Positions 1 through 64,000 of a DNA stretch of 64,000 nucleotides are shown one piece after another; the first letter of the stretch is position 1, and each line of letters begins with the position of its first letter. The stretch is taken from NCBI GenBank assembly GCA_002448475.1, contig DJYI01000126.1:64214-128213 (forward strand), in the 5' to 3' direction. The notes beneath the pieces are model-generated. The model did not search any database, was not told the DNA's origin, and saw only the letters and a list, made by a program, of their open reading frames with translations. The position numbers and the translations under genes are program-made. The stretch is from Verrucomicrobia bacterium UBA6982 (GTDB taxonomy: Bacteria > Verrucomicrobiota > Kiritimatiellia > RFP12 > UBA3636).

Positions 1-2153
1 AGGTCGGCGTCGACCGTTGCGGCCGGGACGTGGAGTTCCGTCCCCTCGGCGAAGGTCACGGCGAGGCCGTTCAGCGCCTGCGCCCCGGCGACCTTGAGCG
101 CGCCCGACGCGACGTGCAGCGCGTTCGTGCCCGCGACCGGTGCAGTGGCCTCGTCGCCGTCGATGAAGCACGGCCGTGCCGCGAGCGCCAGAACGCCTTC
201 GCCCTCCTTAATGAGCTGGCCCGCGTAGGTGACGGGCGTCGCGAGCGTCAGCGTCGCGCCGACTGCGACATTCAGCCGCCCCTGCGCGACAATCGAAACG
301 CCGCGGTTGAGCGAAGCGTCGAACAAGAGGTCGTTCGTCACGACCACGCAACTGCCGTTCGCAACGGTGAAGCCGTTCCAGGCGAACGCTCCAAGAGGGC
401 CGCCGACATTGCGCGCGTCCCAGAGGTGGAAGGATACGTCGCCCGTCACGCTGATTTTGCCGGTGTAGTTCGTGTTGAGGCCCGTGAACCCGGCGCGGAA
501 GTGCGGGTCCGATACGCCCGGCGCGACCCGGATGACGATGTTGCCGTCGCCTTCGAGACTGGAGTCGAGGCGGAAGTAGTTGTTGAGATAGCCTTGGAAC
601 ACGGCGACCGCAGTTGCATCCGAGTGCGCCGGGACCGTCACCTTGCCGCCGGCGATGTATTGGAGTCTGTCGTGGCCGGCGGGCAGGCCGGAGGCGTAGA
701 AGTTCAGGCGCACCGCGTCCTCGCCAGACTTGCGCACGGGCAGGACGAGGTTCGTGATGACCGTCCCCTCGCACCATGGCGTTACGCTGCCGATTGTCGT
801 GAGCCCGCTGCCGGGGAAAACGTATTCTCCTTTTCCGGCGACGTCCGGCGAGAACGAATACCACTTGGCGTAGTATTCCGCGCCGCCGTGGACCGCGCGG
901 TCGTCCGACCACGTTGTGGAGGACGGCGTGAGGCCGCTGCCGGTCGCGATGACGACCGGGTCGTGGACGAGCGCGAGCACGGTGGAGCCGTTCTCGCCGG
1001 GAATCAGTTCAAGCCGCCAGTGCGGGATGCCGTAGGATCCCGTCCCGACGTTCACGACCGCGAAGTCGTCGAGGGATGCCGCAACGCCGCTCGCCAGCGT
1101 GAGCAGCACGTTCGTCTCGGCGGGCTTCGTGACGGACGTGTTGGTGCCGTAGGAAAAGAGCGACGCGCCGCCGAAGTCGAAAGTGACGGGGGCGGTGCCG
1201 CGCGAAATGGCGTTCGTCACGACGATGCGCGTCGAAGCCGTCACGCCGGAGATGGCGGCCCCGTCAGCGACGCAGAGGTCGCCGATCGTCCACGTCTTGG
1301 CGCCCGGCTCCCAGACGCCGCCGGACTGGAGCGACAGGGCGCGGAGCGAAAGAGAGGAGACGCTGGTCCCAGGTCTCACGCCGCCCCGGTTGCCCGCTTC
1401 CACCGTGCCGCCGAACAAGGGGCAGTTGAGCATGAGATAGTAAACTGCCCCCGCGGTCGAAAGCTTGCCGTTCCCGTTCACCTCCACCTTACCGAAGTAG
1501 CCGGAAGCGTCGCCGACCATATTTTCAATGTGGCTTCCAGATATGGTGTTGTCCGGCTGGACGAGCATCACGGCGTCGGATTCGCCTTTAAGAGTTCCGA
1601 ATTGAATGTTGCTCTTACTGGCGGAACCGATGTTCGCCGAGTAGATGAAGGGGCTTGAAGCCGTGGCCTGGACTTCAAGTGCGTTCATTTTGGCCGTCAT
1701 CCAGCTAGAATAGTGGACGATTTTCGCCCCGTTTCGCACGACGATGCGGCGAGCGCCGAAGTCGAGCGTCGTCGTGTTCCGGAAGGAGTGCGTCCCGCCC
1801 GAGTAGACGAAGATGTCACCGGCCTGTCCGGGGATCGTCAAGGTGGCGGGCGTGTTGCCCGTTCCGCCGCCTGCGACGGTGGTCGTGTGGGCAAAGTAGT
1901 TCTTGCCCGCGCCTATGGCCGATCCGTCGGACCAGACGCGTCCCGCGTATGGGGCGCTGCTTCCGTCCAGAAGGGTGCTGTAGGTGAAGCAGTTGCCCCA
2001 GGCGTCTGCGGCCTTCATCGTAACGTATCCGGCGGCCGCAGCCTCGGCGGTTGTGGTCGGAACGGCAGTCGCTGCCGGGGATCGGACAGAAGCGCCAAGT
2101 ACGAACGCGAAGGAAAATGCGGCGATGGGTGGAAGTGGCGAGCGCGAGTTCAT
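1..2153 (-). CDS. secreted beta-helix / autotransporter-associated-repeat-like protein, N-terminal ~717 aa only; the gene runs off the window start
   Basis: The minus frame is open from the ATG at 2151-2153 to the window edge, so it is absent from the ORF track. My own translation gives MNSRSPLPPIAAFSFAFVLGASVRSPAA (signal peptide) followed by G/T/S/N-rich repeats (GGTGNTPATLTIPG...). An AGGAG RBS lies 6 nt upstream on the minus strand (revcomp of 2154-2170). The + ORF 30..1658 is an R/D/E-rich antisense artefact. Confidence 0.5.
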   Translation of the reverse strand, partial: MNSRSPLPPIAAFSFAFVLGASVRSPAATAVPTTTAEAAAAGYVTMKAADAWGNCFTYSTLLDGSSAPYAGRVWSDGSAIGAGKNYFAHTTTVAGGGTGNTPATLTIPGQAGDIFVYSGGTHSFRNTTTLDFGARRIVVRNGAKIVHYSSWMTAKMNALEVQATASSPFIYSANIGSASKSNIQFGTLKGESDAVMLVQPDNTISGSHIENMVGDASGYFGKVEVNGNGKLSTAGAVYYLMLNCPLFGGTVEAGNRGGVRPGTSVSSLSLRALSLQSGGVWEPGAKTWTIGDLCVADGAAISGVTASTRIVVTNAISRGTAPVTFDFGGASLFSYGTNTSVTKPAETNVLLTLASGVAASLDDFAVVNVGTGSYGIPHWRLELIPGENGSTVLALVHDPVVIATGSGLTPSSTTWSDDRAVHGGAEYYAKWYSFSPDVAGKGEYVFPGSGLTTIGSVTPWCEGTVITNLVLPVRKSGEDAVRLNFYASGLPAGHDRLQYIAGGKVTVPAHSDATAVAVFQGYLNNYFRLDSSLEGDGNIVIRVAPGVSDPHFRAGFTGLNTNYTGKISVTGDVSFHLWDARNVGGPLGAFAWNGFTVANGSCVVVTNDLLFDASLNRGVSIVAQGRLNVAVGATLTLATPVTYAGQLIKEGEGVLALAARPCFIDGDEATAPVAGTNALHVASGALKVAGAQALNGLAVTFAEGTELHVPAATVDAD

Positions 2154-2306
2154 GTTGTTCTCCTTATGGTTGGGACGGGAACCATTCTCCCGGTATCGCG
2201 CCTGGGTATCCATTGCGAAGATGGGACACGGATTGGTTACGAAAATGAGACAACTTGTCTTGAAATCTACTTGCGCAACGAACCGGGCGGTGCTATCCTT
2301 CCGGCC

Positions 2307-3524
2307 ATGCGAGACAAACTGCCAAACGCGCCTGGCTCCACGCACGTCGTCGCCGCCGTTTCGTCCGAAAAGTGCGACGGGCGCGACACGCAGCGCGGCA
2401 TCGCCGCCGTCGCCGCCGAGTGCGGGTGGACTCTCGACTTCGTGGACAGCGCCAGGACCGGCGCGGACTTCGGGCCGTTTCGCCGGGTTCTGGAAGACGC
2501 GGACGGCGTGATCGCGAACGGCGCCGACATGGCGGGTCGGGCGGTGGCGCTCATGCCTGCCGGCGTACCGTTCGTCGCCATGAACATCCGGCCGGATCTA
2601 CGGAACGAGCGAACGGCGGCGGCGTGGGCGATTGTCGTGAGCGACGAACGCAGGATCGGCGGAGCCGCGGCCGCGGAGCTTCTCGCCCACGATTTGCGCG
2701 CGTTCGCGTTCGTGCCGATGCTCCGGCGCTACGAATGGACCAAGCCGCGCGGCGACGCCTTTCTCGCGGCGGTGCGGACGGCAGGACGCGACGCGCGGCT
2801 CTATCATCCGCACACCCGATGGGGGTGGGTGGCGGAGCGCGAATTTCTCTCCAAATGGCTCCTGGCGCTGCCGCGACCGTTCGGAATCTTCGCCGGAAAC
2901 GACCTACTGGCGAAGTTGGCCTTCGACGCGTGCCGCCTGGCGGGGCTGCGGGTGCCGGACGACGCCATGATCATCGGCGCGGACGACGATGAAATGCTGT
3001 GCCGCTCCACCGTCCCCGAGATGTCGAGCGTTCGCATCGACTTCGAGGGCGCGGGCCGCATGGCGGCGCGACGCCTCTCCGCGTTCATGGGAGGACGCCG
3101 CCCGGCGCGTCTTTCCGTGGGGCGTTACGGCATACTCGGCGTGGCGCGGCGGGGATCGACGCGCGGCGGCGCGGACGGCGCCGACCCGCGCGTCTCGTCG
3201 GGTCTGGACTTCATCGCGGCGCACTTCGCCGACCCTCTCGTCGGGGCGCAGGACGTCGCGGCCGTCATGGGCGTCAGCCGCCGCCAAGCCGACCGCCTCT
3301 TCCGGGCGACCGGCACGAGCATCCGCGCCCATGTTGAGGAACGACGAATGGAGGAGGTCCTGGTCCGGCTGCGCGGATCCTCCGCCGCTGTAAAGGACGT
3401 TGCCGAATCGTGTGGGTTTTCTTCCGACACGTATTTCTCCGCCGCCTTCCGCCGCCACTTCGGCTGCGCCCCCGGTATCTGGCGCCGCCTCCATGCCGAC
3501 GGATCGAAGGATGACCATGCTTGA
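2307..3524 (+). CDS. XylR-like transcriptional regulator (periplasmic-binding-protein-like sugar-binding domain fused to a C-terminal AraC-type HTH)
   Basis: The C-terminus (RLFRATGTSIRAHVEERRMEEV...ESCGFSSDTYFSAAFRRHFGCAPGIWRR) is an AraC HTH. The N-terminal two-thirds resemble a LacI/PBP-type sugar-binding fold. The true ATG is at 2307 (MRDKLPN); the ORF-track N-extension (1713-2306) overlaps the divergent secreted-protein gene. Confidence 0.8.
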   Translation: MRDKLPNAPGSTHVVAAVSSEKCDGRDTQRGIAAVAAECGWTLDFVDSARTGADFGPFRRVLEDADGVIANGADMAGRAVALMPAGVPFVAMNIRPDLRNERTAAAWAIVVSDERRIGGAAAAELLAHDLRAFAFVPMLRRYEWTKPRGDAFLAAVRTAGRDARLYHPHTRWGWVAEREFLSKWLLALPRPFGIFAGNDLLAKLAFDACRLAGLRVPDDAMIIGADDDEMLCRSTVPEMSSVRIDFEGAGRMAARRLSAFMGGRRPARLSVGRYGILGVARRGSTRGGADGADPRVSSGLDFIAAHFADPLVGAQDVAAVMGVSRRQADRLFRATGTSIRAHVEERRMEEVLVRLRGSSAAVKDVAESCGFSSDTYFSAAFRRHFGCAPGIWRRLHADGSKDDHA

Positions 3525-3575
3525 AACAATTGCCGCGTGTTTGCGCTGGCTTGTCCACCGGGCGTTGCGCCGCGG

Positions 3576-3604
3576 CGGTTGTTCTGACATAATAGGCACC
3601 ACGA
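3576..3604 (+). promoter_or_regulatory. candidate sigma70 promoter (-35 TTGCGC, 17-nt spacer, -10 CATAAT) upstream of the ATPase gene fragment
   Basis: Read directly from the sequence: gcgTTGCGCcgcggcggttgttctgaCATAATagg. An AGGAG RBS follows, 9 nt before the ATG at 3625. Confidence 0.35.
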
Positions 3605-3624
3605 GCGGCAAGGAGCGCGGTTTG

Positions 3625-3930
3625 ATGAAGCAGATCAACACCGGCACCAGTGACTTTCAGGATATCATTGAGAGCGAGAGCATCTACGTCGACAAGACGG
3701 CGTGGTTCCATCGTCTCGCCAAGGCGGAAGGGAGGAAAATGTTCTTCCTCGCGCGGCCGCGGCGGTTCGGCAAGTCGCTGATGATCTCGACGCTGAAGGC
3801 CATGTTCCAGGGGCGGCGCGACCTCTTCGAGGGGCTCGCCATCATGGACACAGACTGGGACTGGGAAGCGGAGAGGCGTCCCGTCATCCATTTCAACATG
3901 GGCAAGTGCGCTGCGGCGGACTACGAGACG
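3625..3930 (+). pseudogene. truncated N-terminal fragment (~100 aa) of an AAA-ATPase_like (PF09820-type) family protein, paralogous to the intact gene at 5671..7452
   Basis: MKQINTGTSDFQDIIESESIYVDKTAWF...MFFLARPRRFGKSLMISTLKAMF aligns to the N-terminus of the 593-aa ATPase (YIDKTGYI...LFLVRPRRFGKSLMASMLRCYY). Similarity stops near 3930 and the frame ends at 4035. A promoter-like region and an RBS are retained. Confidence 0.55.
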
Positions 3931-4601
3931 TTCGCGGCGGCGGCGACGTCCAGGACGCGGAAGGCGCGGTGCGCGGCCTTCGTCCCCTTGAAGTTCATCG
4001 ACACCCTCCCCTTCCACGGCGCGAGGCCCGTGTAGGGGACGCGGCAGCGGAAGCGAAACCGGCCCGACCATGCGGCCGTGCGGAAATCCTCGAAGAACCA
4101 CTCGCCGTCGCTTCCCGCCACGGACGCCTCGATGCCGCCGAACAGGCCACTCAGGCGGAAGACGCCATCGGCATCGGGACGCCGTGGCGGCTGCGGCGGC
4201 AGGTCGTCGAACGACTCGGGCGGCACCTCGACGCAGAGGTCGGCGGCGCCATCCTCGCCGCACGGCTGTAAATCGAGCGCCCACGTGACGGTGAACGAGC
4301 CGTCGCCCTGCGGTTCGAGGAATTTCTCGACTTTGACGTCCTTGCGGAAGAGTCGTGGGCTACGGCCCAGCTCAAGTTCAGGGGCGGCGGCGAGTTCTTC
4401 AAGAAGCTCGACTTGCCGCCTGGCGAGGTGCACATGGAGTTTGACGGATGCCATTACGGAATCGGCTACGAAGGGGATTTGAAGCCTTCGCAAAACGGGT
4501 GGACGCTTTATCCGATCAATGGCAAGGGCGCAATACTGTTCTAGGGGACACTTCCGGTCGGCATCCTTCCCCTTTGTGTCACTTGTGTCATTGGTGGTCA
4601 T
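3921..4601 (-). CDS. hypothetical protein (226 aa; the start may be the internal ATG at 4454)
   Basis: An open minus-strand frame with balanced, non-R-rich composition (…FTVTWALDLQPCGEDGAADLCVEVPPESFDDL…). No family was recognised. It ends exactly where the ATPase fragment loses homology. No clear RBS. Confidence 0.35.
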   Translation of the reverse strand: MTTNDTSDTKGKDADRKCPLEQYCALAIDRIKRPPVLRRLQIPFVADSVMASVKLHVHLARRQVELLEELAAAPELELGRSPRLFRKDVKVEKFLEPQGDGSFTVTWALDLQPCGEDGAADLCVEVPPESFDDLPPQPPRRPDADGVFRLSGLFGGIEASVAGSDGEWFFEDFRTAAWSGRFRFRCRVPYTGLAPWKGRVSMNFKGTKAAHRAFRVLDVAAAANVS

Positions 4602-4616
4602 TTGACGTTTGTGTCA
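4575..4616 (+). repeat. three direct copies of TTGTGTCA(T/C) (4575-4581, 4584-4590, 4610-4616) plus a GGTGGTCA variant; possible operator or recombination site
   Basis: Read directly: cctTTGTGTCACtTGTGTCATtggtggtcatttgacgttTGTGTCATgg. The array lies between the minus hypothetical gene and the + small gene. Confidence 0.45.
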
Positions 4617-4641
4617 TGGACGCAAACTCCAAACGAGGAAG

Positions 4642-4986
4642 ATGTCGGAGTCTGTCCCCCTACCACCCTCTGGCCGCGCCCGTGCGAGGCGAACGGGCCG
4701 GAATGCCGGGCGCAGTGGAGCGTGCGCCTCGGCGGCCGTGCTGACGTTTCGCCTGATTAGGGAGTTCGACAAGGCGCGGCTGCTGGAGAAGAGGACGTAT
4801 TCGCGGACCATGGCGCTGCTGCGGCGCGCCAAGAAAATCCGCATCGGCGAACATGGGGAATGGCTGCCCGTTCGGATGAATCCGTCAACTGGGAAAATGC
4901 TCGCGGCGCTCGGTCTGGACATCGCGGCGTCCGCGACACCCAAACGCAGACCGGGCCGACCGCCAAAAATCGGAACGCCCGATTGA
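4642..4986 (+). CDS. small basic hypothetical protein with a C-terminal AT-hook-like motif (KRRPGRPPK); possible DNA-binding protein
   Basis: The ATG at 4642 is preceded by a GAGGAAG RBS. It encodes a 114-aa product (MSESVPLPPSGRARARRTGRN...FRLIREFDKARLLEKRTYSR...PKRRPGRPPKIGTPD). A rho-independent terminator follows at 5074-5120. Confidence 0.4.
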   Translation: MSESVPLPPSGRARARRTGRNAGRSGACASAAVLTFRLIREFDKARLLEKRTYSRTMALLRRAKKIRIGEHGEWLPVRMNPSTGKMLAALGLDIAASATPKRRPGRPPKIGTPD

Positions 4987-5073
4987 AAACCACCATGGCA
5001 CATGGTATTCTTCGCGCCAACGCCTCGCCTGTTGGCGGGGTGTCACCCAAGCCAATTGGGAAAGTTCTAATTC

Positions 5074-5120
5074 AGTCGGCCACCGCGCGCGAATGCGCGC
5101 GAGGCCGACTGCGTTTTTTA
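5074..5120 (+). terminator. rho-independent terminator (stem agtcggcc…ggccgact, then TTTTTT)
   Basis: agtcggccaccgcgcgcgaatgcgcgcgaggccgactgcgttttttag: a GC-rich hairpin followed by a T6 run on the + strand. Confidence 0.6.
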
Positions 5121-5123
5121 GGG

Positions 5124-5600
5124 TTACAGAAACGGCGCCATATAGAGCGGCAGATAGACGATGCCGTCCTTTTCGCGGACGTCGCCGGAATGAAGGACGA
5201 ATGGCGTGTCGATGCGCCGGGCGAACTTCCGCCGGAATTTCACGAGGTATTTCGTCGCATACCGCCTTCCGGACTTCACCTCGACCGCCAAAACGTTGCG
5301 ATTGCGCGACGGCGACCGGCTCGGGACCAGAAAGTCGATCTCCATCCGGTTCTCGGCGTTTTCGTCGTCCGACCGCGAGTAGAAGTACGGCTTGCGTCCG
5401 GCGGCGACGAGCATCTAGGCGACGACATTCTCCACCAGCATGCCTTCGTTCAGCTCGATTTCGTCAAAGAGGATGCGGCGATGGATTTCGCCAGCGGCAA
5501 GGGCCGTCTCGTCGAATGCGTGGCTCACGAGGAGTCCGGTGTCGCCGAATATGACATTTTGAGGCGACTTGAACTTACACGAAATGGAGGTTTTGCGATT
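5124..5600 (-). pseudogene. C-terminal fragment of a DUF4143/AAA_14-type ATPase, interrupted by an in-frame TAG at 5415-5417 and lacking the N-terminal ATPase domain
   Basis: Own translation of the minus strand gives ...CKFKSPQNVIFGDTGLLVSHAFDETALAAGEIHRRILFDEIELNEGMLVENVVA*MLVAAGRKPYFYSRSDDENAENRMEIDFLV...VLAVEVKSGRRYATKYLVKF...IVYLPLYMAPFL. This matches the DUF4143 C-terminus (KSPK.YF.DTGL…E.DF…AIEVK…YLP.YM..FL). It is truncated upstream by the stop of the 5671..7452 gene. Confidence 0.6.
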
Positions 5601-5670
5601 GGGCGAATGGGTGTGGAAATCGCCCGGAAGCCCCCTCGCAGACCGCTTGTTCGCTGAGGACGGCGTGCCT

Positions 5671-7452
5671 CTACATCGCCTCTTCGGCGATCTGCTCGAT
5701 GCGGACCGGGTCGTCGCCCCTGAACTGATAGACGATCTGGTGCAGCGTCGTGCCGCGCGCGAGCGACGGCACGAATCGGTCGGCCCGGTATTTCTTGAGC
5801 TGGTCCAGTGCCTCGGCGTATTTCGCGGCGATTTCGGCGTCGGTCGCGTCGGCGGCGGAGTGTTTCAGTTCGATGAGGTAGCTGTGCTTCACGTCGCCGA
5901 AGTATGTGCGCTCCGGGAAGAGGGCGAAGTCGCAGTAGCCCCGAGAGAGTTCCATCTCCGGCCGCGCGAGATAGAAGTTGATGTGCCCGAACTCGCACTG
6001 CATGTAGCCCTGGATGCGGATCTCGCGGTCGATTCCCCCGCGGACCGGCTGCGTCGCCTTGAGGTCGGTCGCCAGGCGTTCCAGAAACGGCTTCCATTCG
6101 CCGCGATAGGCCATCGCGGAGGCAAGCTTGCTCCATGCAAGCCAGCTCGGGCGGCGGCCGACGTGGTAGGCGTCGCGCAGGTAGCCGAAAAGCTGCCTTT
6201 CGACGCAGGCGTTCGGGATTTTGAAGACGGTCTGCCCCTCTTCGCGGCCGCCCATCGACAAAATGCCATAGTAGAAGAAGAGAGAACGGAAGTTCTCTTC
6301 GTCTGCGATTTTGTCCGCCGGGAAGGAATCCACGAGGTCGAAGGAGATTTGTCCAGTGGCGGCCAGCTGCTCCGTGAGCGGAAGGACATCCTCGACGACG
6401 CCGGTGTCGTCGGCGTCCTCCCCGAATTTCGCGTGGAACTGCGCGTGCTGGATGTCCGCGATTGTTTCAAGCTTCTCGTAGTCGGTTGCGATGTTGCGGT
6501 CAACCATGTTCCTTGGCGGTTTCCCGGAAAAGACGAGGGATTTCAGATGGTAGAGGACCATGTCGGAATTGAAAACGGACTCCTCGCCGACCTTTTCCTC
6601 GGAGAAGCAATAACCGTCGTACCATGGCTTGAAGGCCGAAACCCATTTCTCGGCGGTTCCATCGAGATAGGCACCAGTGCCCTTGAAGTCGGAATAGAGT
6701 TGCAGGACTTCCGTCTCGGAGAAGCCGAGCATCGAATTGAAGTCCGGTTCCAGGGAAATATTCGAGGCAATGTTGAAGCCGCTCGTGAGGTCGTCCATCG
6801 TGACGGGCGAGACGCCAGTCATGTAGATGCGGTCGAACGCCGCCTTGAACGACTTGAACCACTCCCGGTAGAAGCCTTCGCCGTGCGTGACGCTCCGATA
6901 CGGTTCGTTGCCATCGGCCCGGAGCATTTGGTTCGTGAAGTTGTCGTATTCGTCCAGCATCAGGTAGAGGGGAAAGCCAACTTCCTTTGCCGTCTTGACC
7001 ATCATGTCAAACTTGTCCGCAGGGGCCCCTTTCGCGAATTCCGCGAGAAAAGCATCGCCGTATTTCGACCCGTGGCGCAACATGAATGAGTCGAGACACC
7101 GGCCGACATAGTTCTCGAAACGTTCTTGGAGCGTTCGTCCGATTCCCTTGTTCACCTCGGAAAAGTCCATGTAGAGGACCTGGTAGCGGTTTCGGTTCTC
7201 CGTTGGGTTCCTTGCGATTTCCAGGTCGCCGAAGAGTCTGTCGAAGTTGTCCTTCTCGGCGCTGTCGTAGTAGCAGCGGAGCATGCTGGCCATTAGCGAC
7301 TTGCCGAAGCGGCGCGGGCGCACGAGGAACAGGAAACGTCCAGCCTGCTCCAGAAGCGGGATGTAGCCCGTCTTGTCGATGTAATAGAGGTTTTCGTTGC
7401 GGATGGTCTTGAAGTCCGCGACGCCGTATGGAATTTTGAGGTTGTCTTTCAT
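5671..7452 (-). CDS. AAA-ATPase_like (PF09820-type) N-terminal domain plus PD-(D/E)XK nuclease-like (PDDEXK_9-type) C-terminal domain protein, 593 aa
   Basis: The N-terminus has the family hallmark RPRRFGKS and the C-terminus has GYCDFALF…YLIELKHSA. ATG at 7450-7452; a GGAG RBS lies 8 nt upstream. Confidence 0.85.
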   Translation of the reverse strand: MKDNLKIPYGVADFKTIRNENLYYIDKTGYIPLLEQAGRFLFLVRPRRFGKSLMASMLRCYYDSAEKDNFDRLFGDLEIARNPTENRNRYQVLYMDFSEVNKGIGRTLQERFENYVGRCLDSFMLRHGSKYGDAFLAEFAKGAPADKFDMMVKTAKEVGFPLYLMLDEYDNFTNQMLRADGNEPYRSVTHGEGFYREWFKSFKAAFDRIYMTGVSPVTMDDLTSGFNIASNISLEPDFNSMLGFSETEVLQLYSDFKGTGAYLDGTAEKWVSAFKPWYDGYCFSEEKVGEESVFNSDMVLYHLKSLVFSGKPPRNMVDRNIATDYEKLETIADIQHAQFHAKFGEDADDTGVVEDVLPLTEQLAATGQISFDLVDSFPADKIADEENFRSLFFYYGILSMGGREEGQTVFKIPNACVERQLFGYLRDAYHVGRRPSWLAWSKLASAMAYRGEWKPFLERLATDLKATQPVRGGIDREIRIQGYMQCEFGHINFYLARPEMELSRGYCDFALFPERTYFGDVKHSYLIELKHSAADATDAEIAAKYAEALDQLKKYRADRFVPSLARGTTLHQIVYQFRGDDPVRIEQIAEEAM

Positions 7453-7479
7453 GGCCGCTCCGTGTCGTTCACGGCTTCA

Positions 7480-7508
7480 ATTCTACCATACTGTTCGGCG
7501 AAAGCCAA
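7480..7508 (-). promoter_or_regulatory. candidate sigma70 promoter for the ATPase gene (-35 TTGGCT, 17-nt spacer, extended -10 TGgTAGAAT)
   Basis: Minus-strand reading: gcgcTTGGCTttcgccgaacagtaTGgTAGAATtgaagccgtgaacgacacGGAGcggccATG. Confidence 0.45.
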
Positions 7509-7526
7509 GCGCGCGCCGAAGCGCCG

Positions 7527-7558
7527 GTTGAAAGGTTGAAAGGTTGAAAAGTTGAAAG
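7527..7558 (+). repeat. tandem 8-bp-period repeat GTTGAAAG x4 (site A), immediately upstream of the ATPase-gene promoter
   Basis: ccgGTTGAAAGGTTGAAAGGTTGAAAAGTTGAAAGggg. Related arrays occur at 35192-35224 and 45124-45147. Confidence 0.75.
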
Positions 7559-7688
7559 GGGTGCAACCAAAATCTGTTCCGTGCAACGGAACGCAAAGAG
7601 CGCAAGGAAAATTGCGGCTGTGGCATCGTACGCCGCCGTTGGCGGCTATGCCACAAGCCGCCATTTTCAGTCCACCGTTTTGGCCCCC

Positions 7689-7748
7689 AAAAAAGCGGGC
7701 CGATTGTGTCATAGCCGCGCAGCGGCGTTCGATGACACATCGGCCCGC
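7689..7748 (-). terminator. rho-independent terminator for the Mla operon: 17-bp near-perfect inverted repeat (gcgggccgattgtgtcat / atgacacatcggcccgc), then TTTTTT on the minus strand
   Basis: + strand: aaaaaaGCGGGCCGATTGTGTCATagccgcgcagcggcgttcgATGACACATCGGCCCGC. On the minus strand the stem is followed by a T6 run. The arms contain the TTGTGTCAT motif. Confidence 0.55.
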
Positions 7749-7848
7749 GTGATTGCGGCCTTTGCGTTCTGACAAAGGTTGGTCACACCCTTTGCAGCGG
7801 CGCCAATTTCAGCTTTCGGACTGGCAAACGTCGCGCCGAGCCGGGATG

Positions 7849-8601
7849 TCACGCGCCCGACGGGCGGATGCCCTGGGCGTCGAGAAATGCGCGCGCCTCG
7901 GGGATGGTAGAGCGGCTGAACGAATCCGGCGGCTCTATGCACAGGACTCGACCGCGCGACAGCAGGGCAATGCGGGATGAAATCGCGAGCGCGCCCTGAA
8001 GGTCGTGCGTGACGACCACGGAAGTGATTCCGAGTCGCGCCGAAAGATCCGCGATCAACGCGTCGATGCGACGGCTCGTGACGGGGTCCAGGCCGCTCGT
8101 GGGCTCGTCGTAAAGGACGATTTCCGGCTGCGTGACGATGGCCCGCGCGAGTCCCGCGCGCTTCTGCATTCCGCCTGAAAGGTCCGCTGGATAGGCGGCT
8201 CCTTCTCCGGAAAGTCCCACCGCCTCAAGCGCTGCGGCAACCTTCTCGGCGATTTCGCGCTCGGTGAGATTCGTCTTTTCGCGCAGCGGAAGCGCCACGT
8301 TGTCCTCGACGTTCATCCATGCCAGAAGCGCCGCGCTCTGGAAGAGATACCCGAAGCGCGAACGGATGCGCGAAAGGTCTCGTCCGGACGCCTCGCTCAC
8401 GCAGTCGTCGCCGATCCACACGCGACCTGAAGTCGGAGTCAGCAGGCGGATCATGTGCTTGAGCGACACGCTCTTGCCCGTGCCGGAAGGGCCGACGATT
8501 GTGAATATCTCCCCTTTGTCGATTTCGTATGAAACGTCGTCCAGCACGCGTTTGCCGCCTGCGAACTCTTTCGTGACGTGCTCGAACCTGATCATTGACA
8601 T
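7849..8601 (-). CDS. mlaF: ABC transporter ATP-binding protein, MlaF family (phospholipid ABC transporter ATPase)
   Basis: MSMIRFEHVTKEFAGGKRVLDDVSYEIDKGEIFTIVGPSGTGKSVSLK…LSGGMQKRAGLARA…VLYDEPTSGLD: Walker A, signature and Walker B motifs, 250 aa. Confidence 0.85.
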   Translation of the reverse strand: MSMIRFEHVTKEFAGGKRVLDDVSYEIDKGEIFTIVGPSGTGKSVSLKHMIRLLTPTSGRVWIGDDCVSEASGRDLSRIRSRFGYLFQSAALLAWMNVEDNVALPLREKTNLTEREIAEKVAAALEAVGLSGEGAAYPADLSGGMQKRAGLARAIVTQPEIVLYDEPTSGLDPVTSRRIDALIADLSARLGITSVVVTHDLQGALAISSRIALLSRGRVLCIEPPDSFSRSTIPEARAFLDAQGIRPSGA

Positions 8602-8619
8602 ATCCGATGCCCTCCGCCC

Positions 8620-9432
8620 CTAGTAGAAAAGTCGCGTGACAAAATACCCGACAACAAGAATCATGAGAAAGTTGGAGACAACGCTGCGCCGCGTCGCGCG
8701 ACCTACTCCGACGGCTCCGTGCGTCGTGCGAAATCCCTCGTAGCACGACACAGTCACGATTATGAACCCGAATAGGAACGCCTTGAAAAGCCCAACCCAC
8801 AGGGCCTTGACGCTCGCGAAGTCCATGGCGTTGCGGAAATAGGTCTCCCACGGGACGGCAAGTTGCGTGTGGCTCACCAGCGCTCCGCCGAGAACCCCCA
8901 GAACGCACGTGTAGAAGGACATCATCGGCACGGCGATGGCCATCGCGGCCATTCGGGGCATGACGAGGAACCGCACGGGGTCGATGTCCATGATTTCCAG
9001 CGCCGCGATTTCCTCGTTCACCGTCATCGTGCCGATCTGCGCGGCCATGGCCGCCCCGACGCTTGCCGCAAGAACGAGGCCGGACATGAATGGGCCCATT
9101 TCGCGAAGCATCGAGGCCATGACCGCGGAACCGGTAAGTCCCTCCTGGTTGTAAACGCGAAGCTCAATGCCAATTTGCAACGCCAGAATCATTCCGATGA
9201 AAAATGCGACGACTGAGACGACCGGGACGCTCTTCACCGCGCAGACATAGAGTTGCCGCACGATTTCGGCTCGTGCGCGCGGCGCGAACGCATGGCGCAT
9301 TGCGGCGACTGAGGCGAAGCAAATCGTCGCCGCGCGGCCAGTCTCGGCGATGCAGGCGATGGTCCGCTGTCCGATGCGCTGCAAGGGGCCGGACGGCACT
9401 GGAAGAATTGGCGCTTCTCTTGTGATCGTCAT
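8620..9432 (-). CDS. mlaE: ABC transporter permease, MlaE family
   Basis: A multi-TM protein with MlaE-like motifs (…FFIGMILALQIGIELRVYNQEGLTGSAVMASMLREMGPFMSGLVLAASVGAAMAAQIGTMTVNEEIAALEIMDIDP…). I chose the ATG at 9432, 2 nt after the lpxC-family stop; the ORF-track start at 9480 would overlap. Confidence 0.85.
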   Translation of the reverse strand: MTITREAPILPVPSGPLQRIGQRTIACIAETGRAATICFASVAAMRHAFAPRARAEIVRQLYVCAVKSVPVVSVVAFFIGMILALQIGIELRVYNQEGLTGSAVMASMLREMGPFMSGLVLAASVGAAMAAQIGTMTVNEEIAALEIMDIDPVRFLVMPRMAAMAIAVPMMSFYTCVLGVLGGALVSHTQLAVPWETYFRNAMDFASVKALWVGLFKAFLFGFIIVTVSCYEGFRTTHGAVGVGRATRRSVVSNFLMILVVGYFVTRLFY

Positions 9433-9434
9433 AG

Positions 9435-10574
9435 TCAGGAATGGGGAACGAGGTGACGCGTCAGCACGATTTTCGAGCACATCCGCACGTCCTGCGTGTG
9501 TCCGGCGCGGAACGAGACGATCGTTCCGGCGAAGCGATGGGGCCCCATGAGCGACACCGCCGCGAGAAGGTCGAGCGTCGCGCGGTGCCAGACTGGTTCG
9601 AGGGAGCGTCCGTTGAACACGAGCTTCGGCTCGTTCAGGTAGCGGCGGCGGCCGTGGATGAGGATGTTCGCCTTGGTGTAGCCGAGATTTCGCGTTTCCG
9701 CAAAAAGCTTTCCGATGGTGCGAGCGTAGTAATACTCCTTGAGCGGGGCGTTTGTTCTGGCCTCCGCGCCGATTCGGAAGGTCTCGGGCGTGACGTCAAA
9801 CACGATGCGCTGCCTGCCGATGACGCTTGCCCAGTCGATGGCGCAGTCAACCCGCAGTCCAAGCTGTCCCGGCCGAGCCGGCAGGAAGGTGAGGAAGTCA
9901 CCGCGAGCGCCGCCGAACGTCAGCGGCTCGTCAACGGTGACGAAGGTCGCGGGAGTTGCCGTTTCGGCTATGCCGACTTTCTCGATCGCCTCGTAGATGT
10001 CCAGATTGCCGCGGTCGAAAAGAGGCGGATCTCCGGAGGCGACGGAGACTTCAACGTCGTCGAGCGCCAGGCCGGTCTTGAACGCGACTATGTGTTCGAC
10101 CATGCGCAGGTAGTTGTGCGGAGACCCGGAGCGGAGGACTATGTTGCGGGCGGTGGTCCAGACGCTTCGCACGTCAACGGCGATGGGGAACTGGTCCGGC
10201 ATGTCGGCGCGATCTATCCACCAGCCGGGGTCGCGCGACGGACCGAATGTGAGGGTCGAGCGTTCTCGTCCGCTGAACGTGCCGGGACCGGAAACGGATG
10301 TGGTGCCGCGAAGCGTCGTGCGGTACATCGGGAACGGATAAGGGCCGTTGTTGAGGCGCACAAGATCGACTGGCTGATCGAAAAAGCGGCGGCGGGCGGC
10401 CTCCACGGCTTCGGCGTCGCCAATGAGCAGTCTTCCGACAGGATAGTCGGCAGGGCGGGGGAGGGGAAAGTCGTTGAGGTTGGTGTCCATGTCAGTTGGA
10501 GTGGCGGGATTCTGTCTGTCTCCGTTTTGGCAGGGAGTTTTTGTTGAGGAAGGAGCCGTGGAACCGAGACGCAT
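9435..10574 (-). CDS. lpxC: UDP-3-O-acyl-N-acetylglucosamine deacetylase (LpxC) family protein with a ~55-75 aa N-terminal extension
   Basis: The LpxC zinc/catalytic motifs align: MVEHIV (E78/H79), WHRATLDLLAAVSLMGPH (H238/D242 region), FRAGHTQD (H265). The N-terminal TTLRGTTSVSGPGTFSG resembles RTLK…GVGLHSG. The first ~70 residues (MRLGSTAPSSTK…MDTNLNDFPLPRPADYPVG…) have no LpxC counterpart. Confidence 0.7.
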   Translation of the reverse strand: MRLGSTAPSSTKTPCQNGDRQNPATPTDMDTNLNDFPLPRPADYPVGRLLIGDAEAVEAARRRFFDQPVDLVRLNNGPYPFPMYRTTLRGTTSVSGPGTFSGRERSTLTFGPSRDPGWWIDRADMPDQFPIAVDVRSVWTTARNIVLRSGSPHNYLRMVEHIVAFKTGLALDDVEVSVASGDPPLFDRGNLDIYEAIEKVGIAETATPATFVTVDEPLTFGGARGDFLTFLPARPGQLGLRVDCAIDWASVIGRQRIVFDVTPETFRIGAEARTNAPLKEYYYARTIGKLFAETRNLGYTKANILIHGRRRYLNEPKLVFNGRSLEPVWHRATLDLLAAVSLMGPHRFAGTIVSFRAGHTQDVRMCSKIVLTRHLVPHS

Positions 10575-10584
10575 GACGCGGCGC

Positions 10585-11616
10585 TCAGCGAATCAGCAGC
10601 GAAACAGCGAGGGCCGCCGCAGCCGCCGCGAGGACTGCGAGCGCGACGCGCCTGGCGCGCGCGGTGCTGAGCGGGGCCATGAGGCGCGCAAGGCGCCTTG
10701 GGGCGGCCGCCGCTCCCTGCGGAGCCAGCGTCGAGGAAACGGAGAGAGGGTCCGGGGCGCGCCCGCGCGGAAACTTTCCGGCGGTGACCGCTTCGACGGC
10801 CGCCGAGACGTCGTCCCAGGACTTGAACCGGTCCTCCGGGCGCTTGGCAAGCAGGCGGCGCAGGAGGGCGACGAAAGGCAGCGAGACGAGCGACGTGGAC
10901 GGCAGGCCGCATTCGGAGGAGACCTGAAGCGGGGGTATCTGAGTGTCTGGAACTCCGTCGAAAAGGCGCTTGCCGGACACGGCGTGGAAAAGCGTCGCGC
11001 CTAGCGAATACATGTCGGCGCGAGCGTCGAGATCCGCATCGCCGCGCGCCTGCTCCGGCGACATGTAGGCGGGAGTGCCGCAGATTTCAAATTCCTCGTC
11101 GGCGCCGGCGTCACCCTCGGACTGAGAAGTCTTGAGAGATCGGCTCAACCCGAAATCGGCGATCTTGACTTCACCCTTGTCTGACAGAAGGATGTTTTCC
11201 GGCTTGAGGTCCAGGTGGACAAGGCGTTGTTTTTTCCACGCGCATCCAAGAGTCTCCGCCACGGACGACGCCAGCGCCAGGGCGTCGGACTCCGACAGGC
11301 GGCCGTTCTCTCGCAGCACGGCGGCGAGGGAACGCCCCTCCACGCATTCCATGGCTATGCAGAACCTGCCACCGGCCTTGAAAACGTCGAATATCTTGAC
11401 AAGACCCGGATGCGAAATCGACGCCGCTGCGCGCGCCTCGTCGCGGAAGCGGTCAACGTCCGCCTGCGTCTTGGCAAATTCCGGCGAAAGAACCTTTAGC
11501 GCGGCCACTCGATCGACGGCGATCTGTCTGGCTCGCCAAACCGTGGCCATGCCGCCGGATCCGAGTTTGTCCAGGCATACCCATCCGGGAATGACCGGAG
11601 GCGTCGAATCAGCCAT
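10585..11616 (-). CDS. Hanks-type Ser/Thr protein kinase with a C-terminal single TM tail anchor
   Basis: GSGGMATVWRA…VAALKV (Gly loop/VAIK), HLDLKPENILL (catalytic loop), DFG, GTPAYMSPE (APE). The C-terminus RRVALAVLAAAAAALAVSLLIR is a TM tail. ATG at 11614-11616 with a purine-rich RBS. Confidence 0.85.
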   Translation of the reverse strand: MADSTPPVIPGWVCLDKLGSGGMATVWRARQIAVDRVAALKVLSPEFAKTQADVDRFRDEARAAASISHPGLVKIFDVFKAGGRFCIAMECVEGRSLAAVLRENGRLSESDALALASSVAETLGCAWKKQRLVHLDLKPENILLSDKGEVKIADFGLSRSLKTSQSEGDAGADEEFEICGTPAYMSPEQARGDADLDARADMYSLGATLFHAVSGKRLFDGVPDTQIPPLQVSSECGLPSTSLVSLPFVALLRRLLAKRPEDRFKSWDDVSAAVEAVTAGKFPRGRAPDPLSVSSTLAPQGAAAAPRRLARLMAPLSTARARRVALAVLAAAAAALAVSLLIR

Positions 11617-12292
11617 TGCCGCGGCCCTTCCCCCCGACCTTGCCCAAGCCGCCGCATTTGCGGCACGGGACGGCGCGGGCGCCTCCGCATTCTGGGCAGG
11701 GCGCGGCCACCGGGGAGTCCTTTGTTCCGCCGCATATCGGGCATTTTTTCTCGGCCGTCTCGCCAGACGGGTGCGTCCGCAGGAGCGTGTCCTCGATCCG
11801 CATCATGGAGCCGCCTTTGGGGGCGGGCCTTGGGCCGGAAAGAGATGGTTTTCCTCCGGAACCGTCGGAAGCGCCCTTCTTCGGGGAAGACCCGCCAGAG
11901 TAGTCGTGAAACGCGCGGTTGGGGCAAAGGACTCGACCGAAGCCCTTGCAGTTGCGACACGCGAATTTCCCCGTTCCACCGCATGCCTTGCAAATTGCCT
12001 GAGGCACCGGGGCCGGAGGAGACTTTTCAGCCTCCGGCTCGGCGGCGGGCGGAGCGCCGCGAACCTTGTCCGCCTCGCGCGGGGCCGGGGGCGGAGGCGG
12101 AATCGGGCGCGCATTTTCCGCCTCCGTCGTGGCGGCTGCGCCGCAGGCCGGGCAGAAGCGGGCGGCTGGGGGGAGTTCGCGCCCGCAGTCGCGGCAAAGG
12201 GCCACAGTCTCGTCCGCGCCGGAGGCGAGGCACAAGGCGGCGGCGAAAAGCGCAAAGCGGACAGCCGTGGAAAAAGACAGGGCGCGTCGCAT
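11609..12292 (-). CDS. secreted Cys-rich zinc-finger protein (N-terminal double zinc ribbon plus two DnaJ-type CxxCxGxG modules, Pro-rich linker)
   Basis: ATG at 12290-12292 with a GGAGG RBS (the ORF-track start at 12313 is TTG). Signal peptide MRRALSFSTAVRFALFAAALCLASG. Motifs: CRDCGRE…CPACG, CKACGGTGKFACRNCKGFGRVLC, CPICGGT…CPECGGARAVPCRKCGGLGKV. Confidence 0.6.
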   Translation of the reverse strand: MRRALSFSTAVRFALFAAALCLASGADETVALCRDCGRELPPAARFCPACGAAATTEAENARPIPPPPPAPREADKVRGAPPAAEPEAEKSPPAPVPQAICKACGGTGKFACRNCKGFGRVLCPNRAFHDYSGGSSPKKGASDGSGGKPSLSGPRPAPKGGSMMRIEDTLLRTHPSGETAEKKCPICGGTKDSPVAAPCPECGGARAVPCRKCGGLGKVGGKGRGNG

Positions 12293-12309
12293 CGTCCGCC
12301 TCCAGAAGA

Positions 12310-14103
12310 TCAAGTGCGCGGGGCCTTGCGGCGGTTGAGACGCGTTTCCTTCGAGACGGGCGGCTCGAACCAGCTTTCGGGAGAAGCGTCCTGAGACGCC
12401 GTTGGCAGAGGCACCGGATCGCGCGTGACGCCAACGGCGCTCTGATACAGGCGATAGCCTGGGCCGGTCGAATGCGGGAGCAGATCCACCATGTCCGGTC
12501 CGCGCCAGATGCCGTAGAAGTCGAGGGAATTGACGTTCTCGAGGACGTGTTTCTGGCTTGCGGCGTGCCTGAACACCGCGACCGCGCCCTTTTTGATCTT
12601 CGGGAAGAGCATGTGGTCCTCCCGCCGCTCAATGCCTATCGGCCGCCCATCGACAGTTCCCTCGTAGGGCGCGCCCATCCACGGAAACACGCGGAGATTG
12701 AGTCGGCAGGTGCGGCGCATCTGGATGCGCATGAAGAAGTCGTTGGGATAGCCGATTTCGACGCGAAGAGAATCCGTTTCGCAGTTAACCGGGAAATTCA
12801 CCGTCACCAGATCCTTCGTGTCCTCCACGGTGTTGCGCCAGCAGCGGAACATGGCGCGCGGGGCCTCCGCCGAGCCGCGTGCGGAGACGAGGCGGGGAGA
12901 GGCGAGGAAAACGAACGAGGGCGAAGTCGCGCCGCAGAACGCGCCGGGAAGCTTTTCGGCAATGCCGACGTAGGTGCGGCGGGGGGTGTCCTTCGGGCGA
13001 GGGGAGGGGATGTCGGAACCGGACGGCACGAACGCGGAGTCGGGAATCTGAAGCTGCGAAAGCTGATTGCGCCAAAGCTTGTTCGCGTCCTCCCAGTATT
13101 CCGGGAAATTGCATTCGACAAGATCCAGGGCGCACTCCAGAAGCGCGGCGGTGCAGGCGGCGTCGCCGCGAAGGTCGCCGGGCAGCTGCCACGCCATGAA
13201 GTCCGGAACCCAGCCGAACGACGACGTGTGGCGGCGGATGAAGTCGTAAAGAGCCTTTGCGCGGGCTACGTATCCGTCGCGCGAAAGAATTCGTCCGAGG
13301 CGGGCCAGGCCGCCGGCGGCGACGAGCGCGGAATGGACTTCGCCCTGAAACTCGGACTTTGCGCCGAACGGATGCGACACGCCGATGGCGTAGTTGCCGA
13401 GACCCATCGCAAGGTCAAGCGCCGCCTCGTCGCCAGTCACGGAGTATAGCGACATCAGCGGATTGAGAAGGGAAAGAATGCGCAGCAGCCCGTCCGAATA
13501 GCCCGTGGCGAGGGCCGGATCGGGCCCATGACCGCGCACGATCACGTCGGAGCGGAACGCGTATGTCGGCTCGTCAAGCGGGATCGGGCCGCCTGGGGTG
13601 AGACGCTGCGTGAGGGACATCACCATGCCGCGAAGGCCGGCAACGAGACCGGAGGCGCGAGTCCGCGCCTCGGAGTCCGACGGATCGGACTCGATCATGC
13701 GGACGAGCGCCGAGAGAACCGGCCGCATCTCCGTGACAACGCAGTAGTCAAATGGCGTGTCCGACCACGGTCGGCGCGGGGGGAAGCGAAGGCCGGTGTC
13801 CTTGTCCCAGCAGGCTGGATCCAGGACGATGGCGCGAAGCGCGTCCTCAACGTCCTTGCCATCGTCCGTTCCGAGCATCGCGCGGGCGCACGAAATGCCC
13901 TCATACCAAGTGGCGGCGTTTTCGGCGTCGTCCTGGCGGGAGTGTTCAGCGAAAGGCGTGGTGATCCAGGGCTGGACCGTGCCATACGGCAGGCAACCGA
14001 GCTTTCGGTCAACCATGCCGGTCAGGAAGCGCAACGACAACGCCGCGTTGCGGAGCGGGTCGAAAGTGCGAAATGAGGCTTTGGGGCGGCGGGCTGGAGG
14101 CAT
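12310..14103 (-). CDS. hypothetical cytoplasmic protein (~598 aa), possibly an (alpha/alpha)-toroid glycoside-hydrolase-like fold
   Basis: Long minus ORF with no signal peptide. The first ATG is at 14101-14103 (the ORF-track start at 14118 is TTG). It is 17 nt upstream of the Cys-rich gene and is the first gene of the operon. No confident family assignment was possible from the sequence alone. Confidence 0.55.
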   Translation of the reverse strand: MPPARRPKASFRTFDPLRNAALSLRFLTGMVDRKLGCLPYGTVQPWITTPFAEHSRQDDAENAATWYEGISCARAMLGTDDGKDVEDALRAIVLDPACWDKDTGLRFPPRRPWSDTPFDYCVVTEMRPVLSALVRMIESDPSDSEARTRASGLVAGLRGMVMSLTQRLTPGGPIPLDEPTYAFRSDVIVRGHGPDPALATGYSDGLLRILSLLNPLMSLYSVTGDEAALDLAMGLGNYAIGVSHPFGAKSEFQGEVHSALVAAGGLARLGRILSRDGYVARAKALYDFIRRHTSSFGWVPDFMAWQLPGDLRGDAACTAALLECALDLVECNFPEYWEDANKLWRNQLSQLQIPDSAFVPSGSDIPSPRPKDTPRRTYVGIAEKLPGAFCGATSPSFVFLASPRLVSARGSAEAPRAMFRCWRNTVEDTKDLVTVNFPVNCETDSLRVEIGYPNDFFMRIQMRRTCRLNLRVFPWMGAPYEGTVDGRPIGIERREDHMLFPKIKKGAVAVFRHAASQKHVLENVNSLDFYGIWRGPDMVDLLPHSTGPGYRLYQSAVGVTRDPVPLPTASQDASPESWFEPPVSKETRLNRRKAPRT

Positions 14104-14388
14104 GACTGCAAACGCCAATTCGGGCGGTGCCGGAATTCTCTCACAAAGTCTATTTCATGGCAATCAAAAAAACATTCTATGTCGCATAATATGGATTCTG
14201 TAAACAATTTGGCAGCCGTCCCGCTGGAAAACCCGCGGTTTTGACAAGACATTCGATTGTTCAGGCAAAACGAGGATTTCGCCCATGAAAAGAAACAGCC
14301 GACGACTCAAACCCCCTAGGGGTATTGTTCAAAACAAAAGGTTCCTTTATCGTCGCCCGCACTTCACGCTCACAGCAGGAACAAAAAA

Positions 14389-16953
14389 ATGCACATAATC
14401 GACTGGCTAATAATGATCATCCCCTTCGCCGGCGTTCTGGGACTGGCGATCTACGCGAAAAAATATGCTCGCGACGTGGTTGACTTTCTTGCTGCGGGGC
14501 GTGTTGCCGGACGCTATGTGATGTGCGTAGGAGACGTTGCGGCCGCTCTTTCCGTCATCACGCTCGTCGCCAACTGCGAACAGACCTACAAGGCGGGTTC
14601 GGCGATGGGCTTCTGGGGCATCATCACGATGCCGCTGGGAATGTTCCTTGGCCTTTCCGGCTACTGCGTCTATCGCTGGCGCGCGTCGCGAGCGCTGTCG
14701 TTCGGACAGTTCGTCGAGATGCGCTACAACAAGAGCTTCCGCATTTTCTGCGCCACGCTGCGCAACTTTTCCGAGATGATCACCAACGCGATCGGCCCGG
14801 CGATCGCGGCGAACTTCTTCATCTACTTCCTGGGGCTTCCGCACAAAGTCCACGTCTTCGGCGTGAATCTTCCGTGCTTCGCAATCATCGTGACTTTGAG
14901 CCTCTTCTTCGCCACGGTGGCGATCTGGCCCGCCGGCCGCATCTCTCTTCTGGTGACCGACACCGTGCAGGCGCTCATGTCCTACCCGATTTTCGTCATC
15001 ATCGCCGGCTACATCTTTTTCAATTTCAACTGGGGCACGGCGATGGAGCCCGTGATGCTCGACCGCGTTCCGGGCGAAAGCTTCCTCAATCCGTTCGACA
15101 TCGCCAAGCTGCGCGACTTCAACATGTTCGCCCTGGGCGTGACGGTCATGGCGACGATACTTCAGCGCGCCTCCTGGTTCGGCAACGACACGACGAATTC
15201 CGGACGCACTCCGCACGAGCAGAAGATGGCCGGCGTGCTTGGTACGTGGCGCAACGGCTTCGCCTACACGATGGTGGGCCTTGTCACTCTCCTCATCATC
15301 ACCGTGATGAACCACGAGGCGTTCGTCATGCCCGGCGTTGACGGCAAATACTCCTCGCGCGGGCAGCGAATCGCCAACTTCTCTTCCCACCGCACCCGCA
15401 TAGAACTCATCAACAAGGTGGCTGCGGAGGCGGTGCCCGATCCCGCTGTTCGCGAGCAGATCTCCGAGGCTCTCAAGAATGTTCCCCCGCCGGTCCACAA
15501 GGCGATCAAGGACCCGGTGCCCGAGTCCATTCGCGAGGAGCACGCCGCATATTTCGCGACCATGCAGGCGCTTGCCACCAATCCGCGCGGCCCTGCGCTC
15601 CCCGAGCCTAGTCCAGAGCTTGCGGCCTATCTTGAGGTCAACATGCCGCTTTCCCAGCTCAAGAACAACGACACTCCCTATATCGACGCCGCACGCGACG
15701 TCATCAACGCCAACATCCCCGAAAATCTGCGCGAGGAGGCCGAGGCTGTCAAGCGCGGCGAGAAGACGCCGTCCCCGGAACTGGCCGCCGTGCAAGGAGC
15801 CAACGCCAAGCAGGCGCAGAAGGTGCGCACTCTCTACGGGCAGATGATGATGCCGGTTGCTCTTCGCCAAATCCTCCCGACGGGCGTAATCGGCCTCTTC
15901 GCGCTACTGATGCTAATGCTTCTCATCTCGACGGACGACTCGCGCATCTTCAACGCCTCCTCCACCTGGGTCCAGGACGTCATCCTGCCGTTCTTCAAGA
16001 AGCCGCCAACAAGCCGCCAGCACATCATGCTGCTGCGCTGGTCGTCCGTCGCCGTGGCGCTGTTCTTCTTCGTCGTGGCCGTGTTCTTCAGCCAGCTCGA
16101 CTACATTAATATGTTCACACAGATCATGTGCGCGGTGTGGCTTGGCGGCGGCGGCACGGTGATGATTTTCGGCCTATACAGCCGTTTCGGCAACATCGTT
16201 GGCGCCTGGGGGTCGATCATATTCGGCTGCGGGTTCTCGCTCTTCGGGCTCATCATGCAGCGCACATGGTCGGCGCACGTCGTTCCGATCCTTGCCAGCC
16301 ATGGTTGGACGGAAGGCGTGTTCCGCTTCTTCGCGAAGCTCGCCTCCCCTCTCAATCCGTGGGTTGATTGGTCTTTCGGCTTCAACTCCGGCGAAAGCAC
16401 TTTGGAGCAGGCGCTGCAGCTCTTCCGCGAAAAGTTCTTCATGAACTCGACGGAAATCTACGGCCTTTCGATGGTTTTGTCGGTTGTCGCCTACTGTGCT
16501 GGCTCGTGGATCGCGCTCAAGTTGGGCTGGTGCAAGTTGTATAACCTCGACAAGCTCCTGCATCGCGGCGAATATGCGGACGAAGCCGAAAAGGCGCGTC
16601 TGGCGAAGGCCGCGACTGTCAAGGTTTCGCTCCTCTCACGCATCGTGGGCATCGACGGCGAATACACGCGCGGCGACAGAATCATCGCGTGGTCGGTCTT
16701 CATCTATTCGATCATCTACCGCCTCTTCTTCGCGTTCATCATGGTGTTCCTCTGGAACATGGCCAGCCCGTGGCCCAAGTCGTGGTGGGGCAACTACTAC
16801 TACATCACGAGCCTCATCATTCCGATGCTGGTCGGGTGCGTTTCGACGGTGTGGTTCCTATGGGGCGGAATCAGGGACGGCATTCAGCTCTTCCGCGACT
16901 TGGACAAGCGCGTCCTTGACGCAGCCGACAACGGCTTCGTGCGCAAGGACTGA
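14389..16953 (+). CDS. sodium:solute symporter family (SSF) transporter with a large hydrophilic internal insertion, 854 aa
   Basis: VVDFLAAGRVAGRYV… and many TM segments typical of SSF. AGGAACA RBS before the ATG at 14389. An AT-rich divergent promoter region lies at 14119-14388. Confidence 0.75.
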   Translation: MHIIDWLIMIIPFAGVLGLAIYAKKYARDVVDFLAAGRVAGRYVMCVGDVAAALSVITLVANCEQTYKAGSAMGFWGIITMPLGMFLGLSGYCVYRWRASRALSFGQFVEMRYNKSFRIFCATLRNFSEMITNAIGPAIAANFFIYFLGLPHKVHVFGVNLPCFAIIVTLSLFFATVAIWPAGRISLLVTDTVQALMSYPIFVIIAGYIFFNFNWGTAMEPVMLDRVPGESFLNPFDIAKLRDFNMFALGVTVMATILQRASWFGNDTTNSGRTPHEQKMAGVLGTWRNGFAYTMVGLVTLLIITVMNHEAFVMPGVDGKYSSRGQRIANFSSHRTRIELINKVAAEAVPDPAVREQISEALKNVPPPVHKAIKDPVPESIREEHAAYFATMQALATNPRGPALPEPSPELAAYLEVNMPLSQLKNNDTPYIDAARDVINANIPENLREEAEAVKRGEKTPSPELAAVQGANAKQAQKVRTLYGQMMMPVALRQILPTGVIGLFALLMLMLLISTDDSRIFNASSTWVQDVILPFFKKPPTSRQHIMLLRWSSVAVALFFFVVAVFFSQLDYINMFTQIMCAVWLGGGGTVMIFGLYSRFGNIVGAWGSIIFGCGFSLFGLIMQRTWSAHVVPILASHGWTEGVFRFFAKLASPLNPWVDWSFGFNSGESTLEQALQLFREKFFMNSTEIYGLSMVLSVVAYCAGSWIALKLGWCKLYNLDKLLHRGEYADEAEKARLAKAATVKVSLLSRIVGIDGEYTRGDRIIAWSVFIYSIIYRLFFAFIMVFLWNMASPWPKSWWGNYYYITSLIIPMLVGCVSTVWFLWGGIRDGIQLFRDLDKRVLDAADNGFVRKD

Positions 16954-16988
16954 CGGAGTCCGGACCTGCGAATCAGGTGTCGAATCAG

Positions 16989-17702
16989 ATGTCAGCGAAT
17001 GTGATCAAGAGTGTCGTTTTCGACCTCGACGGAACGCTCTACGACGAGGGCGGCTGCTACTCCGCCGCGATGGCGGCGGCCGCCGCGGTCGCTGCCGAAC
17101 GATACGGCATCGCGGCCGACGAGTTCCGGTCCGAGGCGAAGGTCCAGTTCGCCTGGCAGGAGGAGCGGTTCCCGGATCAGGCCGCGCTGCACGACCGCCA
17201 CATGCGCTTCCAGCGCATTCTGGAAGCCCACGGCAAGCCGCCCTCCGGAGCCTGGCAGATCGCGCAGAGTTACTGGGAGGCATATCTTGAGGCCATGCGA
17301 GTGCGCCCGGACGCCGCAGACACGCTCGCCTCCCTGCGCGCGCGCGGTCTGCGCGTCGGCGTCGGCACCAACATGACCTGCGCCATGCAGCTTTCGAAGA
17401 TCGAGCGTCTCGGCCTTGGCCGTTTTCTCGATTTTATCGTCTCCAGCGAGGAAGCCGGCTGCGAGAAGCCGAATCCGCGCTTCTTTTCCCTTGTTTGCGA
17501 AAAGGCGCGCTGCGCGGCTGGCGAAGTTCTCTTCTGCGGCGACAATCTTGCGCTCGACGCCCGTGGAGCGAAGGCGGCGGGAATGCGCGGCGTTTGGCTC
17601 GTCACGGCATCCGGGCAGTCCCCGGCCGACGCGCCGGACGTGGAGTCCGTTCTGTCCCTTTCCGCAATTGTCGCGCTCCTTTCCGGCGGTTCGCAGCAGT
17701 GA
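16989..17702 (+). CDS. HAD-superfamily hydrolase (subfamily IA)
   Basis: MSANVIKSVVFDLDGTLYD (motif I DxDGT), …VGVGTN… and GDNLALD motifs. I took the ATG at 16989; the ORF-track start at 16977 is GTG. Confidence 0.8.
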   Translation: MSANVIKSVVFDLDGTLYDEGGCYSAAMAAAAAVAAERYGIAADEFRSEAKVQFAWQEERFPDQAALHDRHMRFQRILEAHGKPPSGAWQIAQSYWEAYLEAMRVRPDAADTLASLRARGLRVGVGTNMTCAMQLSKIERLGLGRFLDFIVSSEEAGCEKPNPRFFSLVCEKARCAAGEVLFCGDNLALDARGAKAAGMRGVWLVTASGQSPADAPDVESVLSLSAIVALLSGGSQQ

Positions 17703-18754
17703 AGACATCCGATTTCGACTATGTTCTCCCGCCGGAGCGCATCGCGCAGACCCCTCCCCCCGAGCGCGGCGTTTCGCGCATGCTCGTGCTGCACCGCGAC
17801 ACGGGAATGATCGAGCATCGCCATGTCGGCGACATCGTGCAATACCTGCGCCCCGGCGACTCGATGCTTTTCAACGACACCAGAGTGTTTTCAGCGCGCG
17901 CCTTCGGACACTGGGAGGATACGCCTGGCCGCGTCGAAGTCCTCTTCGTCGAGCCGTCCGGCCTGCGCCCCGGAGCCTGGACCGCGCTGTGCCGCTCATC
18001 GCGTCCCGCTCTCCCCGGGCGGACTATGGTCCTGGCCAACGGCGAAATTCGCGCGACTGTCCTTGAAAAAAGCGCCCGCGACGGCCATCTCGACCTTCGG
18101 CTTGAATACACCGGGGATCTGTTTGAAATTCTCGACCGCACCGGCGTTCCTCCAGTCCCGCCATACATCCGGCGCGGGCCGGGAGACCCGCGCACGAATC
18201 TCGACCGCGAGCGCTACCAGACCGTTTACGCGCGGGAAACCGGTGCCGTCGCGGCTCCGACCGCCGGTCTGCACTTTTCGGAGGTGCTTCTGCGGCGCAT
18301 CGACGAAGCCGGTGTCCGTCGCGCGTTCGTGACTCTGCATGTGGGCCCGGGGACGTTCCGTCCGGTAAAGACCGACACCGTCGAAGACCACGTCATGGAC
18401 TCCGAGCGCTACGAGGTGCCGCAGTCCGCTGCCGACGCGGTTGCCGCCGCGCACGCCGCCGGCGGTCGTGTTTTCGCCGTCGGCAGCACCACTGTGCGGA
18501 CGCTTGAGACGGTGGCCGCCGCAAACGACGGCAGAATCGTCGCCGGAAAGGGGCGCTCGTCGATTTTCATCTATCCGCCTTTCCGCTTCCGCGCCGTTGA
18601 CGCGATGCTTACAAATTTCCATCTCCCGCAATCGACCCTGCTGATGATGGTGTCCGCGCTTGCCGGGCGCGAGCGCGTTCTGGCCGCCTACGAGGAGGCG
18701 ATCCGCGAGGGATACATGTTTTACAGCTATGGCGACTGCATGCTCATCGTCTAG
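17699..18754 (+). CDS. queA: S-adenosylmethionine:tRNA ribosyltransferase-isomerase
   Basis: (V/M)KTSDFDYVLPPERIAQTP… matches the QueA N-terminus (MRVTDFDFELPE…), and …PPYIRR…LHFS… are also conserved. GTG start at 17699 overlaps the HAD stop; the ORF-track upstream extension is antisense to nothing real. Confidence 0.85.
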   Translation: MKTSDFDYVLPPERIAQTPPPERGVSRMLVLHRDTGMIEHRHVGDIVQYLRPGDSMLFNDTRVFSARAFGHWEDTPGRVEVLFVEPSGLRPGAWTALCRSSRPALPGRTMVLANGEIRATVLEKSARDGHLDLRLEYTGDLFEILDRTGVPPVPPYIRRGPGDPRTNLDRERYQTVYARETGAVAAPTAGLHFSEVLLRRIDEAGVRRAFVTLHVGPGTFRPVKTDTVEDHVMDSERYEVPQSAADAVAAAHAAGGRVFAVGSTTVRTLETVAAANDGRIVAGKGRSSIFIYPPFRFRAVDAMLTNFHLPQSTLLMMVSALAGRERVLAAYEEAIREGYMFYSYGDCMLIV

Positions 18755-18767
18755 GTTCCGGAGTCCC

Positions 18768-19991
18768 ATTTCGCGTCGCGCCAACGCCGTCGGCTGCGCC
18801 GTTGCGGCTGCGCTGTCGGCATTCGTCCCGGCGGACGCCGTGGCGGCCACGCTTGTCGCCACGCTCGTGCCCGGACGGACATCGCTCTGCGTCGGGGAAA
18901 AGGCGACGATCGTTCTCGACCTTGATCTTGAGGGCGCGGAGCTTTACACCGAGCGGCCAGATCCTTTTGACGCTTTTTTCGGACGATCATCGCCGAGGTC
19001 GGATGCCCTTTCCCTTTCCGGGATTCCCGATGCACGAGACATAGTGGGTTTCGGCCAATTCGAGCGGGCGAACGCGCCACGCGCCGGAGTCATGCGCTTT
19101 GTCTCCGAAGTCGAGGCGATTGCTCCCGGCGACATCTCGTTCTCCCCCGTCATTTCCGGAACCGTTGCGCGAACCGTCGCCACGCGCGGTTTCGTGAGGC
19201 AGATTTCCACCGAGCCGTTTTCCGCCGCCGCCGGCTCCATCAGTCTGCGTGTGTCGGAAGTGCCGAAGGAAGGTCGGCCGGCCGACTTCTGCGGTGCTGT
19301 CGGAGACGCGCTGCAGCTCGCCGCAACTCTTGAACCCGCAGAATGCGCGCTTGGCGATCTCGTGACGCTTCGCTGGACGATTACCGGTCCCGGGGCAGGA
19401 CTTGCCGCTCCCGTTGCCTGGACCCCCGGAGACGGATTCAAGTCATATCCCCCACGCGAGGGAGAGCACGATGAAAACTCCTTTTCCGCCACTCAGATCG
19501 TGATTCCAGTGGACGAATCCGCATCGAACGCCGCCCCGTTCTCCGTGTCGTGGTTCGACCCGGCCGCAGGCAGTTTCCGAACGCGGTCGGCCGGTCCCTG
19601 GTCTCTGCGTTTTCGCGAACGCCCGGAACCGGAGGAGGTCCAGGCCGTTACGACTGGCGATGAAGTCGCTTCAAACTCCCCTGCCCTCCCCCGCTCTCAC
19701 GGCGCGCCCAACGCCTCTTCCGACGGAGCGCCAGACGACGCGATCGAAACTGCTGCGTCAGATTCCACCAAGGCGCCCCCCAAAGTCGGCGCTTCCGTTG
19801 GCGCGGAGTTTCAGACTACCGAATCTCTTCCAGCTCGTTTTGCGCCCTGGCCAAAGTCTCGAGCCCTTTACCAAATCCCCGCCGGAACGTCCGTGAAGGT
19901 GCGTGAGATTTCCGAAAACGGCTGGCTGCGCGTCTTGTTGCCAAGCGGCGCCACGGGCTGGATCAAGGCTCCTGACACCAGCAAGAACTAG
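18768..19991 (+). CDS. secreted hypothetical protein with a C-terminal bacterial SH3 domain (start uncertain)
   Basis: C-terminus …ALYQIPAGTSVKVREISENGWLRVLLPSGATGWIKAP (SH3_3-like). A clean signal peptide ISRRANAVGCAVAAALSAFVPADAVA has no in-frame ATG after the queA stop; candidate starts are ATT 18768, CTG 18813 and GTG 18840. Confidence 0.5.
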   Translation: MSRRANAVGCAVAAALSAFVPADAVAATLVATLVPGRTSLCVGEKATIVLDLDLEGAELYTERPDPFDAFFGRSSPRSDALSLSGIPDARDIVGFGQFERANAPRAGVMRFVSEVEAIAPGDISFSPVISGTVARTVATRGFVRQISTEPFSAAAGSISLRVSEVPKEGRPADFCGAVGDALQLAATLEPAECALGDLVTLRWTITGPGAGLAAPVAWTPGDGFKSYPPREGEHDENSFSATQIVIPVDESASNAAPFSVSWFDPAAGSFRTRSAGPWSLRFRERPEPEEVQAVTTGDEVASNSPALPRSHGAPNASSDGAPDDAIETAASDSTKAPPKVGASVGAEFQTTESLPARFAPWPKSRALYQIPAGTSVKVREISENGWLRVLLPSGATGWIKAPDTSKN

Positions 19992-21454
19992 CGCCCTTCG
20001 TCATTCTTCGGCGCGAGCATGGCGGCAAATGGCAGCCCTGGCGCCTTGAGCAATTTCAGGACGCGCCGAACTTCGGGCGAGCCGGCATCGGTGCAGTCGA
20101 TGCGCAGCGCCACAGCCCCGGTTTCTCCTATTGCCGCCGCGACTTCAGGTGCCGGAAACGTTTCGCGCTCCATGCGTTGACACTCTCGGCACCAATCGGC
20201 GGAAAGTTCAAGAAGAATGGGGGAATCGAGAGCGGTCGCCACCGCGATTGCAGTTTGCTCGTCGATGAGCCATTCTACGCTTCCGCTTGCGGCGTCCGCT
20301 GGCGTTGTCGAGTCAGCGGAGCCATGCCCGGCACCCTTGCGAAATGGGCCGCCAATTGCCTCAGCGAACTGCCAGGCGGCAAGCGCGAAGAAAATCGCGG
20401 CGTATGCCCATTTGACGCGAACCATCCATCTCCCCGGTCGCGGCAGCGATGCCATTCCGGCACCGAGAGCCGGCCAGGGAAGTCCCATTCCGACGCCGAC
20501 GAGAAGCGGGACAAGCGCGCCGGCGACTGGTCGTCCTCCGGCCGAAAACTCCGCCGCAAGAACAAGGGCCGAGGCCAGAACCGGAGCCACGCAGGCTCCG
20601 CCGAGCGCTGCGGAAATGGCGCCGAGAGCAAATGCGCGGGCGAGATGAATCCTGGGGGCGGCATTTCCTGCCAATTGCGCGGAGTTGCTCCGGAAACGTC
20701 CGGCAAGACGCGAAAGATCGATGGTGAACACGTCCAGCGATGCAAGTGCGAAAAATGCAAACGCCGCGCCTATCGCGACATGAAACCACGGCATTCCCTG
20801 CCATGCGCCGAACATTCGTCCGCCGCGAACCGCCATCAGGCCGAGAGCGCCGAACGCGACCGCCATGCCAGCGCCGAACGCGACGCCGGAGGCCGCGCCG
20901 CGCCGCCGCGCCGCCGCGCTGGAAATGGACGGCGTGGCTGCGGAGGCCGAAGCAGCCGCGCTGCCGGCGCCTAGCATGGCAAGAAATACCGGAACGAGCG
21001 GCAACACGCACGGAGTAAGGTTCAGTGCCGCCCCGGCGCAAAGCAGGACCACGACGAGAAGCGGCCACCCGCCGATGCGCCTGGCGCGCAAGAGGATGTC
21101 TGACTGTTCGGCGTGTTCTCCCGACGCGCCGTCGCCTGCTTCGCCTCTGATGAATGCGGCGAATGCCGACGCATCCATGAAACCCGGGGCGACACGCAGC
21201 ACTTCGCAAGATTCAAGGCCGTTGACGTATTCCGTCGCACTGCCGGCGGTTGCCGACGAAGTCGCACCGGTGTCGCGCGCGATGGCCGAGGCGACGTCCG
21301 CCGGAAGATAGCAGACGCCATCGACGCAGATTGGCTCCGATGATTCCGGAACTGGCGAGGCTGGAGACGCCTCGTCAGCCGCGGACGGAGAGCCCGCGAC
21401 AAAAACCGCAATGGCGGCGAAGGCGACAGTGGCGCGAATTGACAGGCTTTTCAT
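19988..21454 (-). CDS. dsbD: thiol:disulfide interchange protein DsbD family (CcdA-like TM core plus C-terminal thioredoxin-like domain)
   Basis: …LNLTPCVLPLVPVFLA… (CcdA/DsbD TM motif) and C-terminal …ELSADWCRECQRME… (WCxxC thioredoxin). Signal peptide MKSLSIRATVAFAAIAVFVAG. Confidence 0.8.
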   Translation of the reverse strand: MKSLSIRATVAFAAIAVFVAGSPSAADEASPASPVPESSEPICVDGVCYLPADVASAIARDTGATSSATAGSATEYVNGLESCEVLRVAPGFMDASAFAAFIRGEAGDGASGEHAEQSDILLRARRIGGWPLLVVVLLCAGAALNLTPCVLPLVPVFLAMLGAGSAAASASAATPSISSAAARRRGAASGVAFGAGMAVAFGALGLMAVRGGRMFGAWQGMPWFHVAIGAAFAFFALASLDVFTIDLSRLAGRFRSNSAQLAGNAAPRIHLARAFALGAISAALGGACVAPVLASALVLAAEFSAGGRPVAGALVPLLVGVGMGLPWPALGAGMASLPRPGRWMVRVKWAYAAIFFALAAWQFAEAIGGPFRKGAGHGSADSTTPADAASGSVEWLIDEQTAIAVATALDSPILLELSADWCRECQRMERETFPAPEVAAAIGETGAVALRIDCTDAGSPEVRRVLKLLKAPGLPFAAMLAPKNDEGR

Positions 21455-21493
21455 AACTGAACACTTGGAATGCGTCGGAAACGGGGGAAGTTG

Positions 21494-22927
21494 TCATTGA
21501 CGGCGCGTGGACGAGAGGTAATTGTCCAGAAACGACAATCCCGTCGCCTCGTCGGTGATTTCTCCGGAAATCTGCGCGTCGTAGCATGCGTCCAGGATCG
21601 GGCCGAAGTCATGGCCGGGCTTCATGCCACGGGCGATGAGGTGGCGACCGAGAACAATTGGACGCGGCGCCTCCCTTTGTATCGCGAGGCGTTCGATTCT
21701 TTCGCGGAATTCACGCACAATCCAAAGCGATTCATGCGAGTCCGGATTTCCTCCGGCAGGCGTGGTTCCGCGAATGTCGCATTCGACGACTCCGGCAAGC
21801 AGATCGAGGCGTCCGGCGTCAACGGCGAGGCGCCGCCATGCTCGGTCGCCAGCCTTTTCGATCACGAGCGGAACCGGGCGCATGTGAAGTCGCACCAGAG
21901 TGGCCACGAGATCCGCGAACTTGCGCTGGTTCCAGAGCCGCAGAACGAAAGCCCTGGCCGGCTCCACTCCGGCCAGCTCATGGGTGTAGGCGTGAATGCG
22001 CCCGTCGTCGCCGCGCGCGGTTGTGGACGGCTTTCCAAAGTCGTGGCAGAGGACGGCCAGCGCCACAGTCAGGTCATCGGAGCGAATGCCGGTTCGCAGC
22101 GCCGGAACGGCGTCGAGCGCCAGGAGCGTGTGAGTCCAGACATCGCCCTCGGGGTGGAATGTCGGATCCTGCGGGCATCCTGGCAGGGCGGCCAGTTCCG
22201 GATAGAAGCGCAACCAGCCGCATTGGCGCAGAAATTCCAGTCCGCGCGACGGCGCGGCGCCGCCAACTAGCAGTTTCTCCCATTCCGCCGCAATCCGTTC
22301 GCGCGGAAGCGCGGACTGAGACATGGACGAACACAGGGCTATCGTTTCCGGGGCCGGAGCGAGGAATGGAAACCGCGCGAGGAACTGCATTCCGCGCAGA
22401 ACGCGCAGCGGGTCCTCGGAAAAATGCCGGGAGACGTGGCGCAGGACGCCATTGCGGAGGTCCTCCACGCCACCATGCGGATCGATGACTTCAAGCGTGA
22501 GCGGATCGGCCATGACCGCATTGACCGTGAAGTCGCGCCGCGCTGCGGCTTCGGCTGGGGACAGGAATGGATCGGAGTCCACCGCGAAGTCGCGGTGCCC
22601 CTCCCCTAGCCGCGTTTCTCGGCGCGGCAGCGAAACATCGACGTCAAGGCCCTTAAGCTTGACTACTCCAAAACTCTCGCCCACCTCGTCAAGTGGCCAG
22701 CGCTCGGCAAGAGCCGGAAGCAGAGTTTCGGGCGTCACGCCATGCACTTCGACGTCGAAGTCATGGCATTCGCGGCCCATAAGCGCGTCGCGAACGCAGC
22801 CGCCGACGAACAGGGCCCGTCCGCCAAGACTTGCTGCAGTCCGTGCAACGCCGCGGGCCGCCTCAAGCGATGGAGACGGGCGTGATGGCCGCAGCGCGGA
22901 TAGAGACAAATCCGGAGAGGTGCTCAT
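21494..22927 (-). CDS. cca: CCA tRNA nucleotidyltransferase / poly(A) polymerase family protein with HD domain
   Basis: …GGCVRDALMGRECHDFDVEV… (nucleotidyltransferase head GGxVRD…DxD), …RRDFTVNA…, and …VLCHDFGKP… (HD domain). ATG at 22927; the ORF-track start at 22945 is TTG. Confidence 0.75.
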   Translation of the reverse strand: MSTSPDLSLSALRPSRPSPSLEAARGVARTAASLGGRALFVGGCVRDALMGRECHDFDVEVHGVTPETLLPALAERWPLDEVGESFGVVKLKGLDVDVSLPRRETRLGEGHRDFAVDSDPFLSPAEAAARRDFTVNAVMADPLTLEVIDPHGGVEDLRNGVLRHVSRHFSEDPLRVLRGMQFLARFPFLAPAPETIALCSSMSQSALPRERIAAEWEKLLVGGAAPSRGLEFLRQCGWLRFYPELAALPGCPQDPTFHPEGDVWTHTLLALDAVPALRTGIRSDDLTVALAVLCHDFGKPSTTARGDDGRIHAYTHELAGVEPARAFVLRLWNQRKFADLVATLVRLHMRPVPLVIEKAGDRAWRRLAVDAGRLDLLAGVVECDIRGTTPAGGNPDSHESLWIVREFRERIERLAIQREAPRPIVLGRHLIARGMKPGHDFGPILDACYDAQISGEITDEATGLSFLDNYLSSTRRQ

Positions 22928-24162
22928 TGCCGTGAGAGGACGCAAAGGGTTTCAAAATGCGCAGTGCGCGGAAACATTCCGAACATTCGCGCGGAAGCAA
23001 GACGGTATCCACCGGGGGCGCAGAGCATTTGCAAGTCGCGAGCGAGCGTGTCGGGGGCGCAGGATACGTAGGCGAGAGTCCTGGCGCGGTGGCGCAGAAG
23101 CGCAGACACGACGCGCCCGTCCAGTCCGGCCCTCGGTGGATCGACAAGAACGAATTCCCCCTCCCCTCCCCTTTCGGAAAGAAAGCGGTCCGCGTCGGAC
23201 GCTATGTCGCCGCAGACGAATTCGGATTTGGAGGCGAACCCGTGATCGCGGGCGTTGGCGCGGGCCGCGGCAATGACGTCGCGCCCGGAATCTAGGCCGG
23301 CGACCCTCCCGGCTCCAAGAGCCGCGGCGGACAGGCCGAACACGCCGACGCCGCAGCACAGATCGACGAACACGCGCGGCGGGTCGTGGCGGACGAGCTC
23401 GGCGACCGCGCGGACTAGAGCTGCGCCCGTTTCACCGTTAGTCTGCCAGAAACCGCGTGCGGGGACGCGCATTGATCCCAGAATCGGGGTTTCCTCGACA
23501 AGTTCCGGGAGCGGCGGATCGGCGCGCGCGGCAGGACGATCCGCCCATACGACGACGCGACCTCCGGACGAAGCGCGGAGCGTGACTTTCGCGCCGGCGC
23601 CGGCCCAGCGCCAGAAGTCGCGGGAAGCGCGCATTTCGCGCAGTTCGTCGTTGATTTCCCCAAGCGAGAGCGGGCACTGCGGCACATCGACCACGGTTCG
23701 GTTGTCTTCTCCAAAGTATCCCATGACAAATCGGCCAGTCGCCGCGAGGCGCGCGACGTGCATGACGGTTTTGTTGCGGTAGTTGAGGTGACGCGAAGGG
23801 ACGAACGGCGAAGAGACGATCTCGGCGGCGGCGTCGCCCAGACCTGCCTGACGCGAAAGGAACTCAAGAAGCTGGCGTTGCTTCCACCGCGTCTCCGCCT
23901 CGAAGGAGGCGTGTCCGTAAACGCAGCCGGGAACGCCGACGCACTCCGGATCCGCAAGCCGATCCGGCGACGGCTCCAGCACGCGCGCAAGACACGCTTC
24001 GCGGAAGTTTTTCCTTTCGCGAACTATTCTCGCCTCGACAAGTTCGCCGGGGCATGTGCCCGGCACGAAATGGACAATGCCGCCGAGGCGTGCAACGCCG
24101 GCGCCGCGATACGCGACGCTCTCGATCCGAAGGACCGTGGCGGACGAGTCGGCAGTCACCAC
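22924..24162 (-). CDS. 23S rRNA (uracil-5-)-methyltransferase RumA/RlmD family (TRAM domain, Fe-S cysteines, class I SAM methyltransferase)
   Basis: The N-terminal TRAM-like region (…VLRIESVAYRGAGVAR…VHFVPGTCPGELVEARIV…), cysteine cluster and C-terminal …DLCCGVGVFGL…VDPPRAGL… are typical. Apparent GTG start at 24162. Confidence 0.8.
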   Translation of the reverse strand: MVTADSSATVLRIESVAYRGAGVARLGGIVHFVPGTCPGELVEARIVRERKNFREACLARVLEPSPDRLADPECVGVPGCVYGHASFEAETRWKQRQLLEFLSRQAGLGDAAAEIVSSPFVPSRHLNYRNKTVMHVARLAATGRFVMGYFGEDNRTVVDVPQCPLSLGEINDELREMRASRDFWRWAGAGAKVTLRASSGGRVVVWADRPAARADPPLPELVEETPILGSMRVPARGFWQTNGETGAALVRAVAELVRHDPPRVFVDLCCGVGVFGLSAAALGAGRVAGLDSGRDVIAAARANARDHGFASKSEFVCGDIASDADRFLSERGGEGEFVLVDPPRAGLDGRVVSALLRHRARTLAYVSCAPDTLARDLQMLCAPGGYRLASARMFGMFPRTAHFETLCVLSRQ

Positions 24163-25268
24163 CCGGCCCCCGATTCCTTGGCGCGCGCGGAGAGAACAAG
24201 GTCCCAGACAGCGAATGCCGCCGCGCTCTCGACAAGGGGCACGGCGCGGGGAACGACACAGGGATCGTGTCGTCCAGGGACTGAAAGAGGAACTTCGCGG
24301 TTCGTCTCCGGATCGACCGTGGTTTGCGGCGCCGAAATCGAGGGAGTTGGCTTGAATGCCAGTCGCGCAATGATCGGGAGTCCAGTCGTTATGCCGCCTT
24401 CGGCGCCTCCGGCGCGGTTGGTGGCGCGGCCGATGCGCGACGGATCGCCGTCTGGCGACGGAACCGGGCGATCATTGTTCGCGGATCCGCGGCGGCGTGC
24501 GCACGCGAAGCCGTCGCCGAAAGCGACCGCCCGCACTGCGGGAAGCGAAAAGAACATCGATCCGAGTTTCGTCTCGACACGGTCAAACACCGGAGCTCCG
24601 ATCCCGGCCGGAATCCCGGCGACGCGCACTTCCACAACGCCGCCCACGCTGTCGCCTTCGACGCGCGCGCGTTCGATCTCGGCGATCATAGCGGCTCCGG
24701 CGACATCCGAGAGAACGGCTAGAGCTTTGTTGGAAACGTCCGGAATCTGTTCCGCGTGGTCAGGATCGGCCGGGTCGGCCACGCCGCCGATTTCGACGAT
24801 TCTTGCGCGAACGGTCGCGCCTAGACGTGCAAGCGCCTGCATGGCGACAGCGCCCGCGAAACACAGCCCTGCCGTGACGCGAGCCGAAAAATGGCCCCCG
24901 CCGCGCGGATCGTTGGCTCCGCCGTAGCGGAGAAGCCCTGTGAGGTCCCCATGGCCGGGGCGCGGCGCGCGGCGCAGTTTCGCATAGTCTCCGGAGCGCG
25001 CGTCCGCGTTGCGGATGACTGCGGCAAGCGGCGTCCCGGTAGTATGCTCCTCGAAAAGACCGGAAAGTATCTCTGGGGCGTCGGTCTCCCTTCGTGCCGT
25101 GCTGAGCGGGCCGCCGCCGGCTGGCGCGCGGCGGGCCATGTGGCACGCGAGCGCGGCCTGGTCTATCGGAATGCCTGGCGGCGGACTGTCGATCACGCAT
25201 CCGACGGCCTTTCCATGAGACTCGCCGAACAGCGAGAGGCGGATGTTTTCCCCGAACGAGGACGTCAT
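24156..25268 (-). CDS. aroC: chorismate synthase
   Basis: FGESHG…, …GRHDPCVVPRAVP…, and …FKPTPSI… are signature AroC motifs; 370 aa. Confidence 0.9.
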   Translation of the reverse strand: MTSSFGENIRLSLFGESHGKAVGCVIDSPPPGIPIDQAALACHMARRAPAGGGPLSTARRETDAPEILSGLFEEHTTGTPLAAVIRNADARSGDYAKLRRAPRPGHGDLTGLLRYGGANDPRGGGHFSARVTAGLCFAGAVAMQALARLGATVRARIVEIGGVADPADPDHAEQIPDVSNKALAVLSDVAGAAMIAEIERARVEGDSVGGVVEVRVAGIPAGIGAPVFDRVETKLGSMFFSLPAVRAVAFGDGFACARRRGSANNDRPVPSPDGDPSRIGRATNRAGGAEGGITTGLPIIARLAFKPTPSISAPQTTVDPETNREVPLSVPGRHDPCVVPRAVPLVESAAAFAVWDLVLSARAKESGAGW

Positions 25269-26521
25269 TGGCTCAAAACCTCCACGCGCCCGCCGGCGCG
25301 TCTGTAGTCATCGAAAAACGAAGGCCACGACTTCGCCACGCTTGAAGCGCCGCGCAGTTCGCAGTGGCGCCTCGTGGCGAGCATCGCCGCCGCCATGGCG
25401 ATGCGGTGATCGCCCGCCGCGTCAGCATGAACGGAAGGTTCGGAAACGTCCCCTTTGGAGTCCCGTCCGATAGCATGCGTCGGAATGGGAAACACCGCAA
25501 GTCCGTCCGGACGCTCCTCCGCCCTCGCGCCGAAGGAGCGCAGAAGTGCGACGCTTGTCGCGATGCGGTCGCTTTCCTTGAGGCGAAGTCGTTCGCCGTG
25601 CGTCACGACAACGCCGCGCGGTGAAAATGCCGCGGCGGCCGCGATTGCCGGCACGAGATCCGGAATCTGGGAAACGTCGATTTCCGGGGGACTGGAATTT
25701 GGAGTGGCGGCGCGAATAGTCTCCAGAACCGACGGAAACACCGCGTCTCCCTGAAGTTCCGCTGAAGCCGGTGAAGTGATCGACACATTTGAACCCAGAT
25801 GGTTCGCAAGGTGCCAGAAGGCCTCCTGCGACGCGTCGCCCTCCACTTGGAACGCCCCGCCCGGGGGTGGAGCGTAGCGCGCACCGCCGGGAACGGCGAA
25901 ACCGTGCTCGGTTTCTGAAACGGAGACCCCGAACTCCCGCATGACCGCGATGGTCATTTCGACGTAAGGCCGCGACTGCAGCGCGCTGGCGAGCCGAATT
26001 TCGGAAGCGCCGCCAACGAGCGGAAGCGCCAGCAGCAGCCCCGAAACAAACTGCGACGAAACATCTCCGGGAAGCGTGTAGATGCCTGGGCGAAGCGCGC
26101 CGGAAACGCGGAGCGGGAGAAACTCGCCCGGTCTTTCCGGAAACTCGAACTTGACTCCGCCGTCCTCAAGCGCGTCGGCGTATGGAGCCATCGGGCGTCT
26201 TGGCAGACGTCCGGCCCCAACGAAAACCGCCGCGCGCCCAAAGGCTGCGGCCACAGGAACGAGCAAGCGCAGAGTCGTCCCGCTCTCGCCGCAATCCACG
26301 AGTGCTGGATTGCCGTCTTTGCGAATCGGGGCGAAAATCGCGTCCAGGGCACGGAGCGTCGCGCAGATGTCGTCCGAGGGGCGCGTCGGCGGCTTCACGG
26401 CGGAGGGGCATCCGGCCAGACGAGCGCAGATGAGCGCGCGGTGCAAAAGACTTTTTGACGGTGGCACCGACACCGGACCAGAAAGAGGTCCCGGGCCAAG
26501 CAGAAGAGAGTCGCAAGCCAT
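25265..26521 (-). CDS. aroA: 3-phosphoshikimate 1-carboxyvinyltransferase (EPSP synthase)
   Basis: …LLLGPGPLSGPVSVPPSKSLLHRALI…GTTLRLL…D..S.QF… is the EPSPS fold. ATG at 26519-26521 (MACDSL…). The stop overlaps the aroC start (ATGA). Confidence 0.85.
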   Translation of the reverse strand: MACDSLLLGPGPLSGPVSVPPSKSLLHRALICARLAGCPSAVKPPTRPSDDICATLRALDAIFAPIRKDGNPALVDCGESGTTLRLLVPVAAAFGRAAVFVGAGRLPRRPMAPYADALEDGGVKFEFPERPGEFLPLRVSGALRPGIYTLPGDVSSQFVSGLLLALPLVGGASEIRLASALQSRPYVEMTIAVMREFGVSVSETEHGFAVPGGARYAPPPGGAFQVEGDASQEAFWHLANHLGSNVSITSPASAELQGDAVFPSVLETIRAATPNSSPPEIDVSQIPDLVPAIAAAAAFSPRGVVVTHGERLRLKESDRIATSVALLRSFGARAEERPDGLAVFPIPTHAIGRDSKGDVSEPSVHADAAGDHRIAMAAAMLATRRHCELRGASSVAKSWPSFFDDYRRAGGRVEVLSQ

Positions 26522-26568
26522 GAAATGAGCTCCGCGCGGTAAAAAGCCTCGTCTGTTCGGAGAACTGC

Positions 26569-27912
26569 TCAGCCGCGCACAAGCGGCTCGTATCCCATGT
26601 ATTCGTCCTGGCGCGTGACGTCCACAACCGCCTGCCAGAGCGGCCCCACCGGATCGATTTTCGCGCGCTCCGCCGTGGCCAGAGCGATCGGGACGAGCAT
26701 GTAAACATCCGCGCACTTGCCAACTACGCAATTCGTGCGCCCGGCCATCGCGGCGTGAACCGCGTTCTTGGCCAAGAGGCAGCAGTGTATCGCGTCGGCG
26801 CCGCGCGCAGGCACGGACCGGATCGTGTAGCTTGGGTCGAAATACTTCACGGACGCCTTTTCCCCCTTTTCCGCAAAGTGGCGCTCAATCGCGTTTTTGA
26901 GGAACGTGCCGATGTCCTTCTTGAGAATGTTGCCGGAGGCGTCACGCTTCTCCTCTCCGGTAAGAAGGTCCTGCCCCGCGCCCTCCGCAACGACAATCAC
27001 GGCGTGGCTCTTGCCGATGGCGAAACGGCGGTCGAGCGCGGTCAGGACGCCATGCTCGCCATCCAGCGTAAACGGGACCTCGGGCACGAGGCACATGTTG
27101 ACCACCGAATTGGCGATGGCAGCGTAGGCGGCGATGAAGCCGGAGTCGCGTCCCATGAGCTTCACAAGCCCGATTCCGCGCGGCGCGCCCTTGGCCTCGA
27201 CATGTGCGCAGGTGATGACCGGCCCGGTTTCGTAAACCGCGGTCTCGAAACCGAAGGAGCGGCCGACGAAGGCCAGGTCGTTGTCGATAGTCTTCGGAAC
27301 GCCCACTACCGAGATCGACAGCTTGCGCCTCAGCACCTCCTCCGCGATGTCGCGCGCTGCGCGGAGCGTTCCGTCGCCGCCGATGCAGAAGAGCATGTTG
27401 ATGTTGAGGTGGGCGAGCGTGTTCACGATCGTCGCGGTGTCCTGTCCTCCGCGCGAGGATCCGAGGATGGTGCCGCCGTCCTGATGAATGTCGTCAACCT
27501 CGTCCGGCGTAAGGACGAGAGGTTCGTGGCCGTAGGACGGAATTAACCCTTCAAGTCCGTAGCGGACTCCGAAGATGTGGCGCATTCCGTAATCGAACCA
27601 GAGCGTCTGGACAAGCCCCTTCACAACATCGTTGAGGCCGGGGCAAAGTCCGCCGCAAGTCACGATCGCGGCGCGGCACCAGGCTGGGGCATGGAATATC
27701 TTCTCCTGAGGTCCGGCGCGCTCGAAACTTGGCACTGGAAGTCCAGCGCGGATGCGCTCCTCGACGTATTCGGCGTCGTGCCGGAAGAGAGTGCGCGCAC
27801 CTGGCGGCACAAACGTGGCGCCGCGCAGAGGACTGGGAACAGTGCATGGACCGAGAGTAGCGACGTTGAAGTCGAACTTTTCGGGGGCGGCAAGTATTTC
27901 GTGGATAGTCAT
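26569..27912 (-). CDS. 6-phosphofructokinase (long PFK group, possibly PPi-dependent)
   Basis: …AAIVTCGGLCPGLNDVV…, …CIGGDGTLRAA…, and …GVPKTIDNDL… are PFK active-site motifs. ATG at 27910-27912. Confidence 0.85.
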   Translation of the reverse strand: MTIHEILAAPEKFDFNVATLGPCTVPSPLRGATFVPPGARTLFRHDAEYVEERIRAGLPVPSFERAGPQEKIFHAPAWCRAAIVTCGGLCPGLNDVVKGLVQTLWFDYGMRHIFGVRYGLEGLIPSYGHEPLVLTPDEVDDIHQDGGTILGSSRGGQDTATIVNTLAHLNINMLFCIGGDGTLRAARDIAEEVLRRKLSISVVGVPKTIDNDLAFVGRSFGFETAVYETGPVITCAHVEAKGAPRGIGLVKLMGRDSGFIAAYAAIANSVVNMCLVPEVPFTLDGEHGVLTALDRRFAIGKSHAVIVVAEGAGQDLLTGEEKRDASGNILKKDIGTFLKNAIERHFAEKGEKASVKYFDPSYTIRSVPARGADAIHCCLLAKNAVHAAMAGRTNCVVGKCADVYMLVPIALATAERAKIDPVGPLWQAVVDVTRQDEYMGYEPLVRG

Positions 27913-27937
27913 GGCAGCGGAGTCTCGCAATCGTTCG

Positions 27938-28840
27938 TCAGAACTGCAGTGGCAAACCCTGCGCGCCGCCCGATGTCGCCCCGTTCAGCATCATTAGCGG
28001 CAGAAGCGCCTGCGTCATGTATTGCTTGAGCTGCTCCTGCGTCTGGGCCGAGGCGGCCTGGCGCGCGGTGCCTTTGAGCATGCCGAGCATGAGGCGTGTC
28101 TGCGCGACTTGCTGATCGGGAATCCGGGCGGCGGCGGCAGCCGCCGGCCAGCCGGCGCATCCCGAAAAGCCGTCCGCAAGGCGCTTGGGGATCCAGGCGC
28201 CATCCTTTTTCACCATGGTCAGGACACCGCCCGGAATGCCGGGGAGCGACGGAAGTCCGGAAACTTTCACCGAGCCGTCGGGCTGGCCTACGGCCTCCAG
28301 AGCGGCCGTGGCCGGAGATAGCGGGGGAACGGTGTCGGTGATTCCCTTCATCGTAAGCGGCGCGGCTGAGAGTATGCCGTCAAGATCGCCAGCAGCGAGG
28401 CGACTGTCGGTGGCGGCGGCCGCCACCCCGGCGATTTTCGTCGCGTATGTCACAATCGCCGAACGGCGGTCGTTTTCCGAAAGCATTTCGGCAAAGGGAG
28501 CCCCGTCGGCGGCCATGCCGGCTAGAAGATCGCTCTTCTTGACGGCTGTCGCGGCGATTTGCCGGATCGTGTCGCGGGCGTCGCCAATCAGGCCGGAGTC
28601 GGAATTGGAGGCAAATGCCTTGACGGAGTCGGAAAGAGCCTTGCGCCACGAATCGGGGAGCGACGAATAGATGGCCCCGAAATCAGCCGTGGCGGCGGAA
28701 GCCTGGTATATCTGCGCGGCGCGGCGCGCGGCGGAAACTTCGGCCTGGGATGGTGCCGCCGCCGGAGCGGCGGCTGAAAGAGCCGCAAATGCGGCGGTTG
28801 AAAGGAGGAATCGGTTGATGTTCATTTTTCGTGTTTCCAT
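27938..28840 (-). CDS. secreted hypothetical protein
   Basis: A signal peptide MNINRFLLSTAAFAALSAAAPAAA follows the internal ATG (28838-28840 or 28823-28825). The ORF-track N-extension is unlikely to be real. No recognised domain. Confidence 0.5.
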   Translation of the reverse strand: METRKMNINRFLLSTAAFAALSAAAPAAAPSQAEVSAARRAAQIYQASAATADFGAIYSSLPDSWRKALSDSVKAFASNSDSGLIGDARDTIRQIAATAVKKSDLLAGMAADGAPFAEMLSENDRRSAIVTYATKIAGVAAAATDSRLAAGDLDGILSAAPLTMKGITDTVPPLSPATAALEAVGQPDGSVKVSGLPSLPGIPGGVLTMVKKDGAWIPKRLADGFSGCAGWPAAAAAARIPDQQVAQTRLMLGMLKGTARQAASAQTQEQLKQYMTQALLPLMMLNGATSGGAQGLPLQF

Positions 28841-28934
28841 GTCGCTCCGCCGGACGAGGCGAAAGCGGTCGCGCATTCTAACCGGACGCCCGACTTGGGG
28901 CAATAACGACGCGTTATGACGCAAAAAAAAGCGC

Positions 28935-28963
28935 TTGCTTTCAAATCTGCTGTTTGCTAGTAT
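28935..28963 (+). promoter_or_regulatory. candidate sigma70 promoter (-35 TTGCTT, 17-nt spacer, -10 TAGTAT) upstream of tRNA-Ser
   Basis: gcgcTTGCTTtcaaatctgctgtttgcTAGTATtcc, about 90 nt upstream of the tRNA 5' end. Confidence 0.35.
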
Positions 28964-29056
28964 TCCTGCCCGTCGTCGTTCCCCTTTGGGTTCGACGCGC
29001 TTGTTGGCGCAACCGCATTCCTCGCTTTTAAGGCTTGTCGCGAGCGCTTCCAAAAC

Positions 29057-29144
29057 GGAGAGGTGTCTGAGTGGTCGAAGGTGCCTGACTCGAAATCAGG
29101 TGTGCCGCAAGGTACCGGGGGTTCGAATCCCTCCCTCTCCGCCA
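29057..29144 (+). tRNA. tRNA-Ser (anticodon CGA), type II with a long variable arm, CCA encoded
   Basis: GGAGAGGTGTCTGAGTGGTCGAAGGTGCCTGACTCGAAATCAGG…GGTTCGAATCCCTCCCTCTCCGCCA. The acceptor stem GGAGAGG/CCTCTCC pairs, the anticodon loop is CUCGAAA, and there is a T-loop GGTTCGAATCC. Confidence 0.9.
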
Positions 29145-29152
29145 ACTTCAAA

Positions 29153-29189
29153 ACTCCGCAATGCCCCCGGGCGTTGCGGAGTTTTTTTT
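29153..29189 (+). terminator. rho-independent terminator after tRNA-Ser (stem ctccgcaa…ttgcggag, then T8)
   Basis: aaaactccgcaatgcccccgggcgttgcggagtttttttt. Confidence 0.6.
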
Positions 29190-29204
29190 CGGCGCCGCCA
29201 GATA

Positions 29205-29243
29205 GGCAAAAAAATCCCCGCCGCGGAATGCGGCGGGGATTTA
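29205..29243 (-). terminator. rho-independent terminator for pckG (stem atccccgccgc…gcggcggggat; T-run on the minus strand)
   Basis: + strand: aaaaaaatccccgccgcggaatgcggcggggattt. On the minus strand the stem is followed by TTTTTTT. It lies 45 nt past the pckG stop. Confidence 0.55.
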
Positions 29244-29288
29244 GCGAAAAGCGCCGCGCGCCTGGCGTGCGGCGGCTTGTAGTTCGCG

Positions 29289-31274
29289 TTACTCCGCGGC
29301 CGCGAGAGCGGCCTTGATTTCGGCGAGCTTCGCCTTGAGGGCGCGCGGAATCCGCGGCGCGTGGGCGAGCTCCTCCTGGGAGTCCTTGGAGGGCTTCTTC
29401 TCGTATTCGGCGTAGTTCGCCGCAACGCCGTCGATCTCCTTCTTCCAGCCCTCGACATCGACCTTGAGGATCTCCTTGAGGAACTTGGGATTGACGGTGT
29501 CCTTGCCGGTGTTGTTCTCCAGCGAGATGTCCTTGGCGTATGGCAGGTAGCCAATCGCGGTGTCCTGAGCGCCGACCTTGCCCTCGATGCGGTCGCAGAT
29601 CCACTTCAGAACACGGGAGTTGTCGCCGAAGCCCGGCCACATGAACTCGCCCTTGTCCGTCTTGCGGAACCAGTTCACGAAGAAGATCTTCGGGAGCTTG
29701 GTCGCGTCGGGGCTCAGGCGCTCCATTTCCAGCCAGTGCTGGAAGTAGTCGCAGACGTTGTAGCCGAAGAACGGAAGCATCGCCATAGGGTCGCGGCGAA
29801 CCTGGCCGATCTTGTCGGAGATGACGGCCGCGGTGATTTCGGAGCCGGCGGCGGAGCCCATGAAGACGCCGTGGACCCAGTCCTTCGCTTCGTTCACGAG
29901 CGGGATCGTCGAGGGGCGGCGTCCGCCGAAGAGCATCGCGTCGATCGGCACGCCCGTCTTCTTCCCCTCGAACTTTCCGTCAAAGCCCTCCTTGTCGAGA
30001 ACCGGGCAGTTCACGGCCGGGGCTGTGAAGCGGCTGTTCTTGTGGGCGGCGACGTAGCCGGCGGCCTTGATCTCGGCCTTGGTCATGCCGGGCTTGGGGC
30101 CCATGCGCTTGGGATCGTCCACGCAGCGGTAGCAGGGGTTGCCCTTCCAGTCGATGCCGGTTTCGGGGGCGTCCACGCCCATGTCCTCCCACCAGATGTC
30201 GCCGTTCGGGGTCAGCACCACGTTAGTGAAGATCGTGCCCTTCCTGCAGGACTCAAGCGCGTTGGGGTTGGAGTCCATCGACGTTCCGGGCGCGACTCCG
30301 AAGAAGCCGTTCTCCGGGTTGATCGCGTAGAGGCGACCATCGTCGCCAGGCTTGATCCACGCGATGTCGTCGCCGATCGTCTCAAGCTTCCAGCCCGGGA
30401 GTTTCGGGAGCATCATCGCGAGGTTGGTCTTGCCGCAGGCGGACGGGAACGCGGCCGTGACGTGGTATTTCTTGCCTTCGGGCGAAGTGAGCGAAAGAAC
30501 GAGCATGTGCTCGGCCATCCATCCCTCGTCGCGGGCGAGGACGGACGCGATGCGGAGCGCGAAGCACTTCTTGCCCAGCAGAGCGTTTCCACCGTAGCCG
30601 GAGCCGAAGGAGACGATCTTGAAGTCCGGATCCTCTGGCAGCTGGCAGATGTATTTCTTGTCCATCGGCGCGCAGGGCCAGGCGACGTCCTTCTGGCCCT
30701 TCTTCAGCGGAGCGCCGACGGAGTGGAGGCACGGGACGAACTCCGCGCCTTTTTCGATCTCGGCGAGGACCTTCGTGCCAACGCGCGTCATGACCGCCAT
30801 GTTGACAACGACGTAGGGGGAGTCGGTGATCTCGATGCCAAGTTTCGTGATCGGGTTGCCGAGCGGACCCATCGCGAACGGGATGACATACATCGTGCGC
30901 CCCTTCATGCAGCCGGCGAAGAGGCCTTTCTTCGGATCGAGCAGAATCGCCTTGAGCTTGTCGGGGGCGATCCAGTGGTTGGTCGGGCCCGCGTCGATTT
31001 CCTTGGCGGTGGAGATGAATGTGCGCTCTTCGACGCGAGCGACATCGGATGCATCGGAGCGCGCGAGGTAGCAGTCGGGGCGAAGTTTGGGATCGAGTTT
31101 CGTGAACTGCCCTTTCTTGACCATCATCTCGCAGAGGTCTTTCCACTCCTTGCGGGATCCGTCGCACCAGACGACCTTGTCCGGCGTGGTGAGTTTCGCG
31201 ATGCTATCGACCCAAGCGTGGAGCTTGGCGTTGCGTGGGGCCGCCTTTTTTGCGACCGGCTTCTTCGTGGCCAT
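29289..31274 (-). CDS. pckG: phosphoenolpyruvate carboxykinase (GTP)
   Basis: …YVIPFAMGPLGNPITKLGIEITDSPYVVVNMAVMTRVG…, …FPSACGKTNLAMM…, and …WMAEHMLVL… are GTP-PEPCK signatures. ATG at 31272-31274 (MATKKPVAKK…) with an AGGAG RBS. Confidence 0.9.
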   Translation of the reverse strand: MATKKPVAKKAAPRNAKLHAWVDSIAKLTTPDKVVWCDGSRKEWKDLCEMMVKKGQFTKLDPKLRPDCYLARSDASDVARVEERTFISTAKEIDAGPTNHWIAPDKLKAILLDPKKGLFAGCMKGRTMYVIPFAMGPLGNPITKLGIEITDSPYVVVNMAVMTRVGTKVLAEIEKGAEFVPCLHSVGAPLKKGQKDVAWPCAPMDKKYICQLPEDPDFKIVSFGSGYGGNALLGKKCFALRIASVLARDEGWMAEHMLVLSLTSPEGKKYHVTAAFPSACGKTNLAMMLPKLPGWKLETIGDDIAWIKPGDDGRLYAINPENGFFGVAPGTSMDSNPNALESCRKGTIFTNVVLTPNGDIWWEDMGVDAPETGIDWKGNPCYRCVDDPKRMGPKPGMTKAEIKAAGYVAAHKNSRFTAPAVNCPVLDKEGFDGKFEGKKTGVPIDAMLFGGRRPSTIPLVNEAKDWVHGVFMGSAAGSEITAAVISDKIGQVRRDPMAMLPFFGYNVCDYFQHWLEMERLSPDATKLPKIFFVNWFRKTDKGEFMWPGFGDNSRVLKWICDRIEGKVGAQDTAIGYLPYAKDISLENNTGKDTVNPKFLKEILKVDVEGWKKEIDGVAANYAEYEKKPSKDSQEELAHAPRIPRALKAKLAEIKAALAAAE

Positions 31275-31440
31275 TTTTTTCTCCTGTTGTTTGCGCCCGC
31301 GTGGGCGCGGAAAAGTTGGGCCGGACGATACCATTTTCCCTTCGCGAAGGCAAGCGCCGAAAACGAAAGAGGTTTGATCCGGTGTCCGTTGGGCGGTTGC
31401 GTGGCCGCAGAATCGGACGGAATGTTCGCTTGCGCGCCCG

Positions 31441-32907
31441 CTACGGAGTGGTGGCGGCGGCGTTGAATTTGCAGGCGCGGACGCGGGGGGCGTCAGGGGA
31501 GGCGCGGTAGTGCGGGTCTAGCGGATAGCAGCCCGAGACGATCCCGTGGCGTGGCGCCGTGGTGCAGTCGCCGAACGTGCGGCAGATTTTGCACTTTTGC
31601 AGCGGTCCGCCGCGAAGGGCGTCTTCCGGAAGCTCCGGATACGACAGGACCATGCGCCCGTAGCCGGCGAAGTCGGTTTTCCCCTCCCTGACAAGGCGCT
31701 GGGCGACGTGCGGCAGCCATTCCTGCAGCGCCGTAAGCCCGGCGGACACGAATGCCATGTCTGGCATGGCCGCCTTAACGCGCGCGACGGCGCGGATCTG
31801 GCGCGCGACGCCGAGCATCGGGTCTTCGGGCGCCAGATAGCCGTCGGACACCGGATAGTAGGCCGGGCGCTGCGCGTGGGGGATGTAGTATGGACTGCCT
31901 ATCGTGGTGCACACCAGCTCGATGCCGAGGTCGCGGCAGAGCCGCAGGAATGCGAGAGGTTCGGCAATGTCGGGATCGGGGCCGAGTCCCGTGCCGTCGC
32001 CGCCGAAGGCGTATGGGTAGTTCCCCGGTCCGGCGACGCCTGGAATTTCCATCGGCCGCCCCACTCCGTCCTCTCCGCGCTCGAACGGAATCATGTCGAA
32101 GAGCGAGAAGCGAACCGCGACGCCAAGCCCGGGCGCCGCGCTCCGGACCGCCTCAACGCATTCGCGGAAGAAGCGAGTCCTGTTCTCGAACGCACCGCCG
32201 TAGGGGCCGGGCCTGTCGCGCGCGGCCAGAAACTCGTGACAGAGGTAGCCATGTGCGCACTTCACGTCAACGAAGTCGAATCCGCACTTTTGCGCCAGCG
32301 CGGCGGCGCGGCCGAACGCGGACACTACGCCGGGGATTTCCGTGTCGCCGATGACGTTCGCTGCGGTGCAGCCGAATTTTTTGTCGAGAAGCGGATTGGA
32401 ATAGGCCGTGACCGGTTCGAGGCGCGCGTCGTCGTGCGGATGGCTGTAGCGCCCTGAATGCGTGAGCTGCAGGCCGACGAGCAGGTCGGCGGCGGTGCCG
32501 AACTTTTCCGCATGCGCGCGGCGGCAGTCCGCGAGCAGCGCCGCCAGCGCCGGTGCGGTCTCTTCCGTGAGCATCATCTGGCGCGTGTTGCTGCGCCCAC
32601 TTTCCATGACGGCGCACGCCTCGCACCCGAAGAGCAGTTTCGCGCCCCCAGTCGCGAAGCGCAGCCAGCGGCGGCGCGTGTTTTCGCTTGGGGCGCCGTT
32701 AGGCAGGCAGTCCCAGCCTTCCATCGGCAGGACGCACCAGCGGTTGCCGATAGTGCGCCCGGAGCGAAGCGCGAATGGTCGCGCCAGCGGCGAGTCGGTG
32801 GCGAGCCGGATCTCATCGTCGAGGTCGAAGTCGGCGCCGATGGCGCGCAGATGCTCACGGAAAGCCGCCGGGGTGCGGAATGTTGGAGGCGCGGGGTATG
32901 CTGGCAT
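31441..32907 (-). CDS. NADH:flavin oxidoreductase, Old Yellow Enzyme family (with C-terminal extension)
   Basis: …LTHSGRYS…, …VDVKCAHGYLCHEFLAARDRPGPYGGAFENRTRFFRECVEAVR… (OYE TIM-barrel motifs). ATG at 32905-32907. Confidence 0.8.
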   Translation of the reverse strand: MPAYPAPPTFRTPAAFREHLRAIGADFDLDDEIRLATDSPLARPFALRSGRTIGNRWCVLPMEGWDCLPNGAPSENTRRRWLRFATGGAKLLFGCEACAVMESGRSNTRQMMLTEETAPALAALLADCRRAHAEKFGTAADLLVGLQLTHSGRYSHPHDDARLEPVTAYSNPLLDKKFGCTAANVIGDTEIPGVVSAFGRAAALAQKCGFDFVDVKCAHGYLCHEFLAARDRPGPYGGAFENRTRFFRECVEAVRSAAPGLGVAVRFSLFDMIPFERGEDGVGRPMEIPGVAGPGNYPYAFGGDGTGLGPDPDIAEPLAFLRLCRDLGIELVCTTIGSPYYIPHAQRPAYYPVSDGYLAPEDPMLGVARQIRAVARVKAAMPDMAFVSAGLTALQEWLPHVAQRLVREGKTDFAGYGRMVLSYPELPEDALRGGPLQKCKICRTFGDCTTAPRHGIVSGCYPLDPHYRASPDAPRVRACKFNAAATTP

Positions 32908-32954
32908 GGCGTGGAACTCAGATTTGCTAAACTCTTATGCTTGTGTGACGCAAG

Positions 32955-33094
32955 GCGGGGCGATTGGTTTGTGGCGCGAGGCGGGGCGATTGGTTGGTGG
33001 CGCGAGGCGCGCGATTGGTTGGAGGCGCGAGGCGAGGCGATTAGTTGGAGGCACGAGGCGGGGCGATTAGTTGGTGGCACGAGGCGGTTGGCGG
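32955..33094 (+). repeat. tandem array of five 25-26-bp repeats (consensus GCGGGGCGATTGGTTGGTGGCGCGAG)
   Basis: Copies at 32955-32980, 32981-33006, 33007-33031, 33032-33057 and 33058-33083, plus a partial copy to 33094. There are no unique spacers. The last copies overlap the 3' end of the FAD-oxidoreductase gene (stop at 33067). Confidence 0.8.
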
Positions 33095-35154
33095 AAAATG
33101 CTTCCGGTGCGGTATTCGCGCCAGACATTTTCGAACCAGCAGTCTGGCGAGGGAAGCGGGCGTGCTGGAGCGAAGGCATTTGCAAACAGCGGCCCGTCCG
33201 GGAAGGATTCTCCTGCCGGCGCCAATTCGGTTTCCTGCACCAACGCGCGGAAATCCTGGTCTTCCGGAACAATGGTGCCGGAGGAATCCACGACAATAGC
33301 CGAGCCGCGCGATCCCGCGCCGGCGCGCACCTCCGCCAGGCAGGCTTCGAGATAGGCGACGGAGGCAAGGCAAAGCGATTCGGTGCGCAGCGCCTCCGCG
33401 GCTTGACGGCCAAAACCGTCCGCCCCGAAGTCGATGCGGAACCCCTCTGCGCGAATGGCCGCAAGCTGCGCGCGGGCCGATTCCGCAGCGCGCGCGAGCG
33501 CCGCCTCGGTGCGCACGGGGCCGGCCGCTTCGTCCATGCGCGCCTGCATCTCGCGGCGGTCTGCGCGCCAGTCTCGAGTGCCGCGCAGAAGAGATTCCAG
33601 GTGTTCGCAAATTTCGGGAAACGGAGCCTGCGCCTGCGGGCCGTGCGGCGAGCGGCCCCTACCGGGGCCTTCAGGCTCCGCATTGCTCGGCCGGTCGTTT
33701 TCACTTCTGGCGGCGGCGCGGTGCGCCGCCGCAATGCATTCCGCCGCGCGGAATGCGCCCACTTGCCCGGCATTGAGAGCGGAGCCTCCGGGGCGGCGCA
33801 CTCCATGCGAGCCGTTCACTTCGCCGACAGGCCACAAATGCGCCACGTTCTCGCTCTGCCACCAGCAGTCAGCCGCCAACCCGCCGTTGTTGTGCTGCGC
33901 GCAGAGCGCGATTTCCAGCGGTTCGCGCTCCAGATCTATGCCATGTTCGCGATACAGCGCGACGGCGCCGGGATTCATGTGCAAAAGCCGCGCAATCGGC
34001 GGCCCGCCAAGTGCGCCGCTCTTTTCAAGATAATCGCGGGCTTCCGCGGAAATCTCATCAATATCCAAGTCGGGCGTTTCGGAGCGGAAATCCAGAAATA
34101 CCCGGCGGCCTTTGCCAAGCGTTTCCTCGCGGACAAGCAGGTCGATGCGCGAAGAGCCAGCTTCGGCCCGCTCTGCGTCGAACGGCCACTGGTAGCCCTT
34201 GAGAAACACTGCCGAGGCCGTGGCGGCGGAATCGCCGCCGAATGCCTCAAGAAGAAAGTCGCATCGGTCGGACACTCCGTCGGCAGCCGTGGAGACGACG
34301 CGCGGCAGCGCCTGCATGTATGTGCCAGACACATTCCAGCGGAATTTCACCGAGGACAGCCCGAACTGCGAAAGCGGCAGATTGCGCGCCCGCGCGCCGA
34401 CATCGAGCGCAAGCCCGATCGCACCTGTGTGCACTGCCGGATAGACGCTGCGCGAATAAAGCCCTCCGGGGCCTCCTACCGCGAAAACAGTGTCGCGGGC
34501 GAGAAAAGCGATAAAGTGAACCCTTCTGGCGGCGGCGCGGTGCGCCGTCGCAATTGCCAGCGCCCCGACGCAGCGGATCGGGCGCGCATCGTCGTCGTTG
34601 GGTTCGGTCAGCAGCCGCACCGCCACAAAACTCTCGGCGAAGCGAACGCCGCGCATTCTGCACTCTTCGAGCAGCCGTTCGCACATCTCCCGCGAGGTGT
34701 AGGGACCAACGCTGGTGGCGCGGCATGCTGGATCGTGGTCGGTCTTGTAGCCGGCGTATTGCCCGAAGGCGTCGTGCGGGAAAGGCACTCCGATGTCGCA
34801 GAGGTGCGAAAAGCAGCGCGCGGAAAGCGCGGCCTCGACAAGAGCCACGTCCCCGTGCACCGCCCCGCCTGCAAGGTATGTCCGCGCCATGGCGACCGGC
34901 GAATCCGGCGCGTCTCCGCACATTCCGAGCTTGTAGTAGGTCTGCTTGTCGCTGCCAGTGTTGATCGAGGTGCCGCCCTTCAGACTCTCAGTGAGCACCA
35001 GCACATCCCGCACGCCTTCGGCCTTGAGCCGCGCGGCGGCCGCAAGCCCCGCCGCGCCGCTTCCAATCACAAGCGCGTCGCACTGGACGACTGACGGTGG
35101 ACTCGAGTCCCCCGAATCCCCTGGCAACTCTTTCAAGCCCTCACCTTTCACCAT
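33067..35154 (-). CDS. FAD-dependent oxidoreductase (succinate dehydrogenase/fumarate reductase flavoprotein-like superfamily)
   Basis: N-terminal dinucleotide-binding motif CDALVIGSGAAGLAAAARLKAEG; 695 aa. C-terminus …FRQPPRATN is encoded by the tandem repeat. ATG at 35152-35154. Confidence 0.7.
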   Translation of the reverse strand: MVKGEGLKELPGDSGDSSPPSVVQCDALVIGSGAAGLAAAARLKAEGVRDVLVLTESLKGGTSINTGSDKQTYYKLGMCGDAPDSPVAMARTYLAGGAVHGDVALVEAALSARCFSHLCDIGVPFPHDAFGQYAGYKTDHDPACRATSVGPYTSREMCERLLEECRMRGVRFAESFVAVRLLTEPNDDDARPIRCVGALAIATAHRAAARRVHFIAFLARDTVFAVGGPGGLYSRSVYPAVHTGAIGLALDVGARARNLPLSQFGLSSVKFRWNVSGTYMQALPRVVSTAADGVSDRCDFLLEAFGGDSAATASAVFLKGYQWPFDAERAEAGSSRIDLLVREETLGKGRRVFLDFRSETPDLDIDEISAEARDYLEKSGALGGPPIARLLHMNPGAVALYREHGIDLEREPLEIALCAQHNNGGLAADCWWQSENVAHLWPVGEVNGSHGVRRPGGSALNAGQVGAFRAAECIAAAHRAAARSENDRPSNAEPEGPGRGRSPHGPQAQAPFPEICEHLESLLRGTRDWRADRREMQARMDEAAGPVRTEAALARAAESARAQLAAIRAEGFRIDFGADGFGRQAAEALRTESLCLASVAYLEACLAEVRAGAGSRGSAIVVDSSGTIVPEDQDFRALVQETELAPAGESFPDGPLFANAFAPARPLPSPDCWFENVWREYRTGSIFRQPPRATN

Positions 35155-35160
35155 GTTCGC

Positions 35161-35224
35161 GGGCCGCGCGGCGCGCGGCCCCTACCGCAAGCTTTTCAAC
35201 CTCTCAACCTTACAACCTTTCAAC
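35161..35224 (+). repeat. 21-bp palindrome GGGCCGCGCGgCGCGCGGCCC followed by 4 tandem 8-9-bp units (revcomp GGTTGAAAG-like: GTTGAAAG, GTTGTAAG, GTTGAGAG, GTTGAAAAG) = site B
   Basis: gggccgcgcggcgcgcggcccctaccgcaagCTTTTCAACCTCTCAACCTTACAACCTTTCAACcgtgcag. It lies between the SDR stop (35235) and the FAD-oxidoreductase start (35154). Confidence 0.65.
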
Positions 35225-35234
35225 CGTGCAGCGG

Positions 35235-35990
35235 CTACAGCCTTTGCAGGGTCATGCCGCCGTCGATCTGCAACACCTGCCCGGTGGAATATGCGAGATC
35301 GCCGCGCAGAAGCATCGCCACGGCGCGTCCCACATCCTCCGGCTCGCCCCAGCGCGCCTGAGGCGCAAGCCCTTCGGCGAGAAGCCTGTCGTATTTTTCG
35401 CGGACTGCGCCGGTCATGTCCGTGTGAATCACGCCCGGACGCACTTCGTAAACGCGGATTCCCTCTTCGGCAAGGCGCGCGGCCCAGAGTTTAGTGGCCA
35501 TTGCCACGCCGGCCTTGCTGATGCAGTATTCGCCGCGGCTGACGCTTGCAACGGTCGCGGAAATGCTCCCGACGTTCACGATCGTCGCCGGGGTCTTAGC
35601 GGCGACAAAGCGCCGCGCGGCCGCCTGCGTGAGGAAGAACGGTCCGCGAAGATTGGTCCCCATCAGGCGGTCGAAACTCTCCGGCGTCGTTTCCAGAACG
35701 TCGAGGCGCACCGTCGGCGCGACGCCGGCGTTGTTCACGAGCGCCGCGAGCGGTCCAAGCGACTTCTCCACCGCGTCGAGCAGCGCCTCGTGGGCCGTTA
35801 TGTCGGCCACGTCGCTTTGGAAATATGCGGCGGCTGGCGCGCCGAGAGCGCGCAAGGCGGACAAGCGATCTTGCATTTCAGCCCCCGCCTTGCGCCCCGT
35901 GAATGCTATCGCCCAGTTTTCGCGCGCAAGCGCCTCGCAGATTCCAGCGCCGATTCCGCGTCCGCCACCAGTGACCAAGACCGTTTTCAT
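35235..35990 (-). CDS. SDR-family oxidoreductase (3-oxoacyl-ACP reductase-like)
   Basis: MKTVLVTGGGRGIG (TGxxxGIG), NNAG, and catalytic S…YxxxK (GEYCISKAG). GGAG RBS. Confidence 0.85.
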   Translation of the reverse strand: MKTVLVTGGGRGIGAGICEALARENWAIAFTGRKAGAEMQDRLSALRALGAPAAAYFQSDVADITAHEALLDAVEKSLGPLAALVNNAGVAPTVRLDVLETTPESFDRLMGTNLRGPFFLTQAAARRFVAAKTPATIVNVGSISATVASVSRGEYCISKAGVAMATKLWAARLAEEGIRVYEVRPGVIHTDMTGAVREKYDRLLAEGLAPQARWGEPEDVGRAVAMLLRGDLAYSTGQVLQIDGGMTLQRL

Positions 35991-36017
35991 TTTCGATTCT
36001 CCGGCAAAAAAAGCGTT

Positions 36018-37019
36018 TTACGCCATCGTTTCCAGCATTTTCGGCGTGACTTCGCGCACAGACCTGGACGAAGGATCGGCGTTCCATGCACGCCATTCCT
36101 CCAGCATCGCCTCTCCCATGCGCCGGATTTCCAGACCAGACGACCCCGCCATGTGCGGCGTTAGGAAGACGTTGGGCATGGAGTAAAACGGCGAGCCTTC
36201 CTCCGGCGGCTCGGGGCAGGTGACGTCGAGCACGGCGGTGCGGCAGGGCTCCTCCGCGAGGGCGCGCACAAGATCGGCCTCCACCACCTGCGCCCCGCGA
36301 CCCGTGTTTATGAATGTGGCGTTGCGCGGCATTTTCGAAAAGAGCGACCAGTCGAGCATTCCCTTCGTCCGTTCGTTGTTTGCCAGATGGTTGGAAACGG
36401 TCTGGCATGTGGCGAAGATTTCTTCGAGCGACGCCTTCCGCACGCCAAGCGATGAGGCGGCTTCATCCAGCAGAAAAGGATCGAAAACGAGGACTTCCAG
36501 CCTGTGCCTCCTAAGAGCCTCGGCAACGAGCCGCCCGATGGAGCCGCAGCCGAGCAGCCCAACGCGGCAGTCGAAGTTGCCGGGATACGCGGAAAAGAGG
36601 CGGTGCGCTTCAAGATGCGCCTTGGCGGAGCGATTCATGCGGCAGGCCTGGAAGAAGCCCTTGTTCGCCAGAAGTATCTGCGAAACCGCGAATTCCGCCA
36701 CCGGCACTGCGTTTTCGCGCCACGCGCTGAAGACCCTGACGCCCCGCGCCAGAAACGGTCGCGCGAATGCCTGCACCGATCCGGCGGCGTAGAACAGCGC
36801 GCGGACGTGCGGCAGGCACTCGGCGATTTCCTCTTCGGAAAGAGTCGGCATTCCCCACGACGAAAAGATCGCATCGGCATCCGCCGCCGCGCCGGAGAGA
36901 ACTCCGTCGCGCGCCAGCGCGGTGTCGGATTCGAGGCCGGCCTCATCGTGAAGCGCGCGAAGCGTCTCCGGGGAATACGTGCCAAGCGTGGGGTTGTTCG
37001 AGACAAGACGTGATTTCAT
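36018..37019 (-). CDS. D-isomer-specific 2-hydroxyacid dehydrogenase family protein (NAD-binding)
   Basis: …VGLLGCGSIGRLVA… (GxGxxG), …NTGRGAQV…, …TPHMAG…: glycerate/phosphoglycerate dehydrogenase-like. Confidence 0.8.
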   Translation of the reverse strand: MKSRLVSNNPTLGTYSPETLRALHDEAGLESDTALARDGVLSGAAADADAIFSSWGMPTLSEEEIAECLPHVRALFYAAGSVQAFARPFLARGVRVFSAWRENAVPVAEFAVSQILLANKGFFQACRMNRSAKAHLEAHRLFSAYPGNFDCRVGLLGCGSIGRLVAEALRRHRLEVLVFDPFLLDEAASSLGVRKASLEEIFATCQTVSNHLANNERTKGMLDWSLFSKMPRNATFINTGRGAQVVEADLVRALAEEPCRTAVLDVTCPEPPEEGSPFYSMPNVFLTPHMAGSSGLEIRRMGEAMLEEWRAWNADPSSRSVREVTPKMLETMA

Positions 37020-37073
37020 GGCGATGGCGAAATTGGACGAATTGGCCTGACCCGAATCCTAGCGCATCGCGCG

Positions 37074-38069
37074 TCAGAATGGAAGCGCCCCGCCATCTTT
37101 ACGACGGATTGCAATGGTCATTCCGCCATCCGCCGCCTCTCGCGCGCAAAGCGCCTCGCGCGTCAGGCGAAACGCGCGAAGAGTTGTGGCGTCGGGCGCC
37201 GCGCGCTCCCCGCGTCGTGGAAGGGCCTCTATCCATGGCGTGAAAAACGGCGCTGGATGCGGGAGCGGAATGTCGCGCGGCGTCTGGCCCGGAAGCAGGA
37301 TTTCGGCGCGGCCGCGGTCGATCCAGGCGGTGATTTCGCCGCGTTCCCCGGCGACTCCCAGGAAGTCGTCTCCATGCGGTACCGGCGAGTCGGGCCGCAA
37401 ATAGTCGAGCGTCGCGGTCGCGAGCGCGCCTGAGGCCAGGCGCATCGAGAGGACGCAAACGTCTTCGCAGCAGGGCATTTCCCGATGCGCGAGATTCGCG
37501 TGGAAAGCGGAGACCTCTGCCACGGGATCGCCGTCGCTGGCGGCGTCGATGAAGTCTAGCGCGTGGATGCCGATCCAGGGGATCGTGCCGCCGTATGCGG
37601 CGCGGTCGTTGAACCACGGTTCGCGCCTTCCCCACTTGTAGGTCTTGCGAGCTGAAAGAAGCAGCGGCTTCCCGATCGCGCCGGAGCGGATGGCTTCGAC
37701 CGTCGCGGCGAGCGCAGGACGTGCCCGTGTAGGGAGCATCGGACAAACAAGCACCCCGGCGCGCTCAACGGCGGCGCGAAGCGAATCGAGGGAATCCAGA
37801 TCAACGGCAAGTGGCTTTTCGCAAATCACGTGGCAGCCGGCATTGGCGGCGAGCGTGGCGAGTTCCGCGATTTGCCCCGGCGGTGCGGAGACGATCGCGA
37901 AGTCCGGCCGGGCCTCGCGAAGAAGATCAGCCGCCTCGGTCCCGCTCGTCGCGGAACCGACCATGCGGATGCCGCCGCCGTCCGCCTCAATTTCACGGAG
38001 CACTTCGCCGTAGTGCCCCCAGTCGCCCAGCAGGACTCCGCGCTTTGGGGATTCGGTCTTCATTTCCAT
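37074..38069 (-). CDS. Gfo/Idh/MocA-family oxidoreductase
   Basis: N-terminal Rossmann fold plus …HVICEKPLA… (EKP motif); 331 aa. Confidence 0.8.
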   Translation of the reverse strand: MEMKTESPKRGVLLGDWGHYGEVLREIEADGGGIRMVGSATSGTEAADLLREARPDFAIVSAPPGQIAELATLAANAGCHVICEKPLAVDLDSLDSLRAAVERAGVLVCPMLPTRARPALAATVEAIRSGAIGKPLLLSARKTYKWGRREPWFNDRAAYGGTIPWIGIHALDFIDAASDGDPVAEVSAFHANLAHREMPCCEDVCVLSMRLASGALATATLDYLRPDSPVPHGDDFLGVAGERGEITAWIDRGRAEILLPGQTPRDIPLPHPAPFFTPWIEALPRRGERAAPDATTLRAFRLTREALCAREAADGGMTIAIRRKDGGALPF

Positions 38070-39244
38070 TCCGGAATCGCGCTCGTTCCGTTTTCGAAGA
38101 AGCGATCAAAGGCCTCCTCGATGCCCGGCACGATCCATTGGCCGCAGTTGTCGCGGCGAATGGCGTCATGTTCCAGAGGCCGCACCGGCAGGGTCTCCGT
38201 CAGCAGTTCGACGGCGAGAACCTGCGCACGTGCCATTGAAAGAGAGCAACCATGAGGCGCAATGCCCCCCACCTGCGCCGCAGTCCCTTCACGGGACTGC
38301 GCGATCACCGCGCGGAACATTGCAGCGTGAGGCGGCGCCGCCGTTCCCGATGCAAGGACGCGCCCGTCCGCCGCTCGCACCTCCCACGGGCCGTCGTGCG
38401 CCCAGCGCACATCGCCGCGTTCGCATTTCACATGGATTCGCGGATGCGCGTTGCGTTCGGCGGCGTGAGAAAACGCGATGTCCACGGGCACGCCGGAATC
38501 CGTTCCGAAGCGAAGCAGGCACGTATCGAACGTCTCGATTCCCGGCCGGGCCCTGAAAAGCGCGCCTTCGACTGCGGTCGGCGCGGCCGGCGCGCCGAAC
38601 TCGCCTGCGCTTGCGCCAGCGTAGAGAAGGCAGAGATTGAGATAATGCGCGAATGCGTTGTTGACCGGGGAGTCGCGCACTGGGGTTCCGTCCGGCGCGG
38701 CAAGGCGCGCGGCCCAGGAATTGCGCTGGTAGTAGGCATCGCCTCGCGGCCAGATTCCGGTGCTGGCAATCCTCAGCGGCGCGCCAAGAGTCCCGGATGC
38801 CAGGATTTGCATGATTTGCCGCGTTTCCGGCGCCCAGACATGCTGAAAACCCACGAATACGCGCCTTGGCGCGGCGGCTCGCTCCGCATCAATCATCCGG
38901 TCCACCGCCGCCGTGCATCCTGCCGCCGGCTTTTCGACCAGGACGTCGGCTCCGGCGGCCAGCGCGGCGGCGACGAGCGGCTCGTGCGACGCTATGCCAA
39001 CCGGAAGGCACACCAGATCGATCCGGCCCTTCTCGGCCGCGAAGAGCTCCTCGGCGGTTCGATAGACAGCCGCCCCGTTGGCGCGCAGCCACGCAAGAGG
39101 CCCGGCCGCGTCGGGATGCTCAGGATTCACTACCGCTGCGGCGGCGAATTTGCATTCGCCGGCTTCAGCGAGCGCCCGGAGGTGCTTGAAGTGGACGCCA
39201 CCGTAGCCAGTCACGCCCACCAGGGCGACGCGCCTGCGATTCAA
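38060..39244 (-). CDS. Gfo/Idh/MocA-family oxidoreductase (second paralog)
   Basis: MNRRRVALVGVTGYGG…, …DVLVEKPAA…. Apparent TTG start at 39244 overlapping the upstream stop. Overlaps the downstream gene by 10 nt. Confidence 0.75.
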   Translation of the reverse strand: MNRRRVALVGVTGYGGVHFKHLRALAEAGECKFAAAAVVNPEHPDAAGPLAWLRANGAAVYRTAEELFAAEKGRIDLVCLPVGIASHEPLVAAALAAGADVLVEKPAAGCTAAVDRMIDAERAAAPRRVFVGFQHVWAPETRQIMQILASGTLGAPLRIASTGIWPRGDAYYQRNSWAARLAAPDGTPVRDSPVNNAFAHYLNLCLLYAGASAGEFGAPAAPTAVEGALFRARPGIETFDTCLLRFGTDSGVPVDIAFSHAAERNAHPRIHVKCERGDVRWAHDGPWEVRAADGRVLASGTAAPPHAAMFRAVIAQSREGTAAQVGGIAPHGCSLSMARAQVLAVELLTETLPVRPLEHDAIRRDNCGQWIVPGIEEAFDRFFENGTSAIPEWK

Positions 39245-41346
39245 TTCACGACCTCCACTTCATAGGATTCGTCCACCAGGACGTCGCCTGGCATGAGGTG
39301 CCTTGATTCAAGAGAGAAGTCCGTCACGACGGTTTCGACGTATTGGCTAGTGAGGCCGTTGTAGCAATAAGCCCCCTGCCCTGCCGGCCGCAGAATGCGC
39401 AGACGCTTCCCGGTGAGCGAGCGCACGCGCAGCGCCCCGTCGATTTCCAGAAAAGTGGAATTTGTTTCAATGATCTGCCCTGCGGGCGGATAGGAGCGCG
39501 TTTCGCAAATGGGTGCGGATTGATCGCCAGCCGTGTAAACCCGCTTGTGCCCGTTGTAGATGTCGTTTGGAATCTGGAGATTCAGCGCGCGGAAGCCAAC
39601 GGGAAGTGTTGTTTCCTTGATGCACTCGACGCGGTCGGAAATGCGCATGGTGCGACCGTCCGGAAGCGCCTCGGCGGCGCAGCGGCGGCGAAGCACGTGG
39701 TAGCGGTCCTCGCCCTCGCCGAGGGGATTGTCCTCGAGGATGTCGCCCTCCCAGAGCCAGCGGAAGCCGCCTGGAGTCTCTTCGACCGTTGCCGAACCGA
39801 CATGCTTGGGTCCGCGAAGACCGATGAAAGCGAAGAGGTTGCCGGACCATTCCGCCAGGTCGCTGCGGTTTTCGGGGAGGCAAAGCGCCGCAGGGCCTGT
39901 TTCGTGGAAATTGCGCGCGTTGGAGCGAGTCGGGCCGCAGAATGCACGAGACACTACGGAGCGCACGGCGCCCGGAGTGCGCAGAAGCGCCGCTCCGTGA
40001 TAGGCGCCGATCCAGAGCGGCGGATCCGCGAGTGCGGCGGTTTCTCCGCTCGCCCTCGCGGGCAGGACGGAACAATCCGCCGACGCGGTGCCGAGAAGCG
40101 CGTTTTCTAGCGCTCGTCCTGCCTGCGAGGGCGAGCGCGCGGCACCGCACTCACATTCGCCCGCCGCCCAATGCGCCGAAGTCGCGAGCACAGTGAATGG
40201 GTCGCATTCAAGGCGGGTCTCCCACCATGGCGACTCGGCGCGCATCGCGGACAGGCGCTTTCCATAAAAAGTTCCATCCGGATTTTCGGCCTGCTCGCGG
40301 GCCACAAGAGCGAGATAGCCGCGGGCGAATCGGGCCGCGTCTTCGTCGCGCCATAGGTCACATGCGAGATGCCAGCCCTGCAGGGCGAAGGCCTGGCAGT
40401 AGGTGTATCGCGCGCGGGAGTCCCCGCCGATGCGCAGAAGTCGGCCGTCGGGGAAGGTGCAGCGCTTGCACCACTCCCAGACGCGGCGCAAGTTGTGCAT
40501 GAAACCCGCCGGCGGCGGCAGACCGCGCCGCTTGAAGGAAAAATAGAGCAGAGCGAGATTCGAGAGGCAAACGTAGGCGTAGCCCACGTTGAGGTAGCCG
40601 TGGTGGTCGAGCGCGCCGTCCGAAAAAAAGTTGGCGCCGACAAAGCGCTCGCGCACGGGCTTGCCGAGAACGGCGGTGGCGTTCTCCGCATCATCCGGGA
40701 AAGAGAGCCCGTTCACGAGGAAGTCTGTGCCGCGCTCTCGCCATGCGAAACACGTGCCTTCTTCGGAGCGGGCGGCGCCGGCCGCCATATCCGCCGCGGC
40801 CCGCAGCAGAAACGCGCCGTTCCAGATGTTGGACTCAGGCTTGTTGCGGCCAGTCGAGGCGTCGGGGTCGGCGACAAGCTCGTATTCGTTCATGCGGTAG
40901 TCGCATTCGCATTCAACGAGGGCGCGGAGGCGAGCTTCGTCGTCGGCGGTGAAGAATTCGCGCAGGAGGTCGAGCCCCGGGATCATGCGCTCGTAGCCAA
41001 GCACGCTAATCCAGTGCCGCCCCCACTTCTTCCCGTCGGTGCAGTCGAGGTCTCCCGTGCGGTGCGTCCGTAGCGAATAGCGGGTCATCGCAAGCGCCAT
41101 GTCGCGCAACTCGGCTGCGCTTAGCGCGCATCCGGCCTCGGAGAGCGTTTCAGGCGGAAGGCTGGCAAGGCACGCGAGGGCTCCGGCGACCTGCTGGTTG
41201 ATCTGCACCGCCCAGTGGCCGCTTTCGCCGGATCCGTAGTGCTTGAGGCCCGGCTCGCCGGGGACGTCGCGCAGGTATGCCGGAAGCGCTTTCAGAAACG
41301 GCACGGCCGCGCGCGTGAAATCGAGAGAGGAGGGAAAAGACGACAT
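39241..41346 (-). CDS. hypothetical cytoplasmic protein, 701 aa (possible heparinase II/III-like or other polysaccharide-lyase / (alpha/alpha)-toroid fold)
   Basis: Large protein with no signal peptide; first gene of the oxidoreductase cluster. The fold assignment is weak. Confidence 0.45.
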   Translation of the reverse strand: MSSFPSSLDFTRAAVPFLKALPAYLRDVPGEPGLKHYGSGESGHWAVQINQQVAGALACLASLPPETLSEAGCALSAAELRDMALAMTRYSLRTHRTGDLDCTDGKKWGRHWISVLGYERMIPGLDLLREFFTADDEARLRALVECECDYRMNEYELVADPDASTGRNKPESNIWNGAFLLRAAADMAAGAARSEEGTCFAWRERGTDFLVNGLSFPDDAENATAVLGKPVRERFVGANFFSDGALDHHGYLNVGYAYVCLSNLALLYFSFKRRGLPPPAGFMHNLRRVWEWCKRCTFPDGRLLRIGGDSRARYTYCQAFALQGWHLACDLWRDEDAARFARGYLALVAREQAENPDGTFYGKRLSAMRAESPWWETRLECDPFTVLATSAHWAAGECECGAARSPSQAGRALENALLGTASADCSVLPARASGETAALADPPLWIGAYHGAALLRTPGAVRSVVSRAFCGPTRSNARNFHETGPAALCLPENRSDLAEWSGNLFAFIGLRGPKHVGSATVEETPGGFRWLWEGDILEDNPLGEGEDRYHVLRRRCAAEALPDGRTMRISDRVECIKETTLPVGFRALNLQIPNDIYNGHKRVYTAGDQSAPICETRSYPPAGQIIETNSTFLEIDGALRVRSLTGKRLRILRPAGQGAYCYNGLTSQYVETVVTDFSLESRHLMPGDVLVDESYEVEVVN

Positions 41347-41425
41347 TTTCGATTGCGGACGATTGCAACCGATTGCAGTCGAATGCCGATTGGCATCGAC
41401 GGCAGCCGATTGCGCTTTGGCGACA

Positions 41426-43681
41426 TTAACGCACCACCATCATGAACGCGAGAGGCATCGGGACGAGCTGGCCGTCGTCGCCGACCATGGCCGTGTGGAC
41501 GGAGTCGCCTTCGAAGACGATGTTCTTGAGCGAAGTCCCGGCGGGCATGCCCGTGCAATAGACCTTGAAGGAAGATGTCGGGTCGGGGATTGTGAGCTGC
41601 GAACCTTCGGCGCAGGAAATCGTGCCGAAGGAGAGTTTCACGCCTACGGAGTGGTCGGCGTTTCCGCCGGCCCATGAGACGGAGTTTCCGGTGCCGTTCA
41701 CGGTCAAGGCTGCGAATGTCTGTTCGAACGGTTTGGTCTCACCTGCGGCGACAGATGCTGCGGGAATTTCAAGTTTGCCGGCTCCAAACGCCGTTCCGAG
41801 CGTTAGCGTGGCGGCCGGGTTGATCGGGTTCCAATTCTCCTCGACGGCAGTGGCGTTGCCGGAGCCGCATTGGAAACGCGCAGGCTTGGGAACGCCGAGG
41901 GCATCGACGCCGTCCGTGCCGCCGACGACAACCGCAGTGACTCGCGGAGAGCCTCCGGCCGCTGTCGTCTGGACCGACCAGCCTTCGCGGAATTCGTAGG
42001 TGCCGTCAAATTCCGGCTGCGAAAAGAGGTAGAGGCTCTGAGGTCCGGTCTTCGTCAATTTGCCGGGATTATTCTTGACAAGCGAGACGTCGATTCGCCC
42101 GGTAAGCGAAACGTTAGCGCCCCACGGCCTGACAATCGATGCGGTCACGGAGTCGTTCGCCGCGTAGCCTTCGCCGGGACAAGCGAGCACGATGTTGGTC
42201 ATCGTGTTGCTGTCGTAGTTCACAAGCGAAATCGCCGCCGCTCCAGAACCGCTGCCGCCGCTGATTTCAATCCATGGCGGATTAAAGCAGTTGCCGGTTT
42301 CCTGGGAGAGCGAAAGCGAGAGGCCGTAGCCGGAAGGCGTCCGCAAGGGAACGGTGTTTTCCGCAGTACCCAAATAAACGTTGGCATTGCACTGGATGCC
42401 AAGTCCTCCCTCGAAGACGTTGATGCGGTCGAGATTCAGAAACTGTTCGAGCAGGGCATTCGGTGGAAACACGATCGTCCCGCCGTTGGCGTTGATTTCG
42501 CCGATTCCGGTTCTTGTCGTGTTGCGGCACAGGCGCTGCACGGCAAGAGTTCCGCCGTTTAGGTTGAGACTGGCCCTGCCGTCGGAACTGTTCGCACCGA
42601 CGCGAACCGTGCGAGATGTCACGCATGCCGTTCCGCCGATCGTGAGATGGGCCGGAGCCACGCCTGTTTTGCCGTTGTAGGACGGCCCTTGAATGCAAAT
42701 GTCGTCACCGCAGACGAAAGTACCGGCACCGACGAAGAGATACGCACCCTTGAGTCCGTCAGTTCCAGACTGGCCGCTGCCCACATCAAGCGCCGACACG
42801 TGCGGCGCGTCCGACAGCGGAGCCGGCGACGCGATTTGGCGGTTCGTCATGCAGAAAACTTCGCCGCCGAGTTGCTGGAAAATTCCGTATCCCTTGTAGC
42901 CGATGCGAAAACGCGTGTCGCCAGAAATCCAAGGCATGTCGAGAACGCCGCCGCAGACGGTCGCCGATCCGGCAGCGTTTTTCTCGAACCCGGCGATGAG
43001 GCGTCCCAGCGTGGCGTGTCCGCCATCCTGTATGAACGAGGACGAGTAGGAAGCGGCTGTGGAATTGCCGGCATTGGAATCCCGGCCAAGTTGAAGACCG
43101 GCGGTCGATGCCGTCGTGCCTGCCGGATTGATGCGCAGGACGCCGCCGTTGCGCAGACGGATGCGCCCGGACGAAATCGTGTTTGCGTCGTTGTTTTGCC
43201 CGACGTAAATTCCGTGAACGTCATCCGCAACGACCGAACCGCCCTGAAAGATGTCGAGCGTGGCGCAAAGCGCGTTGCGCGCGCTCGACGTGCCGATGCG
43301 CGAGTTGGGCCCGGCGGAACCATTCGACAGCACAAATGCACCGGTTACGTCGAGAAACCCCTGGCGAAGCACGAGGTTTCCGGCCACGATGTCGCCCTCG
43401 AACGTGCGCGAGCGGGTATAGACGCCGTTTTCCGCGCTGTTGCCGTTGTTGACATCAACGGATGCCGCAACGCCGTTTCCCGTGATTGTTTGGTTGGCGT
43501 TAGGTGCATTGAAAAACGCCGTGTCGCTCGCCGCAGGAATCGTGCCGCCGAAATTTTCGGCGTTCCACTCGTAGGTGCCGCCGGCGGCCTTGTTCCATGT
43601 GGCGGCGGTGGCTGGAACTTCGCCGAGAACGGCAAAAAACAGGACTTGGACAAGCGCGAGTTGCGAGAATGGACCCTTCAT
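41426..43681 (-). CDS. secreted beta-helix / autotransporter-associated beta-strand-repeat protein (~750 aa)
   Basis: ATG at 43679-43681 with an AAAGGAAAG RBS. Signal peptide MKGPFSQLALVQVLFFAVLGEVPATAA. G/N/T/S-rich repeats (…NLNGGTLAVQRL…, …INANGGTIVFPPNAL…). Confidence 0.65.
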   Translation of the reverse strand: MKGPFSQLALVQVLFFAVLGEVPATAATWNKAAGGTYEWNAENFGGTIPAASDTAFFNAPNANQTITGNGVAASVDVNNGNSAENGVYTRSRTFEGDIVAGNLVLRQGFLDVTGAFVLSNGSAGPNSRIGTSSARNALCATLDIFQGGSVVADDVHGIYVGQNNDANTISSGRIRLRNGGVLRINPAGTTASTAGLQLGRDSNAGNSTAASYSSSFIQDGGHATLGRLIAGFEKNAAGSATVCGGVLDMPWISGDTRFRIGYKGYGIFQQLGGEVFCMTNRQIASPAPLSDAPHVSALDVGSGQSGTDGLKGAYLFVGAGTFVCGDDICIQGPSYNGKTGVAPAHLTIGGTACVTSRTVRVGANSSDGRASLNLNGGTLAVQRLCRNTTRTGIGEINANGGTIVFPPNALLEQFLNLDRINVFEGGLGIQCNANVYLGTAENTVPLRTPSGYGLSLSLSQETGNCFNPPWIEISGGSGSGAAAISLVNYDSNTMTNIVLACPGEGYAANDSVTASIVRPWGANVSLTGRIDVSLVKNNPGKLTKTGPQSLYLFSQPEFDGTYEFREGWSVQTTAAGGSPRVTAVVVGGTDGVDALGVPKPARFQCGSGNATAVEENWNPINPAATLTLGTAFGAGKLEIPAASVAAGETKPFEQTFAALTVNGTGNSVSWAGGNADHSVGVKLSFGTISCAEGSQLTIPDPTSSFKVYCTGMPAGTSLKNIVFEGDSVHTAMVGDDGQLVPMPLAFMMVVR

Positions 43682-43792
43682 CGTTCTTTCCTTTCGGTGC
43701 GGGACGGCGGGCGGCACAACGCCGGCCTTTCCGTTCCGCGAGGCAAAGCATAGCATCGCCGGACGATGAAAATCCGCACGAAGTTGTTCGTT

Positions 43793-45070
43793 TTATCGAA
43801 CGCGCCACTCCATCATGGTGCAGCCGAAGCGCTGTCGGAAGGCGGTCTTGAGATATGGCGCGTTTGAAAAGCCGGTCTTGGTGGCGATCTGCTGTAGCGT
43901 AAGGTCCGTCTCGCGAAGGAGGCGGGCCACGCGATCGAGTCGCGCGTCACGGATAGCGCGGCAGACCGTCGTGCCGAGAACGGTCCGGAAGTCCCGCTCC
44001 AGCAGGCGCTCGCTGCCGCCGACGGCGCGCGCGACCTCGTGTATCGACGTGCCGCGCGCGGCGTGGACGCGGATGAAGTCCATGGCGCGCGTCACGCGAC
44101 TGCCAGTCTGCGAGAGGTCCGTGGTGGAGAGCCGTTCCGTGACGCCCGGAACACCGACGAACATGCCCTCCTCGTGCGGAGCGCCGCCCGCGAGAAGCCG
44201 CGCCAGCTCGCCGGCCGCCTCGTAGCCGACTGCGATGTAGTCGGGAGCGATCGAGGAAAGCGACGGCGTCGTGAAGTCGCAGATGAACTCCTCGTCGTCC
44301 ACGCCAAGCACCTGCAGCTCCTGCGGCACCAGGATTCCGTCGGCGCGGCATATCTCCAGCACGTGCATTGCGCGCTGGTCGGAGACGGCGAACACGCCGC
44401 ACGGCTTTGGAAGGGCCTTGAGCCATGCGGAGAGCGCGGAGCGCTCCTCCTTCCAGCTCCGTTTGCCTAATCTGCCGCGCGGCGGCTCGTAAACCGAGAC
44501 CTCGCCGCCGTGCGAGCGTATCACCTGAACGAACGGCATCAGTCGCGGCCGCTGGTTGTCCGTCTCCACCGGCATTCCTATGAAGGCGAAATGCGCCAGC
44601 CCGTGGCGCAGGAAGAGCCTCGCGGCGGTTTCGCCGATGAGCGCGTGGTCAACGTCCACCACCGAAGACGGAATGCGCACTGGAATGAACGGACGCCTGG
44701 TGATGAAAACCGCAGCCTTCAGACCGGAGCGCGGCGCGAGTATGCGGCTGGCGGCGAAACGCTTCTCCTCCAGGGGATCGCGGTCCACGAAACCCATGAG
44801 GTGCGACACGGGCTTGCCGGAAATGAGCCCCACCGGCTTGCTGCGCAGACCGTCGGAAAAACCGTCGTTGCCCGGCGCGTTGCCGTGCATTTCGATCTCC
44901 CATTCCGGGTGGTGCCGCACATAGCGCAGAATTCCCGCCACGATGTCGCGGCCGCCCTTGCTGGCGACGTTCATGTGAACCGCCACCCGCACCGTGGACG
45001 CACTCGCCTCCCCGTCGCGCGCCGCTTTGCCAGGCTCGTCCGATCTACGCTTTGTCATGGCCGCGATCAT
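43793..45070 (-). CDS. XylR-like transcriptional regulator (sugar-binding-domain/AraC fusion), second paralog
   Basis: The C-terminal AraC HTH (…HEVARAVGGSERLLERDFRTVLGTTVCRAIRDARLDRVARLLRETDLTLQQIATKTGFSNAPYLKTAFRQRFGCTMMEWR) and N-terminal …RVAVHMNVASKGGRDIVAGILRYV… are like the 2307..3524 gene. Start ATG 45070 or 45058. Confidence 0.75.
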   Translation of the reverse strand: MIAAMTKRRSDEPGKAARDGEASASTVRVAVHMNVASKGGRDIVAGILRYVRHHPEWEIEMHGNAPGNDGFSDGLRSKPVGLISGKPVSHLMGFVDRDPLEEKRFAASRILAPRSGLKAAVFITRRPFIPVRIPSSVVDVDHALIGETAARLFLRHGLAHFAFIGMPVETDNQRPRLMPFVQVIRSHGGEVSVYEPPRGRLGKRSWKEERSALSAWLKALPKPCGVFAVSDQRAMHVLEICRADGILVPQELQVLGVDDEEFICDFTTPSLSSIAPDYIAVGYEAAGELARLLAGGAPHEEGMFVGVPGVTERLSTTDLSQTGSRVTRAMDFIRVHAARGTSIHEVARAVGGSERLLERDFRTVLGTTVCRAIRDARLDRVARLLRETDLTLQQIATKTGFSNAPYLKTAFRQRFGCTMMEWRVR

Positions 45071-45123
45071 ACGCGAAGCGCCGCCTACCCGCAACACCTG
45101 ATGAAAAGTAGAAGTCAGGACAG

Positions 45124-45147
45124 TTGAAATGTTGAACTGTTCAGTAG
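45124..45147 (+). repeat. three 8-bp-period units GTTGAAAT GTTGAACT GTTCAGTA (site C), also forming a near-palindrome CAGTTGAA…TTGAACTG
   Basis: aggacaGTTGAAATGTTGAACTGTTCAGTAgg in the divergent intergenic region between the XylR-like gene (minus) and gatB (+). Confidence 0.55.
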
Positions 45148-45214
45148 GAGTCGCAAATGCGCCTTTTGCGGTTGTGGACTGAAAGCGGGGGTTTTGATAG
45201 ACTTCCCCGCCGTC

Positions 45215-46663
45215 ATGAAATACACCATCGACATAGGGTTGGAGACTCACGTCCAGCTCAAGACCCGCACGAAGATGTTCTGCGGGTGTTCACTCGCCTC
45301 CGGCGCGGAGCCGAACGTCAACGTCTGTCCTGTCTGCCTCGGGCTTCCGGGCGCGCTTCCGCGCGCCAACCGGGAGGCAGTTCGCCTTACCGTGATCTCG
45401 GGGCTCATGCTTGGAAGCCGCATCGCGAAGCGCGCGGAGTTCGACCGGAAGAACTACTTCTACCCGGACATGTCGAAGAACTACCAGATTTCCGAAGACG
45501 CCCATCCGCTTTGCATCGGCGGCGGCGTGGAAATCGGAGGCGCCGGCGGCGCGGCGCGGACAGTTCGCCTCAATCACATACATCTTGAGGAGGACGCCGC
45601 CAAGATCAATCACTACGCCCGCCATTCGGGCGTGGACTACAATCGCTGCGGCACTCCGCTCATGGAAATAGTCTCCGAGCCGGACCTGCACTCTCCCGAC
45701 GAGGCCATGGAATATCTCCAGACGCTGCGCCGCATTCTCGTTTACGCCGGAGTGTCGGACTGCAATCTGGAGGACGGCAACATGCGCTCGGACGTGAATG
45801 TCTCCGTCCGCCCCGAAGGCAGCGACCGTCTCGGCACGAAGGTCGAAATCAAGAACATGAACACCTTCAAGGGCATCCACGCGGCGCTTGAATTCGAGAT
45901 CGCGCGCCAGACCGCCCTGATCGACGCCGGAGGCGCAGTCATTCAGGAAACGCGCCGCTGGGACGGCGACCTGGGCGAGACGTTCTCCATGCGCACGAAG
46001 GAAAACGCCCACGACTATCGCTATTTTCCGGAACCTGACCTCCTGCCGATCGAACTTCCGCCCGAACTCGTCGAACAGTGGCGCGCGGAGCTTCCGGAAC
46101 TGCCGGAGCGCAAGAAGGAGCGCTTCGCGTCGCAGTTCGGTCTCCCGGCATACGACGCCGGCGTCCTGGCCGCCGAGCGACCGCTTGCCGAATATTTCGA
46201 GTCGACGGTTTCGGCGGGCGCACCGGCGAAACTCGCCGCAAACTGGATCATGGGCGATGTGCTCCGCCTTCTCGGCGCGGCCGGAAAGGAAGCCGCGGAC
46301 GTCGCCTCGCTCTCCACGCTGCCCCCCGCGTCGCTCGCATCGCTCCTGCGCCTCGTCGAAGGGCGCACGATCAACGGTCCAACCGCGAAGGCCCTTCTTG
46401 AGGAGCTGTTTGAAAAGGGCGGCGATCCCGCAGCCATCGTGAAGGAGCGCGGACTGGCCCAGGTCTCGGACGCCGGGGCCGTGGAGGAGCTGGCTCGCCG
46501 CGCCATCGAGGCCAATCCGAAACCCGTCGCGGAATTCAAAGCCGGCAAGAAGGCCAGTCTGCAGTTTCTGGTTGGACAGGTGATGAAACTCTCGCGCGGC
46601 AAAGCCGATCCGAAGCTTGCGGCGCAGGCTCTCGCAAAAATTATCGAGGACATGCCCCAGTAG
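45215..46663 (+). CDS. gatB: Asp-tRNA(Asn)/Glu-tRNA(Gln) amidotransferase subunit B
   Basis: MKYTIDIGLETHVQLKTRTKMFCGCS… and …CPVCLGLPGALP… (GatB zinc motif). ATG at 45215. Confidence 0.9.
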   Translation: MKYTIDIGLETHVQLKTRTKMFCGCSLASGAEPNVNVCPVCLGLPGALPRANREAVRLTVISGLMLGSRIAKRAEFDRKNYFYPDMSKNYQISEDAHPLCIGGGVEIGGAGGAARTVRLNHIHLEEDAAKINHYARHSGVDYNRCGTPLMEIVSEPDLHSPDEAMEYLQTLRRILVYAGVSDCNLEDGNMRSDVNVSVRPEGSDRLGTKVEIKNMNTFKGIHAALEFEIARQTALIDAGGAVIQETRRWDGDLGETFSMRTKENAHDYRYFPEPDLLPIELPPELVEQWRAELPELPERKKERFASQFGLPAYDAGVLAAERPLAEYFESTVSAGAPAKLAANWIMGDVLRLLGAAGKEAADVASLSTLPPASLASLLRLVEGRTINGPTAKALLEELFEKGGDPAAIVKERGLAQVSDAGAVEELARRAIEANPKPVAEFKAGKKASLQFLVGQVMKLSRGKADPKLAAQALAKIIEDMPQ

Positions 46664-46709
46664 CCTGCGCGCCCACGCCACGGGCGCGCCACCCAGCACC
46701 AGCATCTCA

Positions 46710-47483
46710 ATGAAGAAAACCGACGAAATCAGAATCAAGAGCCCGGCCCAGCTTAACGGATGCCGCGCCGCAGGCGAAAAGGCGGCCGAAGTCCTCCGTC
46801 TCATGTGCGACGCCGTTCGGCCCGGCATAAGCACGAAGCAGCTGGACGACTTTGCCCTCAGGGCGATGCAGGCGCTTGGCTGCAAAAGCGCGGACTTCGG
46901 ATACTACGGCTATCCGGCGCAGACGTGCATTTCGGTCAACGACGCCGTCATACACGGCGTTCCAAGTCCATCCGTGGTGCTGAAGGACGGCGACATGGTA
47001 TCGATCGACATCACCGTGGCATACGAAGGGTTCGTCGGCGACAACGCGCGCACGGTGATAGTGGGCGGAGGAACGCCGCAGACCCGCTCATTCGTCGAGC
47101 ACACGGAAGAGGCGCTCCTGGCCGGAATTGACGCCGCTCGCGCCGGCAACCGCGTCGGCGACATCTCCCATGCCGTGGAAACCGTGGCCATTCGCAACAA
47201 GTTCGGCATCGTCCACGAATACGTCGGCCACGGGTGCGGCGTGGACATGCACGAGGCCCCGGAGATTCCGAACTACGGTCCGGCAGGCCGAGGGGTGATC
47301 CTGCGCCCGGGCATGGTCCTCTGCATCGAGCCGATGTTCACGCTCGGGTCGCGAAAGATACGCGTATCCAAGTCCGACAAGTGGACAGTCTTCACTCAGG
47401 ACGGATCACTGGCGTGCCACAGCGAAATGATGATCGCCGTCACGCCGAACGGCGCGCCTGCCGAAATCCTCACTCCTAGATAG
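46710..47483 (+). CDS. map: type I methionine aminopeptidase
   Basis: …ISVNDAVIHGVP…, …SIDITVAYEGFVGDNARTV…, …VGHGCGVDMHEAPEIPNY…, …CIEPMF…: metal-binding D/D/H/E/E residues. ATG at 46710. Confidence 0.9.
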   Translation: MKKTDEIRIKSPAQLNGCRAAGEKAAEVLRLMCDAVRPGISTKQLDDFALRAMQALGCKSADFGYYGYPAQTCISVNDAVIHGVPSPSVVLKDGDMVSIDITVAYEGFVGDNARTVIVGGGTPQTRSFVEHTEEALLAGIDAARAGNRVGDISHAVETVAIRNKFGIVHEYVGHGCGVDMHEAPEIPNYGPAGRGVILRPGMVLCIEPMFTLGSRKIRVSKSDKWTVFTQDGSLACHSEMMIAVTPNGAPAEILTPR

Positions 47484-47518
47484 CTTTCCAGTCCCGCTGG
47501 TCTTTCAGAATCAAGAAA

Positions 47519-48571
47519 ATGCAATTCATCGCCCTGGATCGGCCCTTGGCCGTCTTTGACATCGAGTCCACCGGACTCAATCCGAGAACAGACCGCATTG
47601 TCGAGCTCGCGGTAGTTCGCATCCAGCCCGGCCGTGACGGCGCAAGGGAGACGAAAACCTGGTTGCTGAATCCGACCATTCCGATTCCGGTCGAGACGAC
47701 GGCCATCCACGGCATAACCAACGAAATGGTGTCGTCGGCTCCGACTTTCGCGGACAAGGCCGCCGAGATACTGGAATTTTTCAGCGGATGCGACCTCGGC
47801 GGCTTCGGACTCTCAAAACTCGACATTCCAATTCTTGAAGAGGAGTTCGAGCGCTGCGGGATGCACTTCAACGCCGCGGGTCGCAGAATGTTCGACGCCT
47901 TGCGCATTTACCACAAGCGCGAACCGCGCGACCTTCAGGCCGCGCTGCGGTTTTTCTGCGGCGAGGAGCCGGCCGACTCCCACGGGGCCGAGGTGGACGC
48001 CCTTTCGGCCCTGCGCGTTCTGGAAGGCGAGTTCGCCAAATATCCGGACCTGCCGACATCGCCTGACGAGCTGGACGCCTATCTGAACGAGAGAGACCCG
48101 TCTTTCATTGATCGTGAAGGCCGGTTCCGCACAGGCGAGGACGGTGAAATCATCGTGAACTTCGGGCGGAAAAAGGGCGAGAAACTCCGCGATCTTGCGG
48201 CCGCGGAGCCGTCGTGGCTCACATGGATTCTTCACGGCGATTTCCCGCGTGACACGAAGAAGGTCGCCCGCGACGCCCTTGCCAAATGGGGACCCAGGCC
48301 CGCAAAGAAGCAAGGTTCCGGGAATCAGATCGCCCAGAAGGCGGGACCGGGCACTTCGTCTTCCAAGCCGCAAAAAATTCGGAATCCCGCCCCTGAAAAT
48401 CAGGACACTTCCACGCAACAGCCCCCGCCGCCGCCTCCGCCAACGCCGCCACAATTCGCGGCGCTCGCCGCCGGGCTCGACGCCATTCTGTCCGATCAGC
48501 GTCCATCAGCCGACGGGCTCCGCGAACACAACCACAGGCACAACCACCGCCACGAACACAGAAGGCCATGA
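47519..48571 (+). CDS. DnaQ-like 3'-5' exonuclease (DEDDh) with a low-complexity Pro/His-rich C-terminal tail
   Basis: …LAVFDIESTGLNP… (Exo I DxE), …HGAEVDAL… (Exo III H…D), and a C-terminal …QQPPPPPPPTPPQF…HNHRHNHRHEHRRP tail. Confidence 0.75.
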   Translation: MQFIALDRPLAVFDIESTGLNPRTDRIVELAVVRIQPGRDGARETKTWLLNPTIPIPVETTAIHGITNEMVSSAPTFADKAAEILEFFSGCDLGGFGLSKLDIPILEEEFERCGMHFNAAGRRMFDALRIYHKREPRDLQAALRFFCGEEPADSHGAEVDALSALRVLEGEFAKYPDLPTSPDELDAYLNERDPSFIDREGRFRTGEDGEIIVNFGRKKGEKLRDLAAAEPSWLTWILHGDFPRDTKKVARDALAKWGPRPAKKQGSGNQIAQKAGPGTSSSKPQKIRNPAPENQDTSTQQPPPPPPPTPPQFAALAAGLDAILSDQRPSADGLREHNHRHNHRHEHRRP

Positions 48572-49989
48572 ACTCATTCCGTCTCCGCATCGAGTCCGGC
48601 CCTTCCGCCGGCACCGTCCGCGACATCCCCCCCTCGGGGCTTTCAGTCGGCCGTTCGGCTCGCAACGACCTTGCGATTTCCGACGCAATGCTTTCGCGCA
48701 GCCACTGCAAGTTCTACGTGGAGGGCGGTTCGCTTTACGTTTCCGATCTGGCCACCGTCAACGGAACTTTCGTCGATGGCTCGCAGATCGAAACCGATTC
48801 GCCGCTGCATCCCGGAGCGGAGGTCAAAATCGGCGAGACGGTTCTTCGCATCTCCAATGACAACGGCGAATTTCCGCCAACTCCGGAACCCGCCGCCGCT
48901 CTGGACGCGGTTCCAGCGCCTGACACCACCTCCACCGATGGCGCGGAGGCACGCGGCGCCGGCAATCATGCTGACGCGAAAAGCGCAGAATCGTCATCTG
49001 GCGCTCCGGATTTGTTCGGGGCGTCCCCGCAGCCCAACCTGTTTCCGCCGCCCGCACCGGCCCCGGCGGGGGAGATGCGGCGCAACCTTGTCGCGAACGT
49101 CGCGATCATTTGCGCAGCGGTTGTCCTTCTGGCCGGCGCCGCCAAGATATTCCTTTCCCCGCGCGCGTCCGATCCCCTCCCCACCCCCGAGCCGGCTCCC
49201 ACGGAGCCTCCGATTTCATTCTCCTACGTCAAGCTGGAGGGGTCCGAGTCCAACGTGTTTCGCTACGAAATGGAACTCTCGCCGGACGGCACGCTCGAAG
49301 TCGCGATCGACGACGCGGCGCAGGGGCGTCATGTTCGCAAGCGCGCCGACTCGCCTCTTCCCGATGAACGACGCGCCGAACTTCTGCGCCTGTTTGACGA
49401 GGCGTCGTTTTCATCGCTTGTGACTGAGGACGAGGGCCGCCCCAGGCGCAACGAGTGGCGCGAAATCCGGATTTCCGCGCTTGCGCATGGTCGCCCCAAC
49501 ACGGTTGTCGTTCGCAATCGCGAGGAACCCGCCGCCCTCTCGGCGCTTCGCGATGCCCTGGAGGACTTCGGCCGCAATGAACTCGGCCTCTGGGCCTTCG
49601 CCGTGGATCGTGACACTCTCGTTTCCGGGGCCGAGGAGGACTTCGAGCGCGCCGAGCGCCTCCACGACGAACGCGAGGTTCTGCCAGGCAACCTCTACAA
49701 TGCGGTCAGGATCTACGACTCGTGCATCGCCCGCCTAGAGACGCTTGACCCGCGGCCGGAGCTCTTCGACATCGCCTCCGCCGCTCGTTCGGCCGCCGCC
49801 AAGGAACTCGACGCCCGCGTGGAGGCGCTCAACTGGCGCGCCGAACACGCCGCCAACATGAAGGACTGGGCCGAAGCCGCGGCGGCGCTTCGCGACCTGG
49901 CCGAGGTCGTGCCCGACCGCTCGGATCCGCGCAACGAAGCTGCCCGACGCCGACTTCTCGACGCCGAATCGCGCATTGGTCGCAAATGA
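48568..49989 (+). CDS. FHA-domain membrane protein (N-terminal FHA, one TM helix, C-terminal soluble domain)
   Basis: …LSVGRSARNDLAISDAMLSRSHCKFYVEGGSLYVSDLATVNGTFVDG… (FHA). TM helix NLVANVAIICAAVVLLAGAA. The ATG overlaps the exonuclease stop. Confidence 0.75.
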   Translation: MNSFRLRIESGPSAGTVRDIPPSGLSVGRSARNDLAISDAMLSRSHCKFYVEGGSLYVSDLATVNGTFVDGSQIETDSPLHPGAEVKIGETVLRISNDNGEFPPTPEPAAALDAVPAPDTTSTDGAEARGAGNHADAKSAESSSGAPDLFGASPQPNLFPPPAPAPAGEMRRNLVANVAIICAAVVLLAGAAKIFLSPRASDPLPTPEPAPTEPPISFSYVKLEGSESNVFRYEMELSPDGTLEVAIDDAAQGRHVRKRADSPLPDERRAELLRLFDEASFSSLVTEDEGRPRRNEWREIRISALAHGRPNTVVVRNREEPAALSALRDALEDFGRNELGLWAFAVDRDTLVSGAEEDFERAERLHDEREVLPGNLYNAVRIYDSCIARLETLDPRPELFDIASAARSAAAKELDARVEALNWRAEHAANMKDWAEAAAALRDLAEVVPDRSDPRNEAARRRLLDAESRIGRK

Positions 49990-50005
49990 CATGGAGGAAA
50001 TGGAC

Positions 50006-51394
50006 ATGCACCGCAATTCAATTCGCCGCACAATCATTTTCCCCGCACTAGCGCTTGTCTGCTCCTTTTTAGCGCCCATGGCGGCACCTGCCTCCGAACG
50101 GGGGGATCAGACCGGCTCCGGCGAGGTTCCGACTCTGCTGTCATCATCCATCCAGGGTGCGAGCGTCGCCGTTGACGGCATTGACCGCGGAACAACACCG
50201 GTGGAGGTTCCGCTCCGCCCAGGTCGCCACTTCGCCTGTCTGCGGCCTTCCGGAGCGCCAGCCACATACGTCGAGTTCGAGACCGGAACAGAACGCGCGG
50301 AAGTAACGTTTGAAGTTCCCGCGCCGACATGCGCGGTCCTTGTCTCGGCAGAACCCGCGGGCGCGTCCGTCACGCTCGATGGCGCTTCCGTTGGATCTTC
50401 CCCGCTGCTTCTGCCGCAGGTGGCGGAGGGGGATCATGAACTGCTGATCGAAGCACCGGGATGCAAGCCCCAGCGCATTCCGCTAAAGCTGCGCGCCCCC
50501 GAGCCCGCGCTTTTGCGCGTGGCCCTGGCATCGACCTCCGCCGCGCTCTCGATAACAAGCGAACCCTCCGGCGCCGAAGTTTCCGTGAACGGCGTGCCGC
50601 GCGGCCGCGCGCCGATTGTCGTGCCGGGGGTTCCGGAAGGCACGGCGGTGGTGGAGGCGTCTCTCGACGGCTATGAACCCTGGCGCTTTGAGTTGCAGGT
50701 TCGCTCAGGAGACTCCGCCCCCGTGAACGCCGTGCTGAGGCGCAAGCCCGCCACGCTTTCCGTGACTTCGATCCCGACTGGCGCGCGCATTTACGTGGAT
50801 GATGCGTTCAGAGGCGTCGCCCCTGTTTCAGTGCCTGATCTTCCTCCAGGAGCCCACCGCGTTCGCGCGGAGCTGCCGGGACACGACCCTATGGCGCGAA
50901 CCGTTCCGCTTGAGCCGGGGGCAATCGCCGCCGAGGAGTTCCGTCTGCGCGCCAACACCGGAACATTGCGGGTTTCAACCGCGCCGGCGGGCGTTTCCGT
51001 TCAAATCGACGGCAAGGAGTTCGGAGTCACGTCCGCTCCGGACGGCGAATCCGATTCCGTGTCCTCGGAACTTGTCATAGCAGCAGTGCCGACAGGGCAT
51101 CGCCGCGTTTCGTTTGTTCGTCGCGGCTGGATGACGGTCGAGCGCGATGCCGACGTCGAGCGCGACGGAACGCTGTCCCTTGGCCTTGTCAAGCTCGAGC
51201 GCGACCTCACGCCTGACATGGCCGTCACGACAAAGAACGGATCCGTCGTGCGCGGCGTGTTCCTTGAAAAAGCCGGCGGATTCTACAGGCTCGAAACGCA
51301 GCGCGGCGTCATCCGCGCGATTCCGTTCAAGGACATCGAGCGCGTCCAGTTGCTCCGCAGCGACGGCAACCATCTCGACGCTGAAACGCCGTGA
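50006..51394 (+). CDS. secreted PEGA-domain repeat protein
   Basis: GGAGG RBS 8 nt before the ATG at 50006. Signal peptide MHRNSIRRTIIFPALALVCSFLAPMAAPA. There are at least 5 PEGA-like modules (…SEPAGASVTLDG…, …SEPSGAEVSVNG…, …SIPTGARIYVDD…, …TAPAGVSVQIDG…). Confidence 0.7.
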   Translation: MHRNSIRRTIIFPALALVCSFLAPMAAPASERGDQTGSGEVPTLLSSSIQGASVAVDGIDRGTTPVEVPLRPGRHFACLRPSGAPATYVEFETGTERAEVTFEVPAPTCAVLVSAEPAGASVTLDGASVGSSPLLLPQVAEGDHELLIEAPGCKPQRIPLKLRAPEPALLRVALASTSAALSITSEPSGAEVSVNGVPRGRAPIVVPGVPEGTAVVEASLDGYEPWRFELQVRSGDSAPVNAVLRRKPATLSVTSIPTGARIYVDDAFRGVAPVSVPDLPPGAHRVRAELPGHDPMARTVPLEPGAIAAEEFRLRANTGTLRVSTAPAGVSVQIDGKEFGVTSAPDGESDSVSSELVIAAVPTGHRRVSFVRRGWMTVERDADVERDGTLSLGLVKLERDLTPDMAVTTKNGSVVRGVFLEKAGGFYRLETQRGVIRAIPFKDIERVQLLRSDGNHLDAETP

Positions 51395-52290
51395 CGGTTC
51401 CGCGCGGTGGTTTGTTCGCGGCGGTGCTGTCGGCGGCGCTTGCCGCGATTGCCATTTCCGGTCTCTCCGCCACGCGCCCGCTGACGCTGCTGCGCAGCGA
51501 CGGGCCGTGGCTCCCGGAATCGATTGCGCGCGAAACGGCGGCCGCAGTGGCACGCGCCGAGGACTGGTTGATGGATCACGATTCCGGCAACGCGATTTTC
51601 CCATCCCCCAGCCCTTCGCTGCCGTGGAGCGACTCGGACGCTTTTGACGCCGCGCTCGCGGTTCTCGACGCGGAAATTGACGGCAGAACTCCACCGACGG
51701 CGCTCTGCGAGCGCGTTCGCCGCCACCTTGTCGCGCGTCGGCGGCTTCCTTCTGGTCGCGCGGCCTCTCCGGCTCTTGTGGCTGATGTCGGCTCCGCTCT
51801 GGCCGCTTGCGCGCTCGGCGCAATCGGCATGGAACATCCAAGCCCCGATCTGGTGCCCGTGCCGCCGCATGGAACCCAGCCGGATCCAACCCGCGTTGCG
51901 GCGGCCGCTCTACTGCGCCTCTGCGACGGCTCCGCGCCGCGAGCGGCCGTCCTCGCCCATGCGCGCTGGCTTGCCGCGCGGCTGGCGCTTGGACAAGGCC
52001 CCGCCAACGAGCAGGACCGGCCGGATGAAGCGCTTACTCCTCAAAGCGCTCTGCTCGTTGCCCTAATCGCCACGCAGCTTCCGATGCGCGAACTGGCCGA
52101 TCCGGCGAACGAACTCTTTTCCATCGATTGGCGGATCAGGCTTGCGGACCGTCTTTTGGCGTTGCAGGTGTGGGATTCGGAGTCAGGCGGCTTTATGTGG
52201 AACGCGGCTGACGGCATCGACAACGCCCGGGCGACGCGATGCGCCATTCTGGCCCTGCGTCTGCTCCTGACGCGGCTGGCGCGCCCCTGA
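51391..52290 (+). CDS. secreted hypothetical protein, possibly with prenyltransferase/terpene-cyclase-like (alpha-alpha toroid) repeats
   Basis: GTG start overlapping the PEGA stop (GTGA). Signal peptide MTVPRGGLFAAVLSAALAAIAISG. It has a …LQVWDSESGGFMW… QxxxGGF-like repeat. Confidence 0.5.
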   Translation: MTVPRGGLFAAVLSAALAAIAISGLSATRPLTLLRSDGPWLPESIARETAAAVARAEDWLMDHDSGNAIFPSPSPSLPWSDSDAFDAALAVLDAEIDGRTPPTALCERVRRHLVARRRLPSGRAASPALVADVGSALAACALGAIGMEHPSPDLVPVPPHGTQPDPTRVAAAALLRLCDGSAPRAAVLAHARWLAARLALGQGPANEQDRPDEALTPQSALLVALIATQLPMRELADPANELFSIDWRIRLADRLLALQVWDSESGGFMWNAADGIDNARATRCAILALRLLLTRLARP

Positions 52291-52304
52291 CCCCAAGCGG
52301 CCCA

Positions 52305-53606
52305 CTAGACGTATTGGCGGATGCACCTGCCGATTCGTTCAAGCGTCTCGGCGCGCTTTCCGTCGTCCGGATCGAGAAGCGTGATGCGGAAGCCGTTCAT
52401 GTCCGTGTGGAAACCGGTGAGCGGCGTCACGCACACGCCGTCGGAACCCATCATGTATTGCACGAAGCGCTTGTCCGGAGCGACGCCTTCGCAGCATTTC
52501 TCGACAAACGCCCTGATTGCCGGGTCGGCGATCGGGAGAGTCGCGCCCGGACGCAGCGCCCCAGGTTCAAACGTCACTGAGTAGTAGAGCGCCCCGTGGA
52601 CGGGACGGGCGATGACGCCTGGGACGGTCTTGAAAAACTCGTAAACCTGATTCGCACGAGCCTCGAACATCTTCGCCCGCCGCGCCTTGAGCGCCTGAAA
52701 GCGCGGATCGCCGTAGATCTTAGGCAACGCCATCTGCGGAAGCGTGGTCGAGCAGACTTCCATCATCTTGCTCTTAACAAGGGCGTCACAATATTCCGAA
52801 AAAGCGGGCGAAACGCGGCGGTTGAGCATTTCGATCCAGCCGCAGCGCGCGCCCGGCCATGGCACGTCCTTGGACATGCTGCGCAGTGCAAGGCCGGGAA
52901 CATCGTCGCCCACGACCTGCGAGAGGAGCTTCGTGGAGGCGCCGTTGAACACGATGTTTGCGTATGTCTCGTCGCAAATGACGAAAAGCCCGTATTTGCG
53001 CGCGATTCCGACGATTGCGCGCAACGTCTCCTCGGAATACACGGTGCCGGTTGGATTGTCGGGATTGACAAGCATGAGCGCGACCACCTGGGGATTGTAT
53101 TTGACCTTGTTCTCGATCTCCTCCAGGTCAGGCGCCCAGCCCTTCTCCGGATCGAGACGAAACTGCAAATGCGGGTAGTCGCCGCGCTTGCCCTCGTTCG
53201 AGGTGTGCGTCGGGTATGACGGCGATGGCATGAGGACGCGGGCGTCCTTCTTCATGAGGTCGTAGATTTTGTCCACGCCGTCGGCAATGCCGTTGAGGAA
53301 CAAAATGTCGTCCGGGCCGACCTGCGTCCCGCCCGGCCGCGCGTTCACCTCAGAGGCCAGGTATTCGCGCGTGGAGAGAACGCCGCGGCTCGGACAGTAG
53401 GCGAAACTCGCGTCGCCGCGCGACACGAGTTCGGCCACTATTTCCTTGATCCACGGCTCCACCTTCTCGCCGGCCGCGACTGGGTCGCCGATGTTTTCCC
53501 ACGTGATTGTGCGCCCCATGCGGCGCAGGGCATGGCCGAAATCAACGATTTCGCGGATTTCGTAGTGAAGATTGCGGTAGCCTTCGAGAACGATCGATGA
53601 AGACAT
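52305..53606 (-). CDS. pyridoxal-phosphate-dependent aminotransferase, class I/II (alanine aminotransferase-like)
   Basis: …NPDNPTG…, …ICDETYANIVF…, and …SMSKDVPWPGARCGW… (PLP-binding Lys in SxSK). ATG at 53604-53606 (MSSSIVLEGYRNLHYEIRE…). Confidence 0.85.
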   Translation of the reverse strand: MSSSIVLEGYRNLHYEIREIVDFGHALRRMGRTITWENIGDPVAAGEKVEPWIKEIVAELVSRGDASFAYCPSRGVLSTREYLASEVNARPGGTQVGPDDILFLNGIADGVDKIYDLMKKDARVLMPSPSYPTHTSNEGKRGDYPHLQFRLDPEKGWAPDLEEIENKVKYNPQVVALMLVNPDNPTGTVYSEETLRAIVGIARKYGLFVICDETYANIVFNGASTKLLSQVVGDDVPGLALRSMSKDVPWPGARCGWIEMLNRRVSPAFSEYCDALVKSKMMEVCSTTLPQMALPKIYGDPRFQALKARRAKMFEARANQVYEFFKTVPGVIARPVHGALYYSVTFEPGALRPGATLPIADPAIRAFVEKCCEGVAPDKRFVQYMMGSDGVCVTPLTGFHTDMNGFRITLLDPDDGKRAETLERIGRCIRQYV

Positions 53607-53667
53607 TGCGAGAAGAAAGGAGAATTGTCCGAATAAAATCGCGGAGCGATTCGGAAAACGTGTGGAA

Positions 53668-54441
53668 TCAGGAGAAAATCGAAAAATCGTCCATGGGGCT
53701 GGATGCCGAAGCCGTTGCGCGAGATGCGGCGGGCCCCGCCTCGACGGCCAGCTCCGCGGCGCGAACAGCGAGACGGAAGGCTTCGGCCATAGCCGGTGGA
53801 TCGCCGGCGGCGGCGACTGCGGTGTTGGCGAGAACGGCATCCGCGCCAAGCTCAATCGCCTCGGCCGCATGCGATGGAAGCCCGATTCCGGCATCCACAA
53901 CGACTGGGACCGTTGCCTGCTCGACGATGATTTCCAGCATGTCGCGTGTGCGAAGCCCCCTGTTTGATCCGATCGGGGCCCCGAGCGGCATCACCGCCGC
54001 GGCGCCGGCCTCCTCGCACCTTTTGGCGAGAACAGGATCGGCGTTGATGTATGGAAGCACCACAAGGCCGAGCGCGGCGCATTTCTCGACCGCCGCAAGC
54101 GTTTCCACCGGATCCGGGAGCAGATAACGCGCGTCAGGATGGATTTCGAGTTTTATCCACGAGAAGCCGGCCGCCTTTCCGATCTTGGCGATCCGGACGG
54201 CTTCTTCGGCCGTGCGCGCGCCGGAAGTGTTGAGCATCACCTCGACCTTTGTGCGATCGATTGCCGAAAGAATGTCGTCGGACGCGGCGTCGTTCTCATG
54301 GACGCGGGAAAGCGCGGTCGTCACAAGTTGCGTCTGCGATGCGGCAAGCGTTGCGCGGAGCTGTTCCGTCGATGCGAATTTTCCAGTCCCGAGGAAAAAG
54401 CGGTTCGTAAAACGCCTTCCGCCTATTTCAAGAGGTTTCAT
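53668..54441 (-). CDS. thiG: thiazole synthase
   Basis: MKPLEIGGRRFTNRFFLGTGKF…, …VMLNTSGARTAEEAVRIA…, …WIKLEIHPD…, …VMPLGAPIGSNRG…: ThiG TIM-barrel motifs. Confidence 0.85.
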   Translation of the reverse strand: MKPLEIGGRRFTNRFFLGTGKFASTEQLRATLAASQTQLVTTALSRVHENDAASDDILSAIDRTKVEVMLNTSGARTAEEAVRIAKIGKAAGFSWIKLEIHPDARYLLPDPVETLAAVEKCAALGLVVLPYINADPVLAKRCEEAGAAAVMPLGAPIGSNRGLRTRDMLEIIVEQATVPVVVDAGIGLPSHAAEAIELGADAVLANTAVAAAGDPPAMAEAFRLAVRAAELAVEAGPAASRATASASSPMDDFSIFS

Positions 54442-54503
54442 TTCTGTTCAGTCGTTCGTTTATCTCAGCCAACAAGAACCGGTTCCGGCAGTCGGCTACA
54501 AAG

Positions 54504-55520
54504 TCATTTCCGCTCTTTCCCGCGCTGTTCTTCAAGTGCGAGCGCGGCGGCTGCGCGCAACCCGGCGAACTCTTCCGGCGATCCTTCGCGGACATCCACT
54601 GGCGCAAATGAAAACGTTCGCGGGTCGCGCCCGGAAAAGAAAGCAAGCCATGTGACGGCCTGAAGATACTGGCCTAGGGCGTTCAGATGAATCGTGTCTG
54701 CGCCGAGAGTCGGAGTTCTCCCCTCCGCGCGCGCGGCGGCATCGTTGTTCTCCCAGCGGAAGCTTCCTACGGGATCTCCGCGGAGGTCCGGCTTTTCGCC
54801 GGGTGCGAGCAAGTCGAGAGAGGCTGGGTCGAAGGCGCGCCCGGCCTCTGCAAGGGCGGAGCGACGCAGACGAACCGCCGCCCCGCATGGAATAGTGCGG
54901 AAGCCGAACGTGTCTGCCAGCTTGCTGTATGCGTCCTCAACACGGGCGGACATTCCCGCCTGGTCAAAGCCCCAGGACTTTTCGCCGGGATTAAGCCGGG
55001 CATCGCGGGCGTTGTAGGCCCACGTCTGGTGCACGATGATCTCGGCCTGAGGCGCGAGACGGTGGATTTCGGCAATCAGTTCATCGGCTGCGGGGCGATA
55101 CGTCTCCGGTTTCCAACTCTTGTGGCTGGCCTGCTGGATCGTCACGAAATCCCATGCCTGAGTTGCGAGCATCTGCGGAATGTTCGACTTGAACTTGATT
55201 GGAGAGCCCGGTCTGTCGGCGTGAAACCACCTCACCTCGTATGGGTCGAACTCCGGATCCTCCGCCGCCTTGCGGATGTTTTCCACGTGGCGGTCGAGCG
55301 GGCATCCTCCGATGTAGAGATTGCAGAACTCCACCGGAAACCCTTCGGCCGCAGCCGCTGTCGGGAAGAAGCGGCAGAGACTCAGGGAAAAACTGTTCCC
55401 GATCGCGAGAATGCGGACGGGACGGGCGGCTATCGGCGCCGCCGAAGGAGAATCGGCGGGATCCGCAGCGCAGACGACAGACGACAGAACCATGGCAATC
55501 AAAAGCGACTTGGCATTCAT
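54504..55520 (-). CDS. secreted SGNH/GDSL-family hydrolase-like protein (DUF4886-like)
   Basis: Signal peptide MNAKSLLIAMVLSSVVCA. …ILAIGNSFS… (SGNH block I GDSx-like) and …DTIHLN… (block V DxxH). Confidence 0.7.
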   Translation of the reverse strand: MNAKSLLIAMVLSSVVCAADPADSPSAAPIAARPVRILAIGNSFSLSLCRFFPTAAAAEGFPVEFCNLYIGGCPLDRHVENIRKAAEDPEFDPYEVRWFHADRPGSPIKFKSNIPQMLATQAWDFVTIQQASHKSWKPETYRPAADELIAEIHRLAPQAEIIVHQTWAYNARDARLNPGEKSWGFDQAGMSARVEDAYSKLADTFGFRTIPCGAAVRLRRSALAEAGRAFDPASLDLLAPGEKPDLRGDPVGSFRWENNDAAARAEGRTPTLGADTIHLNALGQYLQAVTWLAFFSGRDPRTFSFAPVDVREGSPEEFAGLRAAAALALEEQRGKERK

Positions 55521-55616
55521 GTGAACGGCAGATTGTGGAAAACCGCCCCTCCGCAGTCAAGCGAAAAATGATTGCGCGCCGCGGCGACAAAGGCAGAGCC
55601 TTTCCACTTTCTCCTG

Positions 55617-55642
55617 AAAAAAAACGGGCGGAGTCAACCCGT
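55617..55642 (-). terminator. candidate rho-independent terminator overlapping the ABC ATPase stop (stem acggg…cccgt; T8 on the minus strand)
   Basis: + strand: aaaaaaaacgggcggagtcaacccgtcg. On the minus strand this reads cgacgggttgactccgcccg followed by tttttttt. Confidence 0.45.
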
Positions 55643-56317
55643 CGCGAGTCCGTCCTTCACGCGGATCGTGCGACGGGCGTAGTCGCAGACTTCGGCGTCG
55701 TGAGTCACTATGACGACAGTAATGCCTCGCTCCTTGTTGAGGCGGCGAAAAAGTTCCAGGATCTCGACCGTCGTCGCCGAATCAAGGTTGCCCGTGGGCT
55801 CGTCCGCAAGGACGATCTCTGGATCGTTGACAAGAGAGCGAGCGATGGCGACCCGCTGCTGCTGGCCGCCGGAGAGCTGCGCAGGAGTGTGCTCAAGGCG
55901 GCCGCCAAGCCCAAGCATTTCGAGCAAGGCCGCCGCCTTGTCGCGCTCAGCCGCCCGCGAGGAGCGGCGTCCGCGCTTGTATTCGAGCGGAAGAAGCACG
56001 TTCTGGAGCGCAGAGGTGCGGGCCAGCAGGTTGAAATTCTGGAAAACCCATCCGATGCGCCGACTGCGAATGTCAGCGCGTCGGTCCGGATCGAGAGACG
56101 AAACGTCCTCGCCGTCAAACCTGTAGGTGCCGCCCGTCGGCGTGTCGAGAAAGCCGAGTATGTTCATCAGCGTCGATTTGCCGGAACCTGAAGCGCCCAT
56201 GAGGGCGACAAGTTCACCCTTTTCAACCGCTATGGACACCCCCTTCAGGACAGGAACGTCGATCCCGCCCGGAAGCCGGTATGTCTTCATGAGGTTTTTA
56301 GTTTCCAGAAGAGGCAT
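55634..56317 (-). CDS. ABC transporter ATP-binding protein (LolD/MacB-type)
   Basis: MPLLETKNLMKTYRLPGG…GASGSGKSTLMNILG… (Walker A), LSGGQQQRVAIARSL (signature), LADEPTGNLD (Walker B). No adjacent permease gene on this strand. Confidence 0.85.
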   Translation of the reverse strand: MPLLETKNLMKTYRLPGGIDVPVLKGVSIAVEKGELVALMGASGSGKSTLMNILGFLDTPTGGTYRFDGEDVSSLDPDRRADIRSRRIGWVFQNFNLLARTSALQNVLLPLEYKRGRRSSRAAERDKAAALLEMLGLGGRLEHTPAQLSGGQQQRVAIARSLVNDPEIVLADEPTGNLDSATTVEILELFRRLNKERGITVVIVTHDAEVCDYARRTIRVKDGLATG

Positions 56318-56438
56318 GGGGAGAGAGAGGGACGCTACACGCGACGAGACGGAATGAAGAGGCGATTCGGACGGAGCAGAAACGCGCAGAAGGAATAACG
56401 GAGACCTACAAGCGAATTACTGGAGGGAACGAACGGAA

Positions 56439-57713
56439 TCAGGCTTTTTCGTAAACGACGCGCTTGGCCTTGCCTTCGGCGCGCGGAAGCGTCCCCGGAG
56501 CGTAAACGTCGCCTTCCGGCGTGAAGCCCAGAACCTCCTTCAGGACCTTGGCCACCTGATGACCGGTGACACCAGGCTGCGCCTCGACTTCCACTCGCAG
56601 TTTTTTCGTGCCGTCATGGTCTTTGATTATGAGACGGTATTCCGGAAGGACGCCGGGGATCTTAAGCAGAGCCTGCTCGATCTGGAGAGGGAAGAAATTC
56701 ACCCCGGAGATGATGAGCATGTCGTCGAGGCGTCCCGAAATGCGATCAAGACGCATGTGAGTGCGGCCGCATTCGCACTTTTCGCGCGAGACGACGCGAG
56801 AAAGGTCGCCTGTGCGGAAACGGATCACCGGAAGCGCCTCGCGAGTTAGAGACGTGGCCACCACCTCGCCGACCTGACCGTCCGGAACGGGATTCCCGGT
56901 CTTTGGATCGACGATCTCGACAATGTATTGATCCTCCCACTGGTGCAAACCGCAGTGGGCGGGGCAGTCCATGCCGAGAGTGCCTATGCCGCCGGTCTCG
57001 GTCATGCCGTAGATGTCAAACGCCTCGATGCCAAGACCGTCGTGGATGCGCCTCTTCATCTCGTCGGAGAAGGACTCCGCGCCAAAGATGCCGATTTTGA
57101 GATTCGGCAGGGCCGTTCCGGTCTGCGCCATCACCTCCATTATGCGAAGGGTGTATGACACCACGCCGGTTATGACGCGGGTGCCGAAGTCACGGGCGAG
57201 CGTCACCTGCCGCGCGGTGTTTCCGGCACCGGTCGGCACGACGAACAATCCGGCCGCGCGGGCGCCGTGGTAGCATCCGAAACCGCCGTTGAAAAGGCCG
57301 AAACCTGGCGTGATCTGGCAGACGTCACCGCTACGCGCGCCCGCCATGACATAGCACCGCGCCATGCACTCCGCCCACTGGGCAAGATCGCCTGCGGTGT
57401 ATGGCATTACGACCGGGGTGCCCGTCGAGCCGCTGCTCATGTGCATTTCAGCGAGCGACGCCTTCGGAACGCAGCACATTCCGAGCGGATACTGCTCACG
57501 AAAGTCCTTCTTGGACATGAAAGGCAGCTTTTCGAGATCTTCGAGACCGCGGAACGTCGCGGCATCGACGCCAGCCTGTTCAAAGCGCGCGCGAAACCAG
57601 TCGTTGGACGAGGCGACGTGGCGGACTATGGAGCGCAGACGCTCGTCCTGAATGGCGGTAAGACGACTGCGATCCATCGTCTCGGCGGCGGGATTGTGGC
57701 AGGAGAATTTCAT
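56439..57713 (-). CDS. phenylacetate-CoA ligase (PaaK) / CapK-family adenylate-forming enzyme
   Basis: …SSGSTGTPV… (AMP-binding SSGTTG), …YGMTE…, and a C-terminal …RLIIKDHDGTKKLRVEVE… ACT-like tail typical of the PaaK family. Confidence 0.8.
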   Translation of the reverse strand: MKFSCHNPAAETMDRSRLTAIQDERLRSIVRHVASSNDWFRARFEQAGVDAATFRGLEDLEKLPFMSKKDFREQYPLGMCCVPKASLAEMHMSSGSTGTPVVMPYTAGDLAQWAECMARCYVMAGARSGDVCQITPGFGLFNGGFGCYHGARAAGLFVVPTGAGNTARQVTLARDFGTRVITGVVSYTLRIMEVMAQTGTALPNLKIGIFGAESFSDEMKRRIHDGLGIEAFDIYGMTETGGIGTLGMDCPAHCGLHQWEDQYIVEIVDPKTGNPVPDGQVGEVVATSLTREALPVIRFRTGDLSRVVSREKCECGRTHMRLDRISGRLDDMLIISGVNFFPLQIEQALLKIPGVLPEYRLIIKDHDGTKKLRVEVEAQPGVTGHQVAKVLKEVLGFTPEGDVYAPGTLPRAEGKAKRVVYEKA

Positions 57714-57775
57714 TGTTTGAGTGTAGGTTGGCGTGAAAATCGCGGATGGAGGACTGGGTTGCGTCCAAGGAGGCG

Positions 57776-58696
57776 TCAGTGCACGAACCAGACGACGTAG
57801 GCATACATGAACGGCGCGGAAAAGAGCAGACTGTCAAGGATGTCAAGTATGCCGCCCATGCCGGGAAAGCGCGTGGAGGAATCCTTCACTCCGACGGAGC
57901 GCTTCACGAGCGACTCGGCCAGGTCACCGAAAACCCCGGTCGTCGTCAGAAGGAGAGGCAACGCGACGGCGTGGACGAACGGAAAGCGCAACTGCCCGAG
58001 CCGACCGTCACCAAAGCCCCAGTGCAGCACGGCCCAGAAAACCAGTCCGGAAAACATCGACATGGCGTATGCCCCGAAAAGACCCTCAACCGTCTTTGCC
58101 GGCGACACTTCCGGAATGAGTTTACGCCGCCCCCAGATGCGACCAGCCGTGTAGGCCCCGATGTCCGAGGTCTTGACGAGAACTATGAAAAGCAGAAGAA
58201 GGATGCGCCCGGTGTAGTTCGTGTGCCCGTCAGGCAGAACCGGAAACTCGAACGCTAGGCGGACGATGAACGAAAGAAGGACGGGCACGTACCAAAAGCC
58301 GGCGTATGACACTGCGAACGTCTCCATCGCGCGCTCCGTGCGGCGACGGAGAACGCCAAGCGCGAGCAACGCGGCGGGAGCGAGCGCAAGTAAGAACGCC
58401 GAGGCGTCCATGCGAAGCGGTGAAAGGCCGGCTGGGAACCAGGACAGATGGCCGAATCGCGATGCGGCGACGGGAGATTCGGCGGCAGTGACGAGAAGAA
58501 AGGCCGCGCCGAGAACGCTAGTCGTCCAAATGGCATAGCGCAACCCGGCGGCGCGGGCCATGTCGTTCCACTCCATCTGCGCGATGGCGAAGACCACGCC
58601 GAGCAGCACGAGGTGCAGCCATGCGGGGAAGAAGAAGAGAATGCCGAAAACGACAACGCAAACGGCGACTCCCGTCATGATTCTATGTCTGAGCAT
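57776..58696 (-). CDS. cdsA: phosphatidate cytidylyltransferase
   Basis: Multi-TM protein with a C-terminal …SPAKTVEGLFG…SLVKRSVGVKDSS…PGMGGILD… (CdsA signature). Start at the internal ATG 58694-58696 to avoid overlap with the upstream gene. Confidence 0.75.
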   Translation of the reverse strand: MLRHRIMTGVAVCVVVFGILFFFPAWLHLVLLGVVFAIAQMEWNDMARAAGLRYAIWTTSVLGAAFLLVTAAESPVAASRFGHLSWFPAGLSPLRMDASAFLLALAPAALLALGVLRRRTERAMETFAVSYAGFWYVPVLLSFIVRLAFEFPVLPDGHTNYTGRILLLLFIVLVKTSDIGAYTAGRIWGRRKLIPEVSPAKTVEGLFGAYAMSMFSGLVFWAVLHWGFGDGRLGQLRFPFVHAVALPLLLTTTGVFGDLAESLVKRSVGVKDSSTRFPGMGGILDILDSLLFSAPFMYAYVVWFVH

Positions 58697-60222
58697 CAAT
58701 AGGCCCCCCTTGTGAAAAGCACTGCCCACGCCGTGCGGATGAGAATGCGGGCGTCAAGCATCCAGTTTCGGTTGAGGGCATACCAGACGTCGAGCAGGGC
58801 CATGCTGTCGAACCCGATGTCGCTGCGGCCCGTCACCTGCCAGATGCACGTGATCCCCGGAGGAACGCTCTGACGGAATCCCTGCCACGAGGCAAGATAC
58901 GGCTCGATGTCCGAGCACGGTAGCGGACGCGGGCCGACGAACCGCATCTGGCCGCACAGGACGTTGAAGAGCTGTGGCAGCTCATCGATCGACGTGCGCC
59001 GCAGGAAGCGCCCGACACGAGTCACGCGCGGATCGTCGTGCATCTTGAACAGGGCGCCGTCCGTCTCGTTTCTGTCCTTGAGGGCGGCAAGACGCGCCTC
59101 GGCGTCAACGCACATGGTGCGGAACTTCCACATCCGGAACTTCTTCGCGCCAAGCCCGTAGCGATCCTGACTGAAGAACACCGGACCGCCGTCGTCAAGT
59201 TTGATCGCGACCGCCGCGGCGAGCAGGATCGGCGAAACCACGACAAGGCCAAGCGCGGCCGCGACGCGCTCCAGAGCCGTGCGCAGCGGCGACGGGGCGA
59301 AGTGCCGCCCGGCCATCGAAAAGTGGACCAGCGGGACGCCATGGACGGAATCGCCGTATTCGAACGGATTGTGCAGGCGCAGAAAGCGCGGAAACAGCAC
59401 GATCGTCTCCAGACCGGCGCGCACGGAGTGACCAAGGATCGTCTGGCGCACGGTGTCCGGCGTGTTCTCCTTCGGTAGCAGGAAGAGCGTCGCGATGCGG
59501 TCCTGCGCCGCCGACGCGATAAGAGACTCGGACTCACCAGGCGTTTTCGGAGTAGGAAACCGCGCCACGATGCGGTGCCCCTTGAGCCGCCCCAGTTCGG
59601 AAAGCCTTTGCAGCCAGTCGGCTTCGGCCCCCTCCCCGACAAGTATCGAGCGAAGAAGCAGAGTTCCGCGACGGCGGCGAATGTGATCGACCACGGCGTT
59701 GGTGACGCGCCGGGCAAGCCAAGTGCAGGGCACGTTGAGAATCAGCACGAGCGGAAGAAATCCACGCATGTGGAACGTGTCCTTCTGGAAATACAAAGAT
59801 GTGGCCATCGCCGCCAGCAGCACCGCGTTGGCGACGAGAAGATTCCACATCAGCGGCGTGTGCCTCAGCCGCCTGTCGCCCTCATACATCCCCGAAATGG
59901 CGTAGAAAAGGCACAGTGGCGCGAAAAGGCACAGGATGTAAAGCGGGGAGGACAACACGTAGGAGACGGCGTAGTGCGAGCGCGCGGCCGCCGCGGAGGC
60001 GCCCGCCGTGTCCGCAGCGACGCGAAGAGGATCGAGATTGAAGCCGAAGCGCAGCAGATACGCCAGCAAATACGAAACACAGAGGCCGATGAAATCGTCC
60101 AGAACATGGATGGCGCGGATTTTCCGCACCCCGCGCTCGGATGGATTGCGTGGGACTGACGACGCGTCAAAGCCCGCGTTGACCGGACCTGGCACCGGAG
60201 TCTGCCGCTTGCTTTTAGTCAT
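58696..60222 (-). CDS. undecaprenyl-phosphate sugar phosphotransferase (bacterial sugar transferase, WcaJ/EpsB-like; exopolysaccharide initiation)
   Basis: C-terminal …GPRPLPCSDIEPY…PGITCIWQVTGRSD… (PF02397-type motif) plus an N-terminal TM bundle and central NAD-binding-like domain. ATG at 60220-60222 with a GGAG RBS. Confidence 0.8.
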   Translation of the reverse strand: MTKSKRQTPVPGPVNAGFDASSVPRNPSERGVRKIRAIHVLDDFIGLCVSYLLAYLLRFGFNLDPLRVAADTAGASAAAARSHYAVSYVLSSPLYILCLFAPLCLFYAISGMYEGDRRLRHTPLMWNLLVANAVLLAAMATSLYFQKDTFHMRGFLPLVLILNVPCTWLARRVTNAVVDHIRRRRGTLLLRSILVGEGAEADWLQRLSELGRLKGHRIVARFPTPKTPGESESLIASAAQDRIATLFLLPKENTPDTVRQTILGHSVRAGLETIVLFPRFLRLHNPFEYGDSVHGVPLVHFSMAGRHFAPSPLRTALERVAAALGLVVVSPILLAAAVAIKLDDGGPVFFSQDRYGLGAKKFRMWKFRTMCVDAEARLAALKDRNETDGALFKMHDDPRVTRVGRFLRRTSIDELPQLFNVLCGQMRFVGPRPLPCSDIEPYLASWQGFRQSVPPGITCIWQVTGRSDIGFDSMALLDVWYALNRNWMLDARILIRTAWAVLFTRGAY

Positions 60223-61385
60223 TTTCCGGTCTCCGTTTTTGCTTCGCCCTTCGACCGCCCGGAGCCATTCGCACCGAATGCGCGAACCGAACGCAGAAGA
60301 GCCGCGACGGCCTCCTTTTCGGCGATCTTCGCCTTGCGAACGCCGCGCTCGTAGAGAAAGAAGCAATTGTCGCCGCCGACAAGCGCGACATCCGCGTCGC
60401 GCGCCTCGCCGGGACCATTTACGACGCAACCCATGACGGCGACGCGCGGGCGAGGAAGATCGGGGTCGGCGCGATAGAGAGCTTCGAGGGCGTCCTCAAC
60501 CGCCGAAGCGGTCCCGAACACATCGCATCTGGTGCGCCCGCAGGTTGGGCAGCTTGTGACGGACGCGCCGCCGCCGTCGCGCAGGCCAAGCGCGCGCAGC
60601 AGCTCCAGCCCCACGCGCACCTCTTCGCGCGGCGGAGCCGTAAGGGAGACGCGGATCGTGTCCCCGATTCCCTCTCCGAGCAGAACGCCCAGCGCCGCGG
60701 CGGACGCAGCGGTGCCGCGGCGCAGAGTCCCGGCCTCCGTCAGGCCGACGTGGACCGGACGATCGGTGCGCGAAGCGAGGAGTCGGTAGGCGGCGACGCA
60801 GCGCGGCACGTCTGACGCCTTTACGCTGACGACGACATCGTCAAACCCGGCGTTCTCCAATACGCCCACCTCCGACAGCGCGCTTTCGACGAGCGCCTCA
60901 GCCGTCGCTCCGCCGTATTTCGCGAGAACGTCGGGAGCAATGGAGCCGGCATTGACTCCGACGCGGATCGGGGCGCCGCTGTCCCTGGCGGCGGCCGCGA
61001 CTTCGCGGACCTTTGCGGAGCTCCCTATGTTGCCGGGATTTATGCGTAGGCCGTCCGCGCCGGCCGCAAGCGCGGCAAGCGCCAGACGATGGTCGAAATG
61101 GATGTCGGCCACGATCGGACGCCCAGGACCGAGCAGACGCTTGATCCGGCCGAGGGCGATGGCGGCGTCGGAGTCGGGAACGGCGAAGCGGACAACATCC
61201 GCTCCGGAGTCAAAACACTCTGACGCCTGCGCCGCGGCCGCCTCCGCGTCCCGCGTGTCGGCGGTAGCCATGGTCTGCACGGAAACGGGAGCCCCGCCGC
61301 CAATTCGAAGGGCACCCAGCAGGACGCTCCGCGTCTTGCGGCGCGGCGCAGGAAAAGCCGTGACGAGTGGCGCGGCGGCGTTCAT
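60219..61385 (-). CDS. ispG: 4-hydroxy-3-methylbut-2-en-1-yl diphosphate synthase (flavodoxin)
   Basis: …APVSVQTM…, …RINPGNIG…, and …CPTCGRT… (Fe-S Cys triad) are GcpE signatures. Confidence 0.9.
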   Translation of the reverse strand: MNAAAPLVTAFPAPRRKTRSVLLGALRIGGGAPVSVQTMATADTRDAEAAAAQASECFDSGADVVRFAVPDSDAAIALGRIKRLLGPGRPIVADIHFDHRLALAALAAGADGLRINPGNIGSSAKVREVAAAARDSGAPIRVGVNAGSIAPDVLAKYGGATAEALVESALSEVGVLENAGFDDVVVSVKASDVPRCVAAYRLLASRTDRPVHVGLTEAGTLRRGTAASAAALGVLLGEGIGDTIRVSLTAPPREEVRVGLELLRALGLRDGGGASVTSCPTCGRTRCDVFGTASAVEDALEALYRADPDLPRPRVAVMGCVVNGPGEARDADVALVGGDNCFFLYERGVRKAKIAEKEAVAALLRSVRAFGANGSGRSKGEAKTETGK

Positions 61386-63145
61386 CCGAACATCCTCCAC
61401 AGCCGCGCGGCGTCACAGCCCGAAAGCAGCACGAACAGGCCGATCAAAAGGACTCCGAACGCATTCACCAACGCCTCCACGACCCGGCGTGGAATTTCCC
61501 GCCCGGTCACGCCTCTCCATAGCGCGAAAACGACATGGCCGCCATCGAGCACGGGAATCGGAAGGAGATTCACCATCGCGAGGTTCACGTTCAGGAACCG
61601 CACGAAGCCGAGGGCTGCGGAAAAGTTCGCGAGGACCCACATCCACATGGAGGAAAGGATGAGAACAGGGCCGCCGAGGGACGTCCCGACGCGCTTGAGT
61701 TCGCCCTTGTGGCGAGACCCGAACAGTGGAGAAAACACCCGCCAGACCGCTGCGGCGTCACCCTTGAGCTGCGCCAGCGGCGCGCGGTGGCGCGACCAGA
61801 CTGGGACAGACGCGTTGACCGACGCCGCAACAAAGCCCAGCGCGGCCAGTTCTGCGTCCGCGCCGCCCGGGGCGGCGAGCGCCAGACCGGCGAACGGAAC
61901 GGTTTCCCCGCTCTCCGGATCTCTGCGGACGCCGGGGACGACCTCGATGCGGCTGACAACTCCAGTCCACGGCGCCGAAACAACGTCAAGGGCAAGCGCC
62001 GCGCCACCGCATTCGCGAACGAGCGACACAAAGTGGTCAGGAGACTTGACCTCGGCGCCACCGACGGCGAGAACTACATCCCCGGGCCTCATGCCAGCCG
62101 CCTCGGCCGCGCCGCCCGGAACAACGCCAACTGCGAGACATCCGTTCGACGGCCGATCCGACGCGTTGACGGCCTCCGCGGCATCCAGTCGGACTTCGAC
62201 CGGCTTCCCGCCACGCAGAACTGAAAGAGCCACCGCGTCGCCGCCGCCCGTCGTGACAGAATCGCGGACGAGCGAAAAAAGATGCTCGCGCGAAACGCAG
62301 CGCGTCCCGCCCACGGAAAGAATTGCGTCCCCTTCCTTCAGCCCAGCGGCCGCCGCTGCGCCGTCAGGAAATACTACGCCGACACCAACCGGCTCGGCCT
62401 GCGCGAGACCGTCCACGCGCCATGTCCCGGCGGAGGAGCGCGACGCGACGGGGGTCACGACTCGTGCGGCGCCGTCGAAACGATTGGAAACCGCAATGGA
62501 AAACGCCCCGTCGCCCGAAAGCAGATGAACCTCCTGCACAAAATCCGCCCAGGAAGAGACGCGGCGGTCGGCCACCGACAAAATCTGGTCTCCGGGCCGG
62601 AACCCCGCCGCGTCGGCATCGCTGTCCGGCTCGACGGCCCCCACCAGGGCGCCGCCGAAATCGAGACGTGGATCCGCCACGGGCGGCAGCACGGAGACAA
62701 AAAACGCGAGAGGAACGGCAAGGATCAGATTCCCGGCGGGACCCGCGACCGAAACGATCACGCGCTTCCACCACGCCGCCGGCTCAAATGCCGAAGGCGC
62801 CGCGTCCGCCGCCTCCGTCTCCGCCTTGTCGGATTGGGAGGGACTCTTTCCCTGAACGCGCGACATTCCGGCCGGATCAAGCTGCGGAAGAGCGACGTAG
62901 CCGCCAAACGGGATCGCGCAGAAGCGGAACTCAGTCCCGCGCCACGACCGCTTCAGCAGAATCGGTCCGAAACCAAGGGAAAAGGCGTCGGCGCGCAGAC
63001 CAAGCAGACGCGCGGCGAGAAAATGCCCGCCCTCATGGACGAGGATGGAAATGGAAAAAAACAGAAAGACCGCGACCGCGGCCAAAATCCAGGATGCGAT
63101 CCGGGAAAATGACGCAGAGGCAAGAAGGACGGCGGAAAGCGACAT
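61382..63145 (-). CDS. rseP: RIP metalloprotease RseP (site-2 protease) with PDZ domains
   Basis: HEGGHFLAA (HExxH) near the N-terminus, PDZ-like regions, C-terminal …NLLPIPVLDGGH… (LDG motif). ATG at 63143-63145 (MSLSAVLL…). The ORF-track N-extension overlaps tRNA-Arg and is rejected. Confidence 0.85.
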   Translation of the reverse strand: MSLSAVLLASASFSRIASWILAAVAVFLFFSISILVHEGGHFLAARLLGLRADAFSLGFGPILLKRSWRGTEFRFCAIPFGGYVALPQLDPAGMSRVQGKSPSQSDKAETEAADAAPSAFEPAAWWKRVIVSVAGPAGNLILAVPLAFFVSVLPPVADPRLDFGGALVGAVEPDSDADAAGFRPGDQILSVADRRVSSWADFVQEVHLLSGDGAFSIAVSNRFDGAARVVTPVASRSSAGTWRVDGLAQAEPVGVGVVFPDGAAAAAGLKEGDAILSVGGTRCVSREHLFSLVRDSVTTGGGDAVALSVLRGGKPVEVRLDAAEAVNASDRPSNGCLAVGVVPGGAAEAAGMRPGDVVLAVGGAEVKSPDHFVSLVRECGGAALALDVVSAPWTGVVSRIEVVPGVRRDPESGETVPFAGLALAAPGGADAELAALGFVAASVNASVPVWSRHRAPLAQLKGDAAAVWRVFSPLFGSRHKGELKRVGTSLGGPVLILSSMWMWVLANFSAALGFVRFLNVNLAMVNLLPIPVLDGGHVVFALWRGVTGREIPRRVVEALVNAFGVLLIGLFVLLSGCDAARLWRMFG

Positions 63146-63209
63146 GGCAAAAAAGGCGCAACATCCGCCGCACGGTCTCGCACGGAAACGACCGGCGCGG
63201 AAAAAAGAA

Positions 63210-63286
63210 TGGTGCGTCTGGCGGGGATCGAACCCACAACCTTCAGCTCCGGAGGCTGACGCTCTGTCCAATTGAGCTACAGACGC
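63210..63286 (-). tRNA. tRNA-Arg (anticodon CCG), CCA encoded
   Basis: Minus strand: GCGTCTGTAGCTCAATTGGACAGAGCGTCAGCCTCCGGAGCTGAAGGTTGTGGGTTCGATCCCCGCCAGACGCACCA. The acceptor GCGTCTG/CAGACGC pairs, the anticodon loop is CUCCGGA, and the T-loop is GGTTCGATCC. Confidence 0.85.
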
Positions 63287-63306
63287 ACGAAAAGAACGGG
63301 CGCAAG

Positions 63307-63333
63307 ACTATAGCAAAGCCTCTTTGGATGCAA
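63307..63333 (-). promoter_or_regulatory. candidate sigma70 promoter for tRNA-Arg (-35 TTGCAT, 15-nt spacer, -10 TATAGT)
   Basis: Minus reading: gTTGCATccaaagaggctttgcTATAGTcttgcgcccgttcttttc, then the tRNA 5' end. Confidence 0.4.
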
Positions 63334-63412
63334 CAAAAACCACGCCTGAAAAAAACATTTGACTTCAAACGGGCTTTGTGGGACACTCCGCCCCCGTTCC
63401 GTTACCTCACGT

Positions 63413-63497
63413 GGTGGGTTACCCAAGCGGTCAACGGGGGCAGACTGTAAATCTGCTGGCGATGCCTTCCAACGTTCGAATCGTTGACCCACCACCA
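63413..63497 (+). tRNA. tRNA-Tyr (anticodon GTA), type II long variable arm, CCA encoded
   Basis: GGTGGGTTACCCAAGCGGTCAACGGGGGCAGACTGTAAATCTGCTGGCGATGCCTTCCAACGTTCGAATCGTTGACCCACCACCA. The acceptor GGTGGGT/ACCCACC pairs and the anticodon loop is CUGUAAA. Confidence 0.85.
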
Positions 63498-63514
63498 TTT
63501 TTCTTTTCCGAGCC

Positions 63515-64000
63515 ATGATGGGGATGGATCCGCTTTATCTGCTTTTTTCACTTCCGGCTCTGATCCTGTCGATGTTCTTCTCGGCCCGGGTTAAGTCCGT
63601 GTTCGCCAAATACCAGGGCGTTCGCGGATCTTCCGGCTTGACGGGCGCGGAGGCTGCGGCCAGGATGCTGGCGGCGTCAGGGATCCATGACGTTGAGATA
63701 AGGCGCACACGCGGCTTTCTCACCGATCACTACAACCCGGCGGACAACACGCTCAACCTTTCCGACGCCGTTTACAGGGGCCGCGATCTCGCGGCGATCG
63801 GCGTGGCATGCCACGAGGCCGGCCACGCGCTCCAGAAGGCCCAGGCATATCGCTGGATGGGAATTCGCTCGGCGCTCGTCCCGGCGGCGAACATCGGTTC
63901 ACGCTTCTCCTACCTTGTATTCTTCGCGGGGTTGGCGATGTCCGCATCCGGCAGGGCGGTCGATCCATACACCGGGGCGGAGGTTCTGACCGCCGGCGGC
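63515..64000 (+). CDS. membrane zinc metallopeptidase (Zn_peptidase_2 / PF04298-like), N-terminal 162 aa; the gene runs off the window end
   Basis: Own translation: MMGMDPLYLLFSLPALILSMFFSARVKSVFAKYQGVRGSSGLTGAEAAARMLAASGIHDVEI…TDHYNP…GVACHEAGHALQ (HExxH). It is not in the ORF track because no stop occurs within the window. Confidence 0.7.
   Translation, partial: MMGMDPLYLLFSLPALILSMFFSARVKSVFAKYQGVRGSSGLTGAEAAARMLAASGIHDVEIRRTRGFLTDHYNPADNTLNLSDAVYRGRDLAAIGVACHEAGHALQKAQAYRWMGIRSALVPAANIGSRFSYLVFFAGLAMSASGRAVDPYTGAEVLTAGG

Follow-up and report, generated by a model that had tools for sequence, protein, structure and literature searches.

The six co-directional genes on the minus strand at 7849-14118 of this 64,000-nucleotide stretch from a rumen Kiritimatiellia bacterium (the window) are probably a species-level transcription unit that was assembled by rearrangement from three independently conserved units, and the best reading of related genomes is that they point to a recent patchwork rather than to a dedicated outer-membrane signalling system. 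The analysis shows the families, folds and active-site status of the encoded proteins, the terminator, and the gene order both in the window and at some 90 loci elsewhere. Every ORF was found where the first-pass annotation had placed it (Table 1), and its family calls (Pkinase, LpxC, MlaE and ABC ATPase) were all right by profile search.

Table 1. Features of the six-gene cluster, in order of transcription
Feature	Position	Strand	Remarks
Two sigma-70-like promoter matches, upstream of the first gene	14215-14186, 14163-14135	-	predicted; consensus matches only
GH127/GH146-fold protein, 597 aa	12310..14103	-	predicted structure; longest ORF from TTG 14118
Cys-rich protein, 227 aa, predicted secreted or N-terminally anchored	11609..12292	-	longest ORF from TTG 12313
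Hanks-type Ser/Thr kinase, 343 aa, non-RD (HLD)	10585-11616	-	Pkinase 157.7 bits
Divergent LpxC-subfamily deacetylase, 351 aa from M29	9435..10490	-	longest ORF from ATG 10574
MlaE-family ABC permease, 270 aa	8620..9432	-	PF02405 232.9 bits; ORF 8620-9480
MlaF-like ABC ATPase, 250 aa	7849..8601	-	ABC_tran 104.7 bits
Intrinsic terminator, long GC-rich hairpin then U6 run	7748-7689	-	-48.7 kcal/mol, z = -6.24

The gap sizes vary with the start codon, for which we followed the homologues and the gene predictions for contigs of the same species. The packing had been described as gaps of 2-17 nt or overlaps, which holds for the 17 nt between the GH127-like and zinc-ribbon genes, the 8-nt overlap of the zinc-ribbon and kinase genes, and the 2 nt between the lpxC stop codon and the mlaE ATG (read from the junction sequence), but not for the 94 nt between the kinase gene and lpxC (10 nt only with an unconserved ATG at 10574) or the 18 nt between mlaE and mlaF. 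The cluster is bounded on one side by promoter-like sites, which fall in an AT-richer divergent intergenic region (14135..14215), and on the other by one strong terminator. The latter had been placed only after mlaF (7689-7748), and rightly so: none of 200 shuffles folded as well as the hairpin, and no minus-strand terminator-like site was found inside the cluster. Co-transcription of the six genes in the window species is plausible, and a single mRNA would begin at a promoter around 14140-14215 and end at the hairpin of 7748-7689.

We compared the cluster with 78 other species-representative genomes carrying the same LpxC subfamily. The full six-gene order did not recur in other species and was found on same-species contigs only, at 99-100% identity; mlaEF lay downstream of lpxC in none of the 78 other species, and a kinase gene directly upstream of it in three (L006, L010 and L079), all of one clade. 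These counts argue against the dedicated phospho-signalling module for outer-membrane lipid homeostasis that the first-pass annotation had proposed. The commonest neighbours of this lpxC were thioredoxin-like/Mur-ligase/ComEC genes (19 loci) and tig-clpP-clpX (11 loci), and the others include genes for ValRS, RuvA, ScpA and MutS. The GH127-like, zinc-ribbon and kinase genes form a loosely conserved three-gene block, which also occurs without lpxC, either whole (L093) or as the first gene with only the kinase gene (L102) or only the zinc-ribbon gene (L103); in L005, the first gene adjoins lpxC, and the zinc-ribbon and kinase genes are absent.

In this clade, the block could nevertheless be an envelope sensor that controls LpxC and, via co-expression, Mla, by phosphorylation or complex formation, and would then fill the role that FtsH/LapB/YejM plays toward LpxC in E. 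coli. The likeness to the FtsH-LapB(YciM)-YejM control of E. coli LpxC is conceptual only, in that a protein anchored in the membrane and bearing a CxxC zinc-binding domain is encoded near LpxC or acts on it; unlike LapB, the window zinc-ribbon protein is predicted to face the periplasm, and it has no TPR repeats and no detectable LapB homology. The adjacency of kinase gene and lpxC does appear to be old and to have been kept more than random synteny predicts, because it recurs in four species (the window species, L006, L010 and L079) of one clade of the LpxC tree, down to 71% identity, while the outer flanks differ among them, and because Hanks kinases otherwise occur only rarely in the related DNA examined (1.39 Mb), with no other in the 64-kb window. 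Such coupling would also fit the persistence of the first gene beside lpxC in L005, the tight spacing and single terminator of the cluster, the position of more distant homologues of the first gene (hyp602) next to murD-LysM-ftsW in three loci, and the fact that genes of the mla locus follow lpxC in two sister species, namely mlaEF in the window and a gene for a lipoprotein homologue in L006. However, 75 of the 78 other species, including most of the same clade, have no kinase gene near lpxC, the block does without lpxC in L093, L102 and L103, the linkage to mlaEF is limited to one species, LpxC carries no kinase-specific sequence feature, and the window kinase has lost an extracytoplasmic domain that its orthologues possess. 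In addition, the literature searched gave no paper tying LpxC to Hanks-type kinases. Thus, we regard real coupling as unlikely, though it deserves more weight than the other alternatives to the mosaic.

The first gene had been listed as a 600-aa hypothetical protein, which stands insofar as the ORF product (12310-14118) had no Pfam or NCBIfam match, but its fold could be recognized. The AF2 model (pLDDT 88) matched GH127/GH146 in Foldseek over the full length, comprising an (alpha/alpha)6 barrel and a beta-sandwich (E = 2.5e-16), and 7 of 23 homologues weakly match PF07944. This full-length architecture is that of the beta-L-arabinofuranosidases HypBA1, BT3674 and BT0349. More distant family members retain the CETC and GCC motifs, whereas in the window protein 'CETCC' is replaced by 'GDAAC' and 'GCC' by 'ARG'; neither it nor its close subfamily has the Cys nucleophile, and of the four Zn ligands two or three are missing (for the roles of the GH127 active-site residues, see PMC8106489). 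Judging from the sequence, the glycosidase active site, with its Zn(Cys)3Glu site and Cys nucleophile, is lost. The protein has no signal peptide and is cytoplasmic, and it differs from GH127/GH146 enzymes further in an invariant basic C-terminal tail (KETRLNRRKAPR) and in a gene context of envelope and kinase genes instead of carbohydrate-utilisation genes.

The product of the second gene had been called a secreted Cys-rich zinc-finger protein, a description that is borne out by one hydrophobic N-terminal segment preceded by four Arg residues, a Zn_Ribbon_1 match of 27.3 bits (cut-off 25) and seven CxxC motifs. The signal-like segment is followed by the zinc ribbon, a Pro-rich linker and DnaJ-like CxxCxGxG repeats (DnaJ_CXXCXGXG match weak, E = 0.026), and the orthologues in L006 and L093 have an identical architecture. 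The kinase retains the motifs GSGGMATV, VAALK, HLDLKPEN, DFG and SPE, and is tail-anchored, as had been suggested, since its only hydrophobic segment is formed by the C-terminal 20 residues. It ends at this transmembrane segment and has no extracytoplasmic domain, whereas the orthologues in L006 and L093 continue for 115-150 aa beyond it. Like envelope kinases of the PknB/StkP/PrkC class, it has a eukaryotic-like kinase domain that is anchored in the membrane and complete in its catalytic motifs, and its gene lies next to envelope-synthesis genes; it differs from these kinases in being non-RD, in lacking PASTA or any other extracellular sensor domain, and in having the GH127-like pseudo-enzyme and the secreted zinc-ribbon protein as partners. 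The side-by-side genes for an (alpha/alpha)6-barrel protein and a Cys-rich protein, together with weak matches of the kinase to the kinase portions of models for class III/IV lanthionine synthetases, might recall a lanthipeptide-like system in which the Cys-rich protein would be the substrate of kinase and barrel protein. This is very unlikely, as the matches reflect generic Pkinase homology far under the cut-offs (80.7 vs 650 and 38.3 vs 575 bits), the barrel is full-length GH127/GH146 including the beta-sandwich and not LanC, the cysteines form paired CxxC motifs of zinc-ribbon/DnaJ type in a secreted protein of 227-430 aa, and a lyase domain is absent.

The fourth gene encodes the lineage's LpxC. 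Its ORF (9435-10574) matches PF03331 with 109.9 bits (cut-off 27) but reaches only 71 bits against the TIGR00325 equivalog (cut-off 187). All top PDB matches of the AF2 model (pLDDT 84) are LpxC structures, with target-normalised TM of 0.75-0.83 at 18-21% identity, and the fold matches include a LapB-LpxC complex (8v24). The protein has the two-domain fold of the LpxCs of E. coli, P. aeruginosa and A. aeolicus, resembles them in core length and in being a single-domain protein, and shares with them the E-H motif, the zinc motif H-x3-D and the catalytic His of the G-H motif. The differences are an added N-terminal beta-alpha-beta sub-domain of about 55 aa, a gene that stands apart from fabZ and the other lpx genes, and the apparent lack, as read off the alignment end, of a C-terminal tail comparable to the FtsH-degron-like tail of E. 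coli LpxC. The added sub-domain is conserved and folded in all subfamily members whatever their context. The first-pass annotation had proposed the N-terminal extension as the kinase target; because it is family-wide and structured, and the kinase-linked LpxCs of L010 and L079 carry no extra tail, it is not a kinase-specific target. The longest ORF has 28 more residues, which are unconserved and probably not translated.

The low equivalog score and identity, together with the sub-domain and the separation from other lpx genes in all loci examined, could also mean that this is a paralogous metal-dependent deacetylase acting on another acylated or N-acetylated sugar, possibly with the GH127-like protein, while a canonical lpxC lies elsewhere. 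A score gap from 201 to 81 bits separates the subfamily from canonical LpxCs, and two positions (E. coli numbering) are altered, K239 to Arg and D246 to Ala in the window protein, the Ala being found throughout the subfamily. Nevertheless, we consider a paralogue improbable. No member of the subfamily alignment departs from the zinc ligands (His, His, Asp), the general-base Glu or the catalytic His. The subfamily is thus divergent but catalytically intact; it is encoded in 397 species genomes of the Kiritimatiellia, strongly conserved (55-88% identity) and in housekeeping contexts, and its closest kin outside are LpxCs from other bacteria of the PVC group. The DNA examined, which covers parts of genomes, showed no second LpxC-like gene, and cultured Kiritimatiella is Gram-negative and carries LPS-synthesis genes (PMC5148204). 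The window LpxC most likely catalyses the committed step of lipid A synthesis in the usual way.

The last two genes encode a MlaE permease, just above the TIGR00056 cut-off (212.6 vs 212.2 bits) and of the same length as its orthologues (269-270 aa), and an ATPase whose best NCBIfam match is MlaF (NF008809, 178 bits vs cut-off 441). Their adjacency and order are those usual in Mla/MCE lipid transporters (MlaFEDB of Proteobacteria, TGD1-3 of chloroplasts), but no MlaD follows mlaF, and no MlaB, MlaC or MlaA was recognised. The absence of MlaD and MlaC from the operon had been noted before, and MlaD (MCE) is absent from the entire 64-kb window as well. In the three relatives examined, mlaE-mlaF-mlaD stands at other loci (MlaE 69-82% identical), and in L095 and L050 an uncharacterised WP-repeat lipoprotein gene, missing in the window, lies upstream of mlaE.

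Thus, in the mosaic that we favour, the first unit would be the labile block, with genes for a cytoplasmic GH127-fold protein, a zinc-ribbon protein that is secreted and has multiple CxxC motifs, and a Hanks kinase anchored in the membrane; the second, the lineage's own lpxC, of the divergent Kiritimatiellia/Lentisphaerota type with a folded N-terminal add-on; and the third, mlaE-mlaF, which in relatives belongs to a (lipoprotein)-mlaE-mlaF-mlaD operon and here would have been separated from mlaD and joined 2 nt behind lpxC. Regulating LpxC or Mla would then not be a dedicated task of the kinase block, and the adjacency would be inherited and accidental instead of selected.

Three observations count against a mosaic. 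The adjacency of kinase gene and lpxC goes beyond chance, and the first-gene family stands repeatedly beside envelope genes (lpxC in four loci, murD-LysM-ftsW in three), which makes a looser cell-envelope theme for the cluster possible. Furthermore, the gene after lpxC in L006 encodes a lipoprotein that is possibly Mla-associated, as in two other species the gene immediately before mlaE encodes a homologue of 30% identity, and an older link between lpxC and mla is possible from this arrangement.

The evidence points to an ordinary and evolutionarily shallow gene juxtaposition: each enzyme family is known, and the arrangement is a new, shallow form of an ordinary envelope-gene cluster. On balance, we favor the reading that the cluster is a mosaic, in which no dedicated regulation leads from the kinase to LpxC or the Mla proteins. 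The cluster itself was correctly recognized in the first-pass annotation, since it is confirmed by profile matches, by the six minus-strand ORFs that occupy 7849-14118, and by terminator and promoter-like sites; the Pkinase, LpxC, MlaE, and ABC_tran family calls were likewise upheld by profile searches. The window has a GC content of about 64%, uncultured Kiritimatiellia MAGs from rumen and gut are its nearest relatives, and the UBA MAG GCA_002373635.1 is among the same-species contigs. From the likely starts and in cluster order, successive genes are separated by 17 nt, overlap by 8 nt, and are then separated by 94 nt (kinase to lpxC), 2 nt (lpxC stop codon to mlaE start), and 18 nt. The strong terminator claimed after mlaF was also found, as a hairpin of -48.7 kcal/mol (z = -6.2) followed by U6, which makes a convincing intrinsic terminator, and no terminator-like site was found inside the cluster on the coding strand. 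Two promoter-like matches lie upstream of the GH127-like gene. It is plausible that the six genes share a single transcript, in which case one promoter upstream of 14103 would drive all of them as far as the terminator. The Rfam search returned no RNA element in the cluster, and two tRNA genes were its only matches in the whole window.

Features of the window and, with a locus prefix, of related genomes; likely ATG starts follow homologues and database gene calls on same-species contigs
Feature	Coordinates	Strand	Likely start	Length
GH127-like gene (ORF)	12310-14118	-	ATG 14103	597 aa
C-terminal tail KETRLNRRKAPR	~12313-12350	-		12 residues
Zinc-ribbon gene (ORF)	11609-12313	-	ATG 12292	227 aa
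Kinase gene (ORF)	10585-11616	-	11616 (long form)	
Kinase C-terminal end	10585-10650	-		
Kinase orthologues compared	L003:8654-9973, L093:11087-12823			
lpxC (ORF)	9435-10574	-	ATG 10490	351 aa
mlaE (ORF)	8620-9480	-	ATG 9432	270 aa
mlaF, ABC ATPase (ORF)	7849-8601	-		
Hairpin 3' of mlaF	7748-7689	-		
Short tandem repeat CTTTCAAC, ~4 copies	~7520-7555	-		
AAA-ATPase_like + PDDEXK_9 gene	5671-7452	-		
DsbD-like gene	19988-21454	-		
tRNA gene (Rfam)	29057-29141	+		
RNase_T/DnaQ-like exonuclease gene	47519-48571	+		
FHA-domain gene (48568-49989), then overlapping PEGA-domain gene	48568-51394	+		473 aa, 472 aa
tRNA gene (Rfam)	63213-63286	-		
Degenerate Pkinase-domain protein	L092:2391-4463	-		690 aa
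WP[LF]-repeat lipoprotein family	L095:6380-7972, L050:2506-3924, L003:11101-12603			~470-530 aa

We compared the six cluster proteins by tblastn with 78 other species loci, covering up to 10 kb on each side where the contig allowed. Because our crude ORF calling was unreliable in loci of 68-72% GC, the gene-order conclusions rest on tblastn and database gene calls. The same six-gene order is present on several independently assembled same-species contigs (L085-L090); as for its recurrence in relatives, which the first-pass annotation had raised, the full order was found in this species only. Two other species, the sister species (L006) and L010, have the GH127-like, zinc-ribbon, and kinase genes followed by lpxC, the kinase-lpxC pair also occurs on a short contig (L079), and in L005 the GH127-like gene precedes lpxC without the zinc-ribbon or kinase gene. 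In none of the 78 loci does mlaEF lie downstream of lpxC, and only L050 has mlaEF nearby, 4 kb upstream of it. The commonest immediate upstream neighbor of lpxC is a thioredoxin-like gene preceded by Mur ligase and ComEC (19/80 loci), the second commonest context is tig-clpP-clpX (11 loci), and other neighbors are DnaQ-like exonuclease, ValRS, RuvA, ScpA, and MutS. In the window, a DsbD-like transmembrane thiol-disulfide protein with a thioredoxin-like domain is encoded 6 kb upstream of the cluster. The window also carries an RNase_T/DnaQ-like exonuclease gene, whose homologue comes immediately after lpxC in eight other species and illustrates how the neighbors of lpxC have been reshuffled.

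In a neighbor-joining tree of LpxC, the four kinase-linked species form one clade with L079 basal; thus, the ancestor of that clade probably already had the kinase-lpxC adjacency, which most members would since have lost. In 1.39 Mb of related DNA, Hanks kinases are scarce, the only ones being the orthologues of this kinase and one degenerate kinase. Given this scarcity and the one-clade placement, the adjacency is not a chance re-occurrence; it counts once, however, as a single inherited arrangement and not as several independent observations. The block itself is found in varied company: all three genes together in the window, L006, L010, L093, and L099, the GH127-like gene with the kinase in L102, with the zinc-ribbon gene in L103 and L098, with lpxC in L005, and with murD(-LysM-ftsW) in L091, L092, and L106. 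lpxC follows in four of the roughly 11 informative loci of the GH127-like subfamily, and L093, L102, and L103 have the block without it. Under the mosaic reading, the block would be a separate labile unit with an envelope flavor. The phospho-signalling module for outer-membrane lipid homeostasis, as first proposed, keeps the kinase-lpxC adjacency in four species of one clade but loses both the lpxC-mlaEF link, absent from all 78 other species loci, and the constancy of lpxC beside the block. If, in this clade, the kinase block were truly coupled in function to LpxC or the envelope, the inherited adjacency would be accounted for; given the loci where the block occurs without lpxC, we regard such a coupling as unlikely. 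The Pkinase-domain protein of L092, 3.5 kb from the GH127-like homologue that precedes murD-LysM-ftsW, was considered as a deeper link of this module and rejected, being degenerate (HRN and NFN motifs) and beside a polytopic membrane protein; it is likely a pseudokinase, judging from these motifs.

The kinase matches PF00069 at 157.7 bits and contains GSGGMATV, VAALK, HLDLKPEN, DFG, and SPE motifs; it is of the non-RD type because HRD reads HLD. Its long-form start must be the correct one, because the shorter start chosen by the gene callers would delete the Gly-rich loop. In the orthologues of L006 and L093, 115-150 extracytoplasmic residues follow the TM segment, and the window kinase ends right after this segment. 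Because the orthologues carry these additional residues, the putative sensor part of the kinase next to lpxC was apparently lost by deletion. The zinc-ribbon protein has a zinc ribbon (Zn_Ribbon_1, 27.3 bits vs a cut-off of 25) and CxxCxGxG repeats after a signal-like N-terminal segment; DnaJ_CXXCXGXG scored 15.2 vs 32.7 in Pfam, and the CxxCxGxG spacing was read by eye. Its orthologues have in common the signal-like N-terminus, one zinc ribbon, and several CxxCxGxG units, and by the positive-inside rule they are predicted to face the periplasm. Elsewhere in the window, an FHA-domain gene is followed by an overlapping PEGA-domain gene. FHA domains read phospho-threonine and, with no second Hanks kinase in the 64 kb, this pair offers another candidate partner or target for the cluster kinase.

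The LpxC-family protein matches PF03331 at 109.9 bits (cut-off 27), with residues 86-369 covering profile positions 2-266 of 268, and falls under the cut-off of the NCBIfam equivalog TIGR00325 (71 bits vs 187.25). It is a member of a divergent subfamily, which standard equivalog models miss. Its AF2 model (pLDDT 84) has the two-domain LpxC fold, and the top 50 PDB matches listed are all LpxCs (E down to 2e-20, target-normalised TM 0.74-0.83, rmsd ~3 A). For E. coli LpxC, we take the zinc ligands to be His79, His238, and Asp242, the general base Glu78, and the catalytic residue His265, with Asp246 as its partner. The motifs MVEH (general-base Glu and first zinc His), WHRxTLD (second zinc His and Asp ligand), and AGH (catalytic His) pair with E77-H78, H237/D241, and H264 of P. 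aeruginosa LpxC, respectively, and their residues are invariant across 20 family members in our alignment A1. Subfamily-wide, Asp246 is replaced by Ala ('LDLLAA') and Lys239 by Arg (E. coli numbering), and the protein is only about 20% identical to solved LpxCs. A paralogue with a different substrate might show such divergence, and we consider this quite improbable beside the invariant zinc-site and catalytic residues. Our own reading is that this is probably the functional LpxC of the lineage, which would carry out ordinary lipid A deacetylation; LPS-synthesis genes are present in the cultured Kiritimatiella, a Gram-negative organism (PMC5148204).

An exhaustive search placed a large score gap, from 201 to 81 bits, between this subfamily and canonical LpxCs, among which the sole named cluster in the nearest matches looked up is Phycisphaerales. 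The best 120 database matches have 58-99% identity and mostly 338-360 aa, several being labelled LpxC from Kiritimatiellae by NCBI and JGI, and a scan with one genome per species found the subfamily encoded in 397 genomes. An N-terminal extension of about 55 residues (YPxGRxLxGD...DQPVD) is conserved in every member, including deep ones with 36-45% identity, one of which is an annotated LpxC from a Lentisphaerota MAG, and AF2 confidently models it as a small beta-alpha-beta unit. This is thus a distinct LpxC subfamily with a folded N-terminal add-on, present in Kiritimatiellia and at least one Lentisphaerota-labelled MAG. The suggestion that the extension is the target of the kinase finds no support and was ruled out, because the extension is family-wide and folded, and because the kinase-linked LpxCs of L010 and L079 begin at MHEYPIGR and MNIPDYYLGR, respectively, with no additional tail. 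The additional 28 residues of the longest lpxC ORF are not conserved.

The first gene of the cluster had no family match in profile searches, PF07944 included, and only 36 homologue clusters, mostly lacking a named source, the exceptions being two Kiritimatiellae MAGs and one Clostridiales MAG. Weak matches to the GH127 catalytic domain appear in 7/23 aligned members. The AF2 model (pLDDT 88, pTM 0.91) was matched by Foldseek over its full length to GH127/GH146 beta-L-arabinofuranosidases (E = 2.5e-16 to 1e-12, ~600 aligned columns), with the (alpha/alpha)6 barrel and beta-sandwich architecture present. A peptide-modification system of lanthipeptide-like type, in which a kinase and a barrel would act on a Cys-rich protein, would also combine these parts, but the barrel is GH127-like along its full length and the kinase matches are generic; this reading is scarcely credible and was rejected. 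GH127 enzymes rely on a Zn(Cys)3-Glu site in which Cys417 acts as nucleophile (PMC8106489). More distant members (P0141, P0142, P0153-P0155) retain 'CETCC' and 'GCC', which are replaced by 'GDAAC' and 'ARG' in the window protein and the members close to it; from the loss of these residues, the window protein is most likely not a GH127-type glycosidase. Its basic C-terminal tail, in a disordered region, is invariant in the subfamily whatever the context and is missing from members that keep the catalytic cysteines. The conserved Thr of this KETRL tail was rejected as a phospho-acceptor, because the position holds Met in the orthologue of L093, which is kinase-linked, and Ala in two further ones. 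The family is lineage-restricted, has lost its catalytic cysteines, and is repeatedly found beside envelope-synthesis genes and the kinase/zinc-ribbon pair.

The more original by-products of this work are therefore the extended LpxC subfamily, a GH127-fold family, most likely catalytically dead, with an invariant tail, and the repeated pairing of this family with a kinase and a periplasmic zinc-ribbon protein. In Proteobacteria, LpxC is controlled by FtsH/LapB proteolysis. We speculate that the GH127-fold pseudo-enzyme with its KETRLNRRKAPR tail, the periplasmic multi-zinc-ribbon protein, and the Hanks kinase could form a new Kiritimatiellia trans-envelope module tuning envelope biogenesis, acting in the clade of the window through the divergent LpxC, so that lipid A synthesis would be controlled by Ser/Thr phosphorylation instead of proteolysis; we rate this as unlikely. 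Our literature search found no paper linking LpxC with Hanks-type kinases or with Kiritimatiella. If the kinase block truly controlled LpxC, this would be the first phospho-regulation of the committed step of lipid A synthesis, and it would bear on the view of envelope homeostasis in poorly studied PVC gut bacteria.

A smaller but useful result concerns mlaEF. MlaE matches PF02405 (232.9 bits) and TIGR00056 (212.6 vs a cut-off of 212.2), and its orthologues (269-270 aa) are widespread in Kiritimatiellia. The ATPase matches ABC_tran at 104.7 bits, and MlaF NF008809 is its best NCBIfam match (178 bits vs a cut-off of 441, with other ABC ATPase models close). The relatives L094-L096 have mlaE-mlaF-mlaD, with MlaE identities of 82, 76, and 69%, unrelated upstream genes, and no lpxC. 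The absence of MlaD, claimed for the operon by the first-pass annotation, holds more widely: tblastn with three Kiritimatiellia MlaDs gave nothing below E = 0.9 in the window and no match in the same-species contigs. Therefore, mlaEF is split from mlaD in this species. MlaC, MlaA, and MlaB were not recognized among the ORFs scanned near the cluster. In the mosaic reading, MlaEF would be the inner-membrane core of an MCE-type lipid transporter, with MlaD encoded elsewhere or lost. An ORF after mlaF in L050 was rejected as MlaD, being a spurious antisense ORF.

In L006, the gene after lpxC encodes a 500-aa lipoprotein rich in WP repeats, and homologues with 30% identity lie directly upstream of mlaE in L095 and L050. 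The family has a lipobox and many WP[LF] repeats, gave no Pfam match, and could represent an Mla partner specific to this lineage; the ancestor shared by the window species and L006 may have had an older lpxC-(lipoprotein)-mlaEF order. After the mlaF terminator and before the genes further downstream, the window carries a gene for a predicted AAA-ATPase_like protein with a PDDEXK_9 nuclease domain, in a region of lower GC content (0.58). This gene is strain-variable: it is present in the window and L088 and absent from L087, L089, and L090, where an oxaloacetate decarboxylase gamma gene directly follows mlaF. A homologue also lies near mlaE in L094, and in the window a short tandem repeat separates the mlaF terminator from the start of this gene.
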